This document shows, piece by piece, positions 1 through 30,476 of a stretch of DNA of 30,476 nt. This DNA comes from a virus. How positions within the stretch are numbered: position 1 is the first letter of the stretch; every line of letters begins with the position of its first letter. The notes under the pieces are model-generated. The model had not been told where the DNA came from, made no database searches, and was given only the letters and a program-made list of their open reading frames with translations. A program made the translations under genes and the position numbers. The DNA lies in IMG/VR virus record IMGVR_UViG_3300045988_142700, positions 1-30,476 of that record; one strand, given 5' to 3'.

Positions 1-86
1 ATATTAAAGTTGAGGTAACTAACACAGAGGACAATCCTGTAAACACAAAAGCGAAGCATCAGCCTGAGGTAGCTTATGAGCAGTGA
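1..86 (+). CDS. 3' end of the major capsid protein gene, continuing 29281..30476 across the circular junction
   Basis: Bases 1-55 equal 30422-30476. Carrying the 29281 frame across the junction gives ...DIKVEVTNTEDNPVNTKAKHQPEVAYEQ and a TGA at 84-86. The total is 1227 nt, or 408 aa. Confidence 0.8.
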   Translation, partial: IKVEVTNTEDNPVNTKAKHQPEVAYEQ

Positions 87-387
87 TATAAATGATGAAC
101 TGCTTGACGAAGTAAAGAATTTTCTTGACATAACATGGAATGATGAAGCCGGTGATAAAAAAATCGCCGGCTTTATCAGACGTGGAATGAAAAGAATTAA
201 TGAACTTTGTGGTAAGGAATTTGACTATTCGTCAGATGATGACGCAGAGGCGAAAGAACTTCTTTTAAACTATGTCATGTATGCAAGAAGCAATGCACTT
301 GATGAATTTTTTAAAAATTATAAGCCGGATATAATTTACTTGCAGACAAAGCAGGAGGCGTTAAGTTATGCACAAAAAAACAGCTAA
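76..387 (+). CDS. head-tail connector (gp6-like / DNA-packaging head-tail connector family)
   Basis: 103-aa ORF directly after the capsid gene. The N-terminus ELLDEVKNFLDITWNDE...IRRGMKRINELCG is typical of gp6-like connectors. The position fits an HK97-like module. Confidence 0.7.
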   Translation: MSSDINDELLDEVKNFLDITWNDEAGDKKIAGFIRRGMKRINELCGKEFDYSSDDDAEAKELLLNYVMYARSNALDEFFKNYKPDIIYLQTKQEALSYAQKNS

Positions 388-724
388 CAGAGAGCTTTTT
401 AACGACGGAATGTGTACAGTGTGTAAAACAGAAAAAAGAGCAATAACGGCTGATATATGCAGCTTTCGTTTTGGACTTAGAACAGTTGGCATTACAAGAT
501 TTTATCAGGCGAAGATTGCAGAAAGCAGTATAGACAGGCTTATAAGCGTTCCTTTTAACAGATTTATTAACGCAAAGTCGATTATCCTTATTAATGAAGT
601 TCAGTATGAAATCAGGCAAATTCAGGAAAAGTATGATACAGAACCGCCGTCCATGTATTTAACGTTGCAGAGGGCGATTCCGGTTTACGAAGACAGGAGA
701 AATAAAAGCAATGAAAGCAATTAA
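368..724 (+). CDS. head closure / head-tail adaptor protein
   Basis: 118 aa, overlaps the previous gene, with AGGAGG upstream. Size and position fit the head-closure (SPP1 gp16-like) slot. Confidence 0.6.
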   Translation: MHKKTANRELFNDGMCTVCKTEKRAITADICSFRFGLRTVGITRFYQAKIAESSIDRLISVPFNRFINAKSIILINEVQYEIRQIQEKYDTEPPSMYLTLQRAIPVYEDRRNKSNESN

Positions 725-881
725 ATCATTTATGTATAAAAAATATGGTGCAACTGCCGGTGATAATGTGACAATTGATGATAAGAGTGTCGTTGATGAG
801 CTCATAAAAAAAGAAATATTGTCAGTTGATGATGTTTCAGCAAAAAAAGGTGTGACAAATGTCAAAGCTGATAAAGCCTGA
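711..881 (+). CDS. small hypothetical protein (56 aa), absent from the supplied ORF track
   Basis: ATG at 711 preceded by CAGGAG. Translation is MKAIKSFMYKKYGATAGDNVTIDDKSVVDELIKKEILSVDDVSAKKGVTNVKADKA, with TGA at 879-881. It fills the gap between neighbouring genes. Confidence 0.4.
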   Translation: MKAIKSFMYKKYGATAGDNVTIDDKSVVDELIKKEILSVDDVSAKKGVTNVKADKA

Positions 882-1290
882 TGCACTTGCTGATGAAATA
901 GTGAGTCTTATGCAGCAATATGCTGATGAAGTAACGTCTGATTTAAAGAAAGATGTTGACAGCGTTGCAAGAGCTACTGTTATCAAGGTAAAAGAAAAGG
1001 CACCTGTAAAAAAGAGTGGTGCAGGCAGTAAATATGTGCATGGAAGTTATAAAAACAGCTGGACGAGCACGACTGAAAGCGAAAATTCTCACAGAAAAAA
1101 TCGTGTTGTTTATGCAAAAGGTCATCAGTATTCATTGACGCATTTGCTTGAAAACGGACATGAGCTTGTATTGCCGACAGGTAAAAAAGGAAGAAGAGTA
1201 GCACCAATAATTCATATTAAGCCAGCAGAGGAGTGGGCTGTTAATGAGCTTGAACAGCGTACATTAAAACGTATAAGGGAGAAAAGCTAA
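859..1290 (+). CDS. HK97 gp10-family tail/neck component
   Basis: 143 aa. The motifs SYKNSW...VVYAKGHQYSLTHLLENGHEL resemble the HK97 gp10-like family, and synteny agrees. Confidence 0.7.
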   Translation: MSKLIKPDALADEIVSLMQQYADEVTSDLKKDVDSVARATVIKVKEKAPVKKSGAGSKYVHGSYKNSWTSTTESENSHRKNRVVYAKGHQYSLTHLLENGHELVLPTGKKGRRVAPIIHIKPAEEWAVNELEQRTLKRIREKS

Positions 1291-1607
1291 TGTCATATGA
1301 AGAGGTTAAGCAGATGTTGTCTGAGACGGGAATACCATTCGCATATTGGTGTTTTGATGAGGAAGAGCCGCCGACAGCACCGTACATTATATTTTCAATG
1401 CCGGAAAGCGATAACATGGCAGCAGACGGCATGGTATATCACAAAGTTAATAAGCTTTATATAGAGCTTTATGTAAATGAAAAAAGTCCGCATGTTGAAG
1501 CAGCTCTTGAAGAGCTTCTTGATGCATACGGACTTTTTTATAATCGGCAGGAGTTTTATATAGAAAAAGAAAAGATGTTTGAAGAACTGTATTCTTTGGA
1601 GGTTTGA
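1290..1607 (+). CDS. tail terminator / tail completion protein (called by position)
   Basis: 105-aa acidic protein between the gp10-like gene and the major tail gene, joined by an ATGA-type overlap. Confidence 0.45.
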   Translation: MSYEEVKQMLSETGIPFAYWCFDEEEPPTAPYIIFSMPESDNMAADGMVYHKVNKLYIELYVNEKSPHVEAALEELLDAYGLFYNRQEFYIEKEKMFEELYSLEV

Positions 1608-1608
1608 A

Positions 1609-2181
1609 ATGAATAAGGAAAATAAAGTTAAATTTAATTTAAAAAATGTTCACTATGCAAAAATGAACATAGATGAAGCCGGGGCAATAACGTATGAAAC
1701 ACCTGTTCCGATTCCGGGAAGCGTTGAGCTCTCACTTGATGCAAAGGGAGATACAACGGAATTTTATGCGGACGGCATGGTTTACTACACCGCTACGGCA
1801 AATAATGGGTATGAGGGAGATTTGGAGGTTGCTCTTGTTCCGCTGTCTTTTGAGAAAGACATCCTTCAAAACGAACTTGATAAAAACAATGTTTCTGTTG
1901 AAAACAGCAATACGGAGTCGGCAGAATTTGCATTGCTTTTTGAATTTGATGGTGACATTAAAGCTGTACGCCATGTGCTTTACAGAGTGAAAGCAACACG
2001 TCCTTCTGTAGCATCAAAAACAAATGAGGATAAAAAGGAAGTGCAGACAGAAAAGCTGTCAATAAAGGCGTCTCCACTTCCTAATGGAAATGTGAAGACT
2101 AAAACGACGGCAACGACAACAGATGAAGCATACAATAAGTGGTATGAATCTGTTTATATTCCGGTAAAAGGCGAGGCGTAA
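1609..2181 (+). CDS. major tail protein (phi13-like family)
   Basis: ATG at 1609 after GGAGG. MNKENKVKFNLKNVHYAKM...PIPGSVELSLDAKGDTTEFYADG...LYRVKATRPS is typical of Gram-positive siphovirus major tail proteins. Confidence 0.8.
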   Translation: MNKENKVKFNLKNVHYAKMNIDEAGAITYETPVPIPGSVELSLDAKGDTTEFYADGMVYYTATANNGYEGDLEVALVPLSFEKDILQNELDKNNVSVENSNTESAEFALLFEFDGDIKAVRHVLYRVKATRPSVASKTNEDKKEVQTEKLSIKASPLPNGNVKTKTTATTTDEAYNKWYESVYIPVKGEA

Positions 2182-2183
2182 AG

Positions 2184-2558
2184 ATGATAGTAAAAGAAAT
2201 TGAAATTGATTCAAAAAAAGTGAAGTTCAGAGCATCTGCGACAGTGCCGCGACTTTATCGCCGCTTTTTTGGCCGTGATATATTCAAAGATATGCAAAGT
2301 CTGTCTAAAAAGGCTGATGAAGCAGAAAAAAACGGAAAACAGTTTGAAATTGATGATTTGGAAATGTTTGAAAATGTTGCATTTGTTATGGCAAAACATG
2401 CGGATCCATCACAGCCAGACAATCCTGACGACTGGCTTGAACAGTTTGATACGTTCTCTATTTATCAGGTACTGCCTCAGATTCTTGAACTGTGGAGGCT
2501 TGATAATGCGACTACTGTTGAAAGTAAAAAAAAATTCATGCAACTTGCAGGGAAATGA
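2184..2558 (+). CDS. tail assembly chaperone (G-like, zero-frame product)
   Basis: 124-aa acidic protein between the major tail and tape measure genes. It ends just after an A9 slippery run. Confidence 0.8.
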   Translation: MIVKEIEIDSKKVKFRASATVPRLYRRFFGRDIFKDMQSLSKKADEAEKNGKQFEIDDLEMFENVAFVMAKHADPSQPDNPDDWLEQFDTFSIYQVLPQILELWRLDNATTVESKKKFMQLAGK

Positions 2559-2719
2559 CAACGCCGCTTTTCATGTATCGTTGCCTTCAGATTGGGCTGT
2601 CTATAACTGATTGCGACTGCGTTACAATCGGCCTTGTCAATGATATGTATGCTGAAAAACTAAATGATGACTATGACTGGCCGCTTCTGGCAAGTCAGGA
2701 AGATTTTGACCGCTTCTGA
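2184..2719 (+). CDS. tail assembly chaperone G-T fusion made by a -1 programmed frameshift
   Basis: The -1 frame is closed by TAA at 2525-2527 and open from 2528. It encodes IHATCREMTTPLFMYRCLQIGLSITDCDCVTIGLVNDMYAEKLNDDYDWPLLASQEDFDRF, a typical T-part ending, with TGA at 2717-2719. Confidence 0.75.
2526..2534 (+). promoter_or_regulatory. slippery A9 run (A AAA AAA) for the -1 frameshift
   Basis: The zero frame reads AGT AAA AAA AAA TTC. A -1 slip resumes at ATT (2534) in the open T frame. Confidence 0.7.
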
Positions 2720-2756
2720 TGTTAAATCAGGGGCGGTTTTTTGTGGGAGGTGATTC

Positions 2757-5342
2757 ATAAGGGCAAAAAGCAGAATAGCGGGTATCACAATCGAAATCGG
2801 TGGTGATACAACAAAACTGCAAAGTGCATTAAAGGGAACAAATAATGCCATAAAAATAACACAGGACGAGCTTAAAGATGTTAATAAACTTTTAAAGCTT
2901 GACCCAACGAATACCGAGCTTTTAAGACAAAAACAGACTCTTCTAAAAAATGCAATAAGCGAGACATCACAAAAACTGACTACATTGCGGCAGGCGGAAA
3001 AACAGGCGGCATCACAGGTTGGCGAGAATGGAAAAGTAAGCCAGGAACAATACAGAGGTTTATGTCGTGAGATTGAATCAACGGAGCAGGAGTTAAAGAA
3101 ACTCACAAGTGAGGCAATGACAGCTAATGCTACGTTGCTTAAAGTTTCAGATGTTTTCGGAACAATAGGAGATAAGTCGTCTCAAATCGGCAGAAGCATG
3201 TCAAAGGCAACAATTGCAATTGGAGGGCTTGGAACAGCTGCAGTGAAAACCACATCTGATTATGAAAGTGCAATGAGCAATGTGGCAGCAATATCCGGTG
3301 CGACAGGTGATGATTTAGAAACACTTAAATCAAAAGCCAGGGAAATGGGAGCACAGACGAAATATTCAGCGACGGAAGCAGGTGAAGCCATGTCGTATAT
3401 GGCTATGGCGGGCTGGAAAACTGCGGATATGGTTGACGGAATTAGCGGAATCATGAACCTTGCGGCAGCTTCCGGAGAAGACCTTGCAACGACGTCTGAC
3501 ATAGTTACGGACGCTTTAACAGCGTTTGGTTTGACAGCTGATGATTCGGCACATTTTGCGGATGTGCTGGCGGCAGCATCTTCAAACGCAAACACAAATG
3601 TTTCAATGATGGGTGAGACGTTTAAATATGCCGCACCAATTGCGGGAGCGTTAGGATTTTCGGTTGAAGATACCGCACAGGCTATCGGATTAATGGCAAA
3701 CAGTGGAATAAAAGCATCACAAGCTGGAACGGCTCTTCGTAAAATCATGACTTCACTTACTGATGAGATAGTTATAAACAGTGAAGCTATAGGAGACGTA
3801 AATGTTGAAACTGTAAATGCAGACGGCTCAATGCGAAGTCTGTCTGGTATATTGTCTGATTGCAGGAATGTGTTTAGCCAGCTGTCGGAATCTGAACAGG
3901 CAACAGCAGCATCTTCGCTTGTAGGAACAGAAGCCATGTCAGGATTCCTTGCATTAATGAATGCGGCTCCGTCTGATATTGAAAAGCTGTCTGGTGCAAT
4001 TCAAAACTGTGATGGAACAGCTGAAAGCATGGCTAGTACAATGCAGGACAATTTAAACGGCGAAATTACAATGCTTAAAAGTGCAACGCAGGAACTTGCT
4101 ATCAGTTTCGGAGAGCTGCTGATGCCTAAAATCAGGGATATTGTAGCAGGAGTACAGAGTGTTGTTAATAAGTTTAATTCTATGTCTGAAAGAAGTAAAA
4201 AGCTGATTGTTGACATAGCGTTGATTGTTGCGGCGATAGGACCGGCACTGATAACTTTCGGAAAGATTTCAACCGGAATATCTTCCGTGATGAAAATTGG
4301 AGCAAAAATCATACCAGTCATATCAACATTAACCTCAACGATAGGTGCAACGTCGGGAGCTGTTGGCGGTTTATCCGGTGCATTGGCTATACTTACCGGA
4401 CCGGTTGGCTTGATAGTGGCAGCTGTGGCGGCTGTGATTGCAGTAATAACAGCATTATATTTTAACTGTGAAGATTTCAGAAATTTTATAAATACAACTT
4501 TTTCGGAACTTGCAGAGTTTATCAAGAATTTCTTTTCTGAAATGCTCAATACAATTAAGGCGTTCTGGGAGTTTATACAGCCGTATGTGAGCACGTATTT
4601 AGAGTATATAAAAGGCATAATATCTGTTTGGATTGAATGGCTGAAAATGATAATAGGATTTATCATAGACAGCATTGTTGCAACGATAAAAGCCGGACTT
4701 GCAATTATAAAAAATGCTGTAAGTGCTGTACTTGGTGCAATTCAGTCTATAATTCAAGGTGTAATGAATGTTATACAGGGAGTTATTGATGTTGTTCTTG
4801 GAATTATAACTGGAGACTGGGACAGGGCATGGAACGGAATTCTTGAGATAATAGGCGGCATTGTCGGAGCAATAGGTGGTGTAATAGGAAATCTAGTTTC
4901 TTTCCTCGAAAATACATTCAGTGATTTGATTGATATTGCGTTTTCATGGGGAAAAGACTTCGTAGAAGGACTTGTAAGCGGAATCAGGTCAATGATTGGA
5001 AGAGTTGCAGATGCGGCAGGAGCAGTTGCTGAAAAGATTAAAAACATTCTGCATTTTTCGCGTCCGGACGAGGGTCCTTTGCGAGACTATGAACAATGGA
5101 TGCCAGATTTCGTCGGAAGAATGGCACAGCAGATTCATCAGCAGAAAGGACTTATTGCAGATGCGGCCAAAGATTTAGCGGCAAATCTTAATATTAATAA
5201 TATGATTGGAACAGGAGAGGCTTCATCTACAACGTCGAATAACACACAGATTAATTTTAATGGTAACTATAACTTTAAGGATAAATCTGATGTTGACTAT
5301 TTTATGGACGAAGCTGCACAAAGGCTGGTGACAGACAGATGA
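2757..5342 (+). CDS. tail tape measure protein (TP901-type core, central TM helices)
   Basis: The frame opens at 2754 after TGA. Codons 2757-2984 encode IRAKSRIAGITIEIGGDTTKLQSALKGTNNAIKITQDELKDVNKLLKLDPTNTELLRQKQTLL, a highly typical tape measure N-terminus. No ATG, GTG or TTG occurs in frame before the TTG at 2985. ATA at 2757 lies 6 nt after GGGAGGTGA. The core contains AMSNVAAISGATGDDL...YSATEAGEAMSYMAMAGW. Confidence 0.85.
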   Translation: MRAKSRIAGITIEIGGDTTKLQSALKGTNNAIKITQDELKDVNKLLKLDPTNTELLRQKQTLLKNAISETSQKLTTLRQAEKQAASQVGENGKVSQEQYRGLCREIESTEQELKKLTSEAMTANATLLKVSDVFGTIGDKSSQIGRSMSKATIAIGGLGTAAVKTTSDYESAMSNVAAISGATGDDLETLKSKAREMGAQTKYSATEAGEAMSYMAMAGWKTADMVDGISGIMNLAAASGEDLATTSDIVTDALTAFGLTADDSAHFADVLAAASSNANTNVSMMGETFKYAAPIAGALGFSVEDTAQAIGLMANSGIKASQAGTALRKIMTSLTDEIVINSEAIGDVNVETVNADGSMRSLSGILSDCRNVFSQLSESEQATAASSLVGTEAMSGFLALMNAAPSDIEKLSGAIQNCDGTAESMASTMQDNLNGEITMLKSATQELAISFGELLMPKIRDIVAGVQSVVNKFNSMSERSKKLIVDIALIVAAIGPALITFGKISTGISSVMKIGAKIIPVISTLTSTIGATSGAVGGLSGALAILTGPVGLIVAAVAAVIAVITALYFNCEDFRNFINTTFSELAEFIKNFFSEMLNTIKAFWEFIQPYVSTYLEYIKGIISVWIEWLKMIIGFIIDSIVATIKAGLAIIKNAVSAVLGAIQSIIQGVMNVIQGVIDVVLGIITGDWDRAWNGILEIIGGIVGAIGGVIGNLVSFLENTFSDLIDIAFSWGKDFVEGLVSGIRSMIGRVADAAGAVAEKIKNILHFSRPDEGPLRDYEQWMPDFVGRMAQQIHQQKGLIADAAKDLAANLNINNMIGTGEASSTTSNNTQINFNGNYNFKDKSDVDYFMDEAAQRLVTDR

Positions 5343-6037
5343 TAGTAAATGATGTTGATTTAAGGGAAAAATATAAAAATGTTACGTGGCTTAGTCAGAC
5401 GATTAAGCCGCGTAATGTAACAACATACACGAACTGGCTTGATGCAGGACATGTTCCTGTTAAATTAAAGCCTAATCGTTATACAGATTTTGAAATCTGT
5501 ATAGAAATGCTTATAAAAGCAGATACAAAAGAGCAATGTGAGCTTATGATGAGTTCGATTCTTGCAGATTTCGATTCTGGCCAGATTGAGCTTGATGATA
5601 TGCAATTTACGTATGATTTTGATTTTAGCAGTGAAGAAAAAGAGCTTGTTAAACGCTGGCTTTACAGTTATAAGATACATCTGACTGCATACAGTAAAAA
5701 AGGTAGTGAAAAGAATATAATTTTTTCCGGCACGGAAAAAACATTTGATTCAGAAAGCACAGCACAATCTCCGGCTGTGCTTTCATTGTCGTCTGACATA
5801 GCCTTGAATGAGCTTAAAATAGAGGGGCTTACAGATGATGCAATAACGATAAAGGATATAGCAAGAAATGCAGAGATTTTAATAGACGGCGAAAATTTTA
5901 CAATAACCGAAAATGGCACAAATATATTAAGTAAAACTGATTTGTGGGAATTTCCGAAAATTAAGCCAGGACTGAATTCTATAAAATTGAGCAGCTCTTG
6001 TACTGTTACGATTAAATATAGACCATATTATAGATGA
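5339..6037 (+). CDS. distal tail protein (Dit, siphovirus tail family)
   Basis: 232 aa directly after the tape measure gene with an ATGA overlap. Position and size are typical of Dit. Confidence 0.7.
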   Translation: MIVNDVDLREKYKNVTWLSQTIKPRNVTTYTNWLDAGHVPVKLKPNRYTDFEICIEMLIKADTKEQCELMMSSILADFDSGQIELDDMQFTYDFDFSSEEKELVKRWLYSYKIHLTAYSKKGSEKNIIFSGTEKTFDSESTAQSPAVLSLSSDIALNELKIEGLTDDAITIKDIARNAEILIDGENFTITENGTNILSKTDLWEFPKIKPGLNSIKLSSSCTVTIKYRPYYR

Positions 6038-6053
6038 TCAGGAGGAATATATA

Positions 6054-6344
6054 ATGTTAAACAAAGAAACGACAGTCACAGAGAAGAAAACAATAACAAT
6101 TAATGCTACAAGTACAATAACAGATGCAGAATCAGGTGTAAGTACACAGATTTGCACAATGTCAACACAATTTGATAAGGTTAATGGTAAATTGGTTGAC
6201 TATGGAATGGTAAGTATTACGAAAATTATAACAAATAATGAGGCGTACAGAAAAAATAAGGAACAGTATGAGAAAGATTGTGCTGAATTTGAAGAATATG
6301 TTAATTCAATGCTTGCTGATGAGGAGGTAGCAAATGAAGATTAA
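6054..6344 (+). CDS. hypothetical protein (96 aa)
   Basis: Strong RBS (CAGGAGG). T/S-rich N-terminal half and acidic C-terminus. No family recognised. Confidence 0.5.
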   Translation: MLNKETTVTEKKTITINATSTITDAESGVSTQICTMSTQFDKVNGKLVDYGMVSITKIITNNEAYRKNKEQYEKDCAEFEEYVNSMLADEEVANED

Positions 6345-6789
6345 GTTATTTGAAGTTGATAAATATGCAGAGTGTTTAAAAGTTTTATCTTACAAAAAAC
6401 TGCCTGTAAAAGTTGGTTATGCGATTGCTGTAAATTTAAGAACATTAGAAGAAAAAAGCAAGCTTATCCTTGAACAGAGGACAAAGATACTTCAGGAAAA
6501 CTGTGAAAAAAATGAAGACGGGACACCAGCACTTGAAGAAATAATCGAAAAGACAGAAGACGGTGAGGTTATCGAAAAGGCTGAAAAAGATAAGAAATAT
6601 AAGTACAAATATAAAACGGAATCAGATGAGATTGCGGCATTAAAAAAGTATAAAGAGCTTCTTAATCTTGAAGAGGATATTAATGTAAAAACTATAAAAT
6701 ATGAAGATATTGAGCAGTGTGATTCTGAAAAATACGATAATCTTAACGGAAAAGAGATTGAATGTATGCTTTTCATGATTGAAGAGTAA
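6334..6789 (+). CDS. hypothetical acidic/lysine-rich helical protein (151 aa), possibly DUF1617-like
   Basis: RBS is GAGGAGG. Charged, predicted helical, with a KKYKYKYK stretch. It sits between Dit and Tal, as some small Firmicutes phage tail-module proteins do. Confidence 0.5.
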   Translation: MKIKLFEVDKYAECLKVLSYKKLPVKVGYAIAVNLRTLEEKSKLILEQRTKILQENCEKNEDGTPALEEIIEKTEDGEVIEKAEKDKKYKYKYKTESDEIAALKKYKELLNLEEDINVKTIKYEDIEQCDSEKYDNLNGKEIECMLFMIEE

Positions 6790-6807
6790 AAGTAAAAGGA
6801 GCGGCGT

Positions 6808-9800
6808 ATGCTAAGATATAAAGATAAAAACGGCGTTGAATCGCCGCTTGTAAAATATGAAAATCTGTATGTTGAAGAGGTGCTTGATTATGGTGACAAA
6901 ACATTAGGCTTTTCAATTCCGAAAAATTTAGCTGGTAAAATCGAACTTGAGAATTTCATCAAAACTAAGACAGATGAGTTTGTAATTAAACAAATGAATA
7001 CAAATGATAACGGAGCGTATGATATTGTTGCAAAAATAAACATTGATGAGCTTGAGGGTGCGTCTTTTCAGAGCTTTGAAACTGTCGAACAGACAGCACT
7101 TGATGCGGCTAATCTTGCACTTGCTGGAACATGCTGGACATGTGAGTGTACTGTAAAAAAGAAGCGTACAGTACGAATGACAAATAGTTCAGCGTGGGAT
7201 ATTTTAAAGAAAATTGCAGACACATTCATTCTTGAAATGGTGATTGATTCATTGAATAAGAAGATTATTTTTAAGGAAAAAATCGGCGAAGATAAAGGAG
7301 TTTACTTTACTGATGAATTGAATCTTGTGTCACTTACCATACAGTCGAATTCTTCTGATTTTTACACGAGAATACTACCACTAGGTAAAAATGGACTTAC
7401 TATAGAGTCTGTAAACGGCGGCAGTAAACTGCTTGAAAATCATACATACAGTCAAAAAAATAAAACATTTATATGGAAAGATGAACGCTATACAGTTCCA
7501 AAATCTTTAAAAGAGGATGCAATAGCAAAACTCGAAGAATTAGCAACACCATATACATCATATAGCTGCAAGATTGTTGACTTAGCCAATGCAAAAAAGA
7601 TAAAAGCATACGAATATAAAATCGGTGATGTAATTACGATCATAAACAAAGAAACACATATACGGATTAAACAGCGTATTGTTAAGTTGAAAAGTTATCC
7701 TGAAAATCCGGGCGAAAACACCTGTGAGATTTCAAATTTGAAGCTTACTTTTTCGGCGTATATTCAGAAATACAACAGCACATGTGACACTGTTGATAAT
7801 ATAACAAATGATAACGGAACAGTTGATGGCGACGCTATTGACAATATAGATGCTTCAAAGGTGCTTAACCTTGATGAGATTATATCAAAAAGTGGCAGAT
7901 TTGAAGCATTAACAACCCAGATTGCTAATGTTACAGGACAATTAAATGCCAACACGGCCAAAATCGGCACGCTTGAAAACACAAAGCTTTCTTCGGCTGA
8001 AGCTGATATAAAATACGCAACAATCGAGAAGCTCGACGGTGTAGAAGGAAAATTTGAAGATTTTTATGCAAAAGACTTTGAATCAGTCGTATCGAGAATT
8101 GAAGACTTAACTGTTGGAGTTGAAAAGGTAAATACAATAATGTTCGGTTCTGCATCAGGTGGAAGCCTTACAACGGAGTTTAGCAACAGCATCGTTGCAA
8201 ATATCGGTGATGCACAGATAAAATCTGCAATGATAGAAAGCATAGCCGCAGATAAGATTACAAGCGGAAAAATTTATACAAACCTTGTTGAAATTCTAAG
8301 CGAAAGCGGAAATCTTGATATAACTGACAATACGATACAAATAAAAGATGATAACAAAGTTACAAGGGTTCAAATAGGTAAAGACGCCAATTCTGACTAT
8401 AACATGTATGTCTGGGATAAATCCGGCAATCTAATGTTTGATGCTTTGGGTTTAACTGAAAGCGGCGTAAAACGTGAGATAATCCGTAACGACATGATAA
8501 AAGAAAATGCAAATATCGCGGCAAGTAAGCTGGATATAGAGAGCCTTTTTAATGTCATTAATGAAGACGGAAGCCATACGTTGAAAAGCAGTAAAATTTA
8601 TGTGGATGCGAACGAACAGACGCTTGATGTTGCTTTTAAGAATATGACTACGAATGTTACGAATTTGCAGAATGCAGTGACAACGCAGGGAACACAGCTC
8701 ACTGCTGTGCAAGGACAGATTTCAAGCAAGGTTTGGCAGCAGGACATAAATACAACTGTGAATAATCTCCAAATCGGCGGAAGGAATCTTTTCCAAAATA
8801 CAGGTTATACAAGAGGAAATTTGTATTTAGGATGGTATCAGAGCACAACGACAGCTCATAAAGATGAAATTGTTGCTGATAATGCCACACTTTCCGGAAA
8901 AGCTCGAAAGATAACATATATAGAAGTTGGTTCACAGGGAGCATACATAGATATTCCCGCAAGTTTAAAAAGCAAAAAGAATTTACAAAAAAAGATATAT
9001 ACACAATCTTGTTTGTTAAAGGCAAATAAAGCAATATCTGTGACCTGGGGAAACAGCAGTCCCGGTTTTAATAAAAGCACTGTAAATGTTTCCACAGAAT
9101 GGCAGAAATTTGAGATAAAAACTACAGTTGTTGTAAATTATGTGTTTAGTAAAATAACAGAATTTTTTGTATCAAACGCGGCGGCAGGAACGGAGTTATA
9201 TATCGCGGACTACAAATTTGAAGAAGGAGAATTTGCAACTCCTTGGACACCAGCACCCGAAGATACAGACAGTGCTATAACAACTGTAAGCAATCAGTAC
9301 ACGACTTTAAATCAGTCACTTACAAGCCTTACTGCAACAGTAAACAGCAATACAACGGCAATAAGCAAAAAAGCAGACGGAAGTACAGTTACAGCTTTAC
9401 AGGCGAATGTTACAGCTTTGACAGCAGATTTGAGCGGCTTTAAAACAAGCGTGAGTGAAACGTACACAAGCAAAAAAGAATTCAGTGATTTGCAAATTGG
9501 CGGAAGAAATCTTTTGTTAAATACGGCAGATTTAACGAAGTGGACATGTGAAGATAAAACAACTGTTGCTAAAGATGTAGACGGATTTTTTAAAATATTG
9601 ACTACGCAAAAGACAAGCTGGTTTAGCATATATCAGACGGTCACAGCAGTATCAGCAGGTCAGACATATATGTTATCGGGTTATAACAAAAAAGGAACTA
9701 AGGCAGGCTATGTTGTTATAAGGTATTACAAAAGTGGAACAGCAAATATTCTCTTACAACAAAATGTTTCGGCTGGGCGTTTTACAATTAAATTTACAGT

Positions 9801-11286
9801 TCCAGCGGGAGCAGATTCTAAAATAAATGTATACCTTGGATTACAGCCAACAGCAAGCGGAGATTACACGTATTTCAAATTGCCAAAACTTGAATTCGGC
9901 GACAAAGCAACCGACTGGACACCAGCCCCCGAAGACACAGACGAAAAATTCACAGAATATAGTACAACAACGCAAATGAATTCTGCTATAACTCAATCTG
10001 CAAATTCTGTATTAACTACAGTAAGCTCTAACTATGCTACAAAGGCGAGTTTGGAATTGAAAGTCGACAAAGACAAATTGATAAGCGAAATTAATGCCAG
10101 TGCAGATGTTATTACGCTTAAATCAAATCGTTTTGTTTTAGACAGCACTAACGCGAAAATTGCGGCGGATGGAACTGTAAACTTCATAGGTGGAAGTATA
10201 GGCGGTTGGAAAATTGATAAACATTCACTTTATTCAGATTATGACAAGTATCGTGTATATATACAGACTGTTACAGGTGCAGAAGATTGGGCTTTTTCTG
10301 TTCAGGAGAAAAAAGCAGATGGTAAATATTATGCCAATTTTTTAGTGGATGCAACCGGATATGTTAAAATTTCAGACGGATACTTAGCAACAAAAAATCA
10401 CAGCGTTGGCGGCAAAGGAATAGAGATATTTGAAAGTCAAGTCAAATTTTATTCATGGACGGATAAGGATAATTTTACAGGTAGTATTTACACAACATAT
10501 GTTGACGAGGGAAACAGCGGTTCTCAAAATAAAAGGCAATCATTAGTTATTTGCTCGGATTACAATGATGAAATTCATCTTGATTATAAAGATGAAAACA
10601 GAAATCCAAAGAAAGCGATAGTAATTGATAAGGACGCAGACCACAAAGTGCATATGATAGCCCCTACTGTCTTTCATGGCGATATCGATAGCACGAATGG
10701 GATTACATGTGTTTCAAATTTTAGCGTTGGAAGGCAAGGAACTGAAAGAGTTTCACGATTCTGGTGTTACAATCCAAATAATGGGCAGACCGCTACAAAC
10801 GTGAGAATTTTTAACGCAGGCGGCGAGGCAGGAACATATAAAAATGACTGTGAATTGTCGATATGGGGAACAGGCAGAGTTCAGTATAACTGGCATGTAA
10901 ATGGCACGATATACGGAAATGTCTCAAGCGACTCAGATAGAAACGTCAAGAAAGATATTCAAGCACTTGATATTGAAAATTCAGCACAATTTATTTACAG
11001 CTTGATTCCGTCAGAGTTTAGGTTTAAGAATGGTACATCAAATAGGTTACACCATGGACTTATAGCACAAGAAGTTAAAGAATCAATGGGAGACAGCGAT
11101 TGGGGATTATTTATAGACAAGAAAGTTGATGACGAAAATTACAATGAGATAGCCATAAATGAGTTGACAGACGAGCAGACGCAGCTTATGACAGCACGTT
11201 ACAGCTTGAGATATGACGAACTTATCGCGGATTTAATAGCAACGGTGCAGAGTCTTAATAACAGGCTTAAAGCATTAGAACAGTAA
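6808..11286 (+). CDS. tail-associated protein / receptor-binding tail fibre: Tal N-terminal domain, fibre region, two CBM-like modules and a C-terminal S74 intramolecular chaperone
   Basis: 1492 aa. The N-terminus MLRYKDKNGVESPL...DKTLGFSIP...DEFVIKQ resembles the phage minor structural protein N-terminal (Prophage_tail) region. Modules starting LQIGGRNL and ending WTPAPEDTD occur twice. The C-terminus is SDRNVKKDI...HGLIAQEV.... Confidence 0.85.
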   Translation: MLRYKDKNGVESPLVKYENLYVEEVLDYGDKTLGFSIPKNLAGKIELENFIKTKTDEFVIKQMNTNDNGAYDIVAKINIDELEGASFQSFETVEQTALDAANLALAGTCWTCECTVKKKRTVRMTNSSAWDILKKIADTFILEMVIDSLNKKIIFKEKIGEDKGVYFTDELNLVSLTIQSNSSDFYTRILPLGKNGLTIESVNGGSKLLENHTYSQKNKTFIWKDERYTVPKSLKEDAIAKLEELATPYTSYSCKIVDLANAKKIKAYEYKIGDVITIINKETHIRIKQRIVKLKSYPENPGENTCEISNLKLTFSAYIQKYNSTCDTVDNITNDNGTVDGDAIDNIDASKVLNLDEIISKSGRFEALTTQIANVTGQLNANTAKIGTLENTKLSSAEADIKYATIEKLDGVEGKFEDFYAKDFESVVSRIEDLTVGVEKVNTIMFGSASGGSLTTEFSNSIVANIGDAQIKSAMIESIAADKITSGKIYTNLVEILSESGNLDITDNTIQIKDDNKVTRVQIGKDANSDYNMYVWDKSGNLMFDALGLTESGVKREIIRNDMIKENANIAASKLDIESLFNVINEDGSHTLKSSKIYVDANEQTLDVAFKNMTTNVTNLQNAVTTQGTQLTAVQGQISSKVWQQDINTTVNNLQIGGRNLFQNTGYTRGNLYLGWYQSTTTAHKDEIVADNATLSGKARKITYIEVGSQGAYIDIPASLKSKKNLQKKIYTQSCLLKANKAISVTWGNSSPGFNKSTVNVSTEWQKFEIKTTVVVNYVFSKITEFFVSNAAAGTELYIADYKFEEGEFATPWTPAPEDTDSAITTVSNQYTTLNQSLTSLTATVNSNTTAISKKADGSTVTALQANVTALTADLSGFKTSVSETYTSKKEFSDLQIGGRNLLLNTADLTKWTCEDKTTVAKDVDGFFKILTTQKTSWFSIYQTVTAVSAGQTYMLSGYNKKGTKAGYVVIRYYKSGTANILLQQNVSAGRFTIKFTVPAGADSKINVYLGLQPTASGDYTYFKLPKLEFGDKATDWTPAPEDTDEKFTEYSTTTQMNSAITQSANSVLTTVSSNYATKASLELKVDKDKLISEINASADVITLKSNRFVLDSTNAKIAADGTVNFIGGSIGGWKIDKHSLYSDYDKYRVYIQTVTGAEDWAFSVQEKKADGKYYANFLVDATGYVKISDGYLATKNHSVGGKGIEIFESQVKFYSWTDKDNFTGSIYTTYVDEGNSGSQNKRQSLVICSDYNDEIHLDYKDENRNPKKAIVIDKDADHKVHMIAPTVFHGDIDSTNGITCVSNFSVGRQGTERVSRFWCYNPNNGQTATNVRIFNAGGEAGTYKNDCELSIWGTGRVQYNWHVNGTIYGNVSSDSDRNVKKDIQALDIENSAQFIYSLIPSEFRFKNGTSNRLHHGLIAQEVKESMGDSDWGLFIDKKVDDENYNEIAINELTDEQTQLMTARYSLRYDELIADLIATVQSLNNRLKALEQ
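10933..11283 (+). other. Peptidase S74-type intramolecular chaperone autoprocessing domain within the tail fibre
   Basis: S-D-R-N-V-K-K-D-I, then FRFKNG..., then HHGLIAQEVKE, then a C-terminal helix (LIADLIATVQSLNNRLKALEQ). Confidence 0.75.
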
Positions 11287-11320
11287 GAAGGGTGGTAAAT
11301 ATGTATGACGATTCATCATA

Positions 11321-11341
11321 GACGCGAAAGCGTCTTTTTTT
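11321..11341 (+). terminator. weak rho-independent terminator after the tail fibre gene
   Basis: GACGC-GAAA-GCGTC hairpin followed by T7. Confidence 0.4.
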
Positions 11342-11389
11342 AATACAAAAAATTTAAAGTTGCACTGGTGCAACGGAAAGGATTTTAAG

Positions 11390-11845
11390 ATGGAAAAAAT
11401 AAAAGGATTAATTATTGCCGCGTGGAGCATGATTATGAGCTGCTTAGGAATTCTTGCAATTCCTGTACTTCTCTTAGTCACATGCAATGTTATTGATTAT
11501 GGAACAGGGCTCGTAGCTTCAAAGTATCGAAATCAGGAGCTTGATTCTTATAAGGGTATCAGAGGGATTGCAAAAAAAATCTGCATGTGGCTTCTTGTAG
11601 CGGTTGGAGTTATCATAGACAGTTTACTTGCATATGCTTCTACAAGCGTTGGAATAGTTCAGCCGTTTAACTTTTTAGTGGCGTGTATAGTGGCAATCTG
11701 GCTGATTTGCAATGAGATTATAAGCATCCTTGAAAATATAAACGATATAGGCGTGACGCTTCCACCATTTTTACAGCCTATTGTAAGGAATTTAAAAACA
11801 CAGGTGGAGAAGAAAGCCGCAATAAATGAAAGTGAGGATAAATAA
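11390..11845 (+). CDS. holin (Phage_holin_4_1 / toxin-secretion-lysis holin family)
   Basis: ATG at 11390 after GGAAAGGA. Multiple TM helices and the motif LICNEIISILENINDIGVTLP. It lies immediately upstream of the endolysin. Confidence 0.85.
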   Translation: MEKIKGLIIAAWSMIMSCLGILAIPVLLLVTCNVIDYGTGLVASKYRNQELDSYKGIRGIAKKICMWLLVAVGVIIDSLLAYASTSVGIVQPFNFLVACIVAIWLICNEIISILENINDIGVTLPPFLQPIVRNLKTQVEKKAAINESEDK

Positions 11846-11848
11846 ATT

Positions 11849-13108
11849 ATGAAATTTGGAATCGATATATCAAGATGGCAGGGAATGTATGATTTTGAAA
11901 ATGCAAAAAAAGAGGGTATTAAATTTGCAATCTTCAGATGCGGAGGAGCAGACGATAAGAACATCGGCATGTACTATGATTCTACGTACAGAAGAAACTA
12001 TGCTGAATGTGCGAGACTTGGCATAGCAAGAGGTGTTTACTATCTCTTAGATGCAGAGTCTACAGAAGAGGCGGCAGAACAGGCACGCCACTGCCTTTCA
12101 CTTGTTGAAGGAATGAAGTTACAGCTTCCTGTGTTTGCTGATGTTGAGGGCGAGGCTCTTGACGCTGATAATCTTACAGAGATTATTAACAGATTCTGTG
12201 AAGTTATAAAAGAAGCCGGTTATGATGCAGGTGTATATGCTTCTGCAAGCCCGCTGATTAATCTGATTGATGTCAATGCAATCAAGGAAGCCGGCAACGA
12301 TGTATGGTGTGCATCATACACAGCAGAAAAGCCGCAAATCGGTGTAGACATTGATATTTGGCAGTATGGCGGCGGTTCTGATAACTTTATAAGAGACGTG
12401 CATGTCGCAGGTCAGGCAGTAGACCAGAACTTTGCATATAAAGATTATAACTTTGATGTTGATCCGGAGCAGACAGATGTTGATACATCTGATAACGAAA
12501 TGCCTGATAACAACATTGACACAAATAAATACGATGGTGTTAAAGTTAGATTTACAGGCGTGACAGATATTTATGGCACATATATCACGGCTTGGCACAA
12601 TGAAGACGGCTATGATGTAGATGGCTACGATGGCGAGACTATGCGATTGACACATGACGGTGTTGTATTTGCTGTAGTAAGAGAGTCAGATGTTGAGGTT
12701 ATCGGCTCCGTCATCGATACCGCAAACGACAACGTGATAAAAGACGGTATGCTGGTAAGATTTACAGGAAATGTTGATATTAATGGCACACCATTAAAAA
12801 TTTATGATAGAATATACACAGCAGCAGATGTGTCAGACGACACAGTTGTATTGATGGTTGATAATGATGTATATGCAAGAGTATATCTTTCTGATGTTGT
12901 TCCGGCAGATTCAGCACAGCCGGCAGACAGCGAACTCGAAAGCCATGAAGAGGAAAGAACAGCAACAGTTCAGCCAGGTGGAAGTTTTTGGCAGATTGCC
13001 AATGACTTTTTAGGAGATGGAAACAGAGCGGCAGAGCTTGCCAAATACAATGGAATGACGCTTGAAAGCGGATTGTATGCCGGTATGATTTTGAAACTTC
13101 CTGATTAA
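11849..13108 (+). CDS. endolysin: GH25 muramidase, two repeated wall-binding-like modules and a C-terminal LysM
   Basis: MKFGIDISRWQG...FAIFRCGG...FADVEGEAL...IWQYGGG matches GH25. Repeats occur at aa 229-285 and 299-351 (VRFTG..DI.GT). The LysM-like part is TVQPGGSFWQIANDFLG...YAGMILKLP. Confidence 0.9.
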   Translation: MKFGIDISRWQGMYDFENAKKEGIKFAIFRCGGADDKNIGMYYDSTYRRNYAECARLGIARGVYYLLDAESTEEAAEQARHCLSLVEGMKLQLPVFADVEGEALDADNLTEIINRFCEVIKEAGYDAGVYASASPLINLIDVNAIKEAGNDVWCASYTAEKPQIGVDIDIWQYGGGSDNFIRDVHVAGQAVDQNFAYKDYNFDVDPEQTDVDTSDNEMPDNNIDTNKYDGVKVRFTGVTDIYGTYITAWHNEDGYDVDGYDGETMRLTHDGVVFAVVRESDVEVIGSVIDTANDNVIKDGMLVRFTGNVDINGTPLKIYDRIYTAADVSDDTVVLMVDNDVYARVYLSDVVPADSAQPADSELESHEEERTATVQPGGSFWQIANDFLGDGNRAAELAKYNGMTLESGLYAGMILKLPD

Positions 13109-13165
13109 TAAATATATTAGTCAATATACATAAAAACAAAAAGGCCAATTTGTTCACATTGTCTA

Positions 13166-13194
13166 TTTACATATATTAGCCAATATAATATAAT
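13166..13194 (+). promoter_or_regulatory. sigma-A-type promoter with an embedded palindromic operator
   Basis: TTTACA, 17-nt spacer, TATAAT. The spacer contains TATATTAGCCAATATA, and a near-identical site lies at 13112-13128. Confidence 0.5.
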
Positions 13195-13240
13195 AACACC
13201 ATAGAAACGAAAAATCATTTTTAAAGAAAGGATATTAAAT

Positions 13241-13453
13241 ATGAAGTACGTGGATATGGATTTTGAAAATGTGAGAAAAATTGTAAATAAAGGTGGTGCG
13301 GATCTCACTAAGCTTAATCAGGAGGTAGCTGATTATTTAGACAAATTAGATTTGTCAGATAACGCACGATCAATTATCTCAGGAACAGAGCTCGGCATTA
13401 TGGCCGAAGTTTTTGGCGGCTTACATACAGCTCAGGAAGTGGAAGATTATTAA
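13241..13453 (+). CDS. hypothetical acidic protein (70 aa)
   Basis: RBS is AAAGGA. It is the first gene of a cassette between the endolysin and the attP-like region. Confidence 0.5.
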   Translation: MKYVDMDFENVRKIVNKGGADLTKLNQEVADYLDKLDLSDNARSIISGTELGIMAEVFGGLHTAQEVEDY

Positions 13454-13455
13454 TT

Positions 13456-13650
13456 ATGGGAGCAAAATACACTTTGAGTCAACAGAAAGCTACGGCGAAA
13501 TACATGCATGATAAGCATGTGCTTCGTGTAGTTGTTTCAAGAGAAAAGGCAGAAGCATATAAAAAAATTGCAAAAGATTCAAATAAAAGTTTGAATCAGT
13601 TTGTAATAGATTGCATAAATAAATATATTGAAGAAATGAATTTGAAATAA
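13456..13650 (+). CDS. Arc/CopG-like ribbon-helix-helix DNA-binding protein
   Basis: 64 aa. KATAKYMHDKHVLRVVVSREKAEAYKKIAKDSNKSLNQFVIDCINKYIEE fits a strand-helix-helix pattern. It is a paralogue of 23018..23212. Confidence 0.55.
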   Translation: MGAKYTLSQQKATAKYMHDKHVLRVVVSREKAEAYKKIAKDSNKSLNQFVIDCINKYIEEMNLK

Positions 13651-13785
13651 TGTGAAAAATGTTGCGTAGCTTACACGTAACATACAAAAATATGTGAAAG
13701 CCTTGAAAAATGGCGGGTTACTGTTTATGTTCAGGAAGCAGCTGACAACGGCAAGTTCTAATTGTGAAAGTTTAAAAACATGCAT

Positions 13786-13819
13786 AAAAGCCGCAGTTCC
13801 GAGGGATTGCGGCTTTTTT
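13786..13819. terminator. bidirectional rho-independent terminator
   Basis: AAAAGCCGCA, 12-nt loop, TGCGGCTTTTTT. Confidence 0.6.
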
Positions 13820-13873
13820 ACATGTGTATAGTATCAGTAATAAAATACTGTGAAAATGTGTAAAAAAAGATGC

Positions 13874-13918
13874 GTAACTAGCAAGTAACTAACAAGTAAC
13901 TAACAGTCGTAACTAACA
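13874..13918. repeat. four direct GTAACTA(A/G)CA repeats (candidate integrase arm-type sites, attP)
   Basis: Copies start at 13874, 13885, 13896 and 13909, about 60 bp from the integrase stop codon. Confidence 0.55.
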
Positions 13919-13977
13919 AAAATAAGAGCATCCGGGACGACTAATTTTGGCTCGAATGCTCTTTATATTAACTATAC

Positions 13978-15036
13978 CTATTTGATTTTTGAAATTTCTT
14001 CGCGTAACTGTTGCATCGTTCTATGTGTATATACTTTTTCTGTTATATCTTCAATCTGATGTCCAACGATTAATTTTAAAATATATTCGTTCATATTAAC
14101 TGACTTAGCTTTTGTTATGAATGTATGTCGTGTATCATGTGGTTTATGATTTAATCCGAATTTTTTATTTATTTTATTTAGTCTTCCTCTGTATTTATCA
14201 TAAGTCATGTGCATTCCTTGCTGACCGTTTTCGTCATTAAAAAGATAATCACTGTTCAATGTTACTGCTTTTTTGTAATTCTTTTCAACAAGCTCAAATA
14301 TTGCAGGGTGTATAGGTACATATCTATTGCGTCCAGCTTCACTTTTTAAACCGCCAAAAAAAGTATGATTTTGCAAATCAACATCAGCAATTTTTAAGGT
14401 TGCAAGCTCCTGAGGTCTCCAGCCACTGTAAATTCCTATCAGGACCATGTCAACAAAAGGAAAGTCAACATTATGCCAAAGCAAGTTGATTTCTTCGTCA
14501 GAAAAAGGAATACGAATGATTGTTGCATCTTCACGCTTCACGTTTTCACTTAGAGCAGCATAGTCTTTATCGACAATGTCATATTTCAGAGCATATTTAA
14601 AAAGCTGGTTGTAAAGCGATTTCATTCGTGATTTTGTGCTGTTGCCGATATTGGCATTCTTAATTGTATCTTCAAGATGATTAGGGCGTATGTCTCTCAT
14701 ACGCATGTCGTGAAGCGGTTTTGAATGATTATAAGCACTCTTATATGTTCGTGTTGCTGACGGAGCAATCTTTTCAAAATGTTCATTGCTCCATTTTTCA
14801 TATACATCTGAAAAGGTAAATTTGTGAGAGTCAATGTCATACGGATTCTGATTATAATTAATCAAGGCGGCCAGAGCCTCCTGCTTTGTTGAATAATATC
14901 CGATAGTCATATAGAACTGTTTAGCTTTTCCTGTTTTACAGTCTATAGTCCATCCTTTTGTTTTTCTGGCTATCCACGGCTTACGACGTTTGCCTGAGAG
15001 TTTATAAACGCTTCCCATTCCATTAGCATTTTTCAT
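13978..15036 (-). CDS. int: tyrosine integrase with an AP2-like N-terminal arm-binding domain
   Basis: 352 aa. N-terminus GSVYKLSGKRRKPWIARKT...GYYSTKQEALAAL. Catalytic signatures are GWRPQEL, HDTRHTF and GH...TEKVYTH. The RBS is GGAGGTG. Confidence 0.9.
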   Translation of the reverse strand: MKNANGMGSVYKLSGKRRKPWIARKTKGWTIDCKTGKAKQFYMTIGYYSTKQEALAALINYNQNPYDIDSHKFTFSDVYEKWSNEHFEKIAPSATRTYKSAYNHSKPLHDMRMRDIRPNHLEDTIKNANIGNSTKSRMKSLYNQLFKYALKYDIVDKDYAALSENVKREDATIIRIPFSDEEINLLWHNVDFPFVDMVLIGIYSGWRPQELATLKIADVDLQNHTFFGGLKSEAGRNRYVPIHPAIFELVEKNYKKAVTLNSDYLFNDENGQQGMHMTYDKYRGRLNKINKKFGLNHKPHDTRHTFITKAKSVNMNEYILKLIVGHQIEDITEKVYTHRTMQQLREEISKIK

Positions 15037-15078
15037 ATTAAAGCACCTCCATTATTTATTGTAAAAAAGGGTATAAAA

Positions 15079-15107
15079 ATAACACCTACTTGCAAAAGCG
15101 GTGTTAT
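15079..15107 (-). terminator. hairpin terminator between the DUF4236 gene and int
   Basis: ATAACACC, 13-nt loop, GGTGTTAT, followed on the minus strand by a T-rich tract. Confidence 0.45.
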
Positions 15108-15215
15108 AGGTGCTATAATATAGCTTGCTTAGGGCGATATTATAGCATGAGCATCCGCTTATGTAAGTATCGGTAAATGCCTCTTGTGTTACCGCACAGG
15201 GGGCTTTTATTGGCT

Positions 15216-16202
15216 TTATCGGTCAATGCATTTCTTGCATGCTATGTATCCCATATTTTCAACATCTGTACGTTTGCCGGTGTAATATCCTAGATTTTCA
15301 GGCTTGATTTTCTTCACTTCGGCACATGTTTTTAAATGAAACTTGTTTGTTGATGTGTTTAAAACATAGTCAACATCTTTTTCAACATATATTTTTTCTT
15401 CCGGCTGTGGAGAATTGTCTTCGTTGATAATAACATTATTGTCAGAGCAGCCAGATTCTTGCTCATAAGTATTTACGTTATCATCAGTAGCAGGAGAAAT
15501 GTTTGTTTGTTCTTCTTGTTCATTATTGTTTTGATTTAATACATCAGAAGAGGATTCGTTGTTGCTTTTTATAGATTCTTGTTCAGCTGGTGCATTAGTT
15601 GTATATTCTTTATATTCGCTTGTTTGCTCTATATACGCAGAAGTAGTTTCGATATTTGAGGCAACTTGTTGCGGTGAATTATCTACAATCCATCCTGAAT
15701 TTATGATTGAAATTGCAACAATAACCCATATAGGAGTATACACACACATCAATGTTAAAGGCTTTTTTGGAATATTTTTGTTTTTATAAACCAATGCAGC
15801 GAGTAGAGCTATTCCCAAAGGCGGAAATAGAACAAACAAAAGCCATGATACTATTTTTTTATCTCTAATTGTTGAGTCGTCATCATCATTATTCATGTTC
15901 ATATTTGGTGAGTTATAATTGTTATATCCCGGATTAGATGCTCTTGGAGTTGAATTTTGATTCGCGGATGCGGAAAAGTTACTTGCTGTTGTATTTGTAT
16001 TGTTTTTGCCGTTGGATGTGCTATCTATATTTTGATAATACAAACCGGTTCCAGGAATTCCAACAGATGATGTTTTACGTCCGGAAGAATTAATAGTATA
16101 GTGCATTCCATTGTTACCAAAGGTAAATCCTACACTTTTTTTGTTTATGTTAAATTTTGCTCCAGACCCTAATTTTATTGACTTTCTAAATCTTAATGAC
16201 AT
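15216..16202 (-). CDS. membrane protein: N-terminal DUF4236-like domain, two TM helices and a C-terminal H/C3 zinc motif
   Basis: MSLRFRKSIKLGSGAKFNINKKSVGFTFG...GIPGTGLYY is DUF4236-like. The TM helices are WLLFVLFPPLGIALLAALV and VYTPIWVIVAISII. The C-terminus is KFHLKTCAEV...GYIACKKCI. The ATG at 16202 has an AGAGGTG RBS; an alternative ATG lies at 16220. Confidence 0.7.
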   Translation of the reverse strand: MSLRFRKSIKLGSGAKFNINKKSVGFTFGNNGMHYTINSSGRKTSSVGIPGTGLYYQNIDSTSNGKNNTNTTASNFSASANQNSTPRASNPGYNNYNSPNMNMNNDDDDSTIRDKKIVSWLLFVLFPPLGIALLAALVYKNKNIPKKPLTLMCVYTPIWVIVAISIINSGWIVDNSPQQVASNIETTSAYIEQTSEYKEYTTNAPAEQESIKSNNESSSDVLNQNNNEQEEQTNISPATDDNVNTYEQESGCSDNNVIINEDNSPQPEEKIYVEKDVDYVLNTSTNKFHLKTCAEVKKIKPENLGYYTGKRTDVENMGYIACKKCIDR

Positions 16203-16270
16203 ATCTGACACCTCTTTCATTTGAATAATTCTATAACATATAAATTAGGTTCAAAATTTTAAATAGTTAC

Positions 16271-16300
16271 TTGATATAATAATATTGTATATGATATAAT
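16271..16300 (+). promoter_or_regulatory. candidate early rightward promoter
   Basis: TTGATA, 18-nt spacer, TATAAT, followed by the inverted repeat ATTCAGG...CCTGAAT (16307-16332). Confidence 0.4.
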
Positions 16301-16473
16301 ATTAATATTCAGGAGTAGGCGTTTGCCTGAATTTATGCAACAGGGCAAGCTTGGAATTGGAGATGCTGTTAAGATGTCCTCAATTTGGACATATAACATA
16401 GTTCCGGCTGCACTGGCTAAACGTCAGGGAATGACGCTGGAAGAGTTACAGAAAAAAATTGAGGAGGTGAGAA

Positions 16474-16632
16474 ATGAGTGAGCATAAAAGAAAGCGGCTG
16501 ACTGCCAAATCAACAGTCAACCGCAATACATCAACAACAAACTTAACAGACAGCTTAAAAGCGATTTGCTTGACTGGCTGTCAACGGCGGGATTCGTCGT
16601 ATTCATTCTATCATCATTCACATTTATGTTAG
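16474..16632 (+). CDS. small basic hypothetical protein (52 aa); coding frame uncertain
   Basis: Strong RBS GAGGAGGTGAGAA before the ATG. An overlapping frame also looks protein-like (..LKSDLLDWLSTAGFVVFILSSFTFMLVH), so the true product is unresolved. Confidence 0.3.
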   Translation: MSEHKRKRLTAKSTVNRNTSTTNLTDSLKAICLTGCQRRDSSYSFYHHSHLC

Positions 16633-16725
16633 TACATTAATCAGGAGGTAAATTTTTATGATTTGAATTGAGCGAATTAAAAAACATATTAATTATATCT
16701 TAACATACAAGACAGGAGGCGTGCC

Positions 16726-16962
16726 ATGCAGGGCTTTAAATATGAACCAAATACAACAGTTCCTTACAATATAATTAACGGAAAAAAGATATTTAAGGTA
16801 GTTGCACCTTTTTATTCTGATGAAAAAGGTGTCATATATGGAAAATGCCCGGCTTGCGGCGGCAGTGTTTGCAGAATATGGAATCTTTCCAATTGCGGAA
16901 ATTGCGGCTGTGAAATAAGCTGGCACGCCATTCATGTTGATGGATGGGGAGATATTGACTAA
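16726..16962 (+). CDS. zinc-ribbon protein (78 aa)
   Basis: RBS is ACAGGAGG. Contains CPACGG...CGNCGC. Confidence 0.55.
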   Translation: MQGFKYEPNTTVPYNIINGKKIFKVVAPFYSDEKGVIYGKCPACGGSVCRIWNLSNCGNCGCEISWHAIHVDGWGDID

Positions 16963-16984
16963 GCATAATCGGAGGTAAACATTT

Positions 16985-17116
16985 ATGAGCGAAAAACTTA
17001 CACCGTCTGAAATAGAAAAATTCGCAAAAGAGTGGCTTGAAGTCACTGTCAGTCTTTCAAGATTTATAAAAAAGTCTGAATCAGAATCAGAAAAAATCAA
17101 AGAAAATCAAAGTTGA
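16985..17116 (+). CDS. small hypothetical protein (43 aa) whose 3' end runs into the iteron array
   Basis: RBS CGGAGG with ATG at 16985. Translation is MSEKLTPSEIEKFAKEWLEVTVSLSRFIKKSESESEKIKENQS. Confidence 0.35.
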   Translation: MSEKLTPSEIEKFAKEWLEVTVSLSRFIKKSESESEKIKENQS

Positions 17117-17190
17117 TAAAAGTTAGTAAAAGAATTTCAAAGTTAATCAGAGAAAATCAAAGAAAATCAGAGAAAATCAAAGTTAATAGA
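17081..17190 (+). repeat. array of 11 contiguous 10-bp direct repeats (candidate tubC-like centromere)
   Basis: Units start every 10 nt from 17081 to 17181. AGAAAATCA(A/G)-type units start at 17091, 17101, 17151, 17161 and 17171. AGTT(A/G)(A/G)T(A/C)(A/G)(A/G)-type units start at 17111, 17121, 17141 and 17181. Degenerate units start at 17081 and 17131. Confidence 0.8.
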
Positions 17191-17203
17191 ACAGGTGTTT
17201 AAA

Positions 17204-17476
17204 ATGAACAGAATTATGATTGGCGTTTTGATTACATTGCGTGACAGTTCGGCACTTGACTGTCTTACAGCTATGTCTGTATACGAGCTTGCTGATACAG
17301 AGCTCCTATATGGCATCTGTGTTAATACGATACACAAAAATGTTATGAAGCTGTTAGCTTCAGGCTTTATTGATAAAGGATTTAAAGACAGTCGTGCATT
17401 AACTTATTTTGTGACGCAAAAAGGACTTGATATATTAAATAAATTAAAGACAGGAGTGATAAAAGTTGAAAGATAG
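17204..17476 (+). CDS. small winged-helix DNA-binding protein (TubR-like centromere binder, by context)
   Basis: About 90 aa. MSVYELADTELLYGICVNTIHKNVMKLLASGFIDKGFKDSRALTYFVTQKGLDIL reads as a MarR/ArsR-like winged-helix-turn-helix. Its end overlaps the tubulin-like gene. An alternative GTG start lies at 17195. Confidence 0.6.
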   Translation: MNRIMIGVLITLRDSSALDCLTAMSVYELADTELLYGICVNTIHKNVMKLLASGFIDKGFKDSRALTYFVTQKGLDILNKLKTGVIKVER

Positions 17477-18494
17477 AATTGGTTTTGTCGCAGTCGGACA
17501 GGCTGGCGGCAACATTGGAAGATTATTTGAAGATAAAGGCTATTCAGTGTTATATCTTAACACTTCGGATGAAGACCTTGAGACAATCGACGGAGTACAT
17601 AAATATCATATCAGCGGCGGAGAGGGCTGTAATAAAGACAGGGATAAGGCTAAACAGCTTGTTGTAGATGACTTTGACAATATCGCCGAACGCATTGACG
17701 AGACAGTAAGTGCAGAGCTTTTATTTGTCATATTTGCTTCAGGCGGCGGAACAGGAAGCGGAGCGGGTCCAATGCTTGCCGACTTGTTAATTGACGATTC
17801 AAGAAATGTCGGAATAATTACAGTCATTCCGTCTGAAAGCGAAAGCATAAAGTCACAGATAAACAGTTATTATTGTTTTAATGAGATTTTTGCAATTGAG
17901 CAGACAGCGGCACTGTTTGTTCTTGACAATAACAAGGGCGAACGCCGTGAGCTTAATGAAAACTTTGTAAATGCTTTTAATTCATTTATTGAAATTCCGC
18001 AGAAATATAAATCAGAGAACGGAAATATTGACAAAGCGGAAATATTTGAATCGCTCAATTCGCACGGCATGGCAATAGTTGTAAGAAGTGAAAAAAATGA
18101 CGTTGCTGAGCTTGTTGCACAAATAGACAGCGGAGTATTTGCAATTCCGGAGCATGACAAGGCAGTTAAATATATAAGCTGTGCCTGTGGTGCCAGAATT
18201 AAAGATTTTTCTGACATAAAGAAAGCTGCCGGAAATCCATTTGATGAATTTCGTGCATATTCTGATGATGAGGCAGTGCTGCTTCTTTCAGGGCTTTCAT
18301 TTCCACTGACAAGAATTAATACAATACATGAGCTTATCAATGCAAATAAAGAATCTATTATAAACAGCACAAATATAAAAAGCGTGCAGCTTAAAGATGA
18401 TTTTGACTTTTTGAGTAAAAAGGTGAATGTGCCACAGACAAAGTCACAGCCAAAATCAAGGCGTGAAATTTTAGCAAAATATCTGAATAAATAG
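17466..18494 (+). CDS. tubZ: tubulin/FtsZ-superfamily GTPase (TubZ/PhuZ-like)
   Basis: TTG start 9 nt after AGGAG. VGQAGGNIG at aa 10-18 is T1-loop-like. GGGTGSG at aa 93-99 (nt 17742-17762) is the tubulin signature. Total 342 aa. Confidence 0.8.
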   Translation: MKDRIGFVAVGQAGGNIGRLFEDKGYSVLYLNTSDEDLETIDGVHKYHISGGEGCNKDRDKAKQLVVDDFDNIAERIDETVSAELLFVIFASGGGTGSGAGPMLADLLIDDSRNVGIITVIPSESESIKSQINSYYCFNEIFAIEQTAALFVLDNNKGERRELNENFVNAFNSFIEIPQKYKSENGNIDKAEIFESLNSHGMAIVVRSEKNDVAELVAQIDSGVFAIPEHDKAVKYISCACGARIKDFSDIKKAAGNPFDEFRAYSDDEAVLLLSGLSFPLTRINTIHELINANKESIINSTNIKSVQLKDDFDFLSKKVNVPQTKSQPKSRREILAKYLNK

Positions 18495-18503
18495 TAGGAA
18501 AGA

Positions 18504-18728
18504 ATGTGTGACATGAACCGGAAGAATTCAAACGAAACACAGTATGAATTTATGACATGTTATTGTTGCGGCAGAAGATTTTACTTTGGCGGCTATACGT
18601 ATGAAAGCTATGCATATAAGGCTTGTGACGGTTATCGCCGCTGTATCTTCTGCTCGTATAAGTGTCATCAGAAATTTCTGAAATATAAGGCAGAAAGAAA
18701 AAAGAATCATAAAAGAAAAAGAGGGTGA
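18504..18728 (+). CDS. Cys/His-rich small protein with a basic C-terminal tail
   Basis: 74 aa. CYCCGRRF...CIFCSYKCHQKF followed by KAERKKNHKRKRG. Tightly linked downstream of the tubZ-like gene. Confidence 0.5.
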   Translation: MCDMNRKNSNETQYEFMTCYCCGRRFYFGGYTYESYAYKACDGYRRCIFCSYKCHQKFLKYKAERKKNHKRKRG

Positions 18729-18732
18729 GCTT

Positions 18733-19509
18733 ATGGCTGAAAAGAGAATGTTTTCGACAAAAATAATAAATAGTGATCCATTCAAAGAGATGCCGCTGTC
18801 TGCACAGGCTTTGTACTTCCATCTCGGAATGAACGCAGACGACGAGGGATTTTTAAACAATGCAAAGAGCGTACAGCGTTCAATTCTTGCATCAGAGGAT
18901 GATTTAAAACTTCTGATTGCAAAAGATTTTATCATATCTTTTCCGTCAGGCGTTATCGTCATAAAGCACTGGAAGATGCATAATCAGATACAGGCAAGCC
19001 GCCTTAAACCTACGCAGTATACAGAGGAGAGAAGCATGCTTGCCGTTAAGGAAAACAAGGCGTACACGCTTAATTTAAACAATGTTGACAATTTGTCAAC
19101 ATCTGCTGACAATCGCATTGCTAGTGTAGAAGAGTGTAGTGTAGATAAGATTAGATTAGATGAGTGTAGTGTAGTGCAGTCTGCTGAAAATATGACATCA
19201 GCACATGCAGACACACAGCTTACACATTTGTCATATTCACCTATGACATGGCAGGAATATCAATTTCTTGCGGGTAAATACGGCAAAACACTTGTTGATT
19301 CAAAGATACAGCGTGCAAGCCAGTACAAAAACACATACAACTACGCAACAATTAAAAAATGGTGTGAAGAAGATGCACAGAAGCGTAGGCACAGTAATAA
19401 ATTTAATAACTTCAGTCAACGTGAAGTCGCTGATTTTGACGCTCTTGAATTAGAATTGATTGATAACACAATTGTTCAGGATTGCAGTTCAGGTGATGAC
19501 GGTGGGTAG
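18733..19509 (+). CDS. replication initiator / replisome-organizer-like protein
   Basis: The N-terminus KRMFSTKIINSDPFKEMPLSAQALYFHLGMNADDEGFLNN...VIVIKHWKMHNQIQ matches a widespread Firmicutes phage/plasmid replication-protein N-domain. An internal repeat cluster looks like an origin. Confidence 0.6.
   Translation: MAEKRMFSTKIINSDPFKEMPLSAQALYFHLGMNADDEGFLNNAKSVQRSILASEDDLKLLIAKDFIISFPSGVIVIKHWKMHNQIQASRLKPTQYTEERSMLAVKENKAYTLNLNNVDNLSTSADNRIASVEECSVDKIRLDECSVVQSAENMTSAHADTQLTHLSYSPMTWQEYQFLAGKYGKTLVDSKIQRASQYKNTYNYATIKKWCEEDAQKRRHSNKFNNFSQREVADFDALELELIDNTIVQDCSSGDDGG
19084..19174. repeat. origin-like cluster inside the replication gene
   Basis: Perfect palindrome GTTGACAATTTGTCAAC at 19084-19100. 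GAGTGTAGTGTAG occurs at 19132-19144 and 19162-19174. A TAGTGTAG copy lies at 19122-19129, and AGATTAGATTAGAT lies between the 13-mers. Confidence 0.55.
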
Positions 19510-19579
19510 CTGCTAAAGATAAATATTAATAAAAATATATTAATTTTAATTGTATTTTGCATGGAGAGGAGAAAAAGGA

Positions 19580-19882
19580 TTGAAAACAAAGGCATATATC
19601 AGTCTGCCAGTAACAGGTACAGATGATTACAGGGAAAGAGCTTTTTTGATTGATAAAAAATTGAGGGAGTGGGGATATTCGGTTATAAATCCCGTCGTTG
19701 TATGTGATTCGCTTCCTGCGAATGAGACAACACACGAACAGTATATGAGCATTTGCCTACCGCTCATTGATATGAGTGATATTGTATTTTTTGCGGACGG
19801 CTGGGAGAAGAGCAAAGGCTGTACGCTTGAAATGTGCAGGGCAATGCAGAAAAAGAAAATGATTGTATTTATAGGGGGCTAA
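19580..19882 (+). CDS. DUF4406-like (nucleoside 2-deoxyribosyltransferase-like fold) protein
   Basis: TTG start after GGAGAGGAG. KAYISLPVTGTDDY...INPV...DIVFFADGWEKSKGCTLE fits the DUF4406 pattern. Confidence 0.45.
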   Translation: MKTKAYISLPVTGTDDYRERAFLIDKKLREWGYSVINPVVVCDSLPANETTHEQYMSICLPLIDMSDIVFFADGWEKSKGCTLEMCRAMQKKKMIVFIGG

Positions 19883-19883
19883 T

Positions 19884-20075
19884 ATGGGTGATTCAGCTAA
19901 ACAGGAGATATGTGCAATACTTGACTTGCTACACGGCTCACTTGTAAGAAACGGCGTGAGCATGGCAACAAACGAAAAAGGAGATTTGATATTTTTCGAT
20001 ACAGCGGCATATGTCAATAGCGGCAAGAAGACTATTGATGGATTTAAGGTTAATATTAATAATCTTGTTGAATAA
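19884..20075 (+). CDS. hypothetical protein (63 aa), intact copy of a duplicated small gene
   Basis: RBS GGGGG. The 3' 123 nt are repeated at 20903-21009. Confidence 0.5.
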   Translation: MGDSAKQEICAILDLLHGSLVRNGVSMATNEKGDLIFFDTAAYVNSGKKTIDGFKVNINNLVE

Positions 20076-20111
20076 GGCTCGTTTCAGCGGAAAGGAAATG
20101 GACATAGATTT

Positions 20112-20837
20112 ATGATAGTACATTGTTTATTTGAACAGTCAGGAACATTCAAGAACGCTTTCAAGAAGTATGGAATTGAAGCCTACGACTATGATATTCA
20201 GAATGAATTTAACGAAACCGACTATGTTACTGACCTTTTTAAAGAGATAGAAGGGGGGCATCAAGGCGAGCCGAGTTTGTTTGATAAGATAAGCCCTGAT
20301 GATTTGATATTTGCATTTTTCCCTTGCATAAGGTTTGAAAATCAGATAATGCTGTGGCTCAGAGGACAGTCGGCAAGTCAGAAAAAATGGTCTTTAGAAA
20401 AGAAATGCGAATTTGATATGAATTTGCTTAAAGAAGTTTCACTTATGTATGATTTAGTAAACAAATTGTTTATTATTTGCATGAGAAAAGGATTGAAGCT
20501 GGTAATGGAGAATCCTTATTCAGAAGAGCATTTTTTAAGGCGATATTGGTGTTGTTCCCCGGCGGTAATTGACAGAGATAGAAGAGATAATGGAGATTAC
20601 TTTAAAAAGCCTACACAGTATTGGTTTTTGAATTGCGAGCCACAGAACAATCTTGTTTTTGAGCCAATTAAGGATGTCGGGATATATGCTAAATGGGAGC
20701 ATCGAACAATGAATGATTATCGTGTTACTGGAGCGAGTAATGTTAAAACAGCAAGGTCAATGATACACCCACAGTACGCAGATAGATTTATCAGGGAATA
20801 TATTCTTGATGAGGAAATATGGAGAGCTAAACAATGA
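20112..20837 (+). CDS. divergent DNA cytosine-C5 methyltransferase-like protein
   Basis: 241 aa. CLFEQSGTF resembles motif I (FxGxG), FFPC resembles motif IV (PC) and VMENP resembles motif VI (ENV). No adjacent restriction endonuclease gene. Confidence 0.4.
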   Translation: MIVHCLFEQSGTFKNAFKKYGIEAYDYDIQNEFNETDYVTDLFKEIEGGHQGEPSLFDKISPDDLIFAFFPCIRFENQIMLWLRGQSASQKKWSLEKKCEFDMNLLKEVSLMYDLVNKLFIICMRKGLKLVMENPYSEEHFLRRYWCCSPAVIDRDRRDNGDYFKKPTQYWFLNCEPQNNLVFEPIKDVGIYAKWEHRTMNDYRVTGASNVKTARSMIHPQYADRFIREYILDEEIWRAKQ

Positions 20838-20971
20838 AAGACGAAACAAAGCAGGAAATACAGATTCTACTTGACCTACTCAAAGGCAGTCTTACAAAAA
20901 ATGGCGTGAGCATGGCAACAAACGAAAAAGGCGATTTAATCTTTTTCGATACAGCGGCAAGAAGACTGTAG
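20834..20971 (+). pseudogene. truncated, frameshifted paralogue of 19884..20075
   Basis: MKDETKQEIQILLDLLKGSLTKNGVSMATNEKGDLIFFDTAA, then a frameshift caused by a 16-nt deletion between two AGCGGCA copies. The remaining homologous 3' end (to 21009) is out of frame. Confidence 0.6.
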
Positions 20972-21143
20972 ATGGATTTAAGGTTAATATTAATAATCTT
21001 GTTAAATAAAGCCCGGTGCTTTTTTAATAGCCAGAAAAGGAGAATATGTCTCGAAAGAGACTTCAAGAATGGCAATACAGGCAATTGAAACTGTTCAGAA
21101 ATTATCTGAGAGGAAAATGACAATAGATGCTCTTTAAAACTAT

Positions 21144-21380
21144 ATGCAGTTTGAGGATGAATGTATTGAAAAAGGTTTTACGCTTAAAAGCGTGATTGAA
21201 GCCAGAGATAAGCAGATAGCAAAGAAAATTGAGACTTTTAATGGACAAGCGACATGTCCTAATTGCAAATATATTTTCGGAGCAATTGACGTCATTAAGA
21301 ATTTAATAGCGTGGCATATGCCATATTGCAAAGATTGCGGGCAGAAATTGGATTGGAGTGATGAAGATGAGGTTGATTGA
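21144..21380 (+). CDS. zinc-ribbon protein (78 aa)
   Basis: CPNC...CKDC. There is no RBS at the ATG, and the frame continues upstream through a TAA (see findings). Confidence 0.45.
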   Translation: MQFEDECIEKGFTLKSVIEARDKQIAKKIETFNGQATCPNCKYIFGAIDVIKNLIAWHMPYCKDCGQKLDWSDEDEVD

Positions 21381-21666
21381 TGCGGACAAGGTTATAAATA
21401 TATTGAAAGATAGGGCAACAAATGAAGCGGTTTGCGGATATATGACAGCTTACGATGTTACAAATAGCATTATAGATGAAATTGATGAGCAACCAGTCGC
21501 TTATGATGTAGATAAGGTTGTAGAACGGTTGGAAGAACTGCGAGAACTTGATGCGTGTGACTTTGATAATTGTCCTATCGAAGATATCCACTGTTGTGAT
21601 TGCACTCAAAAAAGAATGGCAGAACGAGCAATCGAGATTGTGAAAGGTGGTGGAATAGATGGCTAA
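21367..21666 (+). CDS. hypothetical phage protein (MRLIDAD... family)
   Basis: GGAG 8 nt upstream of the ATG at 21367. The N-terminus MRLIDADKV recurs in Firmicutes phages. Confidence 0.5.
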   Translation: MRLIDADKVINILKDRATNEAVCGYMTAYDVTNSIIDEIDEQPVAYDVDKVVERLEELRELDACDFDNCPIEDIHCCDCTQKRMAERAIEIVKGGGIDG

Positions 21667-21925
21667 GATATTAAATAAATGCCCTATATGTGGTGGAAGA
21701 TTAGAATACTCGGCTTTAATGCAATTCACTAAAGATTATCAAATCAAATTAAATGGTAGATTATCCAAAAACTCCAAAAATAGTGATGTATCACCTATGG
21801 AATGTGGTTTCATAAGTTGTACTGCTTGCAATTTCCATACTAATTGCGATTTGGAATGTGAAGAAAATCACAATATAAAAATATATCAAAAGAATGGAGT
21901 ATATCTGTATGAAGATGAACGATAG
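21659..21925 (+). CDS. zinc-ribbon protein (88 aa)
   Basis: CPICGG...CTAC, with RBS AAAGGTGG. Confidence 0.5.
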   Translation: MAKILNKCPICGGRLEYSALMQFTKDYQIKLNGRLSKNSKNSDVSPMECGFISCTACNFHTNCDLECEENHNIKIYQKNGVYLYEDER

Positions 21926-22418
21926 ATATTTATTCAAGGCGAATAGAGTTGATAACGGAGAATGGGTGCAAGGCTATTTAGTGTATGATAACAGGGATGA
22001 GATGTACAGGATAATTATAGAGATTCATTATTCCACAGGAACTTGTATAACAACGGATAATGCCCCAAGAGTTGATGCAGCCACTATCTGCCGATGCACA
22101 GGCTCGAAAGACAAGAACGGTAATCTGATTTGGGAGAATGATATTGTTGACTTCTTAGGGCATAAAGGGACTGTCGTATTTGAATGTGGCAGTTTTGGCA
22201 TTGCATATAAAACACCTATAGATTGGAATGGAATAGAAGCAAATATTAAGCCAATAACCGGTTGCGATAATCGTTTATATGCTTGCGAAAATGATAATTA
22301 TATATCATTGTGGGAAATCTATTGGAATTTTAATGATGAGGATGATTCGGTAAACACAGTAGAGGTTATCGGCAACATATTTGACAATCCTGAATTATTA
22401 GAAAGTGAGGAAAAGTAA
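21909..22418 (+). CDS. YopX-family protein
   Basis: YLFKANRVDNGEWVQGYL...TGSKDKNGNLIWENDIV...VIGNIFDNPELLE is the typical YopX pattern. Confidence 0.75.
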   Translation: MKMNDRYLFKANRVDNGEWVQGYLVYDNRDEMYRIIIEIHYSTGTCITTDNAPRVDAATICRCTGSKDKNGNLIWENDIVDFLGHKGTVVFECGSFGIAYKTPIDWNGIEANIKPITGCDNRLYACENDNYISLWEIYWNFNDEDDSVNTVEVIGNIFDNPELLESEEK

Positions 22419-22616
22419 TGAATTGAGTAATTTTATGTGGAAGTATTCTTGATATTAAATATCAGGGTGAGGGAAATCATCCGACTTACTCGATAGAAAG
22501 AGTATCAGCGTTGATTCTTATGAAATGAGTGCAAGACAATTGAACACTGACAATTTAATATAACGGATATTACAAAAAATAAACTAAAAATTATTAAAAT
22601 AATTTGTTAAAAACTA

Positions 22617-22645
22617 TTGACATATGGATAACCATATAGTATAAT
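22617..22645 (+). promoter_or_regulatory. perfect consensus sigma-A promoter with a palindrome in the spacer
   Basis: TTGACA, 17-nt spacer, TATAAT. The spacer contains ATATGG-ATAA-CCATAT. Confidence 0.65.
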
Positions 22646-22677
22646 ATAGACATGTTAAGGAAAGGAGGAAAAAACAG

Positions 22678-22797
22678 ATGAGCAAAAAAAAGAAAAAGAG
22701 CCATAATTATGAATTGGCAAAGTTAATTATTAATGCGGTAATCGCCTCTGCTGCATTAATAACGGCAATCGCCAATCTTATTATGGCTCTAAGGTAA
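22678..22797 (+). CDS. 39-aa lysine-rich, single-TM peptide (type I toxin-like or small membrane effector)
   Basis: RBS AAAGGAGG. Translation is MSKKKKKSHNYELAKLIINAVIASAALITAIANLIMALR. Confidence 0.5.
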   Translation: MSKKKKKSHNYELAKLIINAVIASAALITAIANLIMALR

Positions 22798-22803
22798 AGG
22801 CAA

Positions 22804-22819
22804 GGGAGGGAAACCTCCC
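22804..22819. terminator. GC-rich hairpin after the small peptide gene
   Basis: GGGAGG-GAAA-CCTCCC, followed by AACCCTTTTAT. Confidence 0.4.
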
Positions 22820-22857
22820 AACCCTTTTATATTATAGCACATCTGTTGAAATATAAT

Positions 22858-23031
22858 ATGAAAAATTTATTAAGATTTTCAGAGATTTTTTTAATTGTAG
22901 CGTGGGTGATATTTTTAACAAACAGGAATGTACCAACAAGCATATTATTGTTATTGGCAGCTATATATATGCTCGTTGAAGTGATTCCAATGATAAGAGA
23001 GGAAGTGAAAAAGAGACGTGCCAAAAGGTAA
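22858..23031 (+). CDS. small two-TM membrane protein (57 aa)
   Basis: MKNLLRFSEIFLIVAWVIFLTNRNVPTSILLLLAAIYMLVEVIPMIREEVKKRRAKR. Confidence 0.45.
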   Translation: MKNLLRFSEIFLIVAWVIFLTNRNVPTSILLLLAAIYMLVEVIPMIREEVKKRRAKR

Positions 23032-23212
23032 TCCGACAGCTCAAACGAAAGCTTCAGCAAAATATCAGGCAAAGGTAGGATATATCACAAAAGGTTTCAA
23101 GATGAAAAAGGAACTTGCTGATGAGTTCGCTCTTGCCTGTGAAAAGGCTGGAGTAAGCCAGTCCTCGGTCATAACTAATTTCATGAGAGAATTTATAGAA
23201 AAAAATAAGTAA
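23018..23212 (+). CDS. Arc/CopG-like ribbon-helix-helix protein (paralogue of 13456..13650)
   Basis: GTG start. TKASAKYQAKVGYITKGFKMKKELADEFALACEKAGVSQSSVITNFMREFIEK aligns along its full length with the other RHH protein. Confidence 0.5.
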   Translation: MPKGNPTAQTKASAKYQAKVGYITKGFKMKKELADEFALACEKAGVSQSSVITNFMREFIEKNK

Positions 23213-23220
23213 ATTAAAGT

Positions 23221-23257
23221 CCGTTACCATTGTTAATTGATGGTAGCGGGCTTTTTT
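23221..23257 (+). terminator. rho-independent terminator
   Basis: 10-bp stem CCGTTACCAT/ATGGTAGCGG, 9-nt loop, then GCTTTTTT. Confidence 0.7.
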
Positions 23258-23278
23258 CGTATGGAGAGGAGTATTTAA

Positions 23279-23923
23279 TTGAGAAGAATAAAATATTTTG
23301 AAGGACAGCATGAGACAAAGCCTATAAAAGACCAGAAAACAATAGATGCACTGTATGGGTATTTTCTGAAAAAAATCGACAATGCAAAATCAGACTGTAA
23401 AAAATATCAGTGGGAGCGTAACTATATGCTTGTGCATATCGGGCTTAATACAGCTTTCAGGGCAGAGGATTTGCTACAGTTAAGGGTTATTGATGTTTAC
23501 AAGGGTTATATTCAGATTAAGGAAAACAAGACCGGGAAAATGCAGAATTTCAAGATGAATAAACAGCTGCATCAAGATGTGCTTGCTTATATTGATAAAT
23601 ATAAACTTGGAAAATATGATTACTTATTCAGAGGACAGAAACGCTATGTGGCAGGAAAGGCTTATATATATCCTATAAACAGGCAGATGGGACATAGGAT
23701 TATATCAAGTGCAGGAGAAGCGATAGGAATACCATATACATTCGGGCTTCATTCACTAAGAAAAACATTTGGCTATCAATATATAAAACGTGGCGGCAAT
23801 GTCATAACTCTGATGAAGATGTATAACCATGATTCGCCTGATGTCACGCTAAGATATGTGTGCTGGGGAAAAGAGGACGCAGAGCATGACAGGACAGCCA
23901 TGTATATAGGACCGAAAAAGTAA
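23279..23923 (+). CDS. small tyrosine recombinase (catalytic domain only, 214 aa)
   Basis: TTG start 7 nt after GGAGAGGAG. Motifs are AFRAEDLLQL (Arg I), KTGK, HSLRKTF (H-x-x-R) and NHDSPDVTLRYV (His/Tyr). Confidence 0.8.
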   Translation: MRRIKYFEGQHETKPIKDQKTIDALYGYFLKKIDNAKSDCKKYQWERNYMLVHIGLNTAFRAEDLLQLRVIDVYKGYIQIKENKTGKMQNFKMNKQLHQDVLAYIDKYKLGKYDYLFRGQKRYVAGKAYIYPINRQMGHRIISSAGEAIGIPYTFGLHSLRKTFGYQYIKRGGNVITLMKMYNHDSPDVTLRYVCWGKEDAEHDRTAMYIGPKK

Positions 23924-23977
23924 TAAAAATAAGTTATCCACAAAGAAATAACGAGAAATCAACTTACGGTATCATTT

Positions 23978-24006
23978 TTGCAATATACAAATATATGCGA
24001 TACAAT
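23978..24006 (+). promoter_or_regulatory. candidate promoter for the late regulator
   Basis: TTGCAA, 17-nt spacer, TACAAT. Confidence 0.4.
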
Positions 24007-24078
24007 TAAAACACAGGGAACAGGCAGATTTAAAGGTTAAATAAAAGTGGGATAAAAAAATATACACTTTTAGGGATT

Positions 24079-24537
24079 ATGTATCATTTTTTAAGGGGTG
24101 AGAGATTGAGAGAGGCAACATATGCAGAAAAGAAAAAATATCTTGAAAGATATTATATATTAAAAAAAGAAGAACAGAATTTTGATACAGAAATAGCAGT
24201 TATAAATGATATGTATGGGTTGCATGCTGTTACAATAAATGGATTGCCAAAGTCACACAATCAGGCAGATTTATCAGATTCGATTATTAAAATTGACGAG
24301 AAATGTGATAATCTACGCAGAGAATACATAAAGAGAAGAGCAAAGGCTGTGCTTGCGGGAGTTGAGATATTAAATAAGATAAATGAACTTGACGACGAGG
24401 ATAATAAAAGAATATTGATTCAGCGACATGTGCTCATGCAAAGCATGAAGAGCATAGCAGAGAAAGAGAGTTACAGCCGCAGTGGATTAGATAAGAGATA
24501 TAGAAAAGCTGTCAACAGTATTAAATTAAAAATCTAA
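24079..24537 (+). CDS. sigma-70 region-4-like / ArpU-RinA-DUF1492-type late transcription regulator
   Basis: About 145-152 aa, just upstream of the packaging module. The C-terminus ILIQRHVLMQSMKSIAEKESYSRSGLDKRYRKAVNSI looks like a region-4 HTH. The likely start is the TTG at 24106, after AAGGGGTGAG. Confidence 0.5.
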   Translation: MYHFLRGERLREATYAEKKKYLERYYILKKEEQNFDTEIAVINDMYGLHAVTINGLPKSHNQADLSDSIIKIDEKCDNLRREYIKRRAKAVLAGVEILNKINELDDEDNKRILIQRHVLMQSMKSIAEKESYSRSGLDKRYRKAVNSIKLKI

Positions 24538-24614
24538 AAAAAATAAAGAGTGGACACCAGTAGACATTTATATATGTTAATATGTAATTGCTTCATAAAT
24601 GTTTACCAACAGAC

Positions 24615-24649
24615 AAAGCAGAGCGGAGTAAAATCCAATCTGCTTTTTT
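24615..24649 (+). terminator. hairpin plus T-run
   Basis: AAAGCAGA, 16-nt loop, TCTGCTTTTTT. Confidence 0.45.
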
Positions 24650-24651
24650 AT

Positions 24652-24721
24652 GCACTTTGGAGCAATGGCAGCTCGGCAGTTCCCTTCACTGTAGATTCCG
24701 GTTCGATTCCGGAAAGGTGCA
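24652..24721 (+). tRNA. tRNA-like cloverleaf (anticodon CCU/Arg if the loop is the standard 7 nt), non-canonical in detail
   Basis: Acceptor stem GCACTTT/AAGGTGC. D arm GAGC-AATGGCA-GCTC. Anticodon arm GCAGT-TCCCTTC-ACTGT. Variable loop AGAT. T arm TCCGG-TTCGATT-CCGGA. Deviations: one linker nt at positions 8/9, C33 and T37. Confidence 0.45.
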
Positions 24722-24740
24722 ATTACAAGGGCGGTTGAAT

Positions 24741-25079
24741 ATGACAGAATTACAGATTATATATGTAAAAGATTGTATAAAAGCAAAAGATATGCACAGG
24801 TTTTATATCTGGAGTGAGTGGCTTAAAGTAAGAAAAAGAGTTTTGGATTTAGACAAAGACGAGTGTCAGGATTGCAAAGCAAAAGGGATATATACAAAAG
24901 CAACGACTGTACATCATATTAATCATGTTAAAAATCGTCCTGACTTGGCACTTGAAATATATACAAATGATGGAGACACACGCAGACGCAATCTAGTAAG
25001 TCTTTGTCGCGATTGCCATGAGATTCGGCATGGCAGAAAGTACAGCGACAGGACGGCACTAACCGCTGAACGTTGGTAA
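24741..25079 (+). CDS. HNH endonuclease (packaging-associated)
   Basis: ECQDCKAKG...VHHINH...NLVSLCRDCHEIRHG, directly upstream of the terminase genes. Confidence 0.85.
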   Translation: MTELQIIYVKDCIKAKDMHRFYIWSEWLKVRKRVLDLDKDECQDCKAKGIYTKATTVHHINHVKNRPDLALEIYTNDGDTRRRNLVSLCRDCHEIRHGRKYSDRTALTAERW

Positions 25080-25287
25080 TCCCCCCGGTTGAAAAAATTG
25101 AAAAATTTTTTGACTTACCAAAGACCGGTGCAAAACTCGACAATTCAGATTTTTCCGCACATGTGCGTAAAATGATTTTTTCACGAAAAAGAGGGTTAGA
25201 GTTTCTTATTTTTTATGTAGAGTTATTTAGAGTAAAAAACGACATTTCAATTATAACTTTTGAAATTGCTTGAAAGGGGGCTTTTTC

Positions 25288-25611
25288 ATGGCAACAATTT
25301 CACAAAAAATCAGCAAATCGTTAAAAGAACAGCTTAAACGTAAGGGTGCGGACGAATATCACTTTGAAAAGCTCGTTGATGATTACTGTATGCTTTTTGA
25401 AACAAAAACGAAATTGCAGCAAGACATTTCAGAAAACGGCGTTGTATTAACAGAATATAACGTAAAAGGCAATGAAGTGCATAAGACAAATCCTGCGGTT
25501 GCAGAAGTTACAAGAGTAGTCAAGGCAATGTTGAACATTCTTGATAAATTAGGCATTAATGCGGATGATAACATAAAGGACGGCGACGAAGATAATGATT
25601 GCGGATTGTAG
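25288..25611 (+). CDS. terS: terminase small subunit (P27 family)
   Basis: ATG after AAGGGGG. 107 aa, LFETKTKLQQDISENGVVL...NPAVAEVTRVVKAMLNILDKLG. Confidence 0.8.
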   Translation: MATISQKISKSLKEQLKRKGADEYHFEKLVDDYCMLFETKTKLQQDISENGVVLTEYNVKGNEVHKTNPAVAEVTRVVKAMLNILDKLGINADDNIKDGDEDNDCGL

Positions 25612-27256
25612 AATTGATGATTATATAAATTTAATACGTGGAAGACCTTATCCGATTTGCGAAGAACAGTTCCAGCTCTGTGATTTGGTGGAAGATGTAT
25701 TTGCAACAGAAGATGTGTATGTTGATTCAGGACAGCTTGATAAATATATGCAGTTTCAAAGATATTTTCCATTTAATTTACTGCCATGGGAGCAGTTCTG
25801 TTTTGCTCTTCATAATTGTGTATACCGCAAATCTGACAATCAGCTTCGATTTCCGAGACTTGTAATTTACGTCGGGCGTGGAAGCGGTAAAAACGGTTAT
25901 CTGTCGTTTGAAGATTTTGCTCTTTTAACGCCGGTGAACGGAATAAAAAATTATAATATTGACATTTTTGCCATGTCTGAAAAACAGGCGAAGATGTCTT
26001 TTTTTGACGTTTACGATATGCTTGAAGCTAATAAAAGTGTTATGAAAAAACATTTTTACTGGACGAAAGAGGTTATAAAAAATATTAAAACCGGCTCAGA
26101 ACTTGCATTCAACACGTCAAGTCCAAAAACAAAAGATGGTTTCAGACCCGGAAAAGTTGACTTCGACGAATATCATGCGTATGACAGCATGAAGCTTGTT
26201 GACGTTGCAGTAACAGGTCTTGGAAAAAAGCCGCATCCTCGTCAGACTATTATAACAACAGACGGAGATGTAAGAGATGGACCGCTTGATACAGAGATAG
26301 CAAAGTGTAAACAGATTTTAAAACGTGATATTCCTGACAACGGCACATTGCCGTTTATGTGCAGAATTCCGGATAAAACGCTGATCAACGATAAGAAAAA
26401 TTGGACAATGGCTAATCCGTCATTTATTTACTTTCCGCATTTGCAAAATGAGATGAACATCGAATTTGCAGATTATAAGCTCGATCCAATCGGACACGCT
26501 TCTTTTGCAACGAAACGCTGTAATTGTCCGCTGGGAATAAAAGAAGCAGCGGTTACAGATTGGGAGAATATAGCAAAGACAAATATTGTTATTCCAGAAT
26601 TTGACGCAGGAACGGCAGCAGTCGGAGGCATTGACTACGCAAGCACAGAGGACTTTGTTGCCGCAGGGCTTCTTGTGATTAAAGACAATGTTGATTATTG
26701 GATAACACACAGCTGGGTTTGCAAAGAATCTAAGGATTTGCCTCGTATTAAAGCACCGCTTTTGGAATGGGAAGATGCAGGATTGTTGACTTTTGTTGAT
26801 GGTCCGGAGATTCCGCCGGAGACTCCTGCAGCATGGCTTGAGAATATGCAGAGACACTTTAACATTATAAAAGTGGGAATTGATAAATACAGATATACGC
26901 TTTTATCAAAGGCTCTTACTGAGTCGGGATTTTCAAGCGGAAAAGACGGTAATATCTCACTTATACGACCGTCTGATGAAATGATGATTATTCCTACGAT
27001 TTCGTCACTGTTCAACAATCATCAAATCGCATGGGGTGACAGTCCGATTATGCGGTGGTATTGCAACAATGCAAAAAGAGAGACTTCTTCAAATGGGAAT
27101 ATGACGTATGCCAAGATTGAGCCTAAGTCACGAAAAACAGACGGCTTTAAGGCTTTTGTGGCGGCTGAAATATTAAGGGATGAACTTATAAGCTACAATG
27201 AAATTAGCCAGGACATATTGCAAAGCACTGATACTTCGATGTGCTGGACATATTAA
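25595..27256 (+). CDS. terL: terminase large subunit
   Basis: 553 aa. Walker A-like VGRGSGKNG, FDEYH, and a C-terminal nuclease region. The layout matches Terminase_1. Confidence 0.9.
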   Translation: MIADCRIDDYINLIRGRPYPICEEQFQLCDLVEDVFATEDVYVDSGQLDKYMQFQRYFPFNLLPWEQFCFALHNCVYRKSDNQLRFPRLVIYVGRGSGKNGYLSFEDFALLTPVNGIKNYNIDIFAMSEKQAKMSFFDVYDMLEANKSVMKKHFYWTKEVIKNIKTGSELAFNTSSPKTKDGFRPGKVDFDEYHAYDSMKLVDVAVTGLGKKPHPRQTIITTDGDVRDGPLDTEIAKCKQILKRDIPDNGTLPFMCRIPDKTLINDKKNWTMANPSFIYFPHLQNEMNIEFADYKLDPIGHASFATKRCNCPLGIKEAAVTDWENIAKTNIVIPEFDAGTAAVGGIDYASTEDFVAAGLLVIKDNVDYWITHSWVCKESKDLPRIKAPLLEWEDAGLLTFVDGPEIPPETPAAWLENMQRHFNIIKVGIDKYRYTLLSKALTESGFSSGKDGNISLIRPSDEMMIIPTISSLFNNHQIAWGDSPIMRWYCNNAKRETSSNGNMTYAKIEPKSRKTDGFKAFVAAEILRDELISYNEISQDILQSTDTSMCWTY

Positions 27257-27271
27257 CGAGGAGGTGAGAAT

Positions 27272-28456
27272 TTGGGATTAAGAACATTTATTCACAATAT
27301 CGTTACAGGCACGACTGAAGAGGTGAGTGCTGAAACAGTTGTGAGTGAAACTGTTGACAGTGATAAATTGGAGGCTCTTGTTGCTGAAGAATTTATGATA
27401 AATGTTGCAATAAACTTGATTGCAAACGCTGTCAGCAAATGTGAATTTAAAACATATGTAAGAGGTACTGAAGTAAAAAAAGACGAGTATTTTCTATGGA
27501 ATTATCAGCCTAATGTCAATCAGAATGCAAATGAATTCATGCATGAATTAATATACAGGCTACTCTATGAAAACAGAGTTCTTGTATTTGAAGCAGCAGG
27601 GCAGCTTTTTATTGCTGATGGATTTACGGAAGGAACAGAAGTTTTTAACGAACGGATGTTTTATAACATATCATGCGACAGTTTTTCGCTTGGCTCGGCA
27701 AGGAAAATGTCAGAAGTCATGTATTTTAAATTAAATAGCATGTCAATAAGGCAGCTTCTTGTAAATCTTGTTGATGGTTATGGCGAATTGATGTCAACAG
27801 CTTACGATAAATTTTACAAAAGTGGCGGAGAAAAAGGAATATTGTCAATTGATTCTCCTAAGCTTACAGGCGAGTTAAAGACGCTTAACAAGACATATGA
27901 TGAAGTCATGGAAGACCTCATGAATAACAGATTTAAGCGATATTTTAAAAACCGAAATGCTGTATTGCCACTTTTCAATGGTTATTCGTATGAAAGCAAA
28001 AACAGTGAATCAACGAAAAAGGCAACGTCTGAGTTAAATGATGTGATTAACATTGACGACAGGATAGTTGCAAAGGTTGCAAATGCTTTTGGTGTTCCGA
28101 TTCCGCTTTTAAAAGGTGATATATCAGAAGTTGAAAAGATAACAGGTAACTTCCTGACTTTTTGTATAGATCCGTTATGTAATATGATTCAGACGGAGAT
28201 TAATAAAAAACGTTGTGGTAAGGCGGTTCTTAACGGCACCGGTGTAAAGATTGATACAACTTCAATTTTACACATAGATTTGTTCTCTATTGCGGAAAAA
28301 ATAGACAAATTAATAAGCAGCGGAATGTATAGCATAGATGAATTACGCCGACGGTGCGGTGATTCTGAATTAAATACAGAATTTAGCAGAAAGCACTGGA
28401 TTACAAAAAATTATGAAAATATGGAAGGAGGAGAAGAAAGTGCCGAAAAATCTTAA
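27272..28456 (+). CDS. portal protein (HK97 family)
   Basis: TTG start after GAGGAGGTGA. 394 aa, placed between TerL and the protease. Confidence 0.85.
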   Translation: MGLRTFIHNIVTGTTEEVSAETVVSETVDSDKLEALVAEEFMINVAINLIANAVSKCEFKTYVRGTEVKKDEYFLWNYQPNVNQNANEFMHELIYRLLYENRVLVFEAAGQLFIADGFTEGTEVFNERMFYNISCDSFSLGSARKMSEVMYFKLNSMSIRQLLVNLVDGYGELMSTAYDKFYKSGGEKGILSIDSPKLTGELKTLNKTYDEVMEDLMNNRFKRYFKNRNAVLPLFNGYSYESKNSESTKKATSELNDVINIDDRIVAKVANAFGVPIPLLKGDISEVEKITGNFLTFCIDPLCNMIQTEINKKRCGKAVLNGTGVKIDTTSILHIDLFSIAEKIDKLISSGMYSIDELRRRCGDSELNTEFSRKHWITKNYENMEGGEESAEKS

Positions 28457-29267
28457 AATGAAATACAGAGTTATGCAGGAGACAGATAAGCCGATTAAGA
28501 TTTATGTGTATGATGAGATTACAGCAACAGGTGATTTTAACTGGGAGACATGGCAGTATGATGAATCTGATACATCAGCAAACCATTTTGCAAAAATGCT
28601 TGCAGATATTCCGGATGGAACACAGATTGAATTACATATAAATTCGTATGGCGGCGAAGTTAAAGAGGGAGTTGCAATATACAATCTTCTTAAACAGAAA
28701 AACTGTCAAAAAACATGTTATATTGACTGTTTTGCATACTCGGTTGCCTATGTCATTGCAATGGCGTGCGACAAAATTATCATGGGCTTGGGTTCCAGCA
28801 TTATGATTCACGAAATGTGGACTGTCGCCTGTGGTAATGCTGATGAGCTGCGAAAACAGGCTGATGATTTAGATGTGTTGATGCAGTCAAATAGACAGAT
28901 TTTTCTTGCAAGATGCAATCTTGATGAGAATACGCTTATTGATATGATGAAAGCCGAGACGATTCTTACACCTGAAAAGTGTCTGGAATATGGCTTTTGT
29001 GATGAGATAAGCGAACAGGCAGCAGTTGAGCAGTCAAACATCAATCAGTGCAATCAGATGATGATAATGCAGATGAGGCATCAGATGAACAGTCAGATGT
29101 CGTTAAAAGAAAGCATGAAAGAGTTCTGTATGCGGGCAAGTAAGAACAACGAGCTGTCTGATCAGACGCATGGTAAACTAGAAGAACACACAGAAAATAA
29201 AGCACTTAATATGTTAGGTGCTTTTTTTGATGCATTTGCATCAGTAAATTTAAAAAATAACAAATAA
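28440..29267 (+). CDS. ClpP-family prohead protease with a Q/M-rich C-terminal scaffold-like extension
   Basis: GTG start 8 nt after AGGAGG. INSYGGEV...AYSVAYVIAMACD...IMIHE matches ClpP/S14. The C-terminus is QCNQMMIMQMRHQMNSQMSLKE. Confidence 0.8.
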   Translation: MPKNLKMKYRVMQETDKPIKIYVYDEITATGDFNWETWQYDESDTSANHFAKMLADIPDGTQIELHINSYGGEVKEGVAIYNLLKQKNCQKTCYIDCFAYSVAYVIAMACDKIIMGLGSSIMIHEMWTVACGNADELRKQADDLDVLMQSNRQIFLARCNLDENTLIDMMKAETILTPEKCLEYGFCDEISEQAAVEQSNINQCNQMMIMQMRHQMNSQMSLKESMKEFCMRASKNNELSDQTHGKLEEHTENKALNMLGAFFDAFASVNLKNNK

Positions 29268-29280
29268 CAGGAGGAAATTT

Positions 29281-30476
29281 ATGTTAAACAAGGATTTATT
29301 ACAGGAAAAGAACAAACAGCTCATGCAGAGCTTGTCAGAAGCATTAAAGGCGGATGATACAGACAAAATGACAGAATGCCTGCAGCAGTTTGCCACAGGA
29401 GTTGAGCAGCGTATCATTGAAGAATATGCTGATTTGAGAAACAATAACGATATTGCGGTTCTCGCACAGCGTGGCGTAAGACAGCTTACAAGCGAAGAAA
29501 AAGAGTTTTATGAAAAGTGGGCTGACGCTGGAAGGAGCGGCAATCCACGACAGGCTCTTGTTGACATAAGCAAAGCTATGCCGCAGACAATTATTGATTC
29601 TGTGATTGATGATATGCAGGAAGCTCACCCTCTTCTTGCGGCAATCGACTTTATTAACTGTCAGGGTGCAATCAAGATGATTGTAAATGCGGATAACATA
29701 GAGCTTGCAACATGGAGTGCATTAACAACGCAGATTTCAACAGAACTTGCAGGTCAGATTAAGGAGCAGGATATGACGCTTGCAAAGTTATCAGCCTTTA
29801 TTCCTGTATCAAAAGATATGCTCGACCTTGGTCCGGCATGGCTCGATAACTATGTAAGAATTATTCTGTCAGAGGCATCAGCCGGAGGTCTTGAAAAAGG
29901 AATTGTAAAGGGTACAGGAAAAGATGAGCCTGTTGGAATGTGTAAAGACCTTGAGGCGGCTGTAACTAAAGGCGTGTATTCAGATAAATCAAAAACAGTA
30001 TTAAAGACACTTTCTGCTACAGATTATTGTGCAGCAGTTGCTCCACTTGCGAAAAAGCCGGATGGCGGCTATAGAGTTGTTCCGGAAGTTATGTTAATCG
30101 TAAATCCGGTAGATTATATCTCAAAGGTGATTCCGGCCTCAACAGTAAGAGATTCATCAGGAAACTATAAAAACAATGTATTTCCATATCCAACAAACGC
30201 AATCCAGTCGGCAGCACTTGCAGAAGGTGAGGCGATTCTTGGAATTCCTAATAAATACTTTATGGGTGTTGGTGCCGGAAACAGCGGTAAGATTGAATAT
30301 TCTGACGAATATCAGTTCTTACAGGATAACAGAGTATATCTCACAAAATTATATGCAATGGGTATGCCGAAGGACAACAATGCTTTTATTTATCTTGACA
30401 TCAGCAAATTAAAACCAGCGGATATTAAAGTTGAGGTAACTAACACAGAGGACAATCCTGTAAACACAAAAGCGAA
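29281..30476 (+). CDS. major capsid protein (HK97 fold family); it runs off the window end and finishes at 1..86
   Basis: RBS ACAGGAGG. MLNKDLLQEKNKQL...LTSEEKEFYEKW...GTGKDEPVGM...YLTKLYAMG. No stop codon occurs before the window end. Confidence 0.9.
   Translation, partial: MLNKDLLQEKNKQLMQSLSEALKADDTDKMTECLQQFATGVEQRIIEEYADLRNNNDIAVLAQRGVRQLTSEEKEFYEKWADAGRSGNPRQALVDISKAMPQTIIDSVIDDMQEAHPLLAAIDFINCQGAIKMIVNADNIELATWSALTTQISTELAGQIKEQDMTLAKLSAFIPVSKDMLDLGPAWLDNYVRIILSEASAGGLEKGIVKGTGKDEPVGMCKDLEAAVTKGVYSDKSKTVLKTLSATDYCAAVAPLAKKPDGGYRVVPEVMLIVNPVDYISKVIPASTVRDSSGNYKNNVFPYPTNAIQSAALAEGEAILGIPNKYFMGVGAGNSGKIEYSDEYQFLQDNRVYLTKLYAMGMPKDNNAFIYLDISKLKPADIKVEVTNTEDNPVNTKA
30422..30476. repeat. 55-bp terminal overlap identical to 1..55
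   Basis: Direct base-by-base comparison of the two ends. Confidence 0.95.

Follow-up and report, generated by a model that had tools for sequence, protein, structure and literature searches.

Tubulin-like TubZRC systems are known from the large low-copy plasmids pBtoxis, pXO1 and pBM400, which encode a TubZ (RepX) GTPase and a winged-helix TubR behind blocks of iterons. The repeats of these systems are 12 bp long, the tubC of pBtoxis is split into groups of three and four, and plasmid TubR acts at tubC as a repressor of its own promoter. A role in replication was first reported for RepX of pXO1 and for ORF156/157 of the pBtoxis mini-replicon. The closest characterised TubZRC belongs to the plasmid prophage c-st of Clostridium botulinum, and P1 and other phage-plasmids combine centromere-based segregation with a simple tyrosine recombinase (parABS and Cre-lox in P1). 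In the integrated prophage CGP3 of Corynebacterium glutamicum, the actin-like AlpAC system is required for efficient phage DNA replication after induction (PMC4446434).

Here, we analysed a viral stretch of 30,476 nucleotides (the window), which was assembled as a circle; its ends repeat each other directly over 55 bp, leaving 30,421 unique bp. An earlier note had named four gene sets on it, namely a tyrosine integrase with arm repeats, TubZRC, a replication organiser and a small tyrosine recombinase, and all of them are real (Table 1). The late, packaging and lysis genes are complete and intact. The explanation that we favour, and hold to be moderately probable when taken as a whole, is that the window shows an integrating temperate Lachnospira siphovirus in its circular state, either excised or replicating, and in an immunity-less variant, which would use TubZRC on its extrachromosomal DNA and carries a small recombinase as a separate gene. 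TubZRC itself is a known system; its carriage by a small integrating gut phage is an undescribed context.

Table 1. Features of the window discussed in the text, with positions and supporting matches.
Feature	Position	Strand	Evidence
attP block common to phage and host	13730..13831		attR / attL identity limits
Arm-type repeats	13874..13919		four GTAACTAACA units, ~11-bp spacing, between att core and int; TRF period 11, 4 copies
Full-length tyrosine integrase, 352 aa	13978..15036	-	PF00589 4.8e-16; SAM_3 (PF14659) 1.4e-6; phrog_1 5e-53
DUF4236 membrane protein, lysogeny side	15216..16220	-	PF14020 1.2e-18
Best promoter-like site of the region	16271..16300	+	TTGATA, 18 nt, TG-TATAAT; 11/12 matches, extended -10
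Junction of 1,737-bp deletion	16334..16335		comparison with integrated prophage L016
tubC-like centromere	17079..17184	+	~eleven 10-bp iterons (AATCARAGWW)
TubR, winged-helix centromere-binding protein, 90 aa	17204..17476	+	family profile vs TubR structures
TubZ, tubulin/FtsZ-fold GTPase, 342 aa	17466..18494	+	PF00091 and TubZ_C_3
Cys-rich ORF, 74 aa, between tubZ and rep	18504..18728	+	called as gene in L021
Replication organiser (DnaD-like helicase-loader family)	18733..19509	+	phrog_5708 1.7e-60
Small tyrosine recombinase, 214 aa	23279..23923	+	PF00589 2.7e-16; phrog_216 2e-39
Putative late-gene transcription regulator	24079..24537	+	phrog_36 1.7e-8; PH10 with same gene order
HNH	24741-25079		3' of putative late regulator
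Terminase	25270-27256		after HNH

The TubZRC module and its neighbourhood

The tubC-tubR-tubZ region, which the earlier note had called a TubZRC-like partition module, proved to be a true member of the type III (TubZRC) systems. The TubR family profile matches c-st TubR (PDB 6tey) at 2.6e-18 as well as the plasmid-type TubR structures 4asn, 4aso and 3m8e, and hhalign pairs the protein with c-st TubR at 99% probability; its start lies most likely at 17204 rather than 17195. TubZ matches c-st TubZ (PDB 4xcq/3v3t) at 1e-32, carries an invariant GGGTGSG box and possesses a disordered linker and a conserved C-terminal helix, and its AF2 model (pLDDT 85.7) gives a TM of 0.88 to the c-st protein. In tubC, two good blocks of three and four units, the same split as in pBtoxis, enclose three degenerate units, and AATCARAG occurs six times there against once elsewhere in the window.

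The context survey covered 94 loci in 42 TubZ lineages, located in phage-sized viral contigs or in prophages within long chromosomal contigs. TubR adjoins TubZ in all lineages but one (41/42), and 29 of the 40 lineage representatives have an (A)ATCAGAG-type array of 10-bp (or 20/30-bp) period 190-800 bp upstream of tubZ. Of the 32 lineages with at least 8 kb of flanking DNA, 24 or more have an upstream integrase, mostly a large serine recombinase; in the other eight, a search of 10 kb upstream found none. A small tyrosine recombinase follows downstream in 25/29 lineages. Behind tubZ, at least 26 of 37 lineages carry a replication initiator as the next gene, and these initiators belong to no fewer than five unrelated families. 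In the window, a Cys-rich ORF that gave no match in family searches stands between tubZ and the replication organiser. The internal 15-bp repeats of the organiser gene (3.5 copies, 19122-19174) are real and may form the internal origin that the earlier note placed in it.

This near-constant position of tubC-tubR-tubZ directly in front of an initiator, whatever its family, could mean that initiating replication or organising the origin, in a RepX-like manner, is the main task of TubR and TubZ, rather than DNA movement, and Bacillus cereus TubZ 4ei7, deposited as "plasmid replication protein RepX", is among both the sequence and the fold matches. We regard this alternative as doubtful, since the array of 10-bp iterons, the conserved GTPase box and the C-terminal tail of TubZ mark a cytomotive segregation system, and since the phage already encodes an initiator, whose gene contains candidate iterons.

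Taking AlpAC of CGP3 as the functional model, tubC-tubR-tubZ fits as a part of the early replication module with a role on the extrachromosomal replicating genome. TubR would coat the 10-bp iterons, and TubZ filaments would then move or position the phage genome once the cell is infected or the prophage induced, while the DNA replicates, and perhaps also until it integrates; maintenance of a plasmid prophage would not be their task. The ORFs upstream of tubR are co-directional with the early genes, and no promoter-like site was found between them and tubR. A weak unrecognised promoter could permit tubRZ expression in lysogens, which counts against the favoured explanation. This timing is read from gene order.

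Integration and the question of a plasmid state

The phage integrates. The prophage lies at the 3' end of a GGGtGRT-family gene in Lachnospira chromosomes, where the integrated DNA is 100% or 99.94% identical to the window, and the attP block corresponds to the last ~35 nt of that host gene and its terminator hairpin. attL, attR and empty attB were all recovered, clean attL and attR junctions coming from several independent scaffolds. In L016, which is 161.6 kb long, and in the Lachnospira MAG L020, the exact integrase protein of the window adjoins host genes; the opposite junction was found in L026 (203 kb), L027, L030, L031 and L032, and empty attB was seen in L108-L111. Identity to attR (L016) starts at 13730 and identity to attL (L026, L030, L031) stops at 13831, with host-type mismatches in attL from ~13765. 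Judged from these alignments, crossover most likely falls within 13730-13764. The arm repeats next to the arm-binding integrase, correctly recognised in the earlier note, are conserved in divergent relatives (L056 and L048), in which the att region is only ~71-73% identical. The phage inserts into the 3' end of the host gene with this lambda-type tyrosine integrase.

The earlier note had suggested that the phage might switch between integrated and plasmid lysogeny; here, TubZRC would partition a plasmid prophage and the small recombinase would resolve its dimers. Every required part is present and intact, the nearest studied TubZRC is that of the plasmid prophage c-st, and PMC7969092 mentions elements for which an oscillation between integrated and episomal states has been proposed. 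In addition, the end of contig L021 coincides with the att core, which may mean that its sample contains two junction forms. Nevertheless, we consider such a dual lysogeny unlikely, and the proposed switch is unsupported: attL and attR are clean, all immunity-positive copies with a visible junction are integrated (L016, L022, L025), and homologues with visible host flanks lie in integrated prophages, most lineages having an integrase upstream. The layout of integrase, tubRZ and small recombinase recurs in prophages inside chromosomes. The homologue P0067 lies within a complete 6.8-Mb chromosome, and the TubZ homologue P0088 occurs in 242 indexed blocks of a contig collection, on contigs of up to 1.66 Mb, with an identical host flank among the four loci listed. 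No close TubZ relative was found among 72,556 plasmids of PLSDB (the best is 29.5% identical), which is weak evidence because PLSDB holds few Lachnospiraceae plasmids. The lack of an evident tubRZ promoter and the absence of linkage between TubZ and the small recombinase also speak against a plasmid state. Because dozens of integrated relatives share the arrangement, the module most likely serves phage DNA replication and not plasmid life.

The small tyrosine recombinase

The second recombinase is, as had been noted before, confined to a catalytic domain, preceded by just two N-terminal helices. Its catalytic residues R61, K84, H158, R161, H184 and Y193 (RKHRHY) are intact and conserved in 37-39 of 39 relatives, and its best fold matches are XerH, XerA, IntI and Cre. 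A 65% identical homologue is found in an integrated prophage without TubZ (L106), and homologues at 24-42% identity occur in ~220 GenBank phage records, mostly streptococcal prophages but with lytic Thermus phages included. A partnership with TubZ was rejected, given these homologues in phages and prophages without TubZ (L106, PH10 and the GenBank records); the recombinase is a separate, widespread phage gene. A search for its target site found none.

The enzyme would probably perform a Xer/Cre-like site-specific reaction on replicating phage DNA, for example multimer resolution or interconversion ahead of cos packaging. The earlier note had alternatively assigned filament and recombinase to lytic genome handling; the evidence favours this for the filament, and for the recombinase we infer it. 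It is quite unlikely that the protein has nothing to do with replication or multimer resolution and serves instead as a FimB/FimE-like DNA invertase or regulatory switch. Its size (~200 aa), its gene position immediately upstream of the late regulator and low-scoring hits to models of tyrosine-type DNA invertases (NF007371, 3.2e-7) would suit such a switch, but the score is far under the family cut-off (30 vs 222 bits), no convincing inverted repeats flank any segment, eleven variant genomes show no inversion, and XerH and XerA are the top fold matches.

Deletion of the immunity region

An unexpected observation, missed in the earlier note, is that the window genome has lost its immunity region through a precise 1,737-bp deletion. 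The flanks of the deletion are 100% and 99.94% identical to L016, and the junction shows a 2-bp microhomology without flanking repeats. The genes lost encode an ImmR-like repressor, an ImmA (M78) protease, a Cro-like HTH protein and a 62-aa ORF; in addition, a 70-aa HTH ORF has been deprived of its first 22 codons. With the deletion present, the promoter-like site upstream points into the early genes and would act as the early promoter of the variant. Since the repressor, protease and Cro region are gone, the variant is probably an immunity-insensitive virulent derivative. The identical junction occurs in three assemblies (L017, L018, L019), and L018 has further changes (an MTase deletion and a 335-aa TubZ), which points to a persisting lineage.

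The variant is found only in the circular (attP) form, which a plasmid-like state would give equally and which counts against the favoured explanation; yet an episome maintained by TubZRC and its own replicon, intact as both are, is very unlikely. No recognisable repressor now controls the late, packaging and lysis genes, all of them intact, and a near-consensus promoter points into the early genes. Any replicating cos phage is expected to assemble as a circle, and the SPAdes coverages in the contig names are low (~2.4-2.6x) and not comparable with the host.

Comparison with known systems

The c-st system resembles the window in the order tubC-tubR-tubZ, the TubZ fold (TM 0.88 at 26-27% identity), a homologous TubR, split direct-repeat arrays upstream of tubR and a flexible C-terminal TubZ tail. 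It differs in its carrier, a 186-kb plasmid prophage as opposed to a 30-kb integrating phage. The iterons here have a 10-bp period and an ATCAGAG core, where c-st has TTGAC and A/TGAA. In the window, tubZ is followed by a replication initiator instead of a MerR-type TubY gene, and there is no evident separate promoter. The pBtoxis, pXO1 and pBM400 systems share the TubZ GTPase, the winged-helix TubR and iteron blocks upstream of tubR, although their TubZ proteins are longer (~380-480 aa) and only 17-29% identical.

The small recombinase agrees in family and size with PH10 ORF28 of streptococcal and other Firmicutes temperate phages (phrog_216), and it likewise has the early genes on one side and the HNH-terminase genes on the other; these phages lack TubZ, and their recombinases are 24-42% identical. 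P1 is similar in uniting segregation and recombination in a phage, but P1 does not integrate into the chromosome and expresses par in lysogeny, whereas integration is demonstrated here and the recombinase is unlinked to the partition genes. AlpAC offers a comparable plasmid-type cytoskeletal motor with a DNA adaptor in a chromosomally integrated prophage, although it is actin-fold rather than tubulin-fold, has another gene order, shares no homology with TubZRC and resides in a cryptic prophage.

Results

The phage integrates into the Lachnospira chromosome. Its exact 352-aa integrase was present on 19 contigs, and in L016 (a 161.6-kb gut scaffold with an integrated intact prophage) and L020 (a Lachnospira MAG) the integrase is followed by the host genes for a GGGtGRT protein, GlmS, topoisomerase and Asd. 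L016 matched the window with 100% identity over 13730-16335 and 99.94% over 16334-23297. The opposite prophage end abuts genes for an ECF transporter, PDDEXK and flagellin in the related contigs L026 (203 kb), L027, L030, L031 and L032, and the empty attB was recovered in L108-L111, where the GGGtGRT gene leads directly to the ECF-S and PDDEXK genes. Alignment of attL, attR and attB placed the att core within 13730-13831, attR identity beginning at 13730 and attL identity stopping at 13831; since host-type mismatches also set in at about 13765 in attL, the crossover is confined to the final ~35 nt of the GGGtGRT gene.

As in the attP of a lambda-type integrase, repeats lie beside a core common to attB, and both attL and attR were recovered. 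The earlier note, made from the sequence alone, had described a full-length tyrosine integrase with adjacent arm-type repeats, and this description holds: the domains are present, and the repeats are kept in the phages L056 and L048, even though identity elsewhere in the att region is only about 71-73%. Their retention in such divergent phages supports the arm-type-site role. No Pfam match to an N-terminal arm-binding domain reached E 0.01 in the integrase, and this domain is considered putative. In L032 (ZEEV15-1 scaffold_1128), window 21679-25509 is joined to 5804-11079, with terminase through tape measure absent; it looks like a defective remnant of the same phage, integrated at the same att site.

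Because a 55-bp direct repeat stands at both ends of the window and the capsid gene spans the junction, the window represents a 30,421-bp phage genome that was assembled as a circle, without flanking host DNA. The gene order is of the siphovirus type (see the table). Megablast of window 13-25 kb against 50,697 phage records gave no match, no Rfam family reached its gathering score in the window, and a PADLOC scan of the accessory ORFs returned nothing useful. ARAGORN called a tRNA-Arg(CCT) at 24651-24722, between the late regulator and HNH genes, which is doubtful because the Rfam tRNA model stays below its gathering score everywhere in the window.

Features of the window and of the segment lost relative to the intact prophage L016
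Feature	Position	Strand	Description
Head-tail, tape-measure and tail genes, holin, endolysin	up to 13108	+	
Two small ORFs, then integrase and DUF4236 membrane protein	after lysis genes	- (integrase, DUF4236)	
Arm repeats	13874-13919		four GTAACTAACA units between integrase and att core
Tyrosine integrase	13978-15036	-	352 aa; catalytic and SAM-like core-binding domains (PF00589, PF14659, PF22022)
Early genes		+	then late regulator, HNH, terminase, portal, protease, capsid
tubC	17079-17184		upstream of tubR; about eleven 10-bp iterons, with well-matched blocks of 3 and 4 units
TubR	17204-17476		90-aa winged-helix DNA-binding protein, directly upstream of tubZ
TubZ	17466-18494		PF00091 and TubZ_C_3; c-st TubZ match E 1e-32
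Replication organiser	18733-19509		phrog_5708, E 1.7e-60
15-bp repeats	19122-19174		inside replication organiser gene; candidate origin
Small recombinase	23279-23923		two helices (19-34, 39-55) ahead of catalytic domain
Lost repressor			phrog_4, weak HTH_26
Lost M78 metalloprotease			phrog_87
Lost Cro-like HTH protein			phrog_3
Lost 62-aa ORF			within 1,737-bp segment

These integrating phages carry a complete TubZRC system, which holds a fixed place in the early operon, before the initiator. The TubZRC-like module proposed earlier was confirmed by profile, structure and iterons as a type III system, with a TubZ GTPase bearing GGGTGSG, an adjacent TubR and tubC repeat blocks. The T1 and GGGTGSG boxes of TubZ are invariant, G93-G99 being unchanged across 28 homologues, and the TubZ model (pLDDT 85.7) had 3v3t as its top structural match (TM 0.88); the model predicts a tail with a disordered linker (303-331) followed by a conserved terminal helix (332-340). 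In type III systems, it is through a flexible C-terminal tail that TubZ engages TubR-tubC. A TubR profile built from 36 homologues matched c-st TubR 6tey (E 2.6e-18) as well as the Bacillus TubR structures 4asn, 4aso and 3m8e, and hhalign gave 99% probability against c-st CST190. Within tubC the motif AATCARAG is present six times, against once in the other 30 kb, and a split centromere with direct-repeat blocks upstream of tubR is a tubC trait of type III systems (PMC6009700). A scan by consensus patterns found no promoter-like site in 16962-17204, ahead of tubR, where a type III operon would be expected to have a promoter overlapped and repressed by TubR-tubC. In PHROGs, the family of this TubZ is phrog_17961, annotated as function unknown. 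In L018 (= L029), a genome of the deletion lineage, TubZ has 335 aa compared with 342 aa, which may come from an indel or from another start.

The initiator reported downstream is also present, as the phrog_5708 assignment supports, and its internal origin stands as a candidate. Origins inside initiator genes are known for lambda O and SPP1 gene 38, and the 15-bp repeats within the window initiator gene may mark its origin. Further along, ~130-bp direct repeats (81% identical; 19949-20081 and 20899-21015) correspond to the paralogous small ORFs 19884-20075 and 20834-20971 and flank a DNA methyltransferase gene (20112-20837); since the variant L018 lacks exactly the segment between these repeats, the methylase is a present/absent cassette.

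The layout of integrase, TubZRC and small recombinase is a family trait rather than a one-off hybrid. TubZ homologues formed at least 515 clusters, the best 120 all at least 49% identical, and synteny was compared at 94 loci in 42 lineages, a lineage being defined by 90% TubZ identity. TubR adjoins tubZ in 41 of the 42 lineages, and 29 of 40 lineage representatives carry an iteron array with an ATCAGAG-type core, in 10-bp (or 20/30-bp) units, 190-800 bp upstream of tubZ; these arrays persist even at TubZ identities of only about 50%. Among the lineages with enough flank, at least 24 of 32 have an integrase upstream, which is a large serine recombinase in 18, and a small tyrosine recombinase lies downstream of tubZ in 25 of 29. 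Some homologues are chromosomal. One, P0067, has a serine integrase next to it in Anaerocolumna sp. AGMB13025, whose complete genome measures 6.8 Mb; another, P0088, was found in 242 indexed blocks of the contig collection, on contigs of up to 1.66 Mb, and the four loci shown all have identical host neighbours, namely ABC-transporter genes. Among 50,697 phage records, matches to TubZ were confined to c-st, D-1873 and phage G, with identities of about 27%.

A second tyrosine recombinase is indeed encoded, as claimed. Its catalytic residues R61, K84, H158, R161, H184 and Y193 are kept in 37-39 of 39 relatives and in 30/30 sequences, and its nearest folds are XerH, XerA, IntI and Cre. The model contains only two helices before the catalytic domain in place of a full N-terminal core-binding domain, and TM scores were 0.38-0.45 when normalised to full-length XerH or Cre versus 0.65-0.70 for catalytic-domain-only structures. 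The best 120 matches of the small recombinase are 59-99% identical, compared with mostly about 50% for TubZ, and this higher conservation suggests strong constraint.

An inversion switch, named in the earlier note as a contrary outcome, was not borne out: no invertible segment was found, a FimB/FimE-type DNA invertase identity was rejected at 30 bits against a cut-off of 222, and segment-flanking inverted repeats and inversions among the variant genomes were both lacking. In a search for a dif/lox-like target site, no 10-12-mer was common to the 500-bp gene flanks in at least 4 of 11 recombinase clusters, nor did the window offer a convincing palindromic site or inverted repeats for the enzyme; a 14-nt AT-rich pair at 22907/23396 was put down to chance.

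The small recombinase is independent of TubZ. The integrated prophage L106 has a 65%-identical copy and no TubZ, and homologues occur in about 220 phage records (24-42% identity), mostly of integrated streptococcal prophages. PH10 shares with the window the order regulator, small integrase, HNH and terminase, and the end of its genome carries an integrase of its own. Distant copies are present in the Thermus phages P23-45 and G20c, which are lytic. The copy in L106 and the shared PH10 order speak against the P1-like pairing of partition with this enzyme that was suggested earlier. Because tandem pairs of tyrosine recombinases (about 331-391 aa plus about 184 aa) lie downstream in several TubZ prophages (L009-L012, L062, L067, L092), the second-recombinase locus is variable and sometimes duplicated; in L009-L012 a LexA_DNA_bind ORF precedes the pair. 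We found no paper describing a "second integrase" next to packaging genes.

Just upstream, a consensus sigma-70 promoter (TTGACA, 17 nt, TATAAT; 22617-22650), with the palindrome ATATGG-ATAA-CCATAT in its spacer, precedes a unit at 22678-23255 that encodes a 39-aa Lys-rich hydrophobic peptide, a 61-aa membrane protein and a 64-aa Arc/RHH-like protein and is closed by a terminator hairpin at about 23220-23258. The 22617-23255 unit may represent a moron, or else a cassette of toxin-antitoxin-like or exclusion type that lysogens express. The Arc/RHH-like ORF (23018-23212), just upstream of the small recombinase, shares the N-terminal motif 'KA-AKY' with a second 64-aa Arc/RHH-like ORF (13456-13650), which sits at the attP-proximal end of the late region.

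Unexpectedly, the immunity region is missing from the window. A segment of precisely 1,737 bp that is present in L016 (6965-8701) is absent at 16334/16335, including the first 22 codons of a 70-aa HTH ORF, which is truncated in the window. The deletion is illegitimate, because its end points have only 2 bp of microhomology in common and no repeats; site-specific excision of the immunity region, which such repeats could have indicated, was rejected. The top promoter-like site of the region (16271-16300; 11/12 matches, extended -10) now faces the early genes. Both phage-host and circular junctions, which the earlier note had set against each other, occur in the assemblies: all immunity-positive copies whose junction is visible are integrated, with attL/attR, whereas the identical deletion junction was seen in three independent assemblies (ERZ28638492, ERZ1755504 and ERZ1755059), each in circular attP form.

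Discussion

To our knowledge, studies of type III (tubulin-based) segregation have dealt only with large Bacillus plasmids and one giant plasmid prophage. The present data show that a compact TubZRC with a conserved 10-bp centromere motif is standard in the replication modules of many small integrating human-gut Lachnospiraceae prophages and their relatives, which raises the question of what use a DNA-segregation machine is to a phage that integrates and provides a small, tractable system for answering it. Literature searches turned up no account of TubZ systems in phages that are small and integrative or that belong to Lachnospiraceae; in a 2026 paper on IME8, tubZ serves solely to mark a separate plasmid.

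Concerning the function of TubZRC, TubR-tubC complexes probably link the circular genome, after excision or infection, to TubZ filaments while it replicates and possibly also before it integrates, and this coupling would improve the replication or distribution of the phage genome, by analogy with the actin-like AlpAC of the integrated prophage CGP3, which has been shown to do so (PMC4446434). Alternatively, TubZRC might act in replication initiation itself, as reported for RepX; in at least 26 of 37 lineages the ORF that directly follows tubZ encodes a replication initiator, and these initiators come from at least five unrelated families.

A true dual lysogeny, integrated or plasmid, is another alternative, and the idea was raised earlier for other elements (PMC7969092). 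The deletion variant is probably a virulent, immunity-insensitive derivative, comparable to lambda vir; less likely, it is in a plasmid-like state. We regard as quite improbable the combined reading in which TubZRC is a core organiser of how extrachromosomal genomes are replicated and inherited across a large clade of gut Clostridia phages that integrate and all share an ATCAGAG-type centromere, and in which, in addition, the repressor-less lineage of the window persists in Lachnospira as a TubZRC-partitioned episome. If that were true, a temperate phage would have been made a plasmid-like element by a single deletion. The recurrent immunity-deletion lineage is a natural case in which a temperate gut phage has apparently slipped the control of its own repressor.

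A plasmid-prophage lifestyle, which the earlier note had considered from the two kits together as one of two possible states, finds no support in the integrated junctions, the empty attB and the plasmid comparison. Phage-plasmids of the P1 or c-st type have extrachromosomal, non-integrated prophages and close plasmid relatives; here, attL/attR was found in L016, L020, L026, L027 and L030-L032, and no close TubZ relative was present among 72,556 plasmids, in which Lachnospiraceae are poorly sampled, the best match being 29.5% identical. As a caution, partition genes plus a second recombinase are no evidence for a plasmid lifestyle. Type III systems give segregational stability to low-copy extrachromosomal replicons. 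The component parts of this phage are of known kinds and their context is new. The phage-plasmid c-st, a carrier of TubZRC, supplies the closest structural match; the carriers related to the window are integrated prophages or phage contigs.

Follow-up and report, generated by a model that had tools for sequence, protein, structure and literature searches.

Ten contiguous 10-bp direct repeats directly upstream of a tubR-tubZ gene pair are very probably a tubC-type centromere, and presumably at the same time the operator, of a phage TubRZ (type III) DNA-positioning module. This reading, according to which TubR would coat the repeats and the tail of TubZ would capture the coated DNA, is built on sequence comparison and on analogy to characterised systems. 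The repeats are located in a stretch of 30,476 nucleotides of viral DNA, which as a whole is called the window here (Table 1). To our knowledge TubRZC systems have been studied only in a handful of Bacillus plasmids and in one Clostridium plasmid prophage, and no description of the tubRZ clade represented by the window was found in the literature searched.

Table 1. Features of the window around the repeat array
Feature	Position	Strand	Remarks
Tyrosine integrase	13978-15036	-	Pfam match; preceded by large tail-side ORFs
Sigma-70-like promoter	16271..16300	+	TTGATA-18-TATAAT, TG extension, 11/12 matches
78-aa zinc-ribbon gene (CxxC...CxxC)	16726..16962	+	Upstream of the array; often but not always next to the module
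43-aa ORF	16985..17116	+	GGAGG ribosome-binding site; last 10 codons are the first three repeat units
Array, 5' edge	17078..17086	+	Degenerate; GAATCA repeat with 6-bp period (TRF 17078-17092), one out-of-phase TCAGAA inside
Repeat array, core	17087..17186	+	Ten contiguous 10-bp direct repeats, register TCARAG + 4-nt spacer; proposed TubR sites, tubC-like
Array, 3' edge	17187..17203	+	Last unit TAGAACAGGT, degenerate; runs into AGGTG (17193-17197), the ribosome-binding site of tubR
tubR	17204..17476	+	90-aa winged-helix protein; proposed centromere-binding adaptor
tubZ	17466..18494	+	342-aa tubulin/FtsZ-like GTPase, GGGTGSG motif, basic C-terminal tail
DnaD-like helicase loader	18733-19509		About 1.2 kb downstream
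15-bp tandem repeat	19122-19174		Within the loader gene

A preliminary description of this DNA had cut positions 17081-17190 into eleven consecutive 10-mers of two families, nearly all of them beginning with AG, on a purine-rich top strand. This can be confirmed. By their start positions the 10-mers are 17081 TCAGAATCAG, 17091 AAAAAATCAA, 17101 AGAAAATCAA, 17111 AGTTGATAAA, 17121 AGTTAGTAAA, 17131 AGAATTTCAA, 17141 AGTTAATCAG, 17151 AGAAAATCAA, 17161 AGAAAATCAG, 17171 AGAAAATCAA and 17181 AGTTAATAGA; nine of these 10-mers start with AG, and 72% of the top strand of the array is purine. The 10-mer at 17091 has one mismatch to the family to which it had been assigned and that at 17131 is a hybrid between both families. 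With regard to the number of units, the cutting at 10 bp stands, but only ten units are clean (17087-17186) and both edges are degenerate. Comparison with the relatives suggests that a register of TCARAG plus a 4-nt spacer is more informative than the frame starting at 17081. In this register the units read, in order, TCAGAAAAAA, TCAAAGAAAA, TCAAAGTTGA, TAAAAGTTAG, TAAAAGAATT, TCAAAGTTAA, TCAGAGAAAA, TCAAAGAAAA, TCAGAGAAAA and TCAAAGTTAA. Two central units (TAAAAG) are weaker matches to the motif, but still in phase. The spacers fall into two classes, AAAA and TTRR, which correspond to the two families described before.

The self-identity of the segment 17081-17190 is 0.70 at a lag of 10, 0.67 at a lag of 20 and 0.61 at a lag of 30, compared to 0.31-0.42 at lags off the multiples of 10 and to a background of 0.27 on average (sd 0.05; 110-bp windows of the 30.5 kb). 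The lag-10 value is the highest of all 110-bp windows at lags 5 to 20 over the whole 30.5 kb, and none of 100,000 shuffles of the array region matched it, the shuffle maximum being 0.59. Tandem Repeats Finder reported positions 17085-17182 with a period of 10, 9.8 copies and a score of 84 as the best repeat of the window. When up to one mismatch was allowed, the paired motif TCARAGNNNNTCARAG had nine matches in the window, eight of them within the array, where 0.86 would be expected by chance. A second cluster of the array motif was not found in the 30.5-kb window; the array is a single uninterrupted block in phase. Its 10-11 direct repeats stop 7-17 bp before the start of tubR.

The downstream gene had been called TubR-like, and its identity has become firmer. 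A profile derived from seven family members matched TubR of the Clostridium botulinum prophage c-st (6tey) with an E value of 1.2e-10 over 78 of 81 residues, and the same profile matched pBtoxis TubR (4aso) with an E value of 0.014, while the 90-aa protein by itself gave a weak match to the winged-helix family HTH_45 of Pfam. The AlphaFold2 model calculated from a five-sequence alignment was poor (pLDDT 47). Therefore, the assignment is based on the sequence profiles, by which the gene product is TubR. Its ATG is found 6 nt downstream of AGGTG, and its 3' end overlaps the TTG start codon of the following gene by 11 nt, as in an operon. This next gene product, judged by its domains, is TubZ: both Pfam matches, Tubulin PF00091 (3.5e-14) and TubZ_C_3 PF22340 (9.9e-7), are past the cut-offs, the best solved structures are those of c-st TubZ (4xcq and 3v3t, E 1.7e-32), and the identity to c-st TubZ is 27% by tblastn. 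Residue Y339 in the TubZ tail is invariant, c-st included.

In the studied systems a third protein, the MerR-like TubY, is required for stable maintenance. Searching the window by tblastn with c-st TubY yielded nothing better than E 1.1, and across all fetched loci this query matched in the c-st group only. The window may encode a non-homologous functional substitute for TubY.

For comparison, 172 loci with relatives of TubZ were fetched by back-translated pattern scans of IMG/VR, metagenomes and GTDB genomes. Arrays were counted in 108 distinct regions upstream of tubR, belonging to TubZ proteins 43-97% identical to that of the window. Homologues possessing tubRZ without any array, which the preliminary description had considered as evidence against a centromere, do not occur among these. 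At least seven consecutive 10-bp units in phase are present within 200 bp before tubR in 101 of the 108 regions, and the remaining seven have a 20-bp period, either as ATCCAA every 20 bp or as alternating TATGAAA and TAATCC. In random 200-bp segments of the same loci the same detector responded in 10 of 3000 cases (0.3%). The arrays of the relatives are contiguous, with a median of 9 units (90 bp) and a maximum of 14, and the gap between array and tubR is mostly 10-30 bp (range 0-40). Apparent exceptions are due to an extra gene between tubR and tubZ; also there the array remains directly upstream of tubR. Core-like hexamers are spaced by 10 bp 577 times and by 20 bp 54 times, followed by 6 bp (17 times). 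The commonest core throughout the clade is TCAGAG. As the spacers of the whole clade form two groups (TAAA, AAAA and ATAA versus TTTA, TTAA, TTAG, TTGA and TTCG), the two types of units in the window appear to be a family trait. Alternation of A and TT spacers showed a weak excess only (216 changes versus 193 +/- 8.5 expected), too little to assume a 20-bp dimer unit in general.

The arrays of near-identical relatives have 10, 9 or 8 units, the difference being exactly one or two complete units, hence the phase is kept when the length changes. The loss of one unit, as in the loci L172-L174, opens the upstream reading frame. This explains three public gene calls (P0001-P0003) of a "TubR" of 117 aa with a TTG start inside the array. 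In the window this frame is closed, and distant TubR proteins all begin with MNR or LNR just past the array. Judged from these sequences, the extension is an artefact of gene calling.

Genes other than tubR are shared less widely. Only about nine relatives, the closest ones, share the neighbouring replication gene, the small gene for a zinc-finger protein downstream and the 43-aa ORF, and tubR and tubZ are inherited together. With replication genes in nine loci versus array and tubR in more than 100, the array travels with tubR and not with the replication module. A phage subclade further away, with TubZ 33-34% identical, has no array but a consensus promoter together with the palindrome GATTGCAC...GTGCAATC. 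When the 3.3-kb module was compared to GenBank phages by blastn, the sole match was 132 bp long and located in a replication gene. No TubZ of more than 30% identity was found among 72,556 plasmid and 50,697 GenBank phage records.

It had been suggested to compare the conservation of the period rather than of the sequence, and it is indeed the period that is kept, while the core changes together with TubR. In a descriptive comparison that ignores kinship, we grouped the TubR sequences by the helix starting from the invariant N41-T42. The helix NT[IVL]FKK goes along with the core TCAGAG, NTVSKK with TCCAAG or TCCGAG, YDTIYRY with TCCGT, YGTVYKY with TACAAT, NTLYKI with TACGAG and xTL[HYF]RR with TGAAA, and the helix of the window, NTIHKN, with TCAAAG or TCAGAG. 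Despite the change of the core, the period is 10 bp or 20 bp in every group, and the divergence of TubZ is about equal across the groups (47-57%). A core hexamer that shifts with the TubR helix is what would be expected of a cognate pair of protein and site. Although descriptive, this co-variation is the strongest computational argument that it is TubR which reads the repeats.

The 43-aa ORF reads into the first units and the ORF downstream of the array begins and ends as given in the preliminary description. Homologues of the 43-aa ORF occur only in loci with a TubZ at least 75% identical. In subclades other than the close relatives it is the zinc-ribbon ORF, and not the 43-aa ORF, that reads into the array. 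The zinc-ribbon gene was found in 40 loci by tblastn and, by motif, in 47 of 102 loci, ending at or inside the array; it was hence rejected as a universal partner of the module. Scanning positions 16200-18800, the site at 16271-16300 is the only strong same-strand sigma-70-like site upstream, and it is likely the start of an early operon reading through the array into tubRZ. The scan called no promoter-like site on the plus strand between 16300 and 17204, nor was a convincing pair of -35 and -10 elements visible by eye in or just upstream of the array. Furthermore, the 3' edge merges with the tubR ribosome-binding site, leaving no space for a promoter between array and tubR. As no promoter can be placed at the array, a role as operator is conjectural.

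The following mechanism may be proposed. TubR would recognise the hexamer TCARAG recurring every 10 bp and coat the block of about 100 bp cooperatively, giving rise to a protein-DNA filament, and TubZ filaments would then capture the complex of TubR and array via their conserved C-terminal tail. Bound TubR would also throttle transcription into tubRZ in the sense of autoregulation. The one promoter that can be recognised upstream is separated by the array from the ribosome-binding site of tubR, so that TubR on the array should repress tubRZ; sitting in the transcribed leader, it could act as a roadblock. We infer binding, filament capture and repression at this array from the characterised TubRZC systems.

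Exact 10-bp phasing had been thought to place every site on one face of the helix. Since a turn of B-DNA comprises about 10.5 bp, and exact phasing would need 10.0, the common face is approximate only. At 10.5 bp per turn, a spacing of 10 bp rotates successive sites by about -17 degrees, one of 11 bp by about +17 and one of 12 bp by about +51 degrees. Since the rotation is opposite in direction, the handedness of the TubR filament is expected to differ from that in the systems with 11 or 12 bp, possibly being the opposite one, unless TubR alters the twist. The perimeter of the c-st ring is 50-67 nm (about 150-200 bp). An unsplit array of about 100 bp, or of 90 bp as the median in the clade, is below this perimeter; therefore the published double-ring model is not applicable as it stands. 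TubR of c-st untwists DNA by 6-7 degrees per bp (PMC6009700), which suits periods above 10.5 bp rather than below.

Other explanations of the array have to be considered. If it were an operator only, TubR would control the early operon as an autorepressor, and there would be no attachment of DNA to TubZ filaments. The position of the array, downstream of the promoter-like site but ahead of the tubR ribosome-binding site, fits this, and the subclade with the palindromic operator and an ordinary promoter demonstrates that regulation without an array is possible in tubRZ phages. Nevertheless, we regard this as unlikely, since simple repression does not require 7-14 phased sites in every lineage; moreover, tubR and tubZ overlap and are co-inherited, and TubZ has conserved the C-terminal tail to which TubR-tubC is known to dock. 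The repeats do both jobs in all systems studied (PMC5016525). It is still more improbable that the array is bound by another protein, such as a host factor or the product of the zinc-ribbon gene upstream, and that the proximity to tubR is incidental. The CxxC...CxxC gene frequently ends at or inside the array (see above for the counts), but more than half of the loci have the array and not the zinc-ribbon gene, the core hexamer of the array co-varies with the TubR helix, and it follows tubR when the gene order changes.

Iterons of a replication origin are commonly phased direct repeats, and the gene for the DnaD-like helicase loader is not far downstream. That the array belongs to the origin of this adjacent replication module is nonetheless very improbable, given that the replication gene is confined to 9 close relatives versus array and tubR in more than 100 loci, and that the 15-bp repeat within the loader gene is a better candidate for an origin. 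We give least credit to an array without a function of its own, be it a simple repeat made by slippage, a coding repeat (either extending TubR at its N-terminus or ending the upstream ORF) or, in the leader of tubR, an RNA element. The public calls of a longer TubR running through the array and the end of the 43-aa ORF within it would speak for a coding repeat. Yet a peptide repeat cannot be encoded with a 10-bp period, between close relatives the reading frame is shifted by indels of whole units, the window lacks the 117-aa extension, and distant TubR proteins start behind the array. An RNA element was rejected: no Rfam family was found in the array even at permissive thresholds, and the RNA fold of the array was no better than that of shuffles (z +0.8). 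Neutral repeats, finally, would not retain period and core down to 43% identity of TubZ. The tubC-type centromere explains the array best.

Downstream of tubZ, the window continues with the DnaD-like loader and a methyltransferase, followed by ORFs resembling the terminase large subunit, a portal protein and a ClpP protease. The latter three were named by size and order in comparison to the Pfam-annotated TerL, portal and CLP_protease of the locus L172. Small early genes are located between the promoter-like site and the array. By this gene order, tubRZ heads the early operon, on the replication side, of a temperate phage with an integrase. The relatives are embedded in bacterial contigs of 150-880 kb with an integrase as neighbour. 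Among the carriers are Anaerocolumna xylanovorans DSM 12503 (contig of 329 kb) and Lachnospira intestinalis CLA-AA-H89B (227 kb), and the metagenome contigs reach 884 kb. L172, with a TubR 99% identical to that of the window, is a prophage in a 150-kb contig whose tyrosine integrase abuts host genes. We infer a temperate, integrating lifestyle also for the element of the window itself. Since the relatives are integrated and no plasmid or phage record with a TubZ of more than 30% identity exists in the collections searched, the partition of a plasmid prophage is an unlikely job for the module. Given integrated relatives and the lack of a detectable TubY, we suggest, with much less confidence than the centromere itself, that it works on phage DNA that has been excised or is replicating, soon after induction or infection, and not in partition of the plasmid kind during lysogeny. 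More tentatively, the array might be a DNA handle by which integrating phages of gut Clostridia position or organise their excised, replicating DNA in the lytic cycle, using a single-block TubR filament of 10-bp period without TubY or a double ring, and with a simple, legible code between TubR helix and hexamer that has diversified over more than 100 lineages. This is a possibility which we do not yet favour.

The clade, made up of more than a hundred uncultured and seemingly integrating prophages of gut Clostridia, is large and natural, and in it a putative minimal centromere consists of a single block in a 10-bp helical phase, versus 11 or 12 bp elsewhere. The double-ring segrosome model rests on every known tubC being split, and the array of this clade is contiguous. 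The co-variation of core and helix offers a ready series for studying how TubR reads DNA and how the spacing of repeats sets the geometry of the filament. Furthermore, as these elements seemingly integrate into chromosomes, they raise the question of the use of a tubulin "partition" module in a phage that does not need partition.

The tubC of c-st was formerly named tubS. In the characterised systems tubC is always located upstream of tubR and consists of direct repeats split into blocks, which are bound by TubR and repress tubRZ, and the TubZ tail is bound only by the assembled TubR-tubC complex (PMC6009700, PMC5016525, PMC7762940). The same repeats serve as centromere and operator in every system studied (PMC5016525). 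All centromeres characterised so far are split into at least two blocks, and for this reason the double ring was proposed as the typical architecture (PMC6009700). In c-st, tubC is 350 bp long and split, with two iterons, TTGAC spaced by 6 bp and (A/T)GAA, and TubR is proposed to coat and bend the DNA and to partly cover the regulatory region (PMC6009700). Our own analysis of about 500 bp upstream of c-st tubR yielded a period of 11/22 bp that extends for more than 130 bp, and additional blocks, in agreement with the published tubC.

The array of the window resembles that of c-st in being phage-borne, in its direct repeats of more than one iteron type and in its position upstream of co-oriented tubR and tubZ genes; TubR and TubZ of c-st are also the nearest solved homologues of the proteins of the window. 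In contrast to the 11/22-bp period of c-st and to the promoter predicted there between the repeats and tubR, the array of the window is a single uninterrupted block, about 100 bp long, in which the TCARAG core recurs every 10 bp and which directly adjoins the ribosome-binding site of tubR. Moreover, c-st encodes TubY downstream and is a plasmid prophage, whereas no TubY was found in the window and its relatives are integrated. Of the distinct centromere architecture postulated in the preliminary description, the 10-bp period stands, but a composition of two units does not set the array apart, as already c-st tubC has two iterons (PMC6009700).

The pBtoxis-type tubC of Bacillus thuringiensis shares with the window the short direct repeats upstream of tubR-tubZ, and the pBtoxis site is both centromere and operator (PMC5016525). 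It differs by a 12-bp period, a split into 3 + 4 units, a TubY gene and by the plasmid nature of the host element. The 12-bp period, given already in the preliminary description, holds when measured on the pBtoxis-type plasmid pBTHD789-3, the TubR of which is 100% identical to pBtoxis TubR over a query segment of 54 aa: three and four units are separated by about 35 bp, and a MerR-type TubY gene is located upstream. For pBM400 no upstream tandem array was detected by TRF or autocorrelation. By these sequence features, the clade of the window is distinct from the characterised tubC in its 10-bp period, its single block of 70-140 bp, the missing spacer before the tubR ribosome-binding site and in that no TubY was found.

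With regard to the architecture of the repeats, there is a parallel in parC of the Staphylococcus plasmid pSK41 (type II ParMRC), which lies immediately before its operon as an unsplit series of tandem repeats with sub-units of 10 bp and is coated by its adaptor to form a superhelical filament (PMC5016525). The analogy extends to the repeat architecture only, since ParR is a ribbon-helix-helix protein, ParM is actin-like and both are non-homologous to the proteins of the window. In lifestyle, the alpS-AlpA-AlpC system of CGP3, an integrated prophage of Corynebacterium glutamicum, is more similar: it combines a cytoskeletal filament protein with a co-transcribed adaptor, which binds to a repeat array upstream of its own operon (PMC4446434). 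Its AlpAC genes are early and needed for efficient replication of the phage DNA after induction (PMC4446434). Although that system is actin-like and its adaptor and repeats are unrelated to those of the window, AlpAC-alpS is the best and closest functional precedent for a TubRZ module in an integrating phage.

In twelve of the fetched loci encoding TubZ relatives an extra gene of ~130-190 aa is found between tubR and tubZ (L119, L121-L124, L028, L029, L035, L016, L099, L022 and L023), and throughout these the repeat array stays with tubR. The array is absent in the tubRZ phages L081, L084 and L086 (about 1150-1250 in the respective locus), which belong to a subclade with TubZ 33-34% identical to that of the window. 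Upstream of their tubR a near-consensus promoter, TTGACA ... TATCAT/TATTGT, is followed by the palindrome GATTGCAC-N-GTGCAATC. Together, promoter and palindrome constitute a different regulatory or centromere design.

The array also bears on the annotation of tubR itself. Public gene calls (P0001-P0003, and 10001-10354 in L172, whose prophage has a 99%-identical TubR) give a protein of 117 aa, the TTG start of which lies inside the repeats. This extension must be regarded as an annotation artefact, because indels of whole units among close relatives shift the frame and, furthermore, all distant TubRs start with MNR or LNR.

Upstream of the array lies a small zinc-ribbon gene (Table), which in the related loci occurs as two sequence types. 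Of 102 related loci, 47 have its 3' end at the array or inside it, and in many loci the reading frame continues into the repeats. Its product may assist the tubRZ module as an accessory partner, or the gene may simply be a frequent neighbour.

Table. Coordinates of further features in and around the tubRZ region
Feature	Position in window	Remarks
Four copies of 11-bp unit GTAACTAACAA	13874-13919	~60 bp past integrase 3' end
Integrase gene	13978-15036	minus strand
DUF4236 gene	15216-16220	
Strong promoter-like site	16271-16300	11/12 matches, TG extension
Zinc-ribbon gene, CxxC...CxxC	16726-16962	relatives e.g. L005 3360-3620
DnaD-like helicase-loader gene	18733-19509	
15-bp tandem repeat, TAGTGTAGATGAGTG-like	19122-19174	3.5 copies, inside helicase-loader gene
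Direct duplication, ~160 bp	19918-20081 and 20868-21015	copies 84-92% identical
DNA methyltransferase gene	20112-20837	
tRNA-Arg, anticodon CCT	24651-24722	within 163-aa mechanical ORF 24588-25079 (+ strand)

The 15-bp tandem repeat is a candidate replication origin within a replication gene. Further downstream, the methyltransferase gene is flanked on both sides by the copies of the direct duplication, each holding a small ORF (63 aa in one, truncated to 45 aa in the other); this looks like an insertion by, or then followed by, local duplication. The phage tRNA-Arg gene is positioned upstream of terminase-like genes.

At the other side of the module, the four 11-bp units are possibly arm-type sites for the integrase, or they may form part of attP. 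The promoter-like site points away from the divergently oriented DUF4236 gene. The relative L172 carries an HTH_3 gene between integrase and early operon; in the window, by contrast, this interval showed no recognisable HTH repressor gene.

Follow-up and report, generated by a model that had tools for sequence, protein, structure and literature searches.

A Predicted TubZRC-Type Cassette in the Early Replication Operon of a Small Integrating Siphovirus and Its Relatives

Introduction

Why should an integrase-encoding phage with a genome of about 30 kb carry a tubulin of its own? The question is raised by a viral DNA of 30,476 nucleotides (IMG/VR record IMGVR_UViG_3300045988_142700), hereafter called the window, where a first-pass annotation had read the genes at 17204–18494 as a tubulin/FtsZ-family GTPase and its winged-helix partner. 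Earlier studies of TubZRC and other tubulin cassettes dealt only with jumbo phages, with a single plasmid-prophage of 186 kb and with plasmids of large size. More generally, phage cytoskeletons have so far been tied either to a plasmid lifestyle or to very large genomes (PhuZ of jumbo phages, AlpC of the large CGP3 prophage, TubZ of the 186-kb c-st), a unifying theme of PMC4446434, where cytoskeletal filaments were suggested to be a trait of large-genome phages. Our literature search found no paper describing a TubZRC clade in small integrating phages. The parts of the cassette analysed here are known; the setting, the early replication operon of small integrating phages, is new.

Results

The ORF at 17466–18494 Encodes a Predicted TubZ

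The plus-strand ORF 17466–18494 encodes 342 aa and starts with TTG preceded by an AGGAG sequence. The ORF proved to be real, and both nucleotide-binding elements previously assigned to it are present: the T1 loop VGQAGGNIG at aa 10–18 and the T4 signature GGGTGSG at aa 93–99 (nt 17742–17762). Together with the T7-like pattern G186-N187-x-D189-x-x-E192 (GNIDKAE in this protein), they are invariant in the alignment of 19 homologues. At scores well above what chance would give, the protein matched the Pfam families Tubulin (PF00091; E 3.5e-14, 54 bits vs. a cutoff of 33) and TubZ_C_3 (PF22340; E 1e-6, 29.1 bits vs. a cutoff of 27). Its best sequence match in the PDB was the TubZ of phage c-st (4xcq/3v3t; E 1.7e-32 over aa 1–293), whereas the FtsZ entries scored E 1e-8 or weaker. 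An FtsZ identity was rejected, the NCBIfam ftsZ model (TIGR00065) giving 23.4 bits vs. a cutoff of 295.2. Among the GenBank phage proteins, only those of c-st, D-1873 and phage G matched, at 27% identity.

The comparison of an AlphaFold model with known structures, which had been proposed as a check, showed the tubulin/TubZ fold. The AF2 model (pLDDT 86, pTM 0.86) had 3v3t/4xcq as its top Foldseek matches (E 2e-26, TMt 0.87) and also resembled other TubZ structures as well as CetZ and FtsZ. In the model, the C-terminal tail consists of a disordered, low-confidence linker (aa 303–328) followed by a terminal helix (332–340), and the tip of the tail, ...RREILAKYLNK, is kept across the family and is similar to that of c-st. 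By both sequence and model, the product is therefore predicted to be a TubZ, i.e., a GTPase of the tubulin/FtsZ superfamily whose relatives are nearer to TubZ than to FtsZ.

A Short Winged-Helix Adaptor Is Encoded Upstream of tubZ

The gene preceding tubZ, at 17204–17476 on the plus strand, overlaps its start by 11 nt and encodes a 90-aa protein, predicted to be a TubR of the short kind known from c-st, a winged-helix adaptor that would bind the centromere. When the single sequence was searched against Pfam, only a weak winged-helix match was obtained (HTH_45, E 9e-4, below the cutoff), and pairwise BLASTP between this protein and the c-st TubR was not significant, so that its membership in the TubR family rests on the family profile (A2). 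This profile matched the c-st TubR (6tey) with E 1.1e-17 and the pBM400 TubR (4asn) with E 1.3e-4, and a profile made without the window sequence scored the window protein at 74 bits (E 3e-25). In the search for TubR homologues, a word index gave 4 matches and the profile search 32. The AF2 model (pLDDT 92) has the topology H-H-H-wing-H, and its top PDB match in Foldseek was the TubR 4asn (TM 0.77, rmsd 1.7 Å). The profile and the structure thus support the winged-helix adaptor that had been suspected in this ORF.

The Adaptor Gene Is Preceded by Iterons Phased at 10 bp

The iteron array reported before the adaptor gene is also real. It spans 17083–17192 on the plus strand and comprises about 10–11 units in an exact 10-bp register; Tandem Repeats Finder delimited it at 17085–17182, with a period of 10 and 9.8 copies. 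Its 5′ part contains two or three good units (AGAATCAGAA and, twice, AAAATCAAAG), its centre (17113–17142) three degenerate units, and the stretch 17143–17182 four good units (WAATCARAG), after which one more degenerate unit follows. Six of the seven copies of AATCARAG in the genome lie within the array, and the repeat scan showed their 10-nt spacing. The 3′ part of a 43-aa ORF (16985–17116) reaches into the array, which ends 11 nt upstream of the tubR ATG, at a place where a centromere (tubC) would be expected in a TubZRC system. A promoter within the iterons was sought as well; no convincing sigma-70-like site was found in a scan that is not decisive.

The Cassette Is Conserved in a Large Family

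The combination of these elements in a small phage is not singular. We recovered 152 cassette loci: 79 from a genome collection, 66 from viral contigs and a few from metagenome look-ups. The 79 genome-collection loci come mostly from Lachnospiraceae, with about 30 on contigs longer than 100 kb and two on complete chromosomes; the 66 viral contigs measure 5.6–70 kb, mostly 20–55 kb. With the cassette in about 150 loci of a conserved clade, the case for its rarity becomes weaker and that for a widespread, unstudied system stronger. Cultured strains with a family member include Anaerocolumna xylanovorans DSM 12503, Blautia schinkii DSM 10518 and Lachnospira intestinalis CLA-AA-H89B. At E ≤ 1e-10, 439 representative clusters were obtained. 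Two distant representatives (P0142 and P0194) lie on contigs of about 2 kb, on which the only context visible is a small ORF upstream.

A tubR gene lies upstream of tubZ in 149 of the 152 loci and in every locus with enough upstream sequence. The two genes overlap by either 4 or 11 nt across the family, which suggests translational coupling. Periodicity at 10 bp was detected upstream in 118 of the 129 distinct loci (mean autocorrelation at lags 10, 20 and 30 of 0.47 vs. a background of 0.28) and was absent from the coding-region control. Arrays of 7–13 units were delimited in 98 of 130 distinct loci, with a median distance of 20 nt between the end of the array and tubR. The similarity of the iterons correlates with TubR identity (r 0.62, Mantel p 0.001), a relationship confounded by shared ancestry. 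An integrase gene lies upstream on the opposite strand in at least 58 of 95 loci. The clade was not found among the 72,556 plasmids of PLSDB, where no match exceeded 30% identity.

The Cassette Adjoins the Replication Genes

Between tubZ and the replication gene lies an ORF for a Cys-rich, basic-tailed protein of 74 aa (18504–18728, plus strand), which has no family match. It is followed by a gene for a DnaD-like replication organiser/initiator (18733–19509, plus strand; phrog_5708, E 1.7e-60; phrog_8489, E about 1e-60), so the placement of the cassette just upstream of the replication initiator was borne out, with the 74-aa ORF in between. An inverted repeat (19081–19103) and AGTGTAG repeats (19122–19180) within the initiator gene likely represent the origin. 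In the family, an initiator of the Phage_rep_org_N type directly follows tubZ in 92 of 140 loci.

Two neighbours were considered as further components and rejected. The 74-aa ORF, a candidate for a core part or a substitute for TubY, occurs in 8 of 140 loci only, is clade-specific and is dissimilar to TubY; the upstream Zn-ribbon ORF (16726–16962), a candidate fourth component, is present in 45 of 118 distinct loci and is thus not core.

In a consensus scan, which is a weak tool, the best promoter-like site of the early operon was found at 16271–16300 on the plus strand (TTGATA-18-TATAAT with TG), and neither a comparable site nor a convincing terminator was seen between it and tubR. From this arrangement we infer that the cassette is co-transcribed with the early rightward operon. 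In relatives, it is located downstream of a cro-like gene, with the genes for repressor and integrase oriented divergently.

The Phage Belongs to an Integrating Lineage

The window is a complete, closed circle of a 30.4-kb siphovirus genome, in agreement with its initial description as a compact, integrase-encoding siphovirus. Its integration module (13730–15036, minus strand) comprises an attP core at about 13735–13766, arm-type repeats at 13874–13919 and a tyrosine integrase gene (13978–15036) whose product has matches in Pfam (Phage_integrase) and PHROG (phrog_1). The genome also encodes another tyrosine recombinase, a short one; no excisionase and no CI/Cro pair were recognised in the window, the close relatives possessing repressor and cro genes. 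No near-identical DNA was found among the GenBank phages. A relative (L152) that is 95–96% identical to the window phage is, however, integrated within a 150-kb scaffold at the matching attB. In the junction alignment of the two, the identity begins within the final 31 nt of a host gene, whose 3′ end is matched and reconstituted by the attP of the window. The integrative lifestyle is that of the lineage, and the circular contig of the window does not by itself settle its own state. A circular assembly is also expected from packaged or replicating phage DNA.

Comparison with Known Cytoskeletal Systems

The order of centromere, adaptor and filament gene, which had been taken as that of type III (TubZRC) systems, holds, and the cassette appears, on good support from its sequences and models, to be a type III TubZRC nearest to that of the botulinum (Clostridium) phage c-st (CST190/CST189/CST188; PDB 3v3t, 4xcq, 6tey). 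The c-st protein is the closest solved TubZ (about 27% identity, TM 0.87). In both systems, the TubR is short (about 81–90 aa) and has no N-terminal dimerisation helix of the kind described in PMC6009700, direct repeats lie upstream of tubR, tubR precedes tubZ and the genes are phage-borne. The long tail of the window TubZ, predicted to be flexible, ends in a tip (...ILAKYL) similar to that of the long flexible tail of the c-st TubZ (...FFSKYM). The differences are equally clear. The c-st phage is a 186-kb plasmid prophage, whereas the window phage has 30.4 kb and comes from an integrating lineage. The c-st tubC covers ~350 bp, split into two blocks that lie apart, and has iterons of two types (TTGAC and A/TGAA), in contrast to the single ~110-bp array in strict 10-bp phasing seen here. 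Unlike in c-st, the window cassette adjoins a replication initiator. Finally, a MerR-like TubY is encoded downstream in c-st and was found neither in the window nor in the family loci: when the TubY of c-st was run by tblastn on the window plus 151 loci, a search of limited sensitivity, the best E value was 3.8, and scans of the window revealed no MerR-like ORF. Some Clostridia carry a chromosomal TubZ and TubY without TubR, as mentioned in a paper citing Oliva 2012; this is a different arrangement. As regards low-copy extrachromosomal carriage, another attribute of type III systems, the lineage integrates and its clade is missing from the PLSDB plasmids.

The TubZRC systems of Bacillus plasmids (pBtoxis, pXO1 RepX, pBM400, pBsph) share the three-part logic and the fold, with Foldseek E values of about 1e-17 for 4ei7 and 2xka, and one of them supplied the top structural match of the window adaptor (4asn). 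Their TubZ proteins, however, are only 16–18% identical to that of the window in structural alignments (about 29% by tblastn for the TubZ of a Priestia pBM400-type plasmid) and are longer (380–480 aa); their TubR is dimeric, and they are borne by large low-copy plasmids. Their repeats are about 12 bp long.

PhuZ and the phiKZ-type TubZ proteins are likewise phage tubulins, which, in the lytic cycle, bring phage DNA or the phage nucleus into position. The relatedness to PhuZ put forward at first stands at the superfamily level only, through the GTPase domain (phrog_4733, E 4e-16 over aa 5–200 only; 3zbq and 9pm9 by fold), the sequence similarity being weak (E about 7e-3 for 3r4v and 3j5v). PhuZ is not known to have a TubR or centromere; it has a short tail and belongs to lytic phages of more than 200 kb. 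With such weak PDB scores, and with TubR, iterons and a 30-kb genome in the window, membership in the PhuZ group was rejected.

As a functional analogue, AlpA/AlpC/alpS of the Corynebacterium glutamicum prophage CGP3 is the best one, since here, too, an integrated prophage encodes a filament protein together with a DNA adaptor in the same transcript, and repeats lie upstream. This system is induced early and is required for efficient replication of the phage DNA (PMC4446434). It differs in that AlpC is an actin-fold ATPase without homology to TubZ and CGP3 is a large cryptic prophage.

Discussion

The cassette described here can be regarded as a minimal c-st-type TubZRC, without TubY, that lies within the early replication operon in an integrating temperate siphovirus with relatives in Lachnospiraceae-type hosts. 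As to its function, we lean towards the view that, like AlpAC in CGP3, it serves to place or keep apart phage genomes outside the chromosome once infection or induction has occurred, and not to maintain a plasmid prophage. Upon infection or induction, the cassette would be transcribed together with the early genes. TubR would then load cooperatively on the approximately ten iterons, which are phased at one per helical turn so that all sites lie on one face, to form a nucleoprotein segrosome about 2 kb from the origin on the circular genome. With GTP, TubZ would assemble into dynamic filaments; the TubR–tubC complex may be captured by the flexible C-terminal tail through its conserved tip. Growth or treadmilling of the filaments could thereby move or separate the extrachromosomal phage genomes. 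They might be taken to where replication or packaging occurs, or be drawn off from the nucleoid or the site of excision, and replication or the yield of virions would become efficient. In line with such a role, loss of PhuZ was also found to lower replication, according to work cited in PMC4446434. TubZ/RepX of the Bacillus plasmids has historically been tied to replication and minimal replicons, to judge from the references in PMC7762940.

Several points were counted against a role in the replicative cycle. As in c-st and pBtoxis, TubR may control a promoter situated among the iterons or ahead of them, and this promoter could drive expression in lysogens. The window, itself a circular contig, lacks the repressor and cro of its close relatives, which weakens the case for its own integrative lifestyle. 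To our knowledge, the TubZRC systems studied experimentally all act in plasmid partition.

A related possibility, which we regard as rather unlikely, is that the cassette is expressed right after infection and spreads the few replicated, still unintegrated genomes to both daughter cells; such a transient partition would raise the frequency of lysogenisation and avoid abortive lysogeny or pseudolysogenic loss. The early-operon site beside the replication genes, the association with integrases throughout the clade and the partition-type nature of the machinery all agree with it. The same sequence data, however, fit positioning of DNA in the replicative cycle equally well, and a large benefit would be needed to retain about 1.4 kb in a 30-kb genome.

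The first-pass annotation had offered partition of an episomal prophage as one role and positioning of replicating DNA as another; the evidence speaks against the former, and the latter fits better. Under the former, the phage would persist as a low-copy circular episome whose copies TubZRC segregates to the daughters, as proposed for c-st, and the tyrosine recombinases would serve in multimer resolution or optional integration. The closest characterised homologues do act in this way, plasmid prophages typically carry partition genes (PMC8026635), and the closed circle, the second short recombinase and the lack of a recognisable CI/Cro pair could be explained by it. Against it stand the near-identical relative integrated at a matching attB and the dozens of integrated family members (about 30 of 79 loci on long contigs), an attP that restores a host gene end, and the absence of the clade from plasmids, while the circular assembly suits packaged or replicating DNA just as well. 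Since the cassette is placed in the early rightward, lytic operon and not in a lysogeny-maintenance module, we consider episomal partition unlikely. Least of all do we favour the idea that TubZ filaments disturb the host FtsZ, division or cell architecture during lytic growth, with TubR a mere autoregulator on operator-like repeats: TubZ does belong to the FtsZ superfamily, phages such as lambda with its Kil are known to target division, and proteins of the TubR type also act as repressors of the operon that encodes them (PMC6009700), but the long 10-bp-phased arrays of 7–13 units, the strict tubR–tubZ coupling and the conserved tail tip, which resembles that of c-st, are hallmarks of a DNA-cargo system, not of a simple operator, and make this idea very improbable.

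Positioning in the replicative cycle, our preferred reading, can be extended to the family. More tentatively, and with less than even confidence, we suggest that these phages form a large, undescribed class, in which small (mostly 20–55 kb) integrating temperate phages of gut Clostridia carry TubZRC in the replication module and use it to organise or separate their genomes in the replicative cycle. The cassette recurs in more than 100 prophages of Lachnospiraceae that are common in the human and animal gut. A cassette-bearing phage of 30 kb contradicts the suggestion that cytoskeletal filaments are a trait of large-genome phages. If the role in the replication module is true, tubulin cytoskeletons also function in ordinary-sized phages, beyond jumbo phages and plasmid prophages, and a shared origin of plasmid partition systems and replication-associated systems of phages would be suggested. 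Should the cassette act in replication or positioning, it would offer a small, genetically tractable system in which to ask why a phage needs its own tubulin, reopen the old link between TubZ/RepX and replication, and provide a compact three-part DNA-positioning module for Clostridia, with about 110 bp of iterons and about 1.3 kb of genes and without TubY.

One variant protein has index entries in 242 blocks of the metagenome collection. The results also allow database annotation to be corrected: there, the genes of this family go under the names “cell division protein FtsZ” or “hypothetical”, and unknown function is given for PHROG 17961.

TubZ and TubR

In the ORF at 17466-18494 (TTG start, 342 aa), aa 10-18 read VGQAGGNIG (T1 type) and aa 93-99 read GGGTGSG, in exact agreement with the first-pass annotation, which had proposed a TubR/TubZ-like module and a tubulin/FtsZ fold for this product. 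Two Pfam domains scored above the curated cutoffs, namely the Tubulin/FtsZ GTPase domain (E 3.5e-14) and TubZ_C_3 (E 1e-6). The ORF also matched PHROG 17961, annotated as 'unknown function' (E 1.9e-30), and its match to the PhuZ PHROG was confined to the GTPase domain. The closest solved structures were 4xcq and 3v3t, two PDB entries for the TubZ of Clostridium botulinum phage c-st (E ~1e-32, residues 1-293), with FtsZ, CetZ, RepX and PhuZ far weaker. An AlphaFold2 model computed with 19 homologues (pLDDT 86, pTM 0.86) has a two-domain tubulin fold, followed by a low-confidence linker (303-328) and a terminal helix (332-340). Foldseek against the PDB placed c-st TubZ first (E 2e-26, TM 0.87, rmsd 2.5 A), followed by Bacillus TubZ, CetZ and FtsZ, thus bearing out the proposed fold. 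T1, T4 and a T7-like G-N-x-D-x-x-E are invariant in the family alignment.

The 90-aa ORF upstream (17204-17476) extends 11 nt into tubZ. Since its winged-helix signal was below threshold when it was searched alone, and BLASTP gave no significant match to c-st TubR, a profile was built from 55 non-redundant sequences of ORFs 5′ of tubZ in related loci. This profile matched 6tey, the 'DNA-binding protein TubR' of C. botulinum, over its full length (E 1.1e-17), as well as 4asn, the TubR of pBM400 (E 1.3e-4); a profile made without the window sequence gave the window ORF 74 bits (E 3e-25). Its AlphaFold2 model is a winged helix (pLDDT 92) closest in the PDB to TubR 4asn (TM 0.77, rmsd 1.7 A), with archaeal plasmid centromere-binding proteins next and 6tey at rank 11. 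The profile matches, with the fold in support, therefore identify the ORF as a short, c-st-type TubR, in line with its original reading as a winged-helix DNA binder.

The iteron array

The iterons first noted before the winged-helix ORF are present as a tubC-like array in perfect 10-bp register at 17083-17192, directly 5′ of tubR, which starts 11 nt past the array end. Good units (WAATCARAG) flank three degenerate ones. Six of the seven genomic copies of AATCARAG lie within the array; the genome total is nothing unusual, but the clustering and phasing are. Across the family, self-identity in the 150 nt 5′ of tubR averaged 0.47 over lags 10, 20 and 30 (background 0.28), with a peak at lag 10 or 20 in 118 of 129 distinct loci, while control coding regions gave no signal at these lags. 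Strong arrays of 7-13 units were found in 98 of 130 distinct loci, at a median distance of 20 nt from tubR. The iteron sequence depends on the clade (e.g., ATCAGAG, ATGAAAC, AATAAGAG), and its similarity correlates with TubR identity (r 0.62, Mantel p ~0.001), which is consistent with co-evolution, shared ancestry being a confounder.

Extent and gene order of the family

The cassette belongs to a whole family. Among 5.8 billion proteins searched, 513 were relatives, many with 50-57% identity and 340-350 aa, and exhaustive comparison with 1.84 billion cluster representatives gave 136 clusters passing E<=1e-30 and 439 passing E<=1e-10. Species-representative genomes hold 79 loci, mainly in Lachnospiraceae (Blautia, Anaerocolumna, Lachnospira, Acetatifactor, Hungatella, Cellulosilyticum, Holtiella and others); contigs >100 kb account for about 30 of them, and two lie in complete chromosomes (6.4 and 6.8 Mb). 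In IMG/VR, 66 viral contigs of 5.6-70 kb, mainly 20-55 kb, carry a related locus, three of them being 95-97% identical to the window. In a metagenome collection, the variant protein P0088 is indexed in 242 blocks, with contigs as long as 1.66 Mb. No PLSDB plasmid bears this clade, the sole matches there being TubZs already known from Priestia and C. botulinum group III (<=30% identity); the only GenBank phages matched were c-st, D-1873 and phage G (27% identity).

A TubR-profile match lies just 5′ of tubZ in 149 of 152 loci, and the three exceptions are all truncated. The tubR stop overlaps the tubZ start by 4 nt in 68 loci and by 11 nt in 21. In most loci a replication initiator follows tubZ within a few tens of bases, of the Phage_rep_org_N type in 92 of 140 loci and DnaD-like in the window clade. 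No TubY homologue was detectable by tblastn in the 152 loci. The otherwise universal overlap is broken in a Blautia subclade (L007, L008, L090 and ~7 other loci), where a ~165-aa ORF with an N-terminal hydrophobic segment lies in a tubR-tubZ gap of 356-492 nt.

The phage genome and its integration

The window ends overlap exactly by 55 bp (1-55 = 30422-30476), and the window is therefore a complete circular assembly with a true length of 30,421 bp; the capsid gene region probably spans the contig ends. Genes for tail, lysis, terminase, portal and protease functions, together with a 352-aa tyrosine integrase encoded on the other strand, uphold the earlier description of a compact, integrase-encoding siphovirus. 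A phage 95-96% identical to it across tubRZ, replication and late genes (locus L152) is integrated beside host genes in a 150-kb metagenome scaffold. The identity with the window starts within the final 31 nt of a GGGtGRT-family host gene (L152 1876-1907); these 31 nt equal the attP core of the window (~13735-13766), so that attP reconstitutes the end of that gene. Arm-type repeats at 13874-13919 comprise four copies of GTAACTAACAA, the relative having three of CGTAATATACA instead; in step with this, the integrase region is just 83% identical at the DNA level.

Other family prophages share the order host gene, integrase, repressor, cro-like gene, small early genes, tubR, tubZ, replication genes, and the opposite-strand integrase is found in at least 58 of the 95 loci with enough upstream sequence. 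Window 15211-16335 lacks the HTH_3 repressor, ImmA-like peptidase and cro-like genes found between integrase and early genes in its 95-96% identical relatives L002 and L152; in their place stands a single 334-aa DUF4236 membrane protein (15216-16220, minus strand). The window may thus be a repressor-less variant or use an unrecognised regulator, and so may behave differently from its integrated relatives.

Possible role of the cassette

As the parts are homologous to those of type III partition systems, they most likely work by the same molecular mechanism: TubR would coat tubC, and TubZ-GTP filaments would catch the TubR-tubC complex via the C-terminal tail and move the DNA (PMC6009700, PMC5322520). 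Long-term plasmid maintenance is an unlikely purpose for a cassette that an integrating lineage keeps next to its replication genes, in the early rightward operon. Functionally, its closest precedent is the AlpA/AlpC/alpS system of the integrated Corynebacterium glutamicum prophage CGP3, which is induced early, ties circular phage DNA to filaments and is required for efficient replication (PMC4446434). Given this precedent, integration and the early-operon position, we somewhat favour a role in positioning or separating extrachromosomal genomes once infection or induction has occurred. Transient partition before integration is considerably less likely, though still a serious rival. About as doubtful, or marginally more so, is true plasmid-prophage partition as in c-st, against which integration and operon location both speak; of the two roles first suggested, DNA positioning is thus retained and partition of an episomal prophage recedes. 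A role directed at the host is unlikely.

In the literature searched, TubZRC is described from Bacillus and Clostridium plasmids and the 186-kb plasmid prophage c-st, PhuZ from jumbo phages, and chromosomal TubZ with TubY and without TubR from some Clostridia. That literature yielded no account of a TubY-less tubC-tubR-tubZ in small integrating siphoviruses, nor of its fixed tie to a replication module. The components are homologous to known ones and the genetic setting is new to the literature searched; the role probably differs from that of known TubZRC systems.

Other features of the early region

The only strong promoter-like site of the window early operon is at 16271-16300, with no obvious promoter or terminator between it and tubR. 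A putative replication origin lies inside the DnaD-like gene (19081-19180), ~2 kb 3′ of the tubC-like array, where clustered AGTGTAG repeats (period 15 and 3.5 copies by Tandem Repeats Finder) come after an inverted repeat with a 10-bp stem (AATGTTGACAA/TTGTCAACATC).

Four small Cys4 zinc-ribbon-like ORFs are present (16726-16962, 18504-18728, 21144-21380 and 21659-21925); the first is conserved 5′ of the iterons in 45 of 118 distinct family loci, and the second, between tubZ and the replication gene, is specific for the window clade. A small ORF is directly duplicated over ~155 bp (19918-20081 and 20868-21015, 84-92% identity) on either side of a DNA-methyltransferase-like gene (20112-20837). 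As L152 has one copy without the methylase, recombination appears to have inserted this region recently as a cassette. Just 5′ of the HNH/terminase late block lies a second, short tyrosine-recombinase-family gene (23279-23923, plus strand, 214 aa), whose product may be a late regulator, multimer resolvase or invertase. It occupies the same position in the family loci L001, L006, L152 and L156 (183 to 331 aa), and this position is kept even in distant family prophages that integrate by a serine recombinase.
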